From Psilocybe cubensis (Eukaryota): a stretch of DNA of 64,000 bases. The notes under the pieces were generated by a model. That model searched no databases, had not been told where the DNA came from, and worked only from the letters and a program-made list of their open reading frames with translations. Every line of letters starts with the position of its first letter. Positions within the stretch are counted from its first letter, which is position 1. Positions 1-64,000 of this stretch are shown here, piece by piece. The position numbers and the translations under genes were made by a program. The stretch spans positions 2,232,001-2,296,000 of the forward strand of contig CM039006.1 in assembly GCA_017499595.2 (NCBI GenBank), in the 5' to 3' direction.

Positions 1-818
1 ATGGCGTGTTCAACGTCAAGCGATCGCGTTTACTGCATTCTCGAAAAGGAAGGCGCCATTCCCACGATGCATACAATGTCGCTACTTACAATCTTTATAA
101 GGTCGTATGAACTTGAAACAGTAGCCTCAAAATAATCTTTTATTGAACGTCTACCAGAAAAATTAACTGCGGAGAATAGAATGGATGAAATGTATTGACC
201 ATTAATCAAACACGAAAACTCTTCAGATTTCTTTGAGATTCAATCGCAGAGAATCAATGACCAACGGGTGTATTGAAGTTTTAAATGGATTCAAGTACAT
301 GCCAGATAATGAATCAAAGCTAATCAGCTATTTAGTTAAGTTTGAGAGGGGTCCAGGATAAGAGAAAACACAGCCTTAGTAAGGAATTGTACGCCCAACC
401 GCTCACTCGGTGATTACGGACTTAGACAACTCGAGTTGGAGTCCCCGCCTTACATTAGTTCAAAATTACCAATCTGAATTTTGGAGCTTGCTTCCCCGAG
501 TTCATAATAGCTTCTGAGCAGCTTGGAAGCTGTCATCTGAGTAAGATCGCTATATTTTATCTTAGTGGTTGTGAAATACGCGGAGAATGGCGGGCTCACG
601 GTCCAAATCGAGGTTGTCACCGTGGGACTTGTATCAAACTTGTGGTAGCCGAGTGAGCGAGATGAATTCACATTCCGGCACAGAAAGTGGGAGGATATGA
701 CGTTAAGGTCCTTGTACTGGGGTATAAAAGCTGCTATGCTTTTCGTTTCCATTCAACGTATCAACTCTTCTTTTACACCTTCTCTAGCTTGATCGCATAT
801 ACCCAATCGCAATCAAAC

Positions 819-1844
819 ATGCCTTCCGAGCTATTTGTTTTGACTTCAGCAGACAGAACCCTGACAGGAGCACAGACTTTACGCGTGATTTTAATTCAGT
901 GAAGTATTCATGGTCTGAAACATTTGTCTGATTCTAGGGGTGGTACTTGCCTGAAGCAGCGCATCCCTACTACTTGCTCGCCCCACACGCAACCATCGAT
1001 TTTGCCGCGCCAAAGGGGGCCAATCCGCCGCTAGACGAAAGTAGCGTGAAAGTAATTAGCACTTTCTGTATTTACAGAAATACGGCACTCACCAGCGTAC
1101 GCAGCTATACAAAGATGAGGAGTCTGTCAGGTTTCTTACCGATCCTGTGGTACAAGAGAAACTTGCCAGCACAAAAAGCTGTCGGAGGTGCAGTTCCGCG
1201 ATTACGATGCTATTTTTTACGTTGGGGGGCACGGGCCTGTAATTGATCTTCCAACCGATAAGGACAACATCAAGTTGATTGGAGAGGTAAGCCCGCCAAA
1301 CAGAGGTCGTGCTGAAGAATGGGTTTACAACCTTTTGGGGAGTTAGTTCTAGGATTCTGGAAGGATTGTCTCAGCTGTTTGCCATGGACCTGCGTAAGAG
1401 TATTTTCGAGTGACGTCAGTGGGATGGCTTTACTGACACGTCTTTGGAAGTGCTCTTGTGAATGGTGTAGACGCCGACGGCAAGTTAAATTTTGCAGGAC
1501 GAACGTTCACTGGATTCTCAAACGAAGAAGAAGTTCAAGTCGACAAAGTCGCGGTAAGCATCAATTTATGACAGAGTTTCTGGGTTATTGACCGTTTGCA
1601 TTCGGTTCAGGACATCCCATTTTTGCTGGAGGATAGGATTCAAGATCTCGGAGGCAAATATGTCAAGGCTGATAAAGCTTGGGGTGTCAGTTAGCTCCTC
1701 AGCAGCAGAGACGTAAAAATTCTGACGCTGGTGATTATTTTTTAGGTGAAAATTGCGGTCGATGGGAAGCTCATTACGGGCCAGAATCCTGCCTCTGCTT
1801 CCGCTGTTGGAAAGGCACTTCTCCAGGCTCTTGGGGTACATTAA
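819..1844 (+). pseudogene. DJ-1/PfpI (Hsp31/glyoxalase III-like) gene, multi-exon, with apparent lesions
   Basis: Exons read MPSELFVLTSADRTLTGAQT / GWYLPEAAHPYY / YDAIFYVGGHGP / VSAVCHGP / FTGFSNEEE / IPFLLEDRI / LITGQNPASA, ending at TAA 1842-1844. The first donor reads TT (879), an A-run at ~1173-1177 is one base short, and a TAG lies where a Tyr is expected (~1348). Confidence 0.8.
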
Positions 1845-2288
1845 TGGATGCACTCACCTTTGAGATGCAATGGAACCAGACGTCGAACGCAGAATGATTA
1901 GAGATTTGGATTACGTACTCCTGTCATCGTTAGCCTTTAGAAGGCGTAAACATTTCTTTCATGAGTCCTTCGATGCGTTGTTGTGCTTGAGACTGACTGT
2001 AAAACGAGTCGACTAGAACATGCGCAAGGTCTCGTAGTGCATCAAACTTGCTATATACATTATTTTGATCAGAAAGTTCTCTAGAGGAGGTGGAGCAAAA
2101 CGATGGAACAAAACGACAATAATAGACGCCTGTCGAACTATTTTAAAATGACTCACCTTTAGGTTATGACTCGATTATGTACGTACCCTGTACGTACCCC
2201 TGGGGAACCAAGGGCATATTTTAAATGTGCATTGACGTGTGTTTTTCTTGCCTCTGACCTGTGCGCTGAAGAAGTACTTGCTACGACA

Positions 2289-3658
2289 ATGCGCCCACCT
2301 CACCTCATGACCCTCGCGGACCTCTCCCCTTGGCAGATAAAACACATCGTCAACCACGCGCATATGCTAAAAACGCGTGCAAAGCCGTGGATGGGCCCAC
2401 AGCGCTCCTCTGCGGCTGTTGATGGTAGTACTACCAACAGCGTCAAGGCAAACCTCCCCGCGGAGTCGCTGCATGCAAAAACAATCGCACTGCTTTTTTC
2501 CAAGCGCAGCACGCGCACGCGGCTCGCCGCGGAGACGAGCGTTGCGCTCTTGGGAGGCCGCGCGCTGTTTTTGGGCAGGGATGACATACAGATGGGTGTG
2601 AATGAGAGCGTGAGGGATACAGCGCGGATTGTGTCGGGGATGTGTCAGGGGATAGTCGCGCGTGTAGGCGATCATAGTGAAATTGAGGTGAGATTTGTAC
2701 TTAATAATTTTCTTGAAGCTTGTTAATGGAGCTTTTGGGGTGTGCAGGAGATCGCGAAGTGGGCGGATGTCCCTGTTGTCAATGCGCTTTCGAGCCTGTG
2801 GCATCCTACGCAGATACTAGCTGGGCTGCTCACTCTCCACGACCACGCTGCTGTGTTTCAGAGCCTCAGCAAGCCAACTCCGACGCCGACGCCCAGCCCA
2901 ACGTCAACGCACGCAATAGCACAGCCAGAAACTACACCTGCCCTGCCGGCGCTCCCACCTCTTACAATCGCGTACGTGGGTGACTGCGCCAACGTCCTTC
3001 ATGATATGCTCGTTGCGTATCCACGGCTGGGCCATCGCATGCGCGTCGCTGCGCCCCTGCAGTACCGCCCTCCCGCTGAGGTGATGCGGCGCGTTGTGCA
3101 GCTTGGGTGTAATCGGGGTATTGAGTGGTTCGAGAACCCGCTCGAGGCCGTATACGGTGCCCATGTGGTTGTTACTGATACGTGGTGCGTGTGATAAGCA
3201 TATGGCACGTTCGTTGAGCTTGAGTTGATTTTTTATCGTTTTGACGCTGTTTCGTAGGGTGTCGATGGGCCAGGAGGCGGAAAAGGAGGAAAGAATTAGG
3301 GCCTTTGAAGGGTATCAGGTCACTGAGAAGCTTTGTGCGCATGCGCATCCGGATTGGATGTTCATGCATTGTCTTCCCCGCAAATCGGACGAAGTCAACG
3401 ACGAGGTGGGTGGCTATGTTCAAAATTTTTGAAAAGGATTTCCTTATCGGATTTGTATTCTGTAAAGGTTTTCTATGGCCCGCGTTCGCTTGTGTTCCAG
3501 GAGGCAGACAATAGAAAGTGGACGACGATGGCGCTGTTTGAGTGAGTGTCGTTCCCATGGGCTTCTCGGAATTAAATGTGGAAGCTGATTTCTTGATCGA
3601 TGACTCGTTTTCTAGCTTACTCTTCGGGCAGTGGAGTTTAGGTCCGGAAGATCCTTAA
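2289..3658 (+). CDS. ARG3: Ornithine carbamoyltransferase (spliced)
   Basis: Motifs [38 protein letters not shown] and QEADNRKWT are spread over GT-AG-bounded exons. Stop is TAA 3656-3658. Confidence 0.92.
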
Positions 3659-4789
3659 AGACCTTGACACTGATATACTGCAACGAATCGGTTTTTTCAG
3701 CAGCGGATAAAGAATTAAAGGAATCAGGATGAGCGTTACGTTGAGGTGACTGGCATCATCGATGATCGATCATCAGTAATTGACAAGAGCACACACAAGT
3801 TCTATTTATAGCTCGCCGTTTGAGAGTCAGTTCATGTTCGAGTGGCGTTCCCAGATGCTTGCCTACTTCCCTATCGTTCTTCTCACCATGCTAAGATGGA
3901 AAACACAACTTTCGTAAGATATTAATGCTGAGAAATGTTAATATGAATCAAACCCATCGTTGCATTAAAATTGGCGACTCATTAAATTGACAAGCGCCCA
4001 TGAGGTATACATGCTCCCGCCGTGTTCGCCGTGTTCCCAGTGAGCGTCCTGGCGGTGGCGCAGACAAGGCATGCATGTGAATTAGCAGGTGAGAGAAACA
4101 CACTAGTTTCAGCAGCTAGGATGCCAGATAGATTCATCCACACTCACTCTTCAATGGCCGACTCATGACATGGGGACCACACCGGAAGGTACGCTCCGAA
4201 TCTGGGCGTTTTCTTTCTATATGGTTAGGTGTTTGTTGCGGTGAGTCAAAGGAAGAGAATCCCTGTGTTCAGCTGACTGAAATTTTCTTGTTGTACTTCG
4301 TGTTATGTGTGAATACAATGGTGCGATTTGGTATATCTAGTCATACCAGGGACATACATTTCCTTGTCACTCCCACAGTATGATTCTTTGATGTGTTTAG
4401 TGCGGTGATTTGGCTTGTACAGCGGTACATATAGCGAAAAGCCACTGTCATAAATGCGCATGTACGCACATGCGGACTGAGTGACTCATAGTTCATGAGA
4501 ACTATCGGTAATTTGGCACCATTTTCGTCGACTTTTGCTCACCTTATCGATTTCTTTTGTGTGTATTCATGCTTTCTTTACTCCGTTTGAAATGATCGAA
4601 GCTCGCTTCCAGTACGTCGTGTTTGCACGCACAGACCGAGCTTTTGGGTATTTAAGTGGCATACTTTGTCGACGCCTTCTTACAAACTTTCCTCGTCTGC
4701 AGTACTTCGCAAAATCAAATACAACCGTTCGTTTGTTTCAGCTTAATCCTTGTTTATACTATGGCCGCTGACACTTGTTATCTATCCAG

Positions 4790-5423
4790 ATGGTCGCTAA
4801 CAAATTGAGACTCTATCTTGCTTACTTCAAGCGAACTAATCCCAGCGGAGCCAACCCTGAGAGATACCATGTTTCTTTCATGATTTGCCCAAAAAAGCCG
4901 AAGGACAATGAGCCCAATGCCAGAATTCTTCACGCAGTCGATTTCTTGGATAAAAATCGAAAATTGCGACAAATATGGAGATTTGAAGCTAAAGATTCTT
5001 CTCCTCGAACCATAATGCTTTCTGGGGTTATGCTGCTCGGGAAGCTCGAGCCTGCAATCACACCCGAAATCATCGAAGAAGTGTTGACCAAGATATATAT
5101 CCCACCGACAGATGCAGATGCCTCTGGAGCAGACTGGAGATGCACAAATTGGGTGTGGGCATCGTTAGAGGTGAGTGTTTAAGCGATTGATAGTCCAAAT
5201 AACACCAATTTGACACTGCTTCTCGTTTTTAAAGATCCTGGCGGAGGAGAGGATTATTCCGAGATTTGATGGAACTGGCCAGGATCTGTGGAATGTTGGA
5301 GTCAACTTTGTCAACGGAGCAACAAACGGAAACGGGATTCCAGTACATGATGACTGGCTTTATACGTGCGATATGTCTGGCAGGCAAATCGATAGCGAAA
5401 TTGGGCCTTATGTTCGAAAATGA
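4790..5423 (+). CDS. Hypothetical fungal protein, two exons (4790-5170, 5235-5423)
   Basis: MVANKLRLYLAYF...YHVSF...WRCTNWVWASLE is followed by a GTGAGT...AAAG intron and an in-frame exon 2 ending at TGA 5421-5423. The His and Cys motifs could be catalytic (inference). Confidence 0.65.
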
Positions 5424-5628
5424 AATGAATTTCGACAACCACTTTGTGAACTGGTGGCGTATAACCACACAAAGTAACACAATACAGCTTCAGATTTATG
5501 TTCATGCGTACTCGAAGGTAGTTTTGGAAGTTTGTTGTCAGTCCAGACTAGATAGTAATACAATTTGCAACATTTCAAAGGACATGATGAACCCGCTTAA
5601 CATGCGTTTATATAAATGACCACCAGAA

Positions 5629-6545
5629 CTATCGGAAAGCAAAATACCCTTTCATTGCAAATTGGACATCCCATTCATCATCGTATCTGTCCACTGCTTC
5701 CTTGAACATATCCAACCAACTTGTGAACCACCAACGAGCTTCATGTGTCCGAATATAATCCCAATATTCTGGGAACCAGCCCGCCATTTCCCAATCGATA
5801 AAAACCGCTTTGCCATCATTCCAGATGATGTTATGAGGCCCAAGATCGCCATGACAGAACACGCTCTTGTATTTCTTCCCTTGTACTTTAGAAAGGGGTT
5901 CTTGGAGATTGGGGTAGTGGTGCGGTCGTTGACGGAAAACGTCGTGATGCATAAATTTATGAAATTCATCGTGGCTGGAGAATGGACCCCAGATGTAGTT
6001 TTCTATACGGTTGTCCGAGAGACCAGAGCCATCAACGGATTGAACGTGTTCTGGGTGGGGAGGCTTGAGGCTGCGCAATTGAGTAAAAAAGTCTTTGATC
6101 TGTAGCATACAGCTTTGCTTCTCTTCGGTTGATAGATGATCCCAGTCTATTTGCAGAACGCGACCTGGGATACGTTCTTGAACAATGTGCACAATTCCAT
6201 TGACAGTATAAACATCAAGCACTCGGGGCACTGGAATCGTTGTGTTTTGTGCAATAAACTCCATGGACAGGGCCTCCTGATAGCGCACACCACGATGTGC
6301 TTTGACAAATGTCCTGCTTCTGAATGAGAGAAACTTCCAGTCGGGTGTATAGTTTCTGAGACGCCGTCTAAGCTTGTACTTGAAGAGTTCAAACCCGCTC
6401 AATTCCCGTACAGGAAACCATGGAACCTGAAAAGTTATGCTGGAAGCGCTAGCAATGCACTGTTATATGAACAATTGATATACCCTCTTAAGAGAATGGA
6501 TGCGTACAAAGTGTCTTCCTCTTTTCCTTCGGATTTTGTTTCCAT
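5629..6545 (-). CDS. APH/choline-kinase-like phosphotransferase, copy 1 (intact)
   Basis: Short exon 1 METKSEGKEEDT, then a GTACGC...CTAG intron, then EALSMEFIAQNTTIPVPRV, HGDLGPHNI and DWEMAGWFPEYW. Confidence 0.85.
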
Positions 6546-6800
6546 TCCGGTTGAGATAATGACGCTGTGAGAAGAACGAGAAAAAGGAAGAGTGTGGGAG
6601 AATTTACAACACAACCTAGTTTAATGGCTGTCCTGGAAAGATCCGAAAATTTGAACACCGTCGTAAGTGCGCACACAACGTGGAAGGTCGGATTGGAGGA
6701 CCATTCCTGAATACTCTGCTCGAAACCTGATATGTTTATGACCAATTCAAGTCCAAACTTCATGGACTTTCAAAGAGTTTGTCATGGCATTGAAATAGGC

Positions 6801-8090
6801 CATCAGCAAAAGTGACCAGACCCCCAAATGCCTTGGGAGCCTTATAAGGCATGCCAATGTTTTACGTGACACAGTAATGTCACGCAAAACATTTGGGCAA
6901 CATTTGGGAACACTCAAATCATTTGGTGGTCATTTGGAGGCCCCACAAACATTTTTGAAGCACAAAACAAGCACCAAATAATTTCTAGTAACTACAATTT
7001 ACAAAAAAAAATTCGTAGACTGTGCAACCTTGAAGGAATCATTTAACAAAATTAAAAGAGGTCACAAAACATTTGGTTTTACACTTCGGTTATGAGAAAT
7101 GTTTACAGGACTTTCAAATGCTGATGAAATAATTCATCCACACCAAAATTTACTGGCTATACAGCCACATTAGTTCTAATTAGAATTCTGTACAGTTGGT
7201 CACCCGGTCTGTACAATTTCTCGACTGTCAACGAAGTCACAATGCGATCAGCATGAATCGGAGTGAATCGGAGATCAAATATTTGTTTGTTTGTGCATAA
7301 TAATCTCTTTCAACCCCCGTTTCTTTCTTTCCACATACTCTCATGTTCACTACTCCGGCGACGCTTGGTGGGACTTGGGCTTGGACTTTTCAACTCTAAG
7401 TCTTCGTATATCATAGCTGAATCTAACTCACAGGTAATTCTGCCACTTCCTTTCTGATTAGATCATCCTCAACTGACCATGTATCTGCCTTTCCGTAGAC
7501 CGTTCTCCTTCTGCCTTAGATCTACTGGATATCCGGCTTGGTATATAATTATTCACTAGTTCCCAAACTTTTAGGTGAGTATATGCGCACTTCTGCACAC
7601 ACACCTTGCTTACATCATGCAACCAAAGTAGCTCCTATAATTCATGGGTAACATCTATTGATGACATCATCTCAGCATCATTTTGTTATTTACCCACTTT
7701 CTCGCTTCTCTGTACCTTTTGGAGTCATGTTGTAGTATAAGTTTTCTTAATGCAACAAGTTCTTTTTACTTGCTATGATAATCTGAGGGATCCACTAAAT
7801 AAGGAACCATGTGAACAGTGTAAAACATTTAAACACTGGCAAATGTTTGCCAAATGTTTTTGGGACTCCCAAATGTTGCCTAAATGTTACGGACACTCTC
7901 AAATTTTAACCAAATGATTTGGCTATATTTAGTACTACCTAAATCATTTCCTTGGAATAAATAATTCGAAGCCTTTCAGTCTTCGGAGTCTCTCGTTACG
8001 AACCGCACAATGCCTTTCGGGCATTGGGGCCTTTGGACGCCTCCAAATGCCTTGACAAGGCATTTGGGGATCCGAGCACTTTTGCTGATG
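6801..8090. mobile_element. Non-autonomous TIR DNA transposon (1290 bp), possibly CMC/EnSpm-like
   Basis: TIRs CATCAGCAAAAGTG...CACTTTTGCTGATG, 2-bp GC duplication (6799-6800, 8091-8092), subterminal CAAATG/CATTTG repeats. The paralogous empty site AAATAGGCTCGG is at ~10724-10735. Confidence 0.85.
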
Positions 8091-8310
8091 GCTCGGTCTC
8101 CAGGTAATAGCCTTCCGAACTCCGCTCTGATGCGCATATGCCGTCGTTTATCTTGCTTTTTTCATTTCATATCTCAAGCAACCGCGCGCTATTTTGAGGA
8201 CCAAAATCGTGAATTGACAAGCGCCCATGACGTACACATGTTTCACTGTGTAGAATGATTGTCCTGGAGATGGAATTACGAAGCAAGTTCAGCCAGTGCA
8301 ACCATGCACC

Positions 8311-9231
8311 TTATATTGTGTATACATATTCTTTAATTCCGAGCTGAACATCCCACTCGTCGTCGTATCTCTCCACTACTTCTTTAAACATATCCATCCA
8401 GCTTTCAAAATCTCATCTCGCCTCGTGTGTCCGAATGTAATCCCAGCACTCAGGGAACCAACCTGCCATTTCCCAGTCGATGATAACCGCTTTGCCATCG
8501 CACCAGATGATATTATGAGGCCCAAAATCGCCATGAGAAAAAACACTTTTGTATTGTTTCCCTTGCACTTTAGCCAGTGGTTCCTGTAATATGGGATAAA
8601 TATGTGACCGTTGACGGAAAACATCGTGATGTAGGAATATGTGGAATTCATCATGACTGTTGAATGGACCCCAGATGCAGTTTTTCACCCGATTGTCTGA
8701 GAGGCCGGTCCCATCAACGGATTGCACATGTCCCGGATGAGGAGGCTTGAGATTTTGTAACTGAACAAAATAATCTTTGATCTGCAACATACAGCTTCTC
8801 TTCTCTTCTTCTGATAAAAGATTCCAGACAGATTCAAGAAGACGACCGTGGATGCGTTCTTGTACAATGTGCACAGTTCCATTAACGGTATAAACGTCGA
8901 GTACGCGAGGGACCGGAATTGTTGTGTTTCGGGCGATGAATTCCATGGCCAGGGCCTCCTGATAGCGCACTCTAGAGTGCGCCTTGACAAATGGTCGATT
9001 TTTGAATGATAGAAATTGCCAGTCTGGTATATAGTCTCTGAGGCACCGGTGAATCTTGTATTTGAAAAGTTTAAAGCCACTCAATTCCCGCACAGGAAAC
9101 CATGGAACCTGAAAGGTTGGCATGACAGAAGTGCTATCATGCACAATTATACGATTAATTGATACACATTCTTAGTAGTAGATGCATACGTACGAAGTTT
9201 CGCCCTCTTTCACTTCAGATTTTCTATTCAT
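8311..9231 (-). pseudogene. APH-like phosphotransferase, copy 2 (premature stop near C-terminus)
   Basis: Same exon structure (MNRKSEVKEGET + intron), with HGDFGPHNI and DWEMAGW. TGA replaces Trp at 8413-8415, and the homologous frame continues to TAA 8311-8313. Confidence 0.8.
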
Positions 9232-9560
9232 TTTGCTTGAGATAATGACGCTGTGAAAAGAACGAAAAAAAGGAAGAGTGTGGAGTCTTTACAACGCAAC
9301 CTTGTTTGTATTATGTTCATGGCTGTCCTGGAAAGATCCGAACATTTGAACACACCGCGTGCAACCTGCACGCAGCTGGGAACGAGACAGGCGTTTATGC
9401 TTTGGGGGCGCGGCGCGCTATTCTGGGCAACGAACAAATTGGTGAAACATTTAATCAGGAAGCGCCCACGACCTATGCATGCTTTCCAATGCACAGTAAT
9501 TGTCCTGGAGGTAGGATGTATGAAGCGAGGACCATCAATTCTGTCATGTATCACGGAACG

Positions 9561-10477
9561 TTAAATTTTAAATATGTATTCTTTAATCCCAAGCTCAACA
9601 TCCCACTCGTCATCGTACCTGTCCACTACTTCCTTGAACATATCCAACCAGCTTGTATACCACCAACGAGCTTCATGTGTCCGAATATAGTCCCAATACT
9701 CCGGGAACCAGCCTGCCATTTCCCAATCAATAAAAACCGCTTTACCATTGTTCCAGATGATGTTATGAGGCCCAAGATCGCCATGACAGAACACGCTCTT
9801 GTATTTCCTCCCTTGAACCTTTGCCAGTGGTTCGCGTAACTTGGGATAAATATCAGGCCACGCGCGGAAAACGTGGTGATGCATAAATTTATGGAATTCA
9901 TCGTGGCTGGAGAATGGGCCCCAGATGTAGTTCTCTACACGGTTGTCCGAGAGACCAGACCCATCGACGGATTGAACGTGTTCCGGGTGGGGAGGCTTGA
10001 TGCTGCGCAACTGGGTAAAAAATTGTTTGATCTGTAGCATACAGCTTTGCTTTTCTTCGGCTGATAGACGATCCCAGACTACTTGTAGAACGCGACCTGG
10101 GATACGCTCTTGAACAATATGCACAATCCCATTGACGGTATAAACATCGAGTACTCGGGGCACTGGAATTGTGGTGTTTCGTGCAATAAACTCCATGGAC
10201 AGGGCCTCCTGATAACGCACATCAGGATGTGCTTTCACAAATGTCCTGTTTTTGAATGAGAGAAACTTCCAGTGCGGTGTATAGCCTCTGAGACGCTGTT
10301 TAAGCTTGTATTTGAAGAGTTCGAGCCCACTCAATTCCCGTACAGGAAACCATGGAACCTGAAAAGGTATGCCAGAAGCGCTAGTAATGCACTATTATAT
10401 GAATAATTGATCAAATTTCTCAAGAGAACGCATGCGTACGAAGTGCCTCCCTCTTTTCTCTCAGATTTTGTGTCCAT
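9561..10477 (-). CDS. APH-like phosphotransferase, copy 3 (intact)
   Basis: Exon 1 MDTKSERKEGGT + intron, then an open exon 2 with HGDLGPHNI and DWEMAGWFPEYW. Confidence 0.85.
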
Positions 10478-10960
10478 TCCGGTTGAGATAATGACGCTGT
10501 GAGAAGAACGAAAAATAGGAAGAGTGTGGGATAATTTACAACACAACCTTGTTTAATGGCTGTCCTGGAAAGATCCGAAAATTTGAACACCGTCATAAGT
10601 GCGTACACACAACGTCAAAGGTCGGATTGGAGGACCATTTCTGAATACTCTGCTGGAAACCTGATATGTTTATGACAAAAAGTTCCAACCTCAAGGGCTT
10701 TCAAATAGCTTGTTATGGCAGTAAAATAGGCTCGGCCTCCAGCTAGCTTCTGAACTCCGCTCTGATGCGCATATGCCGTCGTATATTTATCATGCTTTTC
10801 ATTTCATATCTCAAGCAACCGTGCGCTATTTTGAGGACCAAATCGTTAACTTGACAAGCGCCCATGACGTATACACGCTTCCCTATCCCGATGCGCAAGA
10901 TTGTCTGGAAGTGGATGGTATAAAGCGAGTGCAATAAGTGCCGTTACGCATCGCGAAATG

Positions 10961-11876
10961 TTATATTGTGAAAACATACTCATGAACTCCAAGCTGGACA
11001 TCCCACTCATCGTCGTACCGATTCACTGCTTCTTGAACATATCCAACCAACTTGCGAAATACCACCGAGTCTCGTGTGTCCGAGTGTAATCCCAGTACTC
11101 GGGGAACCAACCTGCCATTTCCCAATCGATGATAACCGCTCTACCATTGCTCCAGATGATATTATGAGGTCCGAAGTCGCCGTGGGCGAAGACACTCTTA
11201 AATTTCTTTCCTTGTACTTTGGATAGAGGTTCTTGGAGATTCGGGTACCTTTCTGGCCGCTGACGGAAGAAATCGTGGTTCAGGATTTTTGGAACTCGTC
11301 GTGGCTGGAGAATGGACCCCAGATGTAGTTCTCGACTCTGTTATCTGAGAGACCCGATCCATCGATGGACTGGACGTGTTCGGGGTGAGGAGGCTTGAGA
11401 TTGCGGAGCTGGATGAAGTAGTCTTTGATTTGCAGCATGCAACTGCGCTTCTCATCCAGTGGCAGATCATCCCAGACTAGTTCTAGAACAAGACCTTGGA
11501 TGCGTTCCTGAAGGATGTGCACTATTCTATTGACAGTGTAAACATCGAGAATACGAGGGACTGGGATTGTTGTGTTTTGCGCTATAAATTCCATTGATAG
11601 GGCTTCTTGATATCGCACTTTCAGATGCGCTTTGACGAAGGGTCTGTTTTTGAATAAGAGGAAACGACAGTCTGTTATTAACTTTGATAGATGGCGGTTA
11701 AGCTTGTATCTGAAGAGTTCAAAACCACTCAATTCCCGTATAGGAAACCATGGAACCTGAAAAGCTGCCATGCCAGAAGTGCTAGCATGCATGACTATAT
11801 GATTAATTAATTTTCTTTCTTGGAGAACGCATACGTACGAGGTTTCTGCCTCTTTCCCTTTAGGTTTTGTATCCAT
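10961..11876 (-). pseudogene. APH-like phosphotransferase, copy 4 (frameshifted)
   Basis: The ORF stops at HDEFQKS* (11280). The HGDFGPHNI/DWEMAGW half continues in another frame. Confidence 0.8.
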
Positions 11877-12024
11877 TTCGATTGAGATAATGACGGTGTG
11901 AGAAGAATGAGGAAAAGGAAGAGTGTGGGAGTATTAAAACACATCCTTGTTTGGTGGCTGTCGTGGAAAGATCCAAAATGAACATTAACGTATACACAAC
12001 TCGAGAGCTGGAATTGAAAGACAC

Positions 12025-12425
12025 TGAGTATATCATGTATACGTATTCTTTAATTCCAAGTTGGACATCCCACTCGTCGTCGTATCTCTCCATTACTTCT
12101 TTAAACATATCCAGCCAGCTTTCAAAGTCCCATTTCGCCTCGTGCGTCCGGATATAATCCCAATACTCAGGAAACCAACCTGCCATCTCCCAATCTATAA
12201 CAACCGGCCCTCCGGACTCTTGGGAGCGTACTCTACAATGCGATATGGTGAATGGGAATGACAGGGTTTTGGATTTGATGAGAGGAATTTAGCCTAAAAG
12301 GCCTGGTTGGTGTATGTTTCTGAGACGCCGGTGAAGTTTGTATTTGAAACCTTGGAAGTTGTGTAATTCTCAGATGGGGCGCGTGCTAGGACTCTCAACG
12401 TACGAAGTGTTGCCTTCTATCACTT
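12025..12425 (-). pseudogene. APH-like phosphotransferase remnant, copy 5 (internally deleted)
   Basis: C-terminal MAGWFPEYWDYIRTHEAKWDFESWLDMFKEV at ~12030-12205. Degenerate N-terminal-like sequence lies at ~12300-12425. Confidence 0.7.
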
Positions 12426-12963
12426 CAAATTTCACAGAGTCCATTCAGACTGTAAAAATTCTGCGCGCTTCAGAAGGTCATACAGAGTCTCAAGCATCGC
12501 TTCCACGAATCCACATCCACACCGTCAACATGTACATGTCAAGCTTCAAGTGTCAAAAGACGCGACGCGTCCTCGCGCGGCGCGCGCCACCCCAGGCTCC
12601 AGCCACCGCACATATCTAAAAAAAGAAAAAAGTGGCACGATCACGTGCATGTTGAATTTCAAACGAGTGGACCACGATCTAATTTCATCTCCTTTGTTTA
12701 CTTTCCTCCTCTCCCGCACGAGGACTGGGGCTCCGCCGTCTTACTGTCTTGCCTTATGGTATAATCTGATACGTGGATATCTACGACGACTAGGACTACA
12801 CCTACAAGTGCATCTACACCTGCAACTGCATCTGCATCGACATCTGAGCACCGATTTTTGGTTGGGGAACAAGGATTAGAAGGGACAAGCATTAGCAAGG
12901 AACAAGGATTAGGAAGGAACAAGGACAAGGACAAGGACAAGGACAAGGACAAGAAGGACAAGG

Positions 12964-15900
12964 ATGGCAGAGCATAAACGCGCTTACGCTTATACTTCTG
13001 CTTCTGCTTCTGCGTTCGACTTTGAGCGGTACAACGACCCTAACAACGAGAACTACAACAACGCCTTTGAAAACCAAGAGAACTACAACCACCACTACAA
13101 CGAGAACAACGAGAACAACGAGGACGGAAGCGGCAACGGGAACGGGAGCGGGAACACACGGCGCGTAGACTTTACATCTCTCATCAGACCCATGTCCGCG
13201 CGCAAATCCAAATCCCACTCCAAATCCCAATCCCAATCCCAATCCAACTCCAAGGGGGTCGGGAAGGGAAAGGGAAAGGGAAAGAAGAGCGTGCTGAGTG
13301 TTAATAGCTCGCCTATGAAACCGCGCAACGGCGATGCGCGCGTGTTGGGGGTTTCGTCGGGGGGTAACGTCGATGGTGATTTTGATGGTGATGTGGACTG
13401 GGATATGGGAAGAGAAAGGGAAAGAGAGAGGGAGAGGGAGAGAGACGTACGAGAGATCGACACGCACAGGATGCAGCTTATCAGCCCGCCGCCTGAGGAG
13501 ACGCTGTCGTTTAGGAGGCAGTCTAGTGTGGTGAGTTTTTAATTTCAAGTCTGTGTTTGAGTTCGATGTTTGTGTTTTTTGGGTGTTTTTTTGTGGTTTT
13601 TTTGCATGGTGTGGTGTGTGGTGTGGTTTTTAAGCGGGGTTTTCTATGGGTTTTCACTTTCTGTTCTGTTCTGTTCTGTCCCGTTTTTTTCTTTTTCTTT
13701 TGTTTGTGGTTGCGCTGCTTTTGCATCGACTTCACGTTATCATGCTTTTTCTCTTTCTTTTCTTTGCGGTGGCACACCATTACACTCTGGAAGCAGGAAG
13801 CAGCGGCATCCATTTTCATTTTTCATATATTTACATATGATTATTTTCACATCCTACATTTTCCGCGCTGGCGAAGCAGCGCCACTCCACCCACCCCTTC
13901 ATCCTTCTCCTTTTTCTTCTCCTTTTCCCTTCTCCTTCTCCTTGCCCTGACCCGCACCCCCTTCCTCTCCAAAAAATCAAAAAGAAAGAAAGAAACGTAA
14001 ATTAATGTTTTTTTTTATTTGTGACTTTTACAGAGACTGAGCGGACAGTTCACACCTTCTTTACTCGCCAACGCCAATGTCAATGATGAGAATGGGTCTC
14101 CACCCCGCGGGAGCGTCGGTGCCAATGCCAATTCTAATGCCAATGCCAATGCCACCCCTACCACTACCGCAGTCAATGCCACCACAGCCAAGAGGAAACG
14201 CGCCACTGCAAGTGCTAAGCGGGCGAACAAGGACGCCTCCCCCGCCGCCGCCGTTGTTTCCGTCGTGGACGCCCCTCAACACGAGCAGCTGAATGAATTA
14301 GAACCACCGCAGGAGATAGAGCTGGAGATGGAGATAGAACAGACGCCGAACCCGAAACCGCGCAAGTTGGGCCGGCATGTTCGTGTGGAGTCTATGGAGA
14401 TGGGGTCGCCGACGAGGCCTTCTGCCTCTTCTTCTTCGGTACCATATCCATATTTGGATTCACATGCTCAGCAGGAAAATGAGCCGCCGGTGCCTTCGAC
14501 GCCTACGCGCAAACGCAATGCGCACGCGGGTGTGAATGGGACTGGGAACGGGACTAGGAATGGGAGCGCGAGAGCACGGCGTATGATGCTGCGTAGTCCA
14601 CATGCGGATAACCCCGATGCGGACTGGATACCGCCTGTGTCGGTGCGCATCCCGATACCGATGCTTTCGCTTGTCTCGTCTGCGGAGCGCGGGGACGGGA
14701 ATGAGAGTGGAAGTGAGGATGAAGGAGAGGGTGGGAGTGCAAGAAACGCAGCGGCAGCGGCAGCGGCAAAGGAAATGGCAGAGGCAAAGGAAAAGGAGGC
14801 AAAAGCGATGAGACGCTTGTCGCGCAGGAGCCGGAGTCTGACGCCGATCCCGCCCTACGAGCCACCTGCGGATGTGTTCACGCCGCCTAGGGAGGTGTAT
14901 CTTACGCCTGTGCCCAAGTCCGTTACGAAGTCCAGGTCTGCTGCGAAGAAGCAGAAGCGCAGTCCGACGAACTCCATTTCCACCGACAATGGCAATAATG
15001 GTAACACCAGCAAAGCGAAGAAGGTGAAAGCGAAATCGCAGCTGCGCATCCAGGTGAAGCAGGAGATCCCGGATGATATCGATTTGACCGCGCCGATGCC
15101 ACCGCCGAGTCCGTCGGATGATCCGCTGTTGTTGAGTGGGCCGGCGGAGCCTGAGTCTGAGCCTAATCAGATGGAGCAGGGAGAGAGAGAGGAGGAGAGG
15201 TGGAGGAGGCGGTCGTGGGTGGAGAGGAGGTTGTCGTTTTCGTTTCCTTCTAGTGAGGGCGGCGGTAGCGGTGGGGGGAAGAGGGAGGCGTCGGTGCAGG
15301 TTGAAGATGCGGCGTCGACGGACCATGTGGAGGCGGGAGTGGCGATGGAGACGGGGATGGAGATGGAAACGGGGACGCTCCCGCCTTCGTCGCCTGAGCC
15401 GCTGCCGCTCGATTCAGAGGATATGGACGCGGTGCGCACGTTCGACTTTGGGTTTGGGTTTGGTGCGGGGGGCGGGAGTATGAATACTGAGGAGGAGGAA
15501 GGGGATAGTGTTATGCAGCTTGACCCGCGCGACGCGGATGTGTCGCCTGTGCGGCTTTTTGTGGACGCGGGCGGGGCGTGGAGTGATAGCGATGATGATG
15601 AGCCGGTGGCGGTTGGCGAGAATGCGGCGGCGAAGGAGAAGGAGAAGGAGAAGGCGGAAGAAGAGGAAGGCGAAGGCGAGTACACGGGCCGCTGGCGGAT
15701 GACGACGGTGCGGACAAAGATGGACCCGCCGAGCAGTGCGACGCGCGTTAGGATGGAAGAATGGGGCCGCCCGATTAGTCCGTTTCCGAAAGGCGCTGTG
15801 CTTGATTTGGTCGGTGAAGAAGAAGAAGAGAAGGAGGAGGAGGAGGTTAGGAGGTTGTCTGTTGAACCTGAGCTTGAACATGTGTCTGTGGAAGAGGTCG

Positions 15901-18596
15901 GACAGATGTCTGCCGACGAGGATGAGGAAGAGGAAGAGGAGCGTCAAGTCCGCGAGATGTCCATGTCGTTTGACGACGAGCACGATGAGGAAGAGGTTCC
16001 ACGAGAACCATCCCCAGCGCCGACGATCAAAGACGCGTTTGATTTTTCAGCTATCGAGTCCCCGCAGCCTGCCCCGTCTAAAGCGAATTATTCGATGGTG
16101 GAGTTGTCGCCTTCGGTGTTGAAGGCGCTTGTGGACGATGATGCGAGTATGCGCGATGCGTTTGTGTCTGGTCGGGAGGATGATGATGATGAGGAGGAGG
16201 AGGACGGGGATGAACCTGGATTTGTCAAGATTACGAGCTCGGACCCGCGCGCTGCTGCACGCGCAGCTGCGATTCTTAAACAGGTACGCGCGCGTCTATT
16301 TGACATACTTTTTTTTTTTGGTTGACGTGACGTTTTGCGTTGTTAGCATGACTATGAGTGTTACACCAAGATCGCCATGAAACGGCGCGCTTCCCATTCG
16401 ACACTTTCTGATCCAGCGCGGTCCGCGAGGCGGAGGGATATCCTCTCCGCCGGAATATCCAAGTCCGCGTCCAAGTCCAAGTCTGTGCACAAGGGCAATA
16501 GGAGGTCGATGGGGGTGATTGGAGACCGGGTCTTTATCCCTGGGACACCTGTTATGACACTGCCTGAGCTGTTGAAGGAGGCTGAGGAGGAGGTTTCGAT
16601 GGAGTTGCAGTTGCATAAGAGCCCTGGTCCTGCGGCCATGGAGCGTGTATGGAGTGCGCGAGCACAGGCGCAGTCCGAGGTGTTGACGACGCCTGTGATG
16701 AATAGGCGCCGGTCGACGGTTGTTGAGGATAATCACCAGCACTACCACCACGAGGACAAAGGCGAGCGGGTGTGGGCTAAAGACGATTGGAAACTCCTCG
16801 ATGCGTGTTTTACGGAGCAGCGGCTTGTTGTAGGCGCTGCGTTGGCTTTGCCCGGTGCGCACGATACACTCGCTCTCGATGCAAATGCGCTTGATGCAAA
16901 TGCACATGATACACTCGCGCACGATGGAAATGCGCTCGCGCCTGTGGAAATGGTCGCGCTGGACGATGTCGTCGACCGGTATGTGGACTTTGTAGGTGGT
17001 GAGGATGTGTTGAGGGGGTATGGGGATGCGTGGTCTAGGTTGGTGGTTTCTTTCTTGCTCTTTCTCTTTCGGTTTTTTTTTCGTTTTTTTTTTTTTTTTT
17101 TTTGCTTTTTGCTTTACTCCCTTACCCTTATTTTTTTTTCTACCCTTTTCTACCCTTACTTTTTAAAATTTTCATTTCATTTTTTATTTCATTTTATTGG
17201 GTGTATGTTATACTAACTATGTGTTTTACGTGTGTGTAGGGACAACCTACTCGAGAGAGCACGCGCACTGCAGCGCAAGCAGCGCGCCGGGAAGGTTGTG
17301 GCGCCTACTACCCCCCGTTCGTCGTTGTCGGTGTTTACGTTCGGCTTATCACCTGCCTCTGCCTCGCGTGTCCCCGAAGCGTCATCCGCCGCATTAGCTC
17401 TTGGGGGAACCAGACGCACGCCAACGATGGAAGTTCCGGATTTTACACCGCTTGGTCGTAGACCTGGTCCGCCTCGTTTGGGTTTGGGATCAAAGTTGGG
17501 GTCGTTGGGGTCGCGGTTGGGTGCGCCTGGTGGATCCGGAGCGCCGTTTGCTTGTCTTGCGCTCGAGGCGAACGCGTTGGAAGATGATGGGAACGCGTTG
17601 GAGGATGACAAGAGGGACGAGAGGAAGGAAAAGGAAAAGGAAAGGGGAAAGGAAATTGAGAAAGAGAACAACAAGAACAAGAACAAGAAGAAACTCCCGC
17701 CGACACTATTCGCACCGCGATATTCGCATTTGTTGGAGGAGGCTGTGGCGGTTGGGAAAGAGGGCGTGTTGGTACATCCGTTTCCTGTTGAGTTTCCGAG
17801 GATGGGTTCGGAAGGGGAGGAGGAGGACCAGCGGGAAGAGGACATGTCGTTCGCCTCCGAGTCGCAGACGTCGTTTAACGTTGAAGATACGCACCTATCC
17901 CAGAACCGGGACCAGGACGAAGACGAAAATGAACATGAAGATGAACACGAAGATGAAGCTCACAACAACAAGCCAAATCCAACACTCACAAAGCGCGTAA
18001 CAGGATTCCTGTTCTCGTACCTCCCCACTCTCTCCTCCACCTCCACCTCTTCATCATCATCGTTAAAGACGAAATCCATACCACCGCGCCCACTGCGAAA
18101 TCATCATCTAGGCCAAGCGCTCCCGATGCCCCCGCCCGAGGTGCTGAAGAAGACAAGGATGAGAGGGCCGGTTGTTACGCCTGCTAGACGACCGATGGAG
18201 AGGGTGAGGCCGCCTAGGGAGCTTGTTAGGTTACACCCCCCTCCCCCTCCCGCTCGTCCTTCCTCTTCTTCTTCCGCTGCTGCTTCTTCTTCCGCTGGTG
18301 GACGGGGACAAGGGAAGAGGCTTGTTGAGCTGCATCACCGCGAACTTCCCGAGAACGACAAGGAGCGGGAGAGGGAGAAGGGGAAGGGGGTGGTCCCGAG
18401 ACCGAGGAGGAGCAGTGGGAGTAGTGTTAAGGATTTGGTTTTGGGATTTGAGACTTTGAGGAGGGCGGAGGAGGAGGCGGCGGGGGTGGGTGGGCGGGCG
18501 GGTGCGGGGGTTGGGGGGAGTAAGATGGGACATGGGGGCAAGGGGAAGGGAGGGAAGGGGGTGGATGTGGTTGTTAGACCTCGGTGGAGGTTGTAA
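12964..18596 (+). CDS. Large low-complexity hypothetical protein (about four exons: 12964-~13530, ~14034-16283, ~16348-17038, ~17240-18596)
   Basis: Long ORFs are joined by T-rich GT-AG introns. Ordered islands SDDPLLL, GEYTGRW, VKITSSDPRAAARAAAILKQ and WAKDDWKLLDACFT sit among simple-repeat-encoded tracts. Confidence 0.7.
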
Positions 18597-19149
18597 GCCT
18601 CCTTTTTTGGGGGGTTGCGTGTGTGGGGGGGTGTGGTGGTTTTGGGATTTTTGGTACTTCGTTTTTTTTTTTTGGTTTTGATTTTTTTTCCTTTTCTTGG
18701 GTTCTCCTTTTCTTTCATTTCTTTTTTTTTTATTGTGATTGTTAGATTATGTTGTGATATGATAAAGCAAGTTTGATCTCGAAGCTTGAAGCTTGGGGCT
18801 CTCGGTTTCTTTTTGGTTTTTTTATGTATATCCAGTTTTATGTATCTCTCTCTCTCTCTTTCCTTATGTTTTTCTCTTCTTACCTCTCATCTCTCTCTCT
18901 CATTTTTCTTCTCATCTCTCTCTCTCTTTCTTTGTCCTCTCTTTGTCTTTTTCCTTTCTGTTAAATAACGACCGACCCATCGACCCATCACCGATAATAT
19001 GTATACGTTTACGATATGTACTTTGAATTATGCAATTCAATTCTATGATTTCTCAATTCTGTGATTTCTCGATTCTATGATTTCTCCGTATGCCTGCCTG
19101 GCTAACTCGTTCGATCCGAAATCGTTCAATCGTTGAACTTTGTGTGTTA

Positions 19150-19441
19150 TGTTTGTTCGTGTGTTGAACAATGAACTTGTGTTTTTGTAATTCAGTTGTA
19201 TGTGTTTTATGTGTTTGTTTATTGAACTCGTGTATTTATTTGTTGAACTCGTGTACTTATTTGTTGAACTCGTATACTTATTTGTTGAACTTGTATACTT
19301 ATTTATTGAACTTGTGTATTTGTTTGTTGAACTCGTGTACTTATTTGTCAAACTTCTGTTTTTGAACGTGTTTGTTGAACGTCTGTTTTTGTATGTGTTT
19401 GTTGAACTTTGTGTTTTTTGTATGTGTTTGTTGAACTTGTG
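19150..19441. repeat. 21-bp minisatellite (GTTGAACTCGTGTAYTTATTT)n with degenerate flanking units
   Basis: About six near-perfect units at ~19221-19350, with further GTTGAAC-containing units on either side. Confidence 0.85.
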
Positions 19442-20110
19442 ACTCGGCCTATTTCTAAATTCTATGGACTTGGACTTCTGGAGCCGCATGAACACGAGAA
19501 AGAGCAGCAGCAGCAGCAGCAGGAGGAGGAGGAGGGGTATGAACAGGAGGAAAAGTGAACCTGAATTTGAGATTCGAATATGATGTTGGATTTGGAATTG
19601 CGTTTTGAACTTATCGAAACGACGGGCATTGTCAATACATTGACATTGACCAAAGAACCATGAGGCAGGGACCAGACCAGACCAGGAGAGTGTATACACG
19701 AATACACGAATGCACAAAAAGAAAAAGTTTATAACATGTAAAAGTAAGCGAAAGAAAGGGAATGGGAAGAGCAGAACGGAACGGAATATGTACAGGAAAG
19801 CGATGAATGTCAAAAAAGTAGAAAAGCAAATGTCGGAGAGAGGAGGAGAGGGGGAGGTGTGTCGGTGTGTATATGCGTGCGTATGTACGAGGACGAGGAG
19901 TAAACCGTGCTCGAAACTGTGTCTAAAACAGTGTCCAAAACCGTGCTCAAAACCGTGTTCGAAACCGAGAGGAGGGACGGGAAAGTCGGGAAAGTTGGGA
20001 GAGTTGGAAGAGGCGGGCGGGATAGCGAAGAGGCGGGCGGGTGTGTAGAGTCGGGACGGGTGTGTAGAGTCGGGTTTGTAGAGGACGAAGGGCGAAGGAG
20101 GGGGGGTCGT

Positions 20111-22082
20111 CTAGGAATATATGTTCTCCTCCCACATATGCTGCGCGCCGAGGTTGGCGAATATCTCTTCGTCGGGAGCTGGTGCCCAGTTGCCGTCGTT
20201 TGATTTGACGACCTGTAGGGCATATAGTAAGGAAAAGAGAAAAAAACATGAGTAAATGAAACGAGCAAACGGGCAAACGAGTAAATGAGTAAATGAAATG
20301 ACGAGAACGCGAAAGCCCCAGAAAAAAAAACTCACCTTCCCCAAAAACTCCCGACTCCTCCCCGCCTCAAGCTCCAAGAACGCAAGGAGCGCAGTCTGCT
20401 CCTGGACGCCGCGGAGCGCGGCGTCGACTTGGGCTTTGGAGAATTGGGCGGGCGGGTCGGAGAAGGTGACTGTGCCGGAGGCGGAGATGGTCGCTGTTAT
20501 GTCGTTGGATTCGATCTGGGTGGGGGGGGTTAGCGTTATGGTGGGGTGAGGTGAGGTGGGGTAGGTATAAGTGGGGAAGGGGGGCGAGGGGAGAGGAAGA
20601 GAGGGGAAGAGGGAGAGGAAGGGGAAAGGAAGGGAAGAGAGGGGAAACGCACCATGCTCAAAAGCAACGCGCGCACTTCGTCTTCAGACTCGATCTCGAC
20701 GGCACGCGCGATATCGGATAGATGGAGGGTGACGTAGGTCGCGGTGAGCTTTTTGAGCACCCAGCGCGGTGCGCGGGTGATTGCTTGTTGGATCAGCCCG
20801 ATGTTTTTTTCCTGTGTATTGGGGTATTGTTTAGATATTAAGGCATCAAGTGGATGGGAGATGGGAAATTGGAGGGAGGGAGACGGACCTGGGCGAATGT
20901 AGCGCGCTCTTTTTCGAGGATCTCGCGCATTAGAGTCGTGTTCTTTGGATAGGCGTTGATGAATGCGTTGTACGCTGTGTTTTTGAACATGCGGTTCAAA
21001 AGCGGGTGTGTGTACTTTGGCAAATTCGAGATCTATCAAAAAAGCGTAACATATTCATTCATACCAAGATCAGAAAAAAATCAATGGACAAATGGATGGA
21101 CACACCGTGCCCGTCGAGATGAGCTGGACGAGGCGCAGCTTCTTCAGCGCCTCCATCTGCAGCGCGGCGGGGTACGTCCCGGGACTCGTCACGCAGATCT
21201 CGAAGCACTCCTCCGCGGCGGCCCAGCGCTTGAGCGCGGCGAGCGCGATGCCGCCCGCGTAGTGGTACACGAGGTTGTCGGTGTATGTGAGGTCGGGCGA
21301 CGTCGTCGTTGTGTCGATCTCGGTGATGGGGTGCGCGAGCACGGGGAGCGCGGCGCGGAAGTGGCGGGTTGTTACGCAGGTCTGGGGTGGTGGGTTGTTA
21401 GATTGGATTGGATTGGATGGGTGGGGGATGGGACGTACGAGGAGGAAGATGGGGTGGATGGCGGTGAGGTGCGATCGAGTTGGCGGGTAGCGCGTCACAA
21501 GGTCAGAGAGCGGTTGAATTGCGAGACTTGGCTGTGCATTCGTCAGCTTGAGAGGTGTGTGATGAACAGACGAGCGCTTACGGTCCCGATGTGCGCTGCG
21601 TATCGTTGTATACCTCTTGCCAGCTTCGTTACTACACAGGGTTGGTTAGGATACAGATGGGATTCGATGCGATGCGATGTGTGCTCACCGCGTTCCGGAG
21701 CGAGACGCGCATCGTCCGCGTTGAACGAGCTGCAAAAGTCCCCGATCGTCTGCCACGACGGCGGCGGTGTGTTCGAGTAGTTCGCATGCAGCCTCGACGA
21801 TCTGTAACATCCCATCTATCAGCACACACACACTCTCTCTCTCATTGCACAGTGCACAGTATACAGCACATACAGAATGTACAGCGATCCAATGGTGTTC
21901 ACAGCAGGATCCAAAAACGCAAGCGGGTCCTGTCCATTCGCCAGAAAGCTCGAGAGCAAAATCTCCCGCGCGTCGCGGGTAAAAGCCGTCTTGAACGTGT
22001 GGTTGAGCGCCGCAGGGCTATTGGACGTCGTGATCTGCGTGAGCAGGGTGTCGATGTGGACGGGGGAGGATGTAGATGTCAT
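20111..22082 (-). CDS. CSN3: COP9 signalosome complex subunit 3 (PCI domain), multi-exon
   Basis: Segments GQDPLAFLDPAVNTIGSLYIL, LVYHYAGGIALAALKRWAAAEECFEICVTSP, ALQMEALKKLRLVQLI and LKKLTATYVTLHLSDIARAV; C-terminus MWEENIYS*. Confidence 0.85.
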
Positions 22083-22248
22083 TTTGTTGGTGTGAGGTGT
22101 GGGTTCATTTAACGTGCATTATCTGCCTCTGTTCCTTTCATTCCGTCTTTGGGTCTGTTCATCGGTTCTCACGCCCCTGTCACACCTGCTGACTAATTCG
22201 GGACGAAGATGCGACACATACTCGCAACCTAAATTGGAAGGTTTGAAG

Positions 22249-24080
22249 TGTTGTTGTTGAATCTGTTTATTATCGTGCAACAAGCAATCAGTGTGCTAAG
22301 ACGCACGGGTGAGTGGTGCTCACCTCTCTACGCTAAACTATCTACTAAGTATTAGTTATTGGTGTTTGTATATCTAAGGGATCATCTGTAGGTACAAATT
22401 ATTGGTGTGGGGGTCGAGTGTGGTACGCATTCAAAGAGGAGGAAGATGTAGAATATAATAGAGATGTAGATAAAGTAAAAATAAATGTAGATAAAGTCAA
22501 ATGGGGGGGATAGTAAGAATGGACAAGTAAGTTGTGGATGTTTTCAAACAAAATGATGGATTGGCATTGGGGGTTTGATACAGGTGTGTTGCCGTCTCCC
22601 GTTTGGATCACAGGTCAAGATCGGATTTGTTGTCTTTGGAGTCCGGGACTGGTTTGTTGTCAAACAATGGAGGTTTGGGTGGTAGTGGTTGGGTGCCAGA
22701 TTGAGTGTATGCCCCGGAGGCTGCGAGGAAAGATGTCAGGGCTTTAATGCCTTGGGTTGTTCCTAGGATTTCCGGTAGAAATATGTATTGGGAAGCCTGT
22801 AGTAGTTCTCTTCGCGCTTCAGTATAGCGTGGGCATTCTCGAAGAATGTGTTCTTGGGTCTGAATGTCTGCTTCACCACATGGGCAGCTGATTTCACCTT
22901 GTAGTTTGAATCGTTGGCGGAAACTGCCAATATAGCCATGATTTGTGTGGCATTGGATGATGCATCCAAATAATTCTCTAGGTTTTGAGAACCTTTGGAC
23001 GTGCTGCATGGTCGGTGTGGGAAATTTGAGGGAAGGTTGGATGCGGTTGGCGGGTGCAAAGCCACCGGTCTTGGGAGTGTTTGCCCACTCTTGTTTCCAT
23101 GCCTTTAGAATTTGCGCCTTAGCCCTTTTGAGTGCATTTGATCAAGTGACGGTGATGGGAGCAGAGCAGGCCAGTCTCATTGCTTGTTTAGCAAGTTTGT
23201 CAGCTCTCTCATTCCCGGTTATGTCCACATGGCTTGGGCACCACACAATATTTACTGTTGTATTTTTGTTGCTTTTGAGAAATTCACAAATTTTGGTGTA
23301 GAATGTGTAGGCGTAGGTTTGGGCTGATCTTGGTTTGGCATCAAAGATTGCTGACACTACTGATGTGTTGTCTGCAAAGAAATATAAGTGATGTATAGTG
23401 TTATGATTTCGAGCGAAATTGACTGCTTGAGTTGCTGCCATCATTAGGCCTGCCATTTCCCCATCATAGACTTCAGCATAGCCTCCGAGTCCCATTCAGA
23501 TTGCAAACACTTCTCTGTCAAGGTAGTATCCTACGGCGGCTCCTCCTGCTCTGGTAAATCTAATTTTGAATTTGACAAGTGATCCATCCGAGTAGACAAC
23601 TAGTGTGTCTTCTTTTTGCCCAATGTTATTGATAAGTTCCTTATGTTCTTGTATACTATCTTTATCTGAAAAAAGGTCGCAAGGTTTGATGAGTAGACAT
23701 CCATTATAAAAAGAAGGGGTACGTCTTCATGGTGGTAGTAAGAAAGAGTCTAATCTTTCATGGTGAGGTTCAGTGAATTTTGCAATTCGGCTCAAGGTTG
23801 TTGTTTTCTTTGGTCTTGATTTGGGAGATGATGGGGTGGTGGGGAGGGGTGGGGGGTTGTGGGAGCTTGGTTGTGTCTCCATGTGTTTGGTAGTCTTTGA
23901 AGAACAGCACTTGATATGCTGAGTTTGTTGAGTCTGATAGCATATCATTTGGTTAGGTGATCGAGTTGGTACTTGATTGGTGGTATTGCTGATTCGATTT
24001 TGAGGGCGGTTATTAGTGTGGTCTTAAAGACGGCACATATTAGTCTGAGGGCGCAATTTTGAACTTTTTCAAGAGGGCGT
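22249..24080 (-). mobile_element. LINE (Tad1-like non-LTR retrotransposon) 3' fragment with RNase H and C-terminal zinc finger, degenerate
   Basis: VYSDGS, AEVYDGEM, FADN and WCPSHVDITGNERADKLAK (RNase H), then CPCGEADIQTQEHILRECP. The 3' end has AATAAA followed by a (CAA)n tail at 22249-22271. It is cut by a Gypsy LTR at 24081. Confidence 0.88.
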
Positions 24081-26010
24081 TATCATACCCCAATCCTGAT
24101 TGGAGATGAGATGTTCATTTTGGATCTACACACAACACCCTCAACCCAAGCAGTCATTCTTTCCATAAGTCATCCACACATCTTATCTTATCAACACTTG
24201 TCACATGGGAGCCACGTTATTCCGGATCATGTCACTTCGTCGGATCATCAAGGCTATGCGACGGATCAGTCAACCATCAAACTGCACAGCTTTCTACACT
24301 GCTTTACACAGCCGGACTATCAACTTTATTTTTATCAATTCAATGGTCTTACTCAGCGTCAGGCTGCGGATTACTCATTCCAACTTATTTTTGGTTTGTC
24401 TTACTCATCCTTTTGTGTTTATTTATATCTTTTCTATTGTCTGTTGTGCTTTTATTGTCTTTGTCTTACCAATCTTCTATGCTTTCTGACTCATCCTTGC
24501 TTCTTTTATCTAATCTGTATTACCATTCACCTTTGTCATACACTTCTTTCTTACTCATCCTATTCATTTCTTATCTGTCGTCGTGTCAATATTGACATGT
24601 CTTATTGTTCTTGCTTATTGTTACACTTGCGTAGCCTCATTCTTGACACGTTGTACAGTATATGACTCGGTTTTCAGTAGCTCAGATTGGTATTTCGTTC
24701 ACGTAGCTTTTAGTATAAAAGCTGTAGTAGAATTACACGAAATGATAGGAAAGTTACACCCAGTCCCCACTTTCTTCAAAGCAAGTCAATTTTCATCTAA
24801 GTCAAGTCAATTTCAAGTCAATCCACATTAATTCATTTCAATTCCAAGTTCAAGTTCAAGCCAAGCCCAAACCCAAGTCCAATTCAGTCATCAGTTCCAC
24901 CCTCCGTCGAGACCAAGTTTACTTCCATTCATCCGAAGTCATCTCGCTTTCCATTAAGAGAGGATTTCATCCGAGACCAGTCATCCTTCTCATCCAACGC
25001 CTCTTCTTCTCAGCGTTGAATATCCAACTTCTATCTAGACATCCAGTACTTCCCTACTTCCCCTTCTCCATTCAATCCGTCACCGCTCCTACTCCTTCTA
25101 CACTTTCCAACCATCGCCGTTAGGAGTGTATTCAAGACATCCTTTCCCTCCGTCAACTCATCTGGAGTGATTTCATTCGAGACAGACTTAGTCTTTCACC
25201 CTCAATTCAGTCGATACTCCCGCGACGTATAGCTTCATTCCAAGCGTCAGAAAGATTGTCAATTTAAGGACACTTTCGCCTTTACCATCCGCTTATCAAG
25301 ATTCAGCCATTCAACAACATTCCAACTCCTAGTCATCTCCTCATCTCCCCTCGGAACGTTCCCCACTCACTTCAGACAACCCCTCTAAGATTTACATTTA
25401 TTGATTTCTCATACGCATTCTACGCATCTTCTTCACGCTTTCCATATACACCCGCCATCCAATTCCACGGTTCCATCCCATTTTCGGAAGGCTTATTTAC
25501 CATCGTACCCAGACGACCCGGTTATCCTCTTCTTACCATTTTGCTTTCGTTACCCTTCACAATCCATACCATCCTAATCTACTTAAATCCTAGGCAGCGT
25601 CCTCCCTTAAGAAACTTAGGAGAAGGTTTTGTCCTATCCAGTCTGGACCACTCTTTCCCTGGGGTTTGTGTTTGTTGGATTACTTATAGTTTATAACCAA
25701 TCACAAACTTCAATCTTCATCTGGAGCCCACCGCAAGGGAGGGTTAATTAGGATTTTGTATTAGGAACACAGCAATCTACCACTTTATCACTTCCATTCC
25801 TTCTATTTCGACTCTTTTTCTTTACAGATTATTTTGCTTCTCTGGTTTATTCTCTAGGCAACTCTAGGCAACTCTAGGCAACAACTCTAGGCAACACTTT
25901 CTGACTCTGTAACTGGTTTACGCTATGACTGATTCTGGCAATCCACTTCCATCCTCTGCTCCCACTATGGCTACTACTATCATCCAACGTACTCCAGTTA
26001 ATATGCCCGT
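24081..26010 (+). mobile_element. Gypsy-family 5' LTR (24081-25719), PBS, leader and start of gag, truncated by a same-family insertion
   Basis: 1639-bp LTR TATCATACCCC...CAATCTTCA, PBS TGGAGCCCACCGC at ~25722, gag start MTDSGNPLPSS at 25925. Confidence 0.9.
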
Positions 26011-27708
26011 TGAAGATCGAAGTTTGTGATTGGTTATAAACTATATGTAATCCAACAAACACAAACCCCAGGGAAAGAGTGGTCCAGACTGGATAGGACA
26101 AAACCTTCTCCTAAGTTTCTTAAGGGAGGACGCTGCCTAGGATTTAAGTAGATTAGGATGGTGTGGATTGTGAAGGGTAACGAAAGTGAAATAGTAAGAA
26201 GAGGATAACCGGGTCGTCTGGGTACGATAGTAAATAAGCCTTCCAAAAATGGGATGGAACCATGGAATTGGATGGCGGGTGTATATGGAAAGCGTGAAGA
26301 AGATGCGTAGAATGCGTATGAGAAATCAATAAATGTGAATCTTAGAGGGGTTGTCTGAAGTGAGTGGGGAACGTTCCGAGGGGAGATGAGGAGATGACTA
26401 GGAGTTGGAATGTCGTTAAATGGCTGAATCTTGATAAGCGGATGGTAAAGGCGAAAGTGTCCTTAAATTGACAATCTTTCTGACGCTTGGAATGAAGCTA
26501 TACGTCGCGGGAGTATCGACTGAATCAAGGATGAAAGACTAAGTCTGTCTCAAATGAAATTGCTCCAGATGAGTTGACGGAGGGAAAGGATGTCTTGAAT
26601 ACACTCCTACCGGCAATGGTTGGAAGGTGTAGAAGGAGTAGAAGCGGTGACGGATTGAATGGAGGAGGGGAAGTAGGGAAGTACTGGATGTCTAGATAGA
26701 AGTTGGATATTCAACGCTGAGAAGAAGAGGCGTTGGATGAGAAGGATGACTGGTCTCGGATAAAATCCTCTCTTAATGGAAAGCGAGATGACTTTGGATG
26801 AATGGAAGTAAACTTGGTCTCGACGGAGGGTGGAACTGATGACTGAATTGGACTTGAGTTTGGGCTTGGCTTGAACTTGAGCTTGGAATTGAAATGAATC
26901 GATGTGGATTGACTTGAAATTGACTTGACTTAGATGAAAATTGACTTGCTTTGAAGAAAGTGGGGACTGGGTGTAACTTTCTTATCATTTCGTGTAATTC
27001 TACTACAGCTTTTATACTAAAAGCTACGTGAACAAAATACCAATCTGAGCTACTGAAAACCGAGTCATATACTGTACAACGTGTCAAGAATGAGGCTACA
27101 CAAGTGTAACAATAAGCAAGAACAATAAGACATGTCAATATTGACACGACGACAGATAATAAATGAATAGGATGAGTAAGAAAGAAGTGTATGACGAAGA
27201 TGAATGGTAATACAGATTAGATAAAAGAAGCAAGGATGAGTCAGAAAGCATAGAAGATTGGTAAGACAAAGACAATAAAAGCGCAACAGACAATAGAAAA
27301 GATATAAATAAACACAAAAGGATGAGTAAGACAAACCAAAAATAAGTTGGAATGAGTAATCCGCAGCCTGACGCTGAGTAAGACCATTGAATTGATAAAA
27401 ATAAAGTTGACAGTCCGGCTGTGCAAGGCAGTGTAGAAAGCTGTGCAGTTTGATGGTTGACTGATCCGTTGCATAGCCTTGATGATCCGACGAAGTGACA
27501 TGATCCGGAATAACGTGGCTCCCATGTGACGAGTGTTGATAAGATAAGATGTGTGGATGACTTATGGAAAGAATGACTGCTTGGGTTGAGGGCGTTGTGT
27601 GTAGATCCAAAATGAACATCTCATCTCCAATCAGGATTGGGGTATGATATCCATTCCAAACTTGAGAAATCAACCGTCCCCGGTTGCGGAAGGAAGGGAG
27701 GGGATAGA

Positions 27709-30700
27709 TTAGAAATCGTCCATGTCGTCGCTCCATGTGTCTTCATCTTCCTCACTCTTGTGTCCAAGTTCTCTGATCATCCGGTCTAGCTGAGGTCGAG
27801 GAATGACTGAACCGTCTCGTGGAAAATAGCGAAGAAGTCGGAAAGCAGCTACGCCTTGAGCCAGTTGCGTACCATTAAGTTCTCTAAGCACATATGATCC
27901 TCCTCGTGTCTGTCGTACAACTTCGTAAGGTCCAAGATATCGTGGCTTGTGCTTGCGATTCATCTCCTTCTCAACTTGACTGTTCCTGACAAGGACTAGA
28001 TCACCAAACTTGAAGCTTTCTTGTCGAAGACGTCGAGCAAATCGTCATTCAAAAATAGCTTTGGATTGAAGTCGTGATTGTTTCAGAACGTCGGCTATGT
28101 TGGCTAAGTCTTCATCTCGTTTCATGAGTTGTCGAACACGGAGAGCTAGGAGATCTTCGGAACTCATTCCTTGTCGGAATCCATCAACTAGAAATGTGGC
28201 TTCAAGGAGATCGAATGGAAGAACAGGATGAACACCATGCATGACATAGAAAGGGGAACGTCCAGTAGAGCGTCGAGTGATGCATTTGTCGGAGAAGAGT
28301 GTGTGATGAACGTACTGTGGCCAGTCTAGAGGTCGGTCGCCGCAAGCTTTGAGAATGGATTCACGGAAGTCAATGTGACCACGTTCAATAGATCCATTGG
28401 CTTTAGAGTTGTAAGGAGAAATGCGAACTTGAGGAATGCCGTACTTTTCCATCAAAAGACTGAAAGCGCCAGAGACTTCTACTCCATTGTCCGTGCGTAC
28501 AATAGCAATAGCACCATATTGGCATATGACTTCTTCCCAAAAGAAAGTGGCCAGCTCTTTGGAACGTAAAGACTTGAGGGCACGTCCTTCAGGTGCACAT
28601 GATAAGTCGTCTCGGGCTAGGACTACGTATCGAAAGCATCCAGACTTGGGCATGTACATGACGTCGACATTGATGATAGTGAAGATAGTTGGGTGAGCTG
28701 TGATAGTGATAGGAACTTTGCTTTTCTTGGTGGATCTGATCTGACATTCATGGCAAGTAGCGAGATGATGCTTGATATCCTGAAAAAGAAATGGCCAGAA
28801 AAACCAAATGCGAATAACTCCAAACACACCGTATACTCCTCGATGTCCGAGTTCTTCATGAGCTTGAGTAAGAATGAGACGTCGCTTGTCTGGATCTAGA
28901 ATAATCAAGAGTGGAGGTCTTCCTTGTCGTCGTCGATAGAGTTGATCATCTTTGAGATAGTACTGAGTAGCGCGAGCAAGGAATCATCATCGGGACTGCA
29001 AATTGGGAAAAGGGGGTATAGTTTGGTCTGTAAGAAATTGAAGAATTTGTCAAAGTGTCCGTTCTTGAGAAGACAAAGAAGCAATAAAAGAAGGAAGCAA
29101 GATAGAGTCATACGATGGCATAGAAGAGGGAGTAAAAAGAAAAGTAGGGAAAAATTTGACCGTATTAAGAAGAGCAATATCGTCGAGCCAGTCATTGTCT
29201 TCTTGAGGTTCTTCTAACTCTTTAGAAGTTGGTTGTCGCCTTGAAAGTCCATCAGGTCCACGATGATTACCGGCCTTTACATGGATGAGCTTGAAGTCAA
29301 AGAGAAGAATGCCTTGTATCCATCGATTCATACTAGCACTCGGCTGCAAGTCAGGCTGATTGAGCATGCCTTTGATGTACTTGGCGTCGACTTCAACGTA
29401 GAGGTTCTTGACTCCAATAAGATAGAGGCGGAATTTTCGAAGAGCACGGAAAAGACCATATAACTCGAGCTTGGGCTGACTGTATCGTGCTTCTCGTGGA
29501 TTAAGTGAGATAGAACCATAGCGGACAGGTCGTCGGATGCCTTCTTTGTCAAGTTGATAGAGAATGATACCAATAGCAATGTGAGAAGTGTCCACGGCAA
29601 GAATAACTGGGCGATCGGATGAATAGTCAATAGAAGTGAGAACAGGAGGATTGGAAATGATTTCTTTGAGAGTTTGGAAAGAGTCTTCTCGTTGTTGAGT
29701 CCAGACAAAGGGTTTGTCCTTACAATAGAGTTCTGTAAGCGGTCGGACAAGGGCTGAGTAATTTCTGATCCAAACACGCATTGTTCTGCATAGACCTAGA
29801 AAGGATCGGATGTTGTGAACAGACTTTGGTTGTGGCCAATCAGTGACTTTCTGTATCTTGCTCTGATCGGGTAGTCGTCCATCCGGAGTGCATAACTGTC
29901 CAAGGATAAGAACTTCAGGCTGAGCGAGCTGAGTCTTTGGTCCAGAAAATGTAGCATCAGCACATCCCATGCAATGCATAACTCGATGAACATCTTGAGC
30001 GTGTTCCCAGACAAATTGTCGTATTCCTGGATTTTCTGGAAGTGTTTCTGGATTGCCGTCCTCGTCTAAGTACTGTGTTGGAGGGCCTTTGATAGGAACG
30101 TCATCGATAAAGACATTGGCTACGTGAGGGATCTCGTCACAAAGGATGAAGGTAGTACAGGCTTGAAATTCCGCTACTGCATTTGTATATCCCATAGGCA
30201 TTGAAGTAAGTCGAAGAGGTCCAATAGGCGACTGGAATGTGGTAAGATCTCGGCTCATAGGATGGATTTTGCGTGCGTCGTATCCCCAATATAAGTCAAA
30301 GACCGTGTAAATAGAATGACCAGCAAAGGGAACCACAAAGTCGTCAAGAACTGGAGGAACTCCTGCGTCACGATAGGAAATAGAGTTAAGAATCTGCAGA
30401 TCATGAACTAGACGGATAGCACCAGATGTCTTCTTCTTGACCCAGAAAATTGGAGAGCGATACGGAGCTTGGCTTGGTTCGTATACTCCAGCGTCTATCT
30501 TTTCACGTAAGAGACTGATAACTTGATCCTTGATGCCGGGTGGAATAGGAATATTTCGGACTACCCAGAGCTCGTGATCCTCAACAGGAAAGATGTATGG
30601 AGAGAAGTATTCTTCAGAAAATGTTCCACGTTCGGACTGATGAAAAGCGAGTGAGCGTTCATTGAGTTTAAGAATATGAAGGAAAAGCTTTTCTTCTTCC

Positions 30701-30900
30701 GGCCATAGGAATTTGTTGGCGTTAATGTTCATTGATTGTATGCGTTCAAGAGTGAGTCTGGTCGTTGGTGTAAAGGCAGGGGGATGGAGTGGGAGAGGTG
30801 GGAGAGATAATAAGGGATCAACAGGAATTTGTTGTATAACTTTGGCCGATTCGGGAGTAACCCGATTTATAGGTCTAACTTTCCGATCGACTTGTTTATA
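27709..30900 (-). pseudogene. Gypsy pol: reverse transcriptase, RNase H, integrase
   Basis: RT (LVHDLQILN, FDLYWGYD, MPMGYTNA, FIDD), RNase H (VDTS, LELYGL, VDAK), integrase zinc finger (HEELGH...CHEC) and core (TDNG, SIERGH), GPY motif. Stops at 29050 and 28045, frameshift at ~28910. Confidence 0.9.
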
Positions 30901-31794
30901 GGCTGTATTGGTAGAAGTGGGGGAAAGAATAGGTTATATGAATTGATTCATGGAGGCTCGGAAGGTTGATAGTGTCGATCCTGACGCGGCAGTGAATACA
31001 AAACCAATTGTAGGAGAGCTTGACAACCTTGCCGAATTAGTTCGGTTGACGGTGGGTTTAGCAGTAATATCTGAATTGAGTAACCATGATCTCGCATAAA
31101 TGCTTTGATCTATCCAAAATTTCTGTAGGTCTTGACCCATCAGAGGTAATGGGGTGGTCGTCCTTCTTATCTTGTCCGTAAGCTTGATTTTTCGCTCTTT
31201 GTGGATAAGATGAAGCCCTTCCCAATTCTGTAGGAGTTTGAGGTGTATTGGAGGCATGATTGTGGTGTATATTGGAGATAGAGATTCCGTATAGCATTCC
31301 ATTGGGAGGTTGCATGTGTTCCTCCAAGAACTCTGCAATAGGCGACCTGAGGATTCGTTTGCAGACTGAAGTGGTGAAGCAGGGGTGGAACAAATAAATA
31401 AAAGGGAGGAATAAATAAAGGTTAGTTTAACAACTTTTCGGTCGACGTACATACAAATGGATAAAGTGGAAAGAAAATGAAAATAAAAGGTAAAGGAAAA
31501 GGTTGTATGGCGTGGAGTTGCCATTGAGAGTGTGAATGTGAGGAAAAGGCGCATAAAAGAAAAGTGGAGGCGTTCAAAAACTCGTTGCACAAATGAAAAA
31601 TCTACATAAGTGTCCGTGACATGGAAAAGAGAAACGCAAAATGTGGAAATAAAATGGGAGGTGGGATAAAGGCATAACGATGAGGAAGAAGAAACACCAG
31701 CAACAGCAAAGGTGACAAAGAAAAATTGAGGGGATTGGAGAACAAAGAGAGGGCATTGAGGAAGCAAGCTGATGTCCATGCACCGTCCAGATAG

Positions 31795-34700
31795 TCAGTA
31801 CAATGTGTTGGCATCCAAGGGATATTCTTCTGTGTTGTCGATACCAAAGGGACTTTCTTCTCCATACTGATAGTACCATTCGTTTCTATCGTCCATATTT
31901 GAAGCTTGCGATTCGTGCATTGTGCTGGTTATGGGAAGAGGTAAAAGGGAAGAATTGTGGTCAACCTCTTTGCCATTTTGGGCGATTCGTAGCTCTTCTT
32001 CATCCTCGTTTAATGGCTTCTTCGGACTGTCGTGGGCTACTCGCAGAGGATGTACCAAAGCTTTTGGGCCTTGATGATGCTCGTCTATATTTGCGGTGAC
32101 CGTCGATGATACACGTGTTTCTTGTTGAATCATAATCGAAAGAGGTGTTTCTGGAAGAGCAGAACTTCGGGAATGAGGTTGGGAAATAGAAGAAGCGTTT
32201 TGAGAGCGAATGGATTGGGGAATAAAATGAGTCCAGGATGCTGAGTGACGTTGGCCCATTGGATAGGCACTGACTGAAGCAGAGTGGTTAGATTGAGACG
32301 AGATACCAGTGCGACTGAAGTGTAGAATAGTTGGAGTTGTCGTCAAATTTATATGAGTGTCTCTCTGCGGATAAACATAATGAACAAAGGCCGTTCCTGT
32401 CCGGTCAGAAACAACACAAGTAGGAGAAGAATAAGTGGCGTCGTATAGGATCCAATCTTCAAAGCGCAAGTGGGGGTTGAGCATTCCCATAGCCGTAAGG
32501 TGAGTATTGTCAGAAGAGAATTGAATAGCTTCTACTTTAGGTGAGCTCAATTGTTCCATTTCTGGATCGTCATCAGCTGGTTCTTCTTCATGTGGGTCGT
32601 TACTGTCTGAAGTGTGGGATTTGATGGACGGATTGACAGATGGTGATGGTGGCTGTTCTATTTGTGGGGCTTCATGTGTGGAATCATAAGGTGGTGTAGA
32701 AATATGACCATAATGGGCTGTCGCATTGAATTGAGAAGTTCCCGAGTCATCTTGATACATTGAGTCATAATCGGAAGCGTAGAGACCGTGAGAGGAGTCC
32801 TGAGTCGAGTCATGTTCGCAGTTGGAGTCAGAGAAAGAGGGTGCATCTTGTGAAGTGGATAAGTCCTCATTTGGGTTAGCAGATTCGTCCCGATTCAGAG
32901 ATTGTTGCCTAGTAAGGATAGATAACTCGATCATGGAAGGGGTAGGTGATGGATAGCGAAGGTCGTCCAATAATTCACCGGGTTCTAGATCTTCTTCAAT
33001 TTCACCTTCTTCGGCATCTGGATTAGCTAAGGAGAGGTTGTTGTGTACTAACATTGTGTGGGGGGTCTTGTCGTAAATGGTATCCGTGAAGTAACGCCGG
33101 TCGTGCTGAGTATTGGGTGTCACAAGGAATTTCTGCTCACATGTAGGATCTTTGACGTCATAGAAGGCAATGAAAGTCCCTTCGGGTCGTTCTAGAATGT
33201 CCACATAGTTGTCACGGGTCCATGGACGTCCCAAGAGTATATCAAACTGGACTTTGTCGAATACATAGCAATGAGCACGCGTCCTGACTGTACCAATATC
33301 AAGTTGAACATTTCCAACAAATCCAAGCATGTGGGATTTGCCGCCATGAATATCGACCATAACAATAGTATTCCGGCTGTCCATCGGCAACCTGACAATC
33401 TTCTTCCAAGCCTGTTCGCTTAGAATGTTCTGCGTAGATCCACTGTCAATCAAGGCATTGAGTTCGTGACCATTACACATTAATGTGATTCGAAGAAGGA
33501 GCTCGTGAGCGCGAAGGGATTCGACTAAATTGGTCTCGTGCATGTATTGAACAGGTACGTCCTTTTCGGCACTGCGAATGATGTCTAGAACCTCCTTATC
33601 GGAAAGCTTTAAGTTGCCGTTTGCCAATGAAGCTTTGAATTCGTCGACAGTAAGGGTCTTGCCTTTGATGCTGTTGATAAGAAGGGTCCTAAGGTCCTTT
33701 GAAACTCCAAGTAACTCGCCGAACGTTGCATTAACGGATTGATTAAGGCATCGTCTGAGAATGGCCATAGTGTCGACAGTTTGGGATATGTCAGAGACAC
33801 GTTTCTGAGGCGCTGCACGTGGCTTGGTAACTGATTTGCCTCGTTCTAGACTAGGAGTGACATCTTCCATGATTTGATCATCATCGGCCGGATCAAAAAC
33901 CTCGTGTCGTTGCGCAGTCTCGGGATGTTCCGTTGGATTTGCCCTAATTGGGACATTGGATTGAGCTTGTTTGATAGGAATTGATGGATTCATTTCAGCA
34001 GAAGGTTGATTAATTGACGGAATTGGGACAGGTTGAATGGAAGTGGAGCTAGGCACGTTGTTCGGCAATCCAGAGTTAGCTGGACGTTTAAGAATAGATG
34101 GGATCTGAGAAGAATCCTTAGCTTTACTCATTTCCGCTTGCTTTCCTTTGAGATACGCGGGTTCCGGAGGTACCACAGCGTCCATGACCTGTTTGCGTGC
34201 AGCACGTGTTCGCTTTTCAGTTGGGATTCGATTACCAGGACCTGCCAGCGTAAACTCAAACTCGTCTTCTCCATCCCAGGTTCCAATATTGTCCTCTTCT
34301 TCTTCTGCGACCATGGCTCTGTAGTTCTTGAACATCTGACCATAATATGCTTTGGATACAGCTATGCTTGTGGTAGCGACTTGAGGAGGAGGAGGAGGAG
34401 GCTGTTGTTGACGAAGGACTGCTTGTGCAATTGACTCTCCATTCTGGCGAATAATACGGGATCCATCAGGGAAGACAACTCGATTGCTACTGTCTCTGGA
34501 GATGAGCTTGCGGTTCGTAAGATCAATAAGTGTTGGGCAGTTGTTGATTCCATGGCCTTGTTGGTGGCAACCATAGTAGATGATCTCGGATGCGGACTGA
34601 CGTGGTGCTCGTGGTGCTGGAGGTGCTGTCTGACTTGCACTTGGGACTGGCTGAGCTGGCTGTGCACTTTGATTCATAATGGCCGGAGCAATGAGCATGT

Positions 34701-35676
34701 TAGCAAGAGCGGGTTCCAACTTGATGGCGCAAAGATAGTAAATGGCGTACGAAGAATCATGGATGGTGAGCTTCGACATCTGCTTGATCAAGTTCTCCAC
34801 TTCGTCGTCCTTGTGTGCTTGCTTTTCTTCCTTGTCTAGATCCTGAAAGATGCACTTGGTCTCTTCCGGGGGATTGTATGGACGTTCACGGGCATCGCGC
34901 GTCTCGATGTTAGGAAACATCTCCTATAAGTACTTCTTGATCTCGTCAAAGACTGATGAGCGCTCTGGATACAAATCCTTTGGAGGAATAAGAGACGTGA
35001 AGGGGCGTGCAGAAGGATTGTCAAAGATTCCAACATCAAAGCGGTCTTGTTTGAAGATGATTTCAACTGCCTTGGTGACGTCTTCAATGGAAAAAGGTGA
35101 GGAGAGATCGATATGAGGATTAAAGACCATGATCTTGCTTTCGAGCGCAGGTCGGAGGGATTCATTGATTCCTAGCCAGAAGTATTGATTGTATTCCGTC
35201 TTGGATATCTTGTTGTTGTTGAGAAGCCAACCAGCGATGCAAATGTATTGCTTCTGATACTCGCGGAAGTCGTCGAGAGAGCGCATAGAAAGATTGGAGT
35301 GTTGGAAAGCATAAGCACAAAGAGTACTCAACGTGAACTTCTGCGTCGTCCTAGCATGGTCAAAGATCTTGAGCATATCAGTCTTGAGTCGTTCCCATTG
35401 CTTGGCATGATGGCTGGGTAAACCTTCAATGATTTCTCTGCTCTCTTGGTTGCAGCATTAAACCATGTATCGTACTTTGTCATTGTCGAGAGTGACATTG
35501 TACTGATCAAAAATGCGGTCGCAGTGATCCAAAAAGTTCTTGACGTCGACATAAGATCCAGTGAATTTTGGAGCAGCACTAGATTTAGGAACGGGCATAT
35601 CAACTGGAGTACGTTGGATGATAGTAGTAGCCATAGTGGGAGCAGAGGATGGAAGTGGATTGCCAGAATCAGTCAT
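31795..35676 (-). pseudogene. Gypsy gag-protease ORF with long C-terminal extension
   Basis: MPVPKSSAAPKF gag start, degenerate CCHC (YYGCHQQGHGINNC), protease ALIDSGS...ILLGRPW. In-frame stops at 35458 and 34924. Confidence 0.85.
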
Positions 35677-36010
35677 AGCGTAAACCAGTTACAGAGTCAG
35701 AAAGTGTTGCCTAGAATTGTTGCCTAGAGTTGCCTAGAGTTGCCTAGAGAATAAACCAGAGAAGCGAAATAACCTGTAAAGAAAAAGAGTCGAAATGGAT
35801 GGAATGGAAGTGATAAAGTGGTAGATTGCTGTGTTCCTAATACAAAATCCTAATTAACCCTCCCTCGCGAGACCGAATGGATTACTGTGTCCGCGCGTCC
35901 GCCGGACATCCGCCGGACAGACTCACGTGACTACCTCGTCACGTCGCGTCTCAATGTACATGGCGCGCGCTCTCGCGCGCTTTGTATATATACTCAACAA
36001 CCCTAAAAGC

Positions 36011-36122
36011 TAATCCCTAACCCCTAATCCCTAACCCATAATCCCTAACCCCTAATCCCTAACCCATAATCCCTAACCCCTAATCCCTAACCCATAATCC
36101 CTAACCCCTAATCCCTAACCCC
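36011..36122. repeat. Telomere-like tandem repeat (TAATCCCTAACCCM)8
   Basis: Eight 14-bp CCCTAA-containing units, mostly alternating C/A at the last base. Degenerate CCTAA units continue to ~36195. Confidence 0.92.
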
Positions 36123-36224
36123 TACACCCAACCCTAAACTACCTAATCCAAACCCTAAACTACCTAATCTAATTAATTAATTAATCCAACCCTAAAAAAT
36201 AAAACAAACTGCTAAAATATGTCA

Positions 36225-36673
36225 AGCACTGGAGTGGTGAGATTGAAACTAATAATTCCACCACTGCAGTGGTATAAGTTATGTAGACAATTTCACCACT
36301 TCAGTGGTACAAATCATGTGCACTGTTCTAGCACTTGAGTGATATAAGATACATTCTAAATGTTACCACTCCAGTGGTGTAGAAATTATAAAAGTAGCAA
36401 TAATTACTATTCTTAGCATTGTATTTATTCTATCTGACACACAACTATGACCACTGCAGTGGTGGAATACAACAAGTCAATTTCAGCACTGAAGTGGCAA
36501 ACTCCAACATATTAATTTCACCACTTCAGTGCTGATATTAACTTGCTACATTCCACCACTGAAGTGGTCATACTTACATGCTGTACTTGATCACTGGAGT
36601 GATCAAATTTACATGTCAGATTTGACCACTTCAGTGGTGAAAACTAACATGTCAATTTCACCACCGCGGTGGT
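36225..36673. repeat. Array of twelve 14-bp palindromes ACCACTnnAGTGGT on a 35-bp period
   Basis: Repeat starts at 36225, 36260, 36295, 36330, 36365, 36450, 36485, 36520, 36555, 36590, 36625 and 36660. Spacers are 21 bp, except one of 71 bp. Confidence 0.92.
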
Positions 36674-39600
36674 CACGTGAATCACGTGCTGTCCGCCGGA
36701 CGGAGTGTCCGGCGGAAATTATGATTATATTAATCCATTCTATCTGTCCCTCGCAGTGGGCTCCAGATGAAGATCGAAGTTTGTGATTGGTTATAAACTA
36801 TATGTAATCCAACAAACACAAACCCCAGGGAAAGAGTGGTCCAGACTGGATAGGACAAAACCTTCTCCTAAGTTTCTTAAGGGAGGACGCTGCCTAGGAT
36901 TTAAGTAGATTAGGATGGTGTGGATTGTGAAGGGTAACGAAAGTGAAATAGTAAGAAGAGGATAACTGGGTCGTCTGGGTACAATAGTAAATAAGCCTTC
37001 CAAAAATGGGATAGAACCGTGGAATTGGATGGCGGGTGTATATGGAAAGCGTGAAGAAGATGCGTAAAATGCGTATGAGAAATCAATAAATGTGAATCTT
37101 AGAGGGGTTGTCTGAAGTGAGTGGGGAACGTTCCGAGGGGAGATGAGGAGATGACTAGGAGTTGGAATGTTGTTGAATGGCTGAATCTTGATAAGCGGAT
37201 GGTAAAGGCGAAAGTGTCCTTAAATTGACAATCTTTCTGACGCTTGGAATGAAGCTATACGTCGCGGGAGTATCGACTGAATCGAGGGTGAAAGACTAAG
37301 TCTGTCTCGAATGAAATCACTCCAGATGAGTTGACGGAGGGAAAGGATGTCTTGAATACACTCCTAACGGCGATGGTTGGAAAGTGTAGAAGGAGTAGGA
37401 GCGGTGACGGATTGAATGGAGGAGGGGAAGTACTGGATGTCTGGATAGAAGTTGGATATTCAACGCTGAGAAGAAGAGGCGTTGGATGAGAAGGATGACT
37501 GGTCTCGGATGAAATCCTCTCTTAATGGAAAGCGAGATGACTTCGGATGAATGGAAGTAAACTTGGTCTCGACGGAGGGTGGAACTGATGACTGAATTGG
37601 ACTTGGGTTTGGGCTTGGCTTGAACTTGAACTTGGAATTGAAATGAATCAATGTGGATTGACTTGAAATTGACTTGACTTGGATGAAAATTGACTTGCTT
37701 TGAAGAAAGTGGGGACTGGGTGTAACTTTCCTGTCATTTTGTGTAATTCTACTACAGCTTTTATACTAAAAGCTACGTGAACGAAATACCAATCTGAGCT
37801 ACTGAAAACCGAGTCATATACTGTACAACGTGTCAAGAATGAGGCTACGCAAGTGTAACAATAAGCAAGAACAATAAGACATGTCAATATCGACATAACG
37901 ACAGATAAGAAATGAATAGGATGAGTAAGAAAGAAGTGTATGACGAAGGTGAATGGTAATACAGATTAGATAAAAGAAGCAAGGATGAGTCAGAAAGCAT
38001 AGAAGATTGGTAAGACAAAGACAATAAAAGCGCAACAGACAATAGAAAAGATATAAATAAACACAAAAGGATGAGTAAGACAAACCAAAAATAAGTTAGA
38101 ATGAGTAATCCGCAGCCTGATGCTGAGTAAGACCATTGAATTGATAAAAATAAAGTTGATAGTCCGGCTGTGTAAGGCAGTGTAGAAAGCTGTGCAGTTT
38201 GATGGTTGACTGATCCGTCGCATAGCCTTGATGATCCGACGAAGTGACATGATCCGGAATAACGTGGCTCCCATGTGACAAGTGTTGATAAGATAAGATG
38301 TGTGGATGACTTATGGAAAGAATGACTGCTTGGGTTGAGGGCGTCATGTGTAGATCCAAAATGAACATCTCATCTCCAATCAGGATTGGGGTATGATAAC
38401 GAGGCTGGCTGTAGACGCCCCCGACGCTGGTTTGATGGGAATTGCATGACGTACTCGGGACGGATTTCACAATGGGATGGACCGCCAAGGCGTTGGTCAT
38501 CATCTTGGAACGAGAATCCTGACTCGCCATTACAGTTGTTGTTGTGAAGTGAGTTAGAAAGAGTGTTGGAGGTCCTTTTGTCGCGTGTGGACTGGGATAC
38601 TTCAGTCAATCTCTGATTGCCGTCCGAGTTAATAATGGGTGAATGTTGAGTTGGGACATTGGTCATGATATTTTTTAATGAGACAACTAAAGTTGACGAT
38701 AAAGCACGAGCTTTCTTTGATAGAAGTTATATTTTTTGTTGCTCGAGTAGTTGTGCTCAAAATGTGATGTTCGCGATGTGAAAGAGCTTGCAACATTGAC
38801 TGTTTCCGTCTTATAAGTATTTTATTGGGTGAGACAGTCTTTGCCCATGCCGCTTGGGGCCGGAGACAGTTATAGAGGAATTCCTCGAGACACACGGTCT
38901 GAGGAGAATGAGTATTTCTTGTGACGCTTGGCCTAAGGGAATGTCATAAATATTGCTATTCACATTTCTGCGCGGTAGTTCTTTGGCATTCCTCATTGGA
39001 CTATTGTAACATTTTTCTTTAAACTCGACCATAAAATCAACCTATCTTCTTGGGTCATGAGAATATAATCATGTGACTTGTCTATTTTGATATCAGAAAA
39101 TAGATTATAAGTTTGCAATAAAACCTACTAGCTATAGAATATGCACAAATGTCCCAATTCACTGCATTTGTTGTCTATCTACACTTGTAAGGTGGGCTAG
39201 TACTTATACATGATATGTATAAAGCCTTAGCCTTCATTGTTATTGATTGTTATAAAACCTGAATATTAATTCTATATAAAGTAGAATTAATAATATATAT
39301 CCTCTAAATAGTATTGATAATAGCAGTTCATTTAATAACCTCCTAAACATCACCATTAATGACTATTAAGATGGTTATTTTAAAGATTAGTAAAACTTTT
39401 AAATTATGCATATAAATAACAAAGCTAGTATAAAAAATCCTTGTTAAAATGTGACAGTCCAGAATTGAACTCATATTTTGATAAATCAATGATAAACACA
39501 AATAAAATGCATAGCCAACTATATTACACTGCAATAAAAAAAACTACACATTGTTGCATATTGTAGTTTCATAATGCACTATCTACAGACCAAAAAAAAA

Positions 39601-39806
39601 AAGAACATCATGCGGATCCAACCAGTAGGTGGTGGCTACAATTCTAGAGGGATGAAGCAAGGGCATAGAAGGACCAAGCCAGCAGCGCAAGTCAACAGGG
39701 GAGAGGCAGAGAGATATACCAGTAGGCCGGAGCTGCTGGTTGCAGATAGAGGCAGAGCAGGGCAGCAGCGGCAATGGTGACATGACGCAGCCCTTGCCCT
39801 AGTGGT

Positions 39807-40850
39807 TAGGGTTGCCAAAGTTTGGTTCAGTTTGGTTTAGAGCCCAATTTTTATTGAACCAGAACTGAACTAACTAAAAAATTTCTTAACCTGAACTGAA
39901 CTGAATCTGAACTGTTAAAACTGGTTCAGTCAGTTCGGTTCTGGTTTGGTTCTGGTTCAAACTGATTGAACTGACAAATTTTTAAAGATAATATTTTAAA
40001 AAATATAACAAAATATTTAAATAGATTCCCAATCCATAGGCTCATGAGCCTTAGCCTCATTAGTAGCAGTCATTAGTTTAGACTTGTAGCAACCTTTGAG
40101 AATTTGAAGATACCCAAAGAGTTCTGGATCCATCTGGTTACGATTGAGAACATTAGTCAATCTACCAGCTGAAAAAGAGTGTTCAGCAGCTACAAATGAG
40201 CCTTGAATAGCCAAATAGTTGCATGCAATCCATGAAAGAGTAGGATATTGCTTTGAATGATACTAAATAATGCATTAGATAAAATAAAAGAATAAACTAT
40301 CAAATTACTTACACTCTACCACTTGATAGGATCAGAAACTTGCTCTAAATTACTTTCAAGATAATCACAGAGCTCTTTTTGAGGATTAGAAGCCGCCATT
40401 TGACTGTTAACCTTGGGTTGAATGCTGTTTTGAATCCAAGCTGATGCATAGCTAGACTTAACAGCACTCTTTCCTTTAAATACCAAACAAATTAGAAAAA
40501 ATCCATTAATATAAATAATAATATTTACCTTGAAATGAGTTTTGTGATTGTAAAGACTGTGAAGCCAATTCGCGTGGCTTATAATATAAGTTAAACTATA
40601 CCTAAATCAGATAATGTTATAACTAATAATAAAGAAATAAAATACACACCATATCACATAAAGCATTATATTCCTTGTTATAATATTCTTCATTCCACAT
40701 TTTCTTGCAATAAGCAAGCTTAATGTTAGGTTGAAGTGATAGCATGAAAGTTAAAAAAATAATAAAAAAGAGTAAAATAAAAATGCTTACCCAAACAGAT
40801 AAAATAAGTATCCTCATTTTTTCTACCTTTTTGCTTTTTTTACCATAGAT
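39807..40850 (-). mobile_element. hAT transposon relic (one terminus plus transposase C-terminus)
   Basis: Terminus TAGGGTTGCC followed by GAACTGAAC/GGTTCAG subterminal repeats. hAT dimerisation-like motif YPTLSWIACNYLAIQGSFVAAEHSFSAG at ~40160-40250. Confidence 0.7.
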
Positions 40851-42126
40851 GCCTCAGCCTTTTGTAAATATTCTGAAGCTTCTTCAAATGACATTTCAAG
40901 CAGTTTTTCTTTTCCAAGATGTTAATCAACTGCAGCTGCCTTTATTGCTTCTAATAAGCAAGCATTTTTTTTTTCTTTAGCACAATGGTTGGTATTCATT
41001 TCTATAAGTTTTATAAAGATATCAGCAACTTTGAAAATGATTCCAGATTACTTTCTAAGTGGGCTATTATTATATATGTATGCCAAGAATATCTTTTAAA
41101 AGATTTTTGCCAATCTGCTACTGCCTTTGCACTTATACCATCTTGTGAAAATCTAATTCCAAGTAAACGGGTAGCATGCTATTTTATTGTAGAACCATCA
41201 AGTATTGTATAATCTTTTGCAAGAAAATAAATGTGTTGGAAGTTATAGTTAATACTTCAATAGCCTATACAATCTGCACTAAAAGTGAATCCTTCTGAAT
41301 TTTTGATTTCATATCCAAGTTGAATTTATGCAGCAAAGTAACCTTCACAAAAAATGCAAGATACAGAAGCCCAGCTAATTCTACCAATAGTTTCTATTCT
41401 AGCAGATTTTAAAACTGCTACAATAATGTCTTGGATATAATTACGTGAGCAGCCTGCTTTTACTAGAAGGTGGACAACATCTCTTGTGCTTTCTGTAATA
41501 ATACCTTTGCTTGCTAAATAATTAACAAATTACTCTTTATAAATTTTAGAGTGTAAATCTGCAAGAGCTTCATGTTTAGCAATTTTGGAATATGCAATAT
41601 TTTTGAGCAGTTTATATGCCTCTATTTGAAGTTCTTGTAAACAATTATTAAATATATCAAGCTTAGAATATGCATCAGCCAATTGTGAGGTCCATTGAAA
41701 TAAGGATTTAGATAAAGTGTTTTGTAGCTTTTCATTAGCCTTTTGAAGTAACATCAAAGACATATGAGATTCTCGAGCAATATATAAAAACTGCATGGAT
41801 GCATGTTTCTCTGCTGCTTTTAAAATTGTAATCTGATCCTCTAATTGAGAATTTTTAACTTTCCAGTACTGTGCAGTTTGACATTGCATATGAAGCTTGG
41901 GATATTTGTCTTTGTGCTTAGACTTTAACAAAAATGCTTCTTTTTTATACTCAGTCAACTTTAATAGAGCACTTTCAAGCTTCAAACATAGACAAGTACA
42001 CTCCTCTATCTTTATAAACAGCAAATCTTCTAATTCCTCAATGTGTGACTGTGCAGCTTTTTTTTCTGTTTTGGCCTCCCTAGCCACTGCAATAGATGTA
42101 ACATGTCTAGTTTTACCAGATGCCAT
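40850..42126 (-). pseudogene. AT-rich decayed coding relic (coiled-coil N-terminus, possibly transposase-associated)
   Basis: 198-aa coiled-coil-like ORF at 41530-42126, continued by the broken reading KGIITESTRDVVHLLVKAGCS...IQLGYEIKNSEGFTFSAD. Confidence 0.4.
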
Positions 42127-43814
42127 AAATGAAAAAAATCTTATATATACACAATATTAGAATGATATATTTTAAAGATTTATGTACAGAAAATCCTCAA
42201 AAGTATGCTAATATACTGCACAAAAATGCCTATTAAGTTGATTAAGCAATACCGCATTTTTATAATAAAAAACCTACTTATAGATAGTATACAGACAATA
42301 TTTGGCCAAATAGAAGAAATATATTGCAATTTTGAGTTCAAAAATGCAAAAAATAGCAAAATTAAGTGGCTACGTATTGCAATAATAATGGTAAAGGGAA
42401 AAGAAGCACTTTTTTCCCAGTCTTCATGTTTTTATATGTTGTTTCAGGATTATTTTGAGGGTACAAGACATCCATAAAGCAGTCATGGGATGTTTTTGGC
42501 CCGTTCAAAAATGCAATCAGTGGCTGTGTCATCCATTTTTTGCAAGCAAATCAATACAAGAAGAATATCTTAATGAGAACTTCAATTCAAGCTATAATTG
42601 AGGGAGTAAAATTAATCTATTTTTCATTTCAAACAACATGGTCCAAGCCAATTTTTGATTTTCTATCTCTAAGTGTGTTAAAACTGCTATTTTTAGGGTA
42701 TATCTCAGCACTGGAAATAAATTTCAAAATTCTGCTCTGATAGAGTTGTATAGAATTGAAAATAGATACTTTTTGCTTTATCAACCATTTCTATATTTTC
42801 ATTTTATGCAAAAATAAAAGCTATATACTCAAAAGTACTATTTTTTGCAGGAAAAACAGTAACATTTTGCATTTTTGAAATAACTAATGCATATTGATCC
42901 TCTTAACTCTCACAAAATGTAGATTTAATCTATACAAGTCTATCATAGTTGTTGTAGAAGTATTATTTTAAGTATATGGAGTACAAAGTCAATATCTCAA
43001 GATATTGGGCATGTCACAGTGTGATGAGCCCAGTCACACAAGGTCACATGCATCAGAGATTGTGCATCACCACAATTAATGCAGCAAGCATATATTGTTT
43101 AACCCAATACAGAACCTTATCTAAACAATATAGCTCCAGTGTTATTCATTCACAATAATTTCAATTCAACCACTCCAGTTAATTATTCTAATAATAGTTC
43201 TAATCTAGTTACTGATCCAAATAATATTTCTATTGTTAGACCAAAACTGTAGACATATGACTCCACTCATTCTATATAGTTTATTTCCTTTTTTTTGCTC
43301 TTTCCCTCAGTTGTTTATTCATAATGATTACTGAGGTAAAGTTCCATCTACCATTTCCATTCTATCTAGATATTAACTATCATACTATCTAGCCCCATTC
43401 CATTGTCTAGATAGACTCCAATACTAGTTGTTCACTTAAAGTCTGTCCGGTAACAATAATTCCGTAGGAACTATTCAAATGATGGCATTCTCAAATATGA
43501 TGGCTAATAGGAATAATTCTCATGTCTTAATTTGGGTAGGTGTCACATTTGAGTCACATGGCTGATCCATGACTGATTATCGTGTGCAACCTCACAATTT
43601 CAATGTTTTTGCTCTACGTTCACCTCATTCCCTTTGCATTTACAGAATCTAAACATAGTTTACATGTGTATTTAATGTAGTTAAATAAAATACAGCTGTT
43701 TTGTGCCCTTTACCCATGAATCAAAGGTGTAGCATCATATTTAAACCTGATGACTAGGTGAGTAGTGTTTCTCACCCCCTTCTTCCTCTTGTATCATTGT
43801 TTCTGATTTCTCCA

Positions 43815-44904
43815 ATGTCCCTATCTGCTTCCTGGACAGCTCAAGAGGAGCTCAGCTTCATGAAATTTCTTGTTGATTATAAGGCAGAGGCCGGTGATGA
43901 TGGCAGTTTTAAATCAGCTACTTTCCAAAAGGCAGCCTTACACATTGGGCCTTTTCACAAGCGCAAAGCTATTAAAAATGCAAAGTCATGCATGAACAAA
44001 TATTCCATGGTGCGTTGCAAATGTTTTTTATTTAGAATTAATCTAACTTAATATTTTCTTATAGTTTTGCAAGATTTATCGCATTATTCATGCTATTTAA
44101 CTTGTTTCAGGATGGACATGGGATGACTCTACTAGTGCATCAATTGATATCCATACGGCATCATCTTGGGATGACTATGTTAGAATGCACCCAGAGGCTA
44201 AGCCATTTCACAACAAGGGCTGGCCGTATTTGTACCAAATGGATCAGCTTATGCCAGGATCTCTTTCTGGTTCCAATGTTTTTTGTCCATTATCATCTAC
44301 AGCCAGAGCTTCTTCACCATCATCTCAGCCGTGTACATTGTCATTGGTTAGATCTGATCGTGGTAATTTGGGTATTATTTCTGCCAAGGAGTCTTCAGAC
44401 TCGGAAACTGAAGAGGTGTGTCACAATTATTTTATTAGTCTAATATTTGGTCTAAATTTGTTCTTATTTATATAGACTTTGAATTCCTCAACTGGGTTAA
44501 ATGCCAAGCAAAAACGAGAGCCAGCCATGCCCACTCCAGTAGCTGCAAAGCACCATTGTTCATTTAATGGTGCTGCTGCGCTAATGAGTATGGCTGAATC
44601 ACTTGGTGCTTTCAATACTATTCTTGCTATAGCATTTGCCCAACCTTCTACAGCACCTGTACCGGCTTCTTCCACACCTTCTATTCCAGTTATTTCCACT
44701 ACTCCCTTAATCCAAGCAATTACTTCTGTTCTTACGCATAAAAAGGTCTGGCTTACAACCAAGCAGTGCGCTATTTTTGTTGACTTTTTAAAGAATGATC
44801 CAAGTTCTGTTGATACTTATTTAGCACTTACGGAGATAGATGTTTGTCGTGAATAGGTTAGGATTCAGCTTGAAGGTTTAGCAGCATTTACTGAAGTGTT
44901 GTGA
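43815..44904 (+). pseudogene. Harbinger Myb/SANT-like DNA-binding protein
   Basis: SWTAQEELSFMKFLVDYK...SCMNKY, an intron, then SGWTWD...WDDYVRMHPEAKPFHNKGWP. In-frame stops include TAG at 44854. Confidence 0.75.
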
Positions 44905-45019
44905 TTCCCGATTTTACATGTTTCACTTGTTTAACTACCTTACATTTATTTATATCTACATTCATTATATTTTATATACACTCACTAATAGTCAATCGTT
45001 TATATGAAGTGATTTTATA

Positions 45020-46330
45020 CTTCAACTTGAGATAACCGTAAATGCAACTTTTCTTGATAATCATCCCATATTGCCTGTGCAATTTGATCCCAATTTAAAG
45101 CTGCCCGAGTTTTTTCCTGGTTAGTTACTGATCAATTAGCCAATGTTCCAAATTCGTGTTCAATAACTATTCCTGGATTGGGGTCTAAGTCGCTTTCAAG
45201 ATTTCCACTTAGGTAGTTGTCAATATCAATTGAGTCAGTATCCATAATAAAATTATAAATTGATGCAAGGCCAGAAGGAATTTGGGCTTGAATTGCCATT
45301 GAAAATTGTGGTGGTCGGGTAAGAATATTCCAGCGTTTTTTTAAAACACTAAAAACTCTTTCAACCACATTCCGAGCGGATGAATGCCGCAAATTAAATA
45401 ATTCTTCTTTATTTGTAGGTCTAAGTTATTCATAAATTTTACAGATTCTTATTATGAAAATATTATTTACGTACCGGAGTTGTACTCTTCCCCATTCTGC
45501 TAAATAATATTGGACTCCACAATAAGGAACAAGCAATGCATCACAAAGTCCAAATCCAGCATCCGGAAGATAGAATTTTCCAGAAGGTATTGTTAAATCC
45601 ACTAGTCACGAGGTTGCATACATTATAGCATCTGCTGTTGAGCCTTCCCAGCCATTGACAAAATAAAGAAATCACATAGAAAAGGAAACACATGCAAGAC
45701 AGTTCTGTGAAACCCCGTTTTTGCGATTACGTGCAGCATGTCAATCTTCTGCTGAGGGATTGCAATTAATGTGTGTGCCGTCCATTGCTCCAATAGCATG
45801 TTGAAAAAAAGGATAGAATTTGGAGCTTCCACATATAAACTCGGGTGTGTTATTATTAACACTTGGAAGCTGGACATATTTCTGATAGAATGGTCCAGAA
45901 GATACAGCATCAAGAATTTTGCGCAAATATTTAATATATTAAATTCAAGTTAATTTTAAAAACCATGTCAAAAATTAGCAACATACTTTGATATTGTATC
46001 ATTTGACCGTTGAAATCTTTCCCCAACATGCCTAACTGATAAACCAGTAACACACATATAGAGAAATATTGCTGCTTGTTCATTCAACCCTACATGCCTA
46101 GAGTCATTTAGCCCACAAACAGTTCGTAGTTCATGAACAAATGCTAGAAACATATATACATGCATTCCTAGCTCTGTCCATATACAATCCGGATGACCTT
46201 GGATCAGCTCTTTTACCCATTCCTCTCCAGTTAACTTTGAAGTGTGATAGAGTTGTTTCCAGTAAAAGGGGAATGCATACAGTGTTGCAGTAATGCCTAC
46301 AACATTAACTAGGTATGCAGCAGCTATGAT
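45020..46330 (-). pseudogene. Harbinger DDE transposase (DDE_Tnp_4-like)
   Basis: EQAAIFLYMC...VGERFQRSNDTISKY, AIGAMDGTHI, GWEGS, YLPDAGF and RHSSARNVVERVFSVLKKRW; spliced and broken. Confidence 0.85.
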
Positions 46331-46608
46331 GAGTTGATGCTGGTGTAATGAAAGACCTCAAGGCATTGGCAAAATGGTTAAAACTTAATAGCAACAAGTA
46401 CAAAAGGATAGATAGCTTATCGGACGTGTCACGCATTTCCATTTTTGGGAAGTGAGAATTGTTCCCATCAGCCATCATATTTGAGATTGCCATCATTTGA
46501 ATAATTCCTACGGAATTATTGTTACCGGACAGACTCTTATAATGATTACTGAGTCCTGTTCCTACCTAGGCAAAAACCTTTCAGATCCTTTTCAAAACAA
46601 TAATCCGC

Positions 46609-48868
46609 TATCATACCCCAATCCTGATTGGAGATGAGATGTTCATTTTGGATCTACACACGACACCCTCAACCCAAGCAGTCATTCTTTCCATAAGTCA
46701 TCCACTCATCTTATCTTATCAACACTCGTCACATGGGAGCCACATTATTCCGGATCATGTCAATTTGTCGGATCATCAAGGCTATGCAACGGATTAGTCA
46801 ACCATCAAACTGCACAGCTTTCTACACTGCCTTGCATAGCCGGACTGTCAACTCTATTTTTATCAACTCAATGGTCTTACTCAGCGTCAGACTGCGGATT
46901 ACTCATCTTATCTTATTTTTGGTTTGTCTTACTCATCCTTTTGTGTTTATTTATATCTTTTCTATTGTCTGTTGCGCTTTTATTGTCTTTGTCTTACCAA
47001 TCTTCTATGCTTTTTGACTCATCCTTGCTTCTTTTATCTAATCTGTATTACCATTCACCTTCGTCATACACTTCTTTCTTACTCATCCTATTCATTTCTT
47101 ATCTGTCGTCATGTTGATATTGACATGTCTTATTGTTCTTGCTTATTGTTACACTTGCGTAGCCTCATTCTTGACACTTTGTACAGTATATGACTCGGTT
47201 TTTAGTAGCTCAGATTGGTATTTTGTTCATGTAACTTTTAGTATAAAAGCTATAGTAGAATTACATAAAATGACAGGAAAGTTACACCCAGTCTCCACTT
47301 TCTTCAAAGCAAGTCAATTTTCATCCAAGTCAGGTCAATTTCAAATCAATCCACATTGATTCATTCCAATTCCAAGCCCAAGCCCAAGCCCAATCCCAAG
47401 TCCAAGTCTAATTCAGTCATTAGTTCCACCCTCCGACAAGACCCAGTTTACTTCCATTCATCCAAAATCATCTTGCCTTCCATTGACAGAGGATTTTATC
47501 CAAGACCAGTCCTCCTTTTCCTCCAATGCTTCTTCTTCCCAGCGTTGATCATCCCACGTCTATCCAGACTTCCAGTACTTCCTACTTCCTCTCCCCCATC
47601 CAATCTGTCACCGCTCCTACTCTTTCTATACCTTCCAACCATCGCTGTTAGGAGTGGATCCAAGACTTTCTTTCCCTCCGTCAACTCATCTGGAGCGATT
47701 TCATTCGAGACAGACTTAGTCTTTCATCCTCGATTCAGTCAATACTCTCGCAACGTATAGCTTCATTCCAAGCTTCAGAAAGATTGTCAATTTAAGGACA
47801 CTTTCACCTTCACCATCCTTTGCTTCTCTGGTTTATTTTCTAGGCAACTCTAGGCAACAACTCTAGGCAACACTTTCTGACTCTGTAACTGGTTTACGCT
47901 ATGACCAATTCTGGCAATCCGCTTCCATCCTCTACTCCCACTATGGCTACCACCATCATCCAACATACTCCTGTCAATATGCCCATTCCTAAATCTAGTG
48001 CTGCTCCAAAATTCACTAGATCCTATGTCGATGTCAAGAACTTTTTGGATCACTGCGACCGCATTTTTGATCAGTACAATGTCACTCTCGACAATGACAA
48101 AGTACGATACATGGTTTAATGCTGCAACCAAGAGAGCAGAGAAATCATTGAAGGTTTACCCAGCCATCATGCCAAGCAATGGGAACGACTCAAGACTGAT
48201 ATGCTCAAGATCTTTGACTATGCTAGGACAACACAGAAGTTCATGTTGAGTACTCTTCGTGCTTACGCTTTCCAACACTCCAATCTTTCTATGCGCTCTC
48301 TCAACGACTTCCGCGAGTATCAGAAGCAATACATTTGCATCGCTGGTTGGCTTCTCAACAACAACAAGATATCCAAGACGGAATACAATCAATACTTCTG
48401 GCTAGGAATCAATGAATCCCTCCGACCTGCACTCAAAAGCAAGATTATGGTCTTTAATCCTCATATCGACCTCTCCTCACCTTTTTCTATTGAAGACGTT
48501 ACCAAGGCAGTTAAAATCATCTTCAAACAAGACCGCTTTGATGTTGAAATCCTTGACAATCCCTCTGCACGCCCCTTCACATCTCTTATTCCCCCAAAGA
48601 ATTCGTATCCTGAACATTCATCAGTCTTCGACAAGATCAAGAAGTACTTACAGGAGATGTTTCCTAACATCGAGACGTGCGATGCTTGTGAACGTCCATA
48701 CAATCCCCCGGAAGAGACCAAGCACATCTTTCAGGATCTAGAAAAGGAAGAGAAGCAAGCGCACAAGGACAACAAAGTGGAGAACTTGATCAAGCAGATG
48801 TCGAAGCTCACCATCCATGATTTTTTGTACGCCATTTACTATCTTTGCGCCATCAAGTTGGAACCCAC
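46609..48868 (+). mobile_element. Gypsy-family fragment: 3'-deleted LTR fused to leader and gag N-terminal half
   Basis: TATCATACCCC start. The LTR jumps at ~47818 to leader sequence, so the LTR end and PBS are missing. gag runs 47901-48868. Confidence 0.88.
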
Positions 48869-49487
48869 TGTCACAAGGAATTTCTGCTCACGTGTAGGAT
48901 CTTTGAAGTCATAGAAGGCAATGAAGGTCCCTTTGGGTTGTTCTAGAATGTTCACATAGTTGTCACGGGTCCATGGACGTCCCAAGAGTATATCAAACTG
49001 GACTTTGTCAAATACATAGTAATGAGCATGCGTCCTGACTGTACCAATATCAAGTTAAACATTTCTAACGAATCCAAACTTGTGAGATTTGCCGCCATGA
49101 ATATCAGCCATAACAATAGTGTTCCGGCTGTCCATCGGCAACCTGACAATCTTTTTCCAAGCTTGTTCGCTTAAAATGTTCTGCATAGATCCACTGTCAA
49201 TTAAGGCATTGAGTTTGTGACCATTACACATTAATGTGATTCGAAAAAGGGGCTTGTGAGCGCAAAGGGATTTGACTGAATTGGTCTTGTGCATGTATTG
49301 AACAGGTATGTCCTTTTCGGCACTGCGAATGATGTCTAGAACTTCCTTATCGGAAAGCTTTAAGTTGCCGTTTGCCAATGAAGCTTTGAATTCGTCAACA
49401 GTAAGGGTCTTGCCTTTGATGCTGTTGATAAGAAGGGTCCTAAGGTCCTTTGAAACTCCAAATAACTCGCCGAACATCGCATTAACG
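48869..49487 (-). mobile_element. Inverted Gypsy protease-region fragment
   Basis: Matches ~33118-33736 (ALIDSGS) and is oppositely oriented to the adjacent gag. Confidence 0.85.
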
Positions 49488-52400
49488 AAGTTGAAAAGAC
49501 GAAGTTAAACTAGCCTAATTTAAAAGGGTTACTTTTAACTAGAAATAACTCGGGGATTAGGCGACGGGGGCCCCCTCAACCGAGGTTAACAAGTCGCGTA
49601 AGGCGTGCTCGTTCAACCCTACTAGCAGCGGCAATGTATGGCCGGGCCTGGTAGAGGATAAAAAGCAAAAAAGACTAAAATGACCGTTTTGTGAAACTAT
49701 GCAGAAAGCAACTTGGTTCGCAAAACACGGAATTGGAGCGCTTAGAGCGCGGGGCCCATAACCTGTTGAAGCAGGCGAGCTCGGGGCAGTGTGAGCTACT
49801 CGGCGACCTAGTTATAGAACGTAGGGCGCAGGGATAAGCGAGCACGAAGCGTCTGAAGTCCGAAGTGTATGACATGATTTTCCGTTGAAAATGTGAAGTC
49901 CCTGAGACTCGTTTATGGTGAGTATAAAAATAGCAAGTTGAATATTGTAGTACGTACAATTGATGCAGGTTTTGTAACTAGGTACGTAGTTGATAGCGCT
50001 TGCACAATGGATTGTAGTACGTACTCTGCTGTGGTCGTACTGTAGCCCTGGTTTATTTTGTTCATTACCTTGGTTTTTTCTGTCAGAATTTATAAGCTCT
50101 ACACGCTAACAAGCGCATGTGCCAAATATTGTGTTATTTCTATATAAATTGAAACTCACTGTTAGAAATCCTTCCTCTCCAGTGCGTCTCGGGATTCTCT
50201 GCTCCCTTGGCTTCAAAAAATTGGTGTATATGTATTGGCAAGACACTTGGCAAAGCACAAATTCCAATAACAGGCCTTGCCGTGGATGGGCCGAAATAGA
50301 GTCAGGACAATTTTGAGAAACTCTGTGATAATTTTTAGAGTAATTATCCACAAAGATAGAAGGATTTTTCCGGGGCAATACCAAGGAGTGCACCTTGAAA
50401 ACCATGATCGCACCACGACACACGTCACTGTGTACTAAGCATTGTGCTATATTTAACTTGGTAGCTTGTTTCTCATTGTTTGGGTCCTCGTTAACTACCT
50501 ATTATGATGTACAAAAAGGCCGGATACTTATGAGTACAGCTGAGATTCTGAATGTTCGAATTTTCAACGGAAAATTGTGTCATAGAAGTGAGTAACTGGG
50601 TGAATTGAGCAAAGTGCTAACAAACTAACCTGAAGTCCTAAGTGAGTAACTGGGGACTTCAGGATGTAAACTAGAGTGACTATATACTGTGTAGACTCAA
50701 GTATTCTGGTCTACCTAGGTCTACTCTGGTCCGGTCCAGACCAGTCTATGGACTAATAAATATCATGTGTCTAGAATGGTCTGGAGAGCAAATGAAGATA
50801 AGAAGAAAGTAATCTAATCTGATAAGATAGCAAAGTGAGGGAGACATAGAGAGCAGTTTTAACACTCCTCCCTGTTCTGACAAGTCTCCAGAACAAAGAA
50901 AAATAACGCAAAACAGAGAAAGAAAGATTAAAGTTTGAGACCCATTTTATCTCTACAAAAGTCCACTTTGGGAGGTGAGAGGGGTTTGGTGAGAATATCA
51001 GCAGCTTGCTGATCAGTAGGAATATAAGAAGGAGAAATCTTTCTAACACCAACAGCATCCCTAAGCCAATAATAGCGCAAATCAAGGTGTTTCATCCATC
51101 CATGGTACTCTGGATTCTTGGAAACACTGATAGATGACTGGTTGTCCATATACAGTACAGAGAGCTCAGTGACTGTGTAGCCAAACTCCTCAAGGATATT
51201 GCACATCCACACAATTTCCTTGGCTGCCTCCACTGCAGCAATATACTCTGCCTCAGTAGTAGACAGAATTACAACAGTTTGGAGTTTGCTTGCCCAGCCA
51301 ATAGCACCTCCAGCTAGAACGGTCAAATAACCACTCGTAGAGCGTCCAGTATCTACACAATCACTATGTGCAGCATCAGTGTAGGTGACAAAGTTATCAT
51401 GGCCCACAGCCCCAGAATAAGTCAACTTGTAATCCAGAGTGCCTCTGAGGTAGCGGAATAAATGTTTAACTGCAGCCCAATGCTTAGGCCCAGGATTGGA
51501 GTTGAAGCGTGCCAGATAGGACACAGTAAAAGCAATGTCAGGACGGGTCATGGTGGCTAGATACTGCAAGGAGCCAACTGCATTGAGGTAGGGAACATTT
51601 CACATAAATTCCACCTCATCTCCATTCTGAGGTCCATCTGCCTTGGACAGAACAGTGCCCACAGCCATAGGTGTTTTGACCGGATTAGAATCAGTCATGC
51701 CATATGTATCAAGCATATCGAGGATATACTGACGCTGATGCAAGGAAATGGTTTTAGCAGCCATATCTCGCTCAATGGCAACACCAAGTAAATACTGTGT
51801 AGGACCCAGATCACGGAGTTCAAAACGCGCAGCTAGCTGCTTAACAGCTCTATCTATGGCAGCGTCCGATTTGGAGGCAAAGGTAATGTCATCAATGTAA
51901 ATGGGAACAATAATCTTCACATCTCCATCTGAATAGATGTAGACAGAGCGATCTGATTCTATACGCTTGAACCCCATATCTGACAATGCCTCATGCAACT
52001 TGAGGTTCCATTGACGTGCAGACTGCTTAAGACCATAGAGCGACTTTTTGAGCTTCAAAATCATGTTAGGACCACCTTACTGAAATCCTTCGGGTTGTAA
52101 CATGTAAATCTCCTTGTCCAGGACACCTTTAGTGAAAGCAGCTGTAATATCAACAGAGCGCAACTTCAAGTCCCCAATGGCGGCCAGAGCCACAATCAAG
52201 CGGAAAGTAGCAGGGCAGAAAGTAGGAGCAAAGACCTCATGGTAATCAATGCTAGGGCGCTGACTGTAGCCCTTGGCAACAATACGAGCCTTATAGCCCT
52301 CTATACTGCCATCTGCATTTCGCTTGATTTTAAAGACCCAACCACAGCCAATTGCCTTTTGACCCGGAGGGAGCTCAACTCGCTCCCAAGTTTGGTTGTG

Positions 52401-54814
52401 CTGCAACAGATTAAATTCTGTATTAGCAGCCTCTTCCCACATGTGCGCATCAGGCGCTTTCATTGCCTGTTTGAATGTGCGCGGATCTGCGCTTGAAACA
52501 AGCCCAACAAACTCCACCTCTTCAAATCCAGGATCATTGGCTTCAGGTGGTTCAGGATCATGTGAGACCTTCCACCATTCACCAGGCTGCTTAGGAACGC
52601 GAGTAGTGCGTCTCAACGTTGCAGGATCAACTGGAGCATGCTGGCGGCGTGCAGGCTTAGGAGGAGGTGCAGGAACGGCCTCAGGCTGTGGCGGTTCAGC
52701 TGGCTGTTCAGGAGGTGCAATAGGCACCTCTGGCTCAATGACAGGAATTGGAGTAGAGTCATCCTCATCATCATCAAAATTGAAGCCATTAGAGTCCCCC
52801 CCTGAATTGGGAGGTGGTGCACTTGCAGAAGAAGTGGGAAGAAGGTCAAACTTTGGCATAGGGCCAGTGGACACCCCAGGGAAGCACCTTTTGTCGAAAT
52901 TAGCTCTCTCAGAGATAATGAACCTTTTGGTGACTGGGTTGTAAAACTCTGAGCCCTTGTACCTAGTAGGATACCCAACAAAGATACACTTCTCCATATG
53001 AGGCTGCAACGATTTGCGCTTATCTCCCTGAACATAAACATATGCAAGGCAACCCCAAACCCTCAAATGACTAACATCAGGTTTGCGCTTGTTCCAGCTT
53101 TCATACGGAGTCTTGTCCGGTAGAGGAGCTGTAGGAACACGATTCCATACATGCATGTATGCTGCAACACAGCGACCCCAAAACGAAGGTGGAACACGAG
53201 CCTCATTGAGCATGGAAGTAACATGTTCTGCTATGGTGCTATTTGCACGCTCTGCAACTCCGTTCTGTTGTGGGCGATTTCGCGTTGTATGACGACGCTC
53301 AATGCCACACTGGTCAGTGAATTTGATGAAAGCATTTGACATGTATTCACCAGCTTTGTCATCCTGCAGCGCTTTGATCTTAAAGCCTAATTTGTTCTCA
53401 GCCCATGCTTTGTACGTTTGAAACGCACTGAATGCATCGCTTTTGCGCTTAAGAAGCACAGCAGCTCTACTCTTTGTATGGTCATCAATAAAGGTTATCC
53501 AGTAGCGATAGCCTTCAGGAGTAGGGGACGAGATAGGACCTGTCAGATCTGAGAAGATAAGCGCAAGCGGAACATCTGACATGCTGGGTGAAGAAGGAAA
53601 TGGGTTGGAATGCATCTTGCCTGCAAGGCAAGGTTCACAAATGGGGTCAGGCTGTTGCTGTGAATTCAGCTTGAGTCCGGTGACCATACCCTCTCTAATC
53701 ATCTTCTGGATGTCAGTGTAGCTATGATGAGCAAAGCGACGATGCCAGAGACTGATATCAAGGGGTAGAGTGGAATTGGAGGACATAAAGGCAGACTCCG
53801 AAATAGGAACTGTATAACCGTTCAATAAAGCGCAGTTTGATGTACTAACATCTCGGCAGAGAAGAGACAAGCTCCTTTGCAATGAAACTCCATCAGATTA
53901 GCATCAATGGTGATTTTGAAGCCTTTGTGCTTTGTGAGGTATAGAACAGACAGTAGATTGTTTCGGAGATCTGGTACATGTAAAACTCTAGTTAACTTGA
54001 CGCCTCTTGACTTTATTCCATTTACAACTGGTTCAAAGAACACAGTGCCCACCCCTGCAAAATAAATAACTCGTTCATCTGCTAATTGGATTGGAATGCG
54101 AAGGGCGGTGTAATTTCTAACCCAATTGCGATGGGGCGTCATATGAGAAGTTGCCCCTGTGTCTGCAATCCAATCGTCATTAGTTTGGGGTGAAATGGAA
54201 GAGGGAACATCGGTATTAAGAGCACTTGCATTTCCAGCAAATTCCATTTCCTTGGACTCTTTTTCCTCACTGGATGCCTCTGAGGCCTTGTGCGCTCTGT
54301 TGCCTTTGCGAGCCGCTTTGACACGCTCCTTCGCATCCTTTTGCGCAGCAATGAACTTGTGACACTTGTCCATTGCATGGTTGGTCATATCACAAAATGC
54401 GCACTTGGGCTTGGATGCAGAAGGGGCTGGAGCGGTCTGGAATGCGGTGGCGAATGCAGGCAACTCCGAAGCGCGGCGACGTCGCTGTATGTTCTCTGTG
54501 ACAAAGGCTTGATGAATTGTAGCCTTGTCTAACTTGTCCAAAAGGAGAAGTGAGGATGCAAATGAACTGTATTCTTCTGGGAGTGCCCTGACCAGAGCAA
54601 GCGAAGCAAGCTCTTCATCAAGCTTAGCCAGATCAAACCCCTTAGGGCGAAGCTGCTGAATTAGCAACATGGCTTGCTCAACTCTATTGATCAGGGTTTG
54701 AAGGTTTTCACCTTCCTCCTTTCGGATGGAGAACAGATCATTATATGCATTAAAGCGGTTTCCAGGGCGCTTTTGCTGATATACAGCGGCGAGGGCATCC
54801 TACATCTTGATAGC
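49488..54814 (-). mobile_element. Ty1/Copia element, 5'-truncated. Its 3' LTR (49764-50864) also serves as 5' LTR of a second, truncated tandem unit
   Basis: gag CCHC, protease (IADTGAT), GAG-pre-integrase, integrase, RT (YIDD) and RNase H (YTDA, TEAEY, ADILTK). PPT at 50865-50874; PBS GGTTATGGGCCCC (minus strand) at 49751-49763. Confidence 0.92.
49868..50584. mobile_element. Non-autonomous TIR element (717 bp, 6-bp TSD, TAT...ATA ends; IS3EU-like) inside the Copia LTR
   Basis: TSD GAAGTG at 49862-49867 and 50585-50590. 25-bp TIRs TATGACATGATTTTCCGTTGAAAAT with 2 mismatches. The empty LTR site is visible at ~55085-55100. Confidence 0.88.
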
Positions 54815-57800
54815 TGTTAAAACTGCTCTCTATGTCTCCCTCACTTTGCTATCTTATCAGATTAGATTACTTTCTTCTTATCTTCATTTGCTCTCCAGAC
54901 CATTCTAGACACATGATATTTATCAGTCCATAGACTGGTCTGGACCGGACCAGAGTAGACCTAGGTAGACCAGAGTACTTGAGTCTACACAGTATATAGT
55001 CACTCTAGTTTACATCCTGAAGTCCCCAGTTACTCACTTCGGACTTCAGGTTAGTTTGTTAGCACTTTGCTCAATTCACCCAGTTACTCACTTCGGACTT
55101 CAGACGCTTCGTGCTCGCTTATCCCTGCGCCCTACGTTCTATAACTAGGTCGCCGAGTAGCTCACACTGCCCCGAGCTCGCCTGCTTCAACAGGTTATGG
55201 GCCCCGCGCTCTAAGCGCTCCAATTCCGTGTTTTGCGAACCAAGTTGCTTTCTGCATAGTTTTCATAAAACGGTCATTTTAGTCTTTTTTGCTTTTTATC
55301 CTCTACCAGGCCCGGCCATACATTGCCGCTGCTAGTAGGGTTGAACGAGCACGCCTTACGCGACTTGTTAACCTCGGTTGAGCGGGCCCCCGTCGCCTAA
55401 TCCCCGAGTTATTTCTAGTTAAAAGTAACCCTTTTAAATTAGGCTAGTTTAACTTCGTCTTTTCCACTTGCGTTCGCATCGCACCCCGAGCTCCGGGTAA
55501 CGCCTAGTTCGTTTCCACACATCATTACACATCCCCACACATTACTACCAACACTCGTATCCATCCGCTTACGCGTTTCTTCGCAATTCGCAATAATGAC
55601 TTCTGATCCCCAAATCACTCCATTGAACTCAACCAACTACAACACCTGGGCAGGCCAGATGACTGCCTATCTCCAGTCTAAAGGGATATGGCGCATTGTC
55701 AGCGGTGCTAGAGCACAGCCAACGCTCTCAGACAAGCCTACTGCTCAGGAGGAAGCTTTGCTTGAAACCTACTTTGAGCAGAGAGACAAAGCATGTGGTT
55801 TGATCTATCTCAGTTTGGAAAATGATCAGAGGGTTCATGTGGAAGCCATCAAGGATGATCCTATCAAGATGTGGGATGCCCTCGCCGCTGTACATCAGCA
55901 AAAGCGCCCTGGCAACCGCTTTAATGCATATGATGATCTGTTCTCCATCCGAAAGGAGGAAGGTGAAAACCTTCAAACCCTGATCAATAGAGTTGAGCAA
56001 GCCATGTTGCTAATTCAGCAGCTTCGCCCTAAGGGGTTTGATCTGGCTAAGCTTGATGAAGAGCTTGCTTCGCTTGCTCTGGTCAGGGCACTCCCAGAAA
56101 AATACACTTCATTTGCATCCTCACTTCTCCTTTTGGACAAGTTAGACAAGGCTACAATGCATCAAGCCTTTGTCACAGAGAACATACAGCGACGTCGCCG
56201 CGCTTCGGAGTTGCCTGCACTCGCCACCGCGTTCCAGACCGCTCCAGCCCCTTCTGCATCCAAGCCCAAGTGCGCATTTTGTGATATGACCAACCATGCA
56301 ATGGACAAGTGTCACAAGTTTATTGCTGCGCAAAAGGATGCGAAGGAGCGTGTCAAAGCGGCTCGCAAAGGCAATAGAGCGCACAAGGCCTCAGAGGCAT
56401 CCAGTGAGGAAAAAGAGTCCAAGGACATGGAATTTGCTGGAAATGCAAGTGCTCTTAATACCAATGTTCCCTCTTCCATTTCACCCCAAACTAATGACGA
56501 TTGGATTGCAGACACAGGGGCAACTTCTCATATGACGCCCCATCGCAATTGGGTTAGAAATTACACCGCCCTTCGCATTCCAATCCAATTAGCAGATGAA
56601 CGAGTTATTTATTTTGCAGGGGTGGGCACTGTGTTCTTTGAACCAGTTGTAAATGGAATAAAGTCAAGAGGCGTCAAGTTAACTAGAGTTTTACATGTAC
56701 CAGATCTCCGAAACAATCTACTGTCTGTTCTATACCTCACAAAGCACAAAGGCTTCAAAATCACCATTGATGCTAATCTGATGGAGTTTCATTGCAAAGG
56801 AGCTTGTCTCTTCTCTGCAGATGTTAGTACATCAAACTGCGCTTTATTGAACGGTTATACAGTTCCTATTTCGGAGTCTGCCTTTATGTCCTCCAATTCC
56901 ACTCTACCCCTTGATATCAGTCTCTGGCATCGTCGGTTTGCTCATCATAGCTACACTGACATCCAGAAGATGATTAGAGAGGGTATGGTCACCGGACTCA
57001 AGCTGAATTCACAGCAACAGCCTGACCCCATTTGTGAACCTTGCCTTGCAGGCAAGATGCATTCCAACCCATTTCCTTCTTCACCCAGCATGTCAGATGT
57101 TCCGCTTGCGCTTATCTTCTCAGATCTGAAAGGTCCTATCTCGCCCCCTACTCCTGAAGGCTATCGCTACTGGATAACCTTTATTGATGACCATACAAAG
57201 AGTAGAGCTGCTGTGCTTCTTAAGCGCAAAAGCGATGCATTCAGTGCGTTTCAAACGTACAAAGCATGGGCTGAGAACAAATTAGGCTTTAAGATCAAAG
57301 CGCTGCAGGATGACAAAGCTGGTGAATACATGTCAAATGCTTTCATCAAATTCACTGACCAGTGTGGCATTGAGCGTCGTCATACAACGCGAAATCGCCC
57401 ACAACAGAACGGAGTTGCAGAGCGTGCAAATCGCACCATGGCAGAACATGTTACTTCCATGCTCAATGAGGCTTGTGTTCCACCTTCATTTTGGGGTCGC
57501 TGTGTTGCAGCATACATGCATGTATGGAATCGTGTTCCTACAGCTCCTCTACCGGACAAGACTCCGTATGAAAGCTGGAACAAGCGCAAACCTGATGTTA
57601 GTCATTTGAGGGTTTGGGGTTGCCTTGCATATGTTTATGTTCAGGGAGATAAGCGCAAATCGTTGCAGCCTCATATGGAGAAGTGTATCTTTGTTGGGTA
57701 TCCTACTGGGTACAAGGGCTGGGAGTTTTACAACCCAGTCACCAAAAGGTTCATTATCTCTGAGAGAGCTGATTTCGACGAAAGGTGCTTCCCTGGGGTG

Positions 57801-59576
57801 TCCACTGGCCCTATGCCAAAGTTTGACCTTCTTCCCACTTCTTCTGCAAGTGCACCACCTCTCAATTCAGGGGGGGACTCTAATGGCTTCAATTTTGATG
57901 ATGATGAGGATGACTCTACTCCAATTCCTGTCATTGAGCCAGAGGTGCCTATTGCGCCTCCTGAACAGCCAGCTGAACCGCCACAGCCTGAGGCCGTTCC
58001 TGCACCTCCTCCTAAGCCTGCACGCCGCCAGCGTGCTCCAGTTGATCCTGCAACGTTGAGACGCACTACTCGCGTTCGTAAGCAGCCTGGTGAATGGTGG
58101 AAAGTCTCACATGATCCTGAACCACCTGAAGCCAATGATCCTGGATTTGAAGAGGTAGAGTTTGCTGGGCTTGTTTCAAGCGCAGATCCGCGCACATTCA
58201 AACAGGCAATGAAAGCGCCTGATGCGCACATGTGGGAAGAGGCTGCTAACACAGAATTCAATCTGTTGCAGCACAATCAAACTTGGGAGCGAGTTGAGCT
58301 CCCTCCGGGTTAAAAGGCAATTGGCTGTGGTTGGGTCTTTAAAATCAAGCGAAATGCAGATGGCAGTATAGAGCGTTACAAGGCTCGTATTGTTGCCAAG
58401 GGCTACAGTCAGCGCCCTGGCATTGATTACCATGAGGTCTTTGCTCCTACTTTCTGCCCTGCTACTTTCCGCTTGATTGTGGCTCTGGCCGCCATTGGGG
58501 ACTTGAAGTTGCGCTCTGTTGATATTACAGCTGCTTTCACTAAAGGTGTCCTGGACAAGGAGATTTACATGTTACAACCCGAAGGATTTCAGTAAGGTGG
58601 TCCTAACATGATTTTGAAGCTCAAAAAGTCGCTCTATGGTCTTAAGCAGTCTACACGTCAATGAAACCTCAAGTTGCATGAGGCATTGTCAGATATGGGG
58701 TTCAAGTGTATAGAATCAGATTGCTCTGTCTACATTTATTCAGATGGAGATGTGAAGATTATTGTTCCCATTTACATTGATGACATCACCTTTGCCTCCA
58801 AATCGGACGCTGCCATAGATAGAGCTGTTAAGCAGCTAGCTGCGCATTTTGAACTCCATGATCTGGGTCCTACATAGTATTTACTTGGTGTTGCCATTGA
58901 GCGAGATATGGCTGCTAAAACCATTTCCTTGCATCAGCGTCAGTATATCCTCGATATGCTTGATACATATAGCATGACTGATTCTAATCCGGTCAAAACA
59001 CCTATGGCTGTGGGCACTGTTCTGTCCAAGGCAGATGGACCTCAGAATGGAGATGAGGTGGAATTTATGCAAAATGTTCCCTACCTCAATGCAGTTGGCT
59101 CTTTGCAGTATCTAGCCACCATGACCCGTCCTGACATTGCTTTTACTGTGTCCTATCTGGCACACTTCAACTCCAATCCTGGGCCTAAGCATTGGGCTGC
59201 GATTAAACATTTATTCCGCTACCTCAGAGGCACTCTGGATTACAAGTTGACTTATTCTGGCGCTGTGGGCCATGATAACTTTGTCATTTACACTGATGCT
59301 GCACATAGTGATTGTGTAGATACTGGACGCTCTACGAGTGGTTATTTGACCGTTCTAGCTGGAGATGCTATTGGCTGGGCAAGCAAACTCCAAGCTGTTG
59401 TAACTCTGTCTACTACTGAGGCAGAGTATATTGCTGCAGTGGAGGCAGCCAAGGAGATTGTGTGGATGTGCAATATCCTTGAGGAGTTTGGCTACACAGT
59501 CACTAAGCCCTCTGTGCTGCATATGGACAACCAGTCATCTATCAGTGTTTCCAAGAATCCAGAGCACCATGGACGG
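54815..59576 (+). mobile_element. Ty1/Copia element (5' LTR 54815-55192, PBS 55193-55205, gag-pol from 55596), 3' end lost
   Basis: 378-bp TG...CA LTR, GGTTATGGGCCCC PBS, 905-aa ORF, then stops at 58311, ~58593, ~58663 and ~58876. Cut in RNase H (NPEHHGR) by a Gypsy LTR. Confidence 0.93.
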
Positions 59577-61179
59577 TATCATACCCCAATCCTTATTAGA
59601 GATGAGATGTTCATTTTGGATCTACACACAATGCCCTCAACCCAAGCAGTCATTCTTTCCATAAGTCATCCACCCATCTTATCTTATCAACACTCGTCAC
59701 ATGTGAGCCATGTTATTCCGGATCATGTTATTCTGTCGGATCATCAAGGCTATGCAACGGATCAGTCAACCATTAAACTGCACAGCATTCTACACTGCCT
59801 TGCACAGCCGGACTATCAACTCTATTTTTATCAACTCAATGGTCTTACTCAGCATCAGACTGCAGATTACTCATTCCAACTTATTTTTGGTTTGTCTTAC
59901 TCATCCTTTTGTGTTTATTTATATCTTTTCTATTGTCTGTTGCACTTTTATTGTCCTTGTCTTACCAATCCTCTATGCTTTCTGACTCATTTACATTCAC
60001 CTTTGTTGTACACTTCTTTCTTACTCATCCTATTCATTTCTTATCTGTCGTCATGTTGATATTGACATGTCTTATTGTTCTTGCTTATTGTTATGCTTGC
60101 GTAGCCTCATTCTTGACACTTTGTACAGTATATGACTCGGTTTTCAGTAGTTCAGATTGATATTTTGTTCATGTAGTTTTTAGTATAAAAGCTATAGTAG
60201 AATTACACAAAATGACAGGAAAGTTACACCCAGTCCCCACTTTCTTCAAAGCAAGTCAATTTTCATCCAAGTCAAGTCAATTTCAAGTCAATCCACATTG
60301 ATTCATTTCAATTCCTAGCCCAAGCCCAAGCCCAATCCCAAGTCCAAGTCCAATTCAGTCATCAGTTCCATCCTCTGTCGAGACCAAGTTTACTTCCATT
60401 CATCCGAAGTCATCTCGCTTTCCATTAACAGAGGATTTTATCTGAGACCAGTCCTTCTTCTCCTCCAATGCCTCTTTTTCCCAGCATTGAAAACCCTACT
60501 TCTGTCCAGACATCCAGAACTTTTCTACTTCCTCTCCTCTATCCAACCTGTCATCATACTTTCCCTTTTTACGCCTTCTAACCATTGCTGTTAGGAGTTG
60601 TTCTAAGACATCCTTCCCTTCGTTAACTCATCTGGAGTGATTTTATTCAAGATAGACTTATCCATTCAGTCTTAATATAGTCAATACTTTTGCAACGTAC
60701 AACTTCATTTCCAATGTCAGAAAGATTGTCAATTTAAAGACACTTTCACCTTTACCATCCATTAACCAAGATTCAGCCATTCAATGATGTTCCTACTCCC
60801 AATCACCTTCTTATTTCTCCTTATAACGTTCCCAATTCTTTTCCAACTACCCCTTTAAGATTCACCTTTATTGATTTTTTCTACTCATTCTACGCACCCT
60901 TGTCGTATTTTCCCTATACACCTGCCATCCAATTTCATGGCTCTATTCTATTTTCTGAAGGTTTATTTACCATCATACCCAGAAAACCTGGCTATCCACT
61001 ACTTACCAATTACCCTTTACTATCCATACTATCCTTATCTACCTAAATCCTAGGCAATATCCTCCCTTAAGAAATTAAGATGAAGATTTCATCCTATCTA
61101 GACTAGACCATTTTTTCTTTAGGGTTTGTGTTTGTTGGGTTATTTATAGTTTATAACCAATCACAAACTTCAATCTTCA
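59577..61179 (+). mobile_element. Gypsy-family solo LTR (more diverged)
   Basis: TATCATACCCC...CAATCTTCA with no PBS after it. The flanks (ACGG, GCGC) differ. Confidence 0.9.
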
Positions 61180-64000
61180 GCGCGACAGCAAAGAATCAAA
61201 AGATTCCTACTGGAAGATCTAGTGTTGTATGTCGTTGATATTATAATCATCAAATTGTACTTATCTTTGCAATGCAGATTACCAATATTCAATTTTGTAG
61301 AGAATGAAATTTCACAGGGTAGTGTGACACTGCGGCACAATCCATCTGAAACATTAAGGCTATTGGAAGCATAGAATCCTTTTTTTGCAAACTCCTATCC
61401 AAATCTCTGCAGATGCAGTACATCAAGACCCAAAAACATTGTGGTATATGAGTTCTGATCTACATGGCGTCAGAGTCAAAGTGATAATGCATAATTATAG
61501 AAAGAAAAACTGAGGGAATGGGAGTATTTGAAATGATAGTGGCCATACAGGACAAGATAACAGTGAGGCAATCAGGCACATACACAGAACTTGATCCTGA
61601 CATAGTTTGGCTAATTCACCCAACGGCAGTCAATAACATGGTTACATTACTAGAGGGACCAAATTCAGGCAAGATTTACAAGGTTTGGAAAATGGAGGGT
61701 TCACTTTGTGGAGTATATTTCTTTCCACGTAGGAAGCTGGCAAAGAACATGCAGTATCCAAAGTATCTCACAACCAGCCTCATTCAAGTCTACCTGGGGT
61801 ATAAATAATATTGCACAATATTGCACAAAAGGACATTTTCTAGCACATTACAGTAGTGTAGTTACGGAATCGCAATACAATGGAATTTCACATTTATGGA
61901 CATATTTACATTTTTAACATTGCATTTATGTAGCATTATATGTCATTTTATTGCATTTTTAGATGTAGAGACAAGTTACATTAGTATGTATCAATCAATA
62001 TTGAGGTTTTTCAACATCATCTTCATCCTACTGATTCCAATGGTCTCCAATTTCTGCCTTTCAAGTCTTAGCTAAAGTTTTTTGTAGAAAACAGGACAGT
62101 TTTCTAATTTTTGATAAATATGAATGCAGAAATTGATAAAATTGACAGTGCACTTAAAGCACTTGGCCAGAAGATCTTGGTGGTCCTTGACTCCCGCTTT
62201 GGTATACAAGTCGTGGGTGAGATTGACTAACTTAACAAGTTCCTCCATTGGAACTGCTTTGTCCTTTTGAGGTCTTGTGTGCCACAATTTGAGAGGTGCA
62301 TATTGTTCTTTTGCAACTTCATTGGCAATCCTCTGACAAGTGTCATGCTTATCCCTACGCCTTGCCGCTTCCTTGGCTTCCTCCTTGTTGTATCCCTGTT
62401 TTTGTTTAAGTTCTTGCTGTGCCTGTTTTTTGGGGGACAGTGGCTGAAATACAAGGGACTTTATCTAAATGGTTGATTTTTTATTGATAACATCATATGA
62501 TGTTATGCGACTGATAAAAATGTCAAATGACTTTGAGTCTGTCCAGGTGGGGATATGTAGAGCACGGCTATTGCTGTTATTAGGGTTCAGAAGAAGAATA
62601 TGGATGTAAATAGAAATAAGAGGAAATTTTAAGGAAAGGTCAGAGACAAGCAGTAAGTGAATATAATATCTTCCTTCTTCATCATTTTCATCAGATTGAA
62701 TATAAAGGGGATATATAGGAGACTTGCAAGCTTCAAAAACTAGATGGCTATTAGATTTGTCTAGACTAATGAATTGACCCAGATATTTGAGGGCACTGTT
62801 GGGTTAGAGTCTGGCAAGGACAGATCCCAATATAAGTTTGAGTGCACATACTGCAAGGATTGCATAGTCAGTTATTGTTATATGCAGTTATAGTCTAACT
62901 TACAATTATGGAGCGGTTGCTTGCAAAAAATTTTCATAGTAATGGCAAAGTCAAGGCTGAGTATATTGCTATCAGGACATGGTTGATCTAGTGCCAGTAA
63001 GTAATCATAGTTGGTTTCCATGAATTTGGCAATAGCAATGTGGAAGGCAAAGATAGCAACAGGTTGACCGGAAGCATCTCCAGGCTGTGCACTAGCCTAA
63101 GACAATGGTGTAACTTATTTGTTATTTATCATAGAGCAAGTTAATTGAGAGTTGTCATCATCCAATAGTTCTGTCAGATTAGACTGTTCTTCTTCAGAAG
63201 AAGGAATGATTCAACCCTTCTCAACACTTCTACAAACTAAAGCTTTAAAGGATTCAAGATTTGACATATTGTTGTCTAGGATTTGATCCCAATCAACCTC
63301 TGGCTGGTGCAAAATTATTTGTCCTATAGCCAAATGTTTCTCGGCTGGGTGATTCTTCAGTTCACCTGCTGTTGCAACTCTTTCAAGTATTGAAAGAAGT
63401 TCTTGGGTGTCTGTGAGCATAGTAGTAAAAATATATGGAAAAACTTATTACTAGATAGGCAAAATGGGGCACAAGTACTGAATGGGAGACAACAAGATGA
63501 GCATAAAAATATGCAAACTGTGGCTATGCTCACAATTGTTCTTTGATCATTTGTTGAGGTGCTATTGAGGACTATCAAACAAATGTAAAGGGTTTGTGAC
63601 AGGGCAGAATTAAACAGGAGTACCGGTTTATTTTTTGTTCTTTACCAAGTATTTAACATTTCAAATCAACGGGATATAAAAAAATGGTTGCATAGGAGTG
63701 CATAGGCTGGCCAGGTAAACAACCAATTTTTTTGCTGAATGATCAAATGTTACATAGCTATTTGCATTTCCTATCTACTTGGTATTCTTATGAGATCAAA
63801 AAACGGTAGACTATAAATCTTCTATACAATGACCAGCTGCCAAAGCAGAAGCAAATTCCGAAGTATTTTTCACCTTCTTTCATATCTTGCAATGGTCTAA
63901 ATATGTGGAAGAGACATAGGGTATCCCACCACAAACAGACTTAAATTTGATTTTTATCTTAGAATTTTTAGGTATATCATTCATGCATTTAAAACAGTGG
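61180..64000. other. AT-rich, CpG-depleted decayed coding-like sequence, probably old transposon relics (unclassified)
   Basis: Only short broken ORFs with many stops and few CpGs. No domain recognised. Confidence 0.3.

Follow-up and report, generated by a model that had tools for sequence, protein, structure and literature searches.

A periodic array of twelve palindromes inside a small non-autonomous DNA transposon inserted into a fungal retroelement

The locus and its surroundings

We analysed a window of 64,000 bases, that is, the whole stretch of DNA considered here. This DNA is eukaryotic and contains many retroelements. A Pfam scan of its 149 open frames of at least 100 aa identified domains of Ty3/Gypsy and Copia elements, and also an intron-split ornithine carbamoyltransferase, several APH-type kinases and a COP9 subunit. 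The named relatives of two window proteins are all from Agaricomycetes, at only 60-65% identity. No DNA-transposase, hAT, cas-like or TnpB-like domain was observed in any of the 149 open frames. For cas-like domains this agrees with the first-pass annotation, made from the letters of the sequence, which had recognised no cas, tas or other nuclease gene nearby.

The locus of interest lies in a Ty3/Gypsy element, whose gag-protease, RT/RNase H and integrase are encoded on the minus strand. The LTRs of this element, at 26006-27649 and about 36763-38401, are 97.3% identical. The LTR retroelement and the sites that define the insertion are as follows.

26006..38401, minus strand: host Ty3/Gypsy LTR retroelement, from Pfam domains and repeat pairs
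25732..25740, minus strand: empty paralogous target site TCCCTTGCG, the 9 nt by which two flank alignments overlap
35861..35869, plus strand: left target-site duplication TCCCTCGCG, from the flank alignment
36747..36755, plus strand: right target-site duplication TCCCTCGCA, from the flank alignment

The transposon insertion

The non-coding stretch 35869/35870-36746, of 877 or 878 bp, is an insertion. The sequences flanking it recur in inverted orientation and without interruption at 25680-25800. The left flank aligns at 68 of 69 positions to the reverse complement of 25732-25800, and the right flank at 57 of 61 positions to the reverse complement of 25680-25740. Exactly 9 nt (25732-25740) are common to both alignments, which sets the boundaries of the insertion. 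The empty target site is in another copy of the same retroelement sequence, and the insertion point is 16 bp inside the 5' LTR boundary of the Gypsy element. The two copies of the target duplication have one G/A difference. The length of the duplication is 8 bp if the last G of TCCCTCGCG (35869) is counted with the element, and 9 bp if it is not. The target resembles a primer-binding site, and no matching tRNA gene was found in the window.

The empty paralogous site and the target duplication prove the insertion of a non-autonomous DNA transposon of class II, with terminal inverted repeats (TIRs). Thus the earlier suggestion that the palindromes lie inside a small DNA transposon holds. The ends of the element are organised as follows.

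35870..35945: left end module
35870..35884, plus strand: left terminal inverted repeat, starting at 35869 if the duplication is of 8 bp
35897..35918, plus strand: GC-rich near-palindromic motifs GTCCGCCGGAC and ATCCGCCGGAC, adjacent and subterminal, common to the right end
35922..35945, plus strand: CACGTG, followed by a degenerate version of the outermost palindrome of the array and by a second CACGT, from the end-to-end alignment
36672..36746: right end module
36672..36690, plus strand: two CACGTG motifs abutting the last palindrome, from the motif count
36691..36717, plus strand: right-end GC-rich motifs GTCCGCCGGAC and GTCCGGCGGAA, from the motif scan
36731..36746, minus strand: right terminal inverted repeat, reading CAGATAGAATGGATTA on this strand, from the comparison of the ends

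If the element starts at 35869 and the duplication is therefore of 8 bp, the termini align without a gap and match at 13 of 16 positions. The terminal 16-mer taken alone is not significant, as it has two matches and at least two are obtained in 25 of 100 shuffles. The ends are homologous over some 70-80 nt, with a local alignment score of 27 against 8.4 +/- 1.4 in 300 shuffles (maximum 13.5). Past about 80 nt the homology is not significant, since 321 of 500 shuffles do equally well. From either tip inwards one finds, in the same order, the terminal repeat, two GC-rich near-palindromic 11-mers, CACGTG and the first array palindrome. The latter is degenerate on the left end, where ACTACCTCG is the counterpart of ACCACCGCG on the right.

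The element has no coding capacity: there are stops in all six frames over its 877 nt. A 97-aa open frame that crosses the array (36493-36783) has no true homologue; a word-based protein search gave no candidate, and in a representative library it gave two weak matches to unrelated repetitive proteins, with E = 1.9e-05 and 8e-04. The 64-kb window contains a single copy of the element and no further element end, the GC-rich 8-mer occurring once outside the element in an unrelated context. The 877-bp sequence has no match in plasmid or phage collections.

Structure of the palindrome array

Between the end modules, the element is filled by repeats of several kinds.

35963..35980, no strand: GC-only inverted repeat with 7-bp arms and a 4-nt centre, read from the sequence
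36001..36200, plus strand: telomere-repeat-like array with the 14-bp unit CTAATCCCTAACCC, filling the left half of the element
36225..36378, no strand: block 1 of the palindrome array, five cores with a 35-bp period, from the core scan
36427..36436, plus strand: internal second copy of the right terminus, ATTCTATCTG, a 10-mer found twice in the window, both times in the element
36450..36673, no strand: block 2 of the palindrome array, seven cores with a 35-bp period, from the core scan

The first-pass annotation described twelve palindromes in two blocks of five and seven. A mismatch scan of the whole window bears this out. There are twelve ACCACTNNAGTGGT palindromes at 36225-36673, with an exact period of 35 bp within each block. 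Allowing up to three mismatches in the 12 specified positions, the scan of 64,000 bases gave 31 matches. Twelve of these have at most two mismatches and form the array, starting at 36225, 36260, 36295, 36330 and 36365 (block 1) and at 36450, 36485, 36520, 36555, 36590, 36625 and 36660 (block 2); the other 19 have three mismatches each and are scattered through the window. No further units with up to two mismatches were found in the gap between the blocks, to the left of block 1 or in the rest of the window. The core-to-core spacings are four times 35 bp, then 85 bp, then six times 35 bp. Since 85 bp is 2 x 35 + 15, the two blocks are out of register by 15 bp.

The exact consensus is present in six of the twelve cores, and in eight all six arm pairs are complementary. 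As had been claimed for one variant, changes in both arms may leave a core fully paired: this is the case for ATCACTGGAGTGAT at 36590 and likewise for ACCACCGCGGTGGT at 36660. Unpaired changes are present in four cores (36225, 36330, 36485 and 36520). Positions 1, 3-5 and 10-12 are invariant in all twelve units (CAC...GTG), and the two central bases vary freely. Tandem Repeats Finder, run on 35000-38000 with a minimum score of 30, produced 14 rows, none of them with period 35, which shows that the units are strongly diverged outside the core. A repeat search recovered a 50-nt unit in eight copies at multiples of 35.

Several other motifs are concentrated in the element. Observed and expected counts are 15 and 1.6 for CCACT, 3 and 0.07 for CACGTG, 4 and 0.01 for CCGCCGGA, and 16 and 0.14 for CCCTAA. 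The GC-rich motif has six strand-matches with at most one mismatch, all within the element, where 0.36 are expected; none of 100 shuffles reaches six. In the telomere-like array all CCCTAA copies have the same orientation, and Tandem Repeats Finder reports period 14, 8.2 copies and 94% matches at 36010-36124.

The right arm looks partly duplicated, array and terminus together, as judged from the internal second copy of the right terminus. This copy, which is degenerate, ends 58 bp past the last core of block 1, compared with 73 bp for the true terminus. The outermost palindrome (36660-36673) belongs to the terminal module common to both ends of the element. Judged by its position there and by the similar distance of the second terminus, the array and the terminus act as one module.

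Origin of the linkers

All linkers within the blocks, called spacers in the first-pass annotation, are 21 nt long. The mean pairwise identity is 0.81 for the cores and 0.39 for the linkers. Nevertheless, the linkers are related to each other. In the forward orientation they have on average 8.2 of 21 positions in common, against 6.0 +/- 0.26 in shuffles, and none of 500 shuffles reaches the observed value. When one linker of a pair is reverse-complemented, the average is 8.3 of 21, against 5.9 in shuffles (standard deviation about 0.25). Identity of the linkers to their own consensus is 62%, whereas shuffled linkers give 49 +/- 2% (maximum 55%, n=300).

The consensus of the linkers is self-complementary at 16 of 20 positions. 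For single linkers the number is 6-12 of 20, with a mean of 8.6, compared with 5.9 +/- 0.9 in shuffles; the observed mean is reached by 4 of 1000 shuffles. A second, weaker palindrome alternating with the first had been proposed from several of the linkers. It is recognisable in the consensus; the single linkers retain it only weakly.

The linkers of block 2 fall into two orientation classes. S6, S7 and S11 are mutually alike in the forward orientation (14-16 of 21 positions). S8, S9 and S10 resemble these three better as reverse complements (11-16 of 21) than directly (6-9 of 21); for S6 and S8 the values are 16 and 9 of 21, respectively. Block 2 also contains an inverted duplication, 36443-36497 against 36521-36575, with arms of 55 nt that are 87% complementary. 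Core 8 is the reverse complement of core 7, down to an asymmetric change. The two orientation classes together with the inverted duplication indicate that the array grew by inverted and direct duplication in a 35-bp register. Thus the 21-bp linkers are near-saturated copies, in both orientations, of one partly palindromic 21-mer.

Constraint and age

The contrast between cores and linkers noted in the first-pass annotation is confirmed: identity to the consensus is 93% for the cores, far above the 62% of the linkers. The differences between the linkers and their consensus comprise 27 transitions and 53 transversions, which is near saturation. The retroelement paralogs in the window differ by 2-3%, mostly by transitions (e.g. 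39:7 and 30:1). Between the flanks of the insertion and the empty paralog the difference is only about 1-7%, and thus the divergence of the linkers is older than the insertion. It follows that the array was already diverged when it was mobilised, and that its lineage was still mobile during the time in which the cores were conserved. There is evidence of constraint on the core sequence. Constraint on palindromy is weakly indicated: among the four cores with two changes, two are still perfect palindromes (P = 0.005 if any base is allowed, 0.044 for transitions only).

Fixed linker length had been taken as a sign of selection. This does not hold after calibration by five LTR paralogs from the window, which have about 0.025 indel events per substitution. 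For the approximately 80-110 substitutions in the linkers, 2-2.75 indels are expected, and the probability of observing none is 0.06-0.14. At such a low indel rate the exact linker length, and with it the period, is not significant.

According to the first-pass annotation, an ordinary decayed minisatellite would consist of units going back to one ancestral 35-mer, with cores and linkers equally diverged. The units indeed align to one ancestral 35-mer. However, cores and linkers diverged unequally, and the units occur in both orientations, so that the array is not an ordinary decayed minisatellite.

Possible function of the array

The first-pass annotation proposed a binding platform for a dimeric protein. 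This is still the best of the readings considered, and one that we hold tentatively. By analogy with foldback-type Mutator, hAT and P elements, it is quite possible that the array consists of multimerised binding sites for a dimeric transposase or an accessory protein. In favour of this are the mobility of the element, the link of the array to the ends, the sequence-specific conservation and the symmetry of the cores, the age of the array, and precedents in other transposons. On this reading the element would be a non-autonomous cut-and-paste transposon of the Mutator/hAT type, as judged from the length of the target duplication, and the array its right arm, which is internally repetitive. The 14-bp palindrome with its invariant CAC...GTG and free central dinucleotide is a putative site for a dimer of the DNA-binding domain of the transposase or of the accessory protein. 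With multiplied sites, a multimeric transposase could find and pair the ends with greater avidity and specificity, which would lead to more frequent mobilisation. The 21-bp linkers, which stem from a single, partly palindromic ancestor of 21 bp, would be filler under no constraint, and the direct and inverted duplications in the 35-bp register may have been helped by the palindromic cores. We infer that the cores are read by a protein, probably the transposase, and that their number may affect transposition.

Several observations argue against transposase sites. The array is on one arm only: twelve cores with at most two mismatches are in the right arm and none in the left, which has at most a degenerate half-site and carries the telomere-like array instead. 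The GC-rich 11-mers and CACGTG, which are truly common to both ends, are at least as good candidates for transposase sites. The array spans the region from 73 bp to 520 bp from the terminus, and is thus deeper than most known subterminal sites. A distance of 35 bp is about 3.3 helical turns, so by simple arithmetic neighbouring sites are on different faces of the helix. The 15-bp shift in register between the blocks and the non-significance of the constant linker length count against this reading as well.

If the transposase or an accessory protein does bind the palindromes, the element would illustrate in compact form, and in a fungus, the multiplication of sites by which non-autonomous transposons compete for transposase, and the invariant positions of the core would directly predict the recognition sequence. 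A more far-reaching version seems improbable to us, namely that this is a new end architecture in which palindromes with a 35-bp period, three sites per ten helical turns, on one arm are read by a putative palindrome-binding protein of Agaricomycete transposons. In this version the palindromes and the telomere-repeat, CACGTG and GC-rich clusters would make up a mobile cassette of protein sites, which by recruiting host chromatin or telomere factors would help the element to persist or move. Such an architecture requires selection on both core sequence and spacing, and in addition a dedicated reader protein.

Alternative explanations

The array might be a functionless internal minisatellite, in which a 35-bp palindromic unit was amplified by slippage and template switching, and the cores were conserved by hairpin-primed or foldback synthesis and correction within palindromes, with no protein reading them. 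Common ancestry of the units agrees with this, as do the inverted and direct duplications (S6 against S8, and the 55-nt arms with 87% complementarity), the reverse-complement copies at cores 7 and 8 with their asymmetric change, and the confinement of the array to one arm; a constant period needs no selection. However, correction within a hairpin maintains pairing between the arms of one palindrome, but not identity among twelve separate palindromes, and CAC...GTG is unchanged in all 12 units although the linkers are near saturation. Unequal exchange would homogenise whole 35-bp units rather than 14 bp of each. We regard a functionless repeat as rather unlikely. It is unlikely that the palindromes are sites of a putative host DNA-binding protein. 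In this case they would form, with the telomere-like, CACGTG and GC-rich motifs, a mobile cluster of sites for host factors, with effects on chromatin, on transcription or on the position of the element or its neighbours in the nucleus. In general, free-centred palindromic sites such as these are a mark of dimeric factors. Four short motifs are each strongly over-represented in the 877 bp. On the other hand, the core motif with at most two mismatches occurs only in the element and has no tie to genes in the window, and the insertion is in a retroelement rather than in a promoter.

Action as RNA is improbable, be it by read-through hairpins diced into small RNAs, silencing of the transposon family or microRNA-like regulation. 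The whole of block 2 folds at -111.1 kcal/mol, compared with -53.4 +/- 4.7 in shuffled sequences (z = -12.4, none of 200 as good), and for block 1 z = -5.6. However, twelve palindromes that are all complementary to each other necessarily produce such strong folds. For single 35-nt units the folding energy is -2.6 to -10.1 kcal/mol, with z below -2 in only one of twelve, which speaks against the earlier idea of a precursor of hairpin RNAs of about 35 nt. Moreover, the stems conserve sequence and not pairing alone. An Rfam search with E <=1 gave 14 sub-threshold matches, 12 of them to models of microRNA precursors; all 14 are below the gathering score, and the best has 38 bits against the 59 required. 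The outward look of the array, with short conserved palindromes and variable spacers of equal length, is all that favours a CRISPR-like adaptive array with spacers from invaders, and the probability of this is negligible. The CRISPR-like framing fails because all spacers go back to one ancestral 21-mer, of which they are diverged copies in either orientation. A search for their targets was suggested in the first-pass annotation; the best matches elsewhere in the window have 14-17 of 21 positions, the same as for 60 shuffled controls. The host is a eukaryote, a cas-like or TnpB-like domain is present in none of the 149 open frames, and the entire array moved as transposon cargo. The analogy is therefore rejected. 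Thus no function in adaptive immunity is needed for a periodic array of palindromes with equally long, variable spacers to arise in a eukaryote, and the array is a caution for repeat-based scans.

Comparison with known systems

With the palindromes read as binding sites of a transposase or an accessory protein, the element fits a known transposon design with multiplied subterminal sites and opens no new kind of system. Three features set it apart from its known kin: the design of the unit, the confinement of the array to one side, and the telomere-like array on the opposite arm.

A close layout is that of Muta1 from Aedes aegypti, which makes duplications of 8-9 bp and has a palindromic terminal motif and nine 12-bp subterminal repeats (PMC5499845). 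A non-autonomous copy has three and seven repeats on its two ends (PMC5499845). A larger number of repeats leads to more transposase binding and excision, and palindromy matters for binding (PMC5499845). Like Muta1, the element described here has a duplication of 8 or 9 bp and a terminal motif with many short repeats separated by linkers, and like its non-autonomous derivatives it has unequal numbers of repeats on its two ends. However, the 12-bp repeats of Muta1 have linkers of 3-4 bp, adjoin the terminus and are present on both arms (PMC5499845), whereas here a 14-bp palindrome alternates with a 21-bp linker, starting 73 bp from the terminus and essentially on one arm. Foldback-type Mutator-like elements have target duplications of 8-10 bp (PMC5499845). 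The length of 8 or 9 bp observed here fits, but the two arms do not carry the same repeats. Since this foldback feature is absent and no transposase domain was found in the open frames of the window, we assign the element to no superfamily.

In Galileo, a member of the P superfamily from Drosophila, binding sites of the THAP domain lie inside tandem repeats of the long ends (PMC3688188). Tetris, also from Drosophila, has 8-10-bp duplications, no open reading frame, and internal tandem repeats derived from the terminal region (PMC4079207). The element resembles Galileo and Tetris/Foldback in having an internally repetitive arm with repeats from a duplicated terminal region, and in these elements secondary THAP sites lie hundreds of base pairs from the tip (PMC3688188, PMC4079207). 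The repeats of Galileo and Tetris are about 140-220 bp long and occur on each of the long inverted arms, in contrast to the 35-bp unit and the asymmetric arms found here.

In Hermes, a hAT element, a palindromic subterminal pair is bound cooperatively by two BED domains, the subterminal sites are asymmetric between the ends, and phasing is critical (PMC10368747). The similarities are the short terminal inverted repeats, the possible 8-bp duplication (8 or 9 bp here), and the many short subterminal sites with a different layout at each end (PMC10368747). The sites of Hermes, however, are irregularly scattered 4-nt motifs (PMC10368747), unlike the 14-bp palindromes of the present array with their regular 35-bp period. 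In fungi, duplications of 8 bp are described for the superfamilies hAT and Zisupton and duplications of 7 bp for Kyakuja (PMC12730594). The core and terminal strings occur in no paper of the library searched, and searches there on basidiomycete foldback, MITE or Mutator arrays turned up no comparable element.

CRISPR arrays share with the locus partly palindromic short repeats that alternate with variable spacers of equal length. They are unlike it in that here the host is a eukaryote, the conserved core has 14 bp, the spacers are mutually homologous and stand in both orientations, associated genes are absent, and the array is borne by a transposon. A search of 185,579 bacterial and archaeal genomes for three successive cores with a 35-bp period found only four loci, all cyanobacterial, which are intergenic 35-bp tandem repeats in Hormoscilla and Coleofasciculus genome bins. 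They have in common with the array the 35-bp period and a palindromic core of the CACTNNAGTG type. However, these bacterial repeats consist, in the two of the four loci that were read, of near-identical head-to-tail units with different flanks, and we consider them unrelated chance look-alikes.

Insertion site and internal structure of the transposon

The target of the transposon that carries the palindrome array (36748-36765), read on the plus strand, resembles a tRNA 3' end terminating in CCA. On the strand of the host Ty3/Gypsy retroelement, the same target is a primer-binding-site-like sequence adjoining the 5' LTR. Thus the transposon seems to have landed in the putative primer-binding site of the retroelement. 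No tRNA gene for comparison with the tRNA-like target was found within the 64,000-nt window. Several further features were observed in the transposon and immediately to its left.

Features in and beside the transposon (window coordinates)
35705-35749: short tandem repeat GTTGCCTAGA, about three copies, in the retroelement leader immediately left of the insertion
36001-36200: telomere-repeat-like array with the 14-bp unit CTAATCCCTAACCC, in the left half of the transposon
36427-36436: internal sequence of the transposon, identical to the final 10 nt of its right terminus (the right terminal inverted repeat)

The motif CCCTAA occurs 16 times in the transposon against 0.14 expected, always in the same orientation. 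The internal copy of the terminus, which lies 58 bp past block 1 (the first five palindromic cores), suggests that the right arm was partially duplicated or that two elements were fused.

Similar arrays in cyanobacteria

Intergenic tandem arrays with the palindromic core GCACTTTAGTGC were found in genome bins of Hormoscilla and Coleofasciculus, at loci (L001-L004) judged to be chance look-alikes. They have the same 35-bp period as the transposon array. The units of the cyanobacterial arrays are near-identical, as seen in L001 and L004 (positions 1990-2130 of each); L002 and L003 are pattern matches.

Other genes and retroelements of the window

Features outside the insertion (window coordinates)
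5626-12206: four paralogous genes or gene fragments for APH-type phosphotransferases, clustered in tandem
14025-16322: open frame of 766 aa within GC-rich DNA (0.59 GC)
24078-25724, 26006-27649, 36763-38401, 46606-47990, 59574-61185: five copies of one LTR of about 1.6 kb, 83-98% identical
49488-59576: two Copia-type elements, head to head, forming a large inverted duplication (98-100% identity)

The 766-aa open frame has no Pfam match. The Copia-type duplication is exemplified by the pair 51096-53853 and 56819-59576. Differences among the five LTR copies are predominantly transitions, many of them at CpG, and indels are very rare (about 0.025 per substitution).
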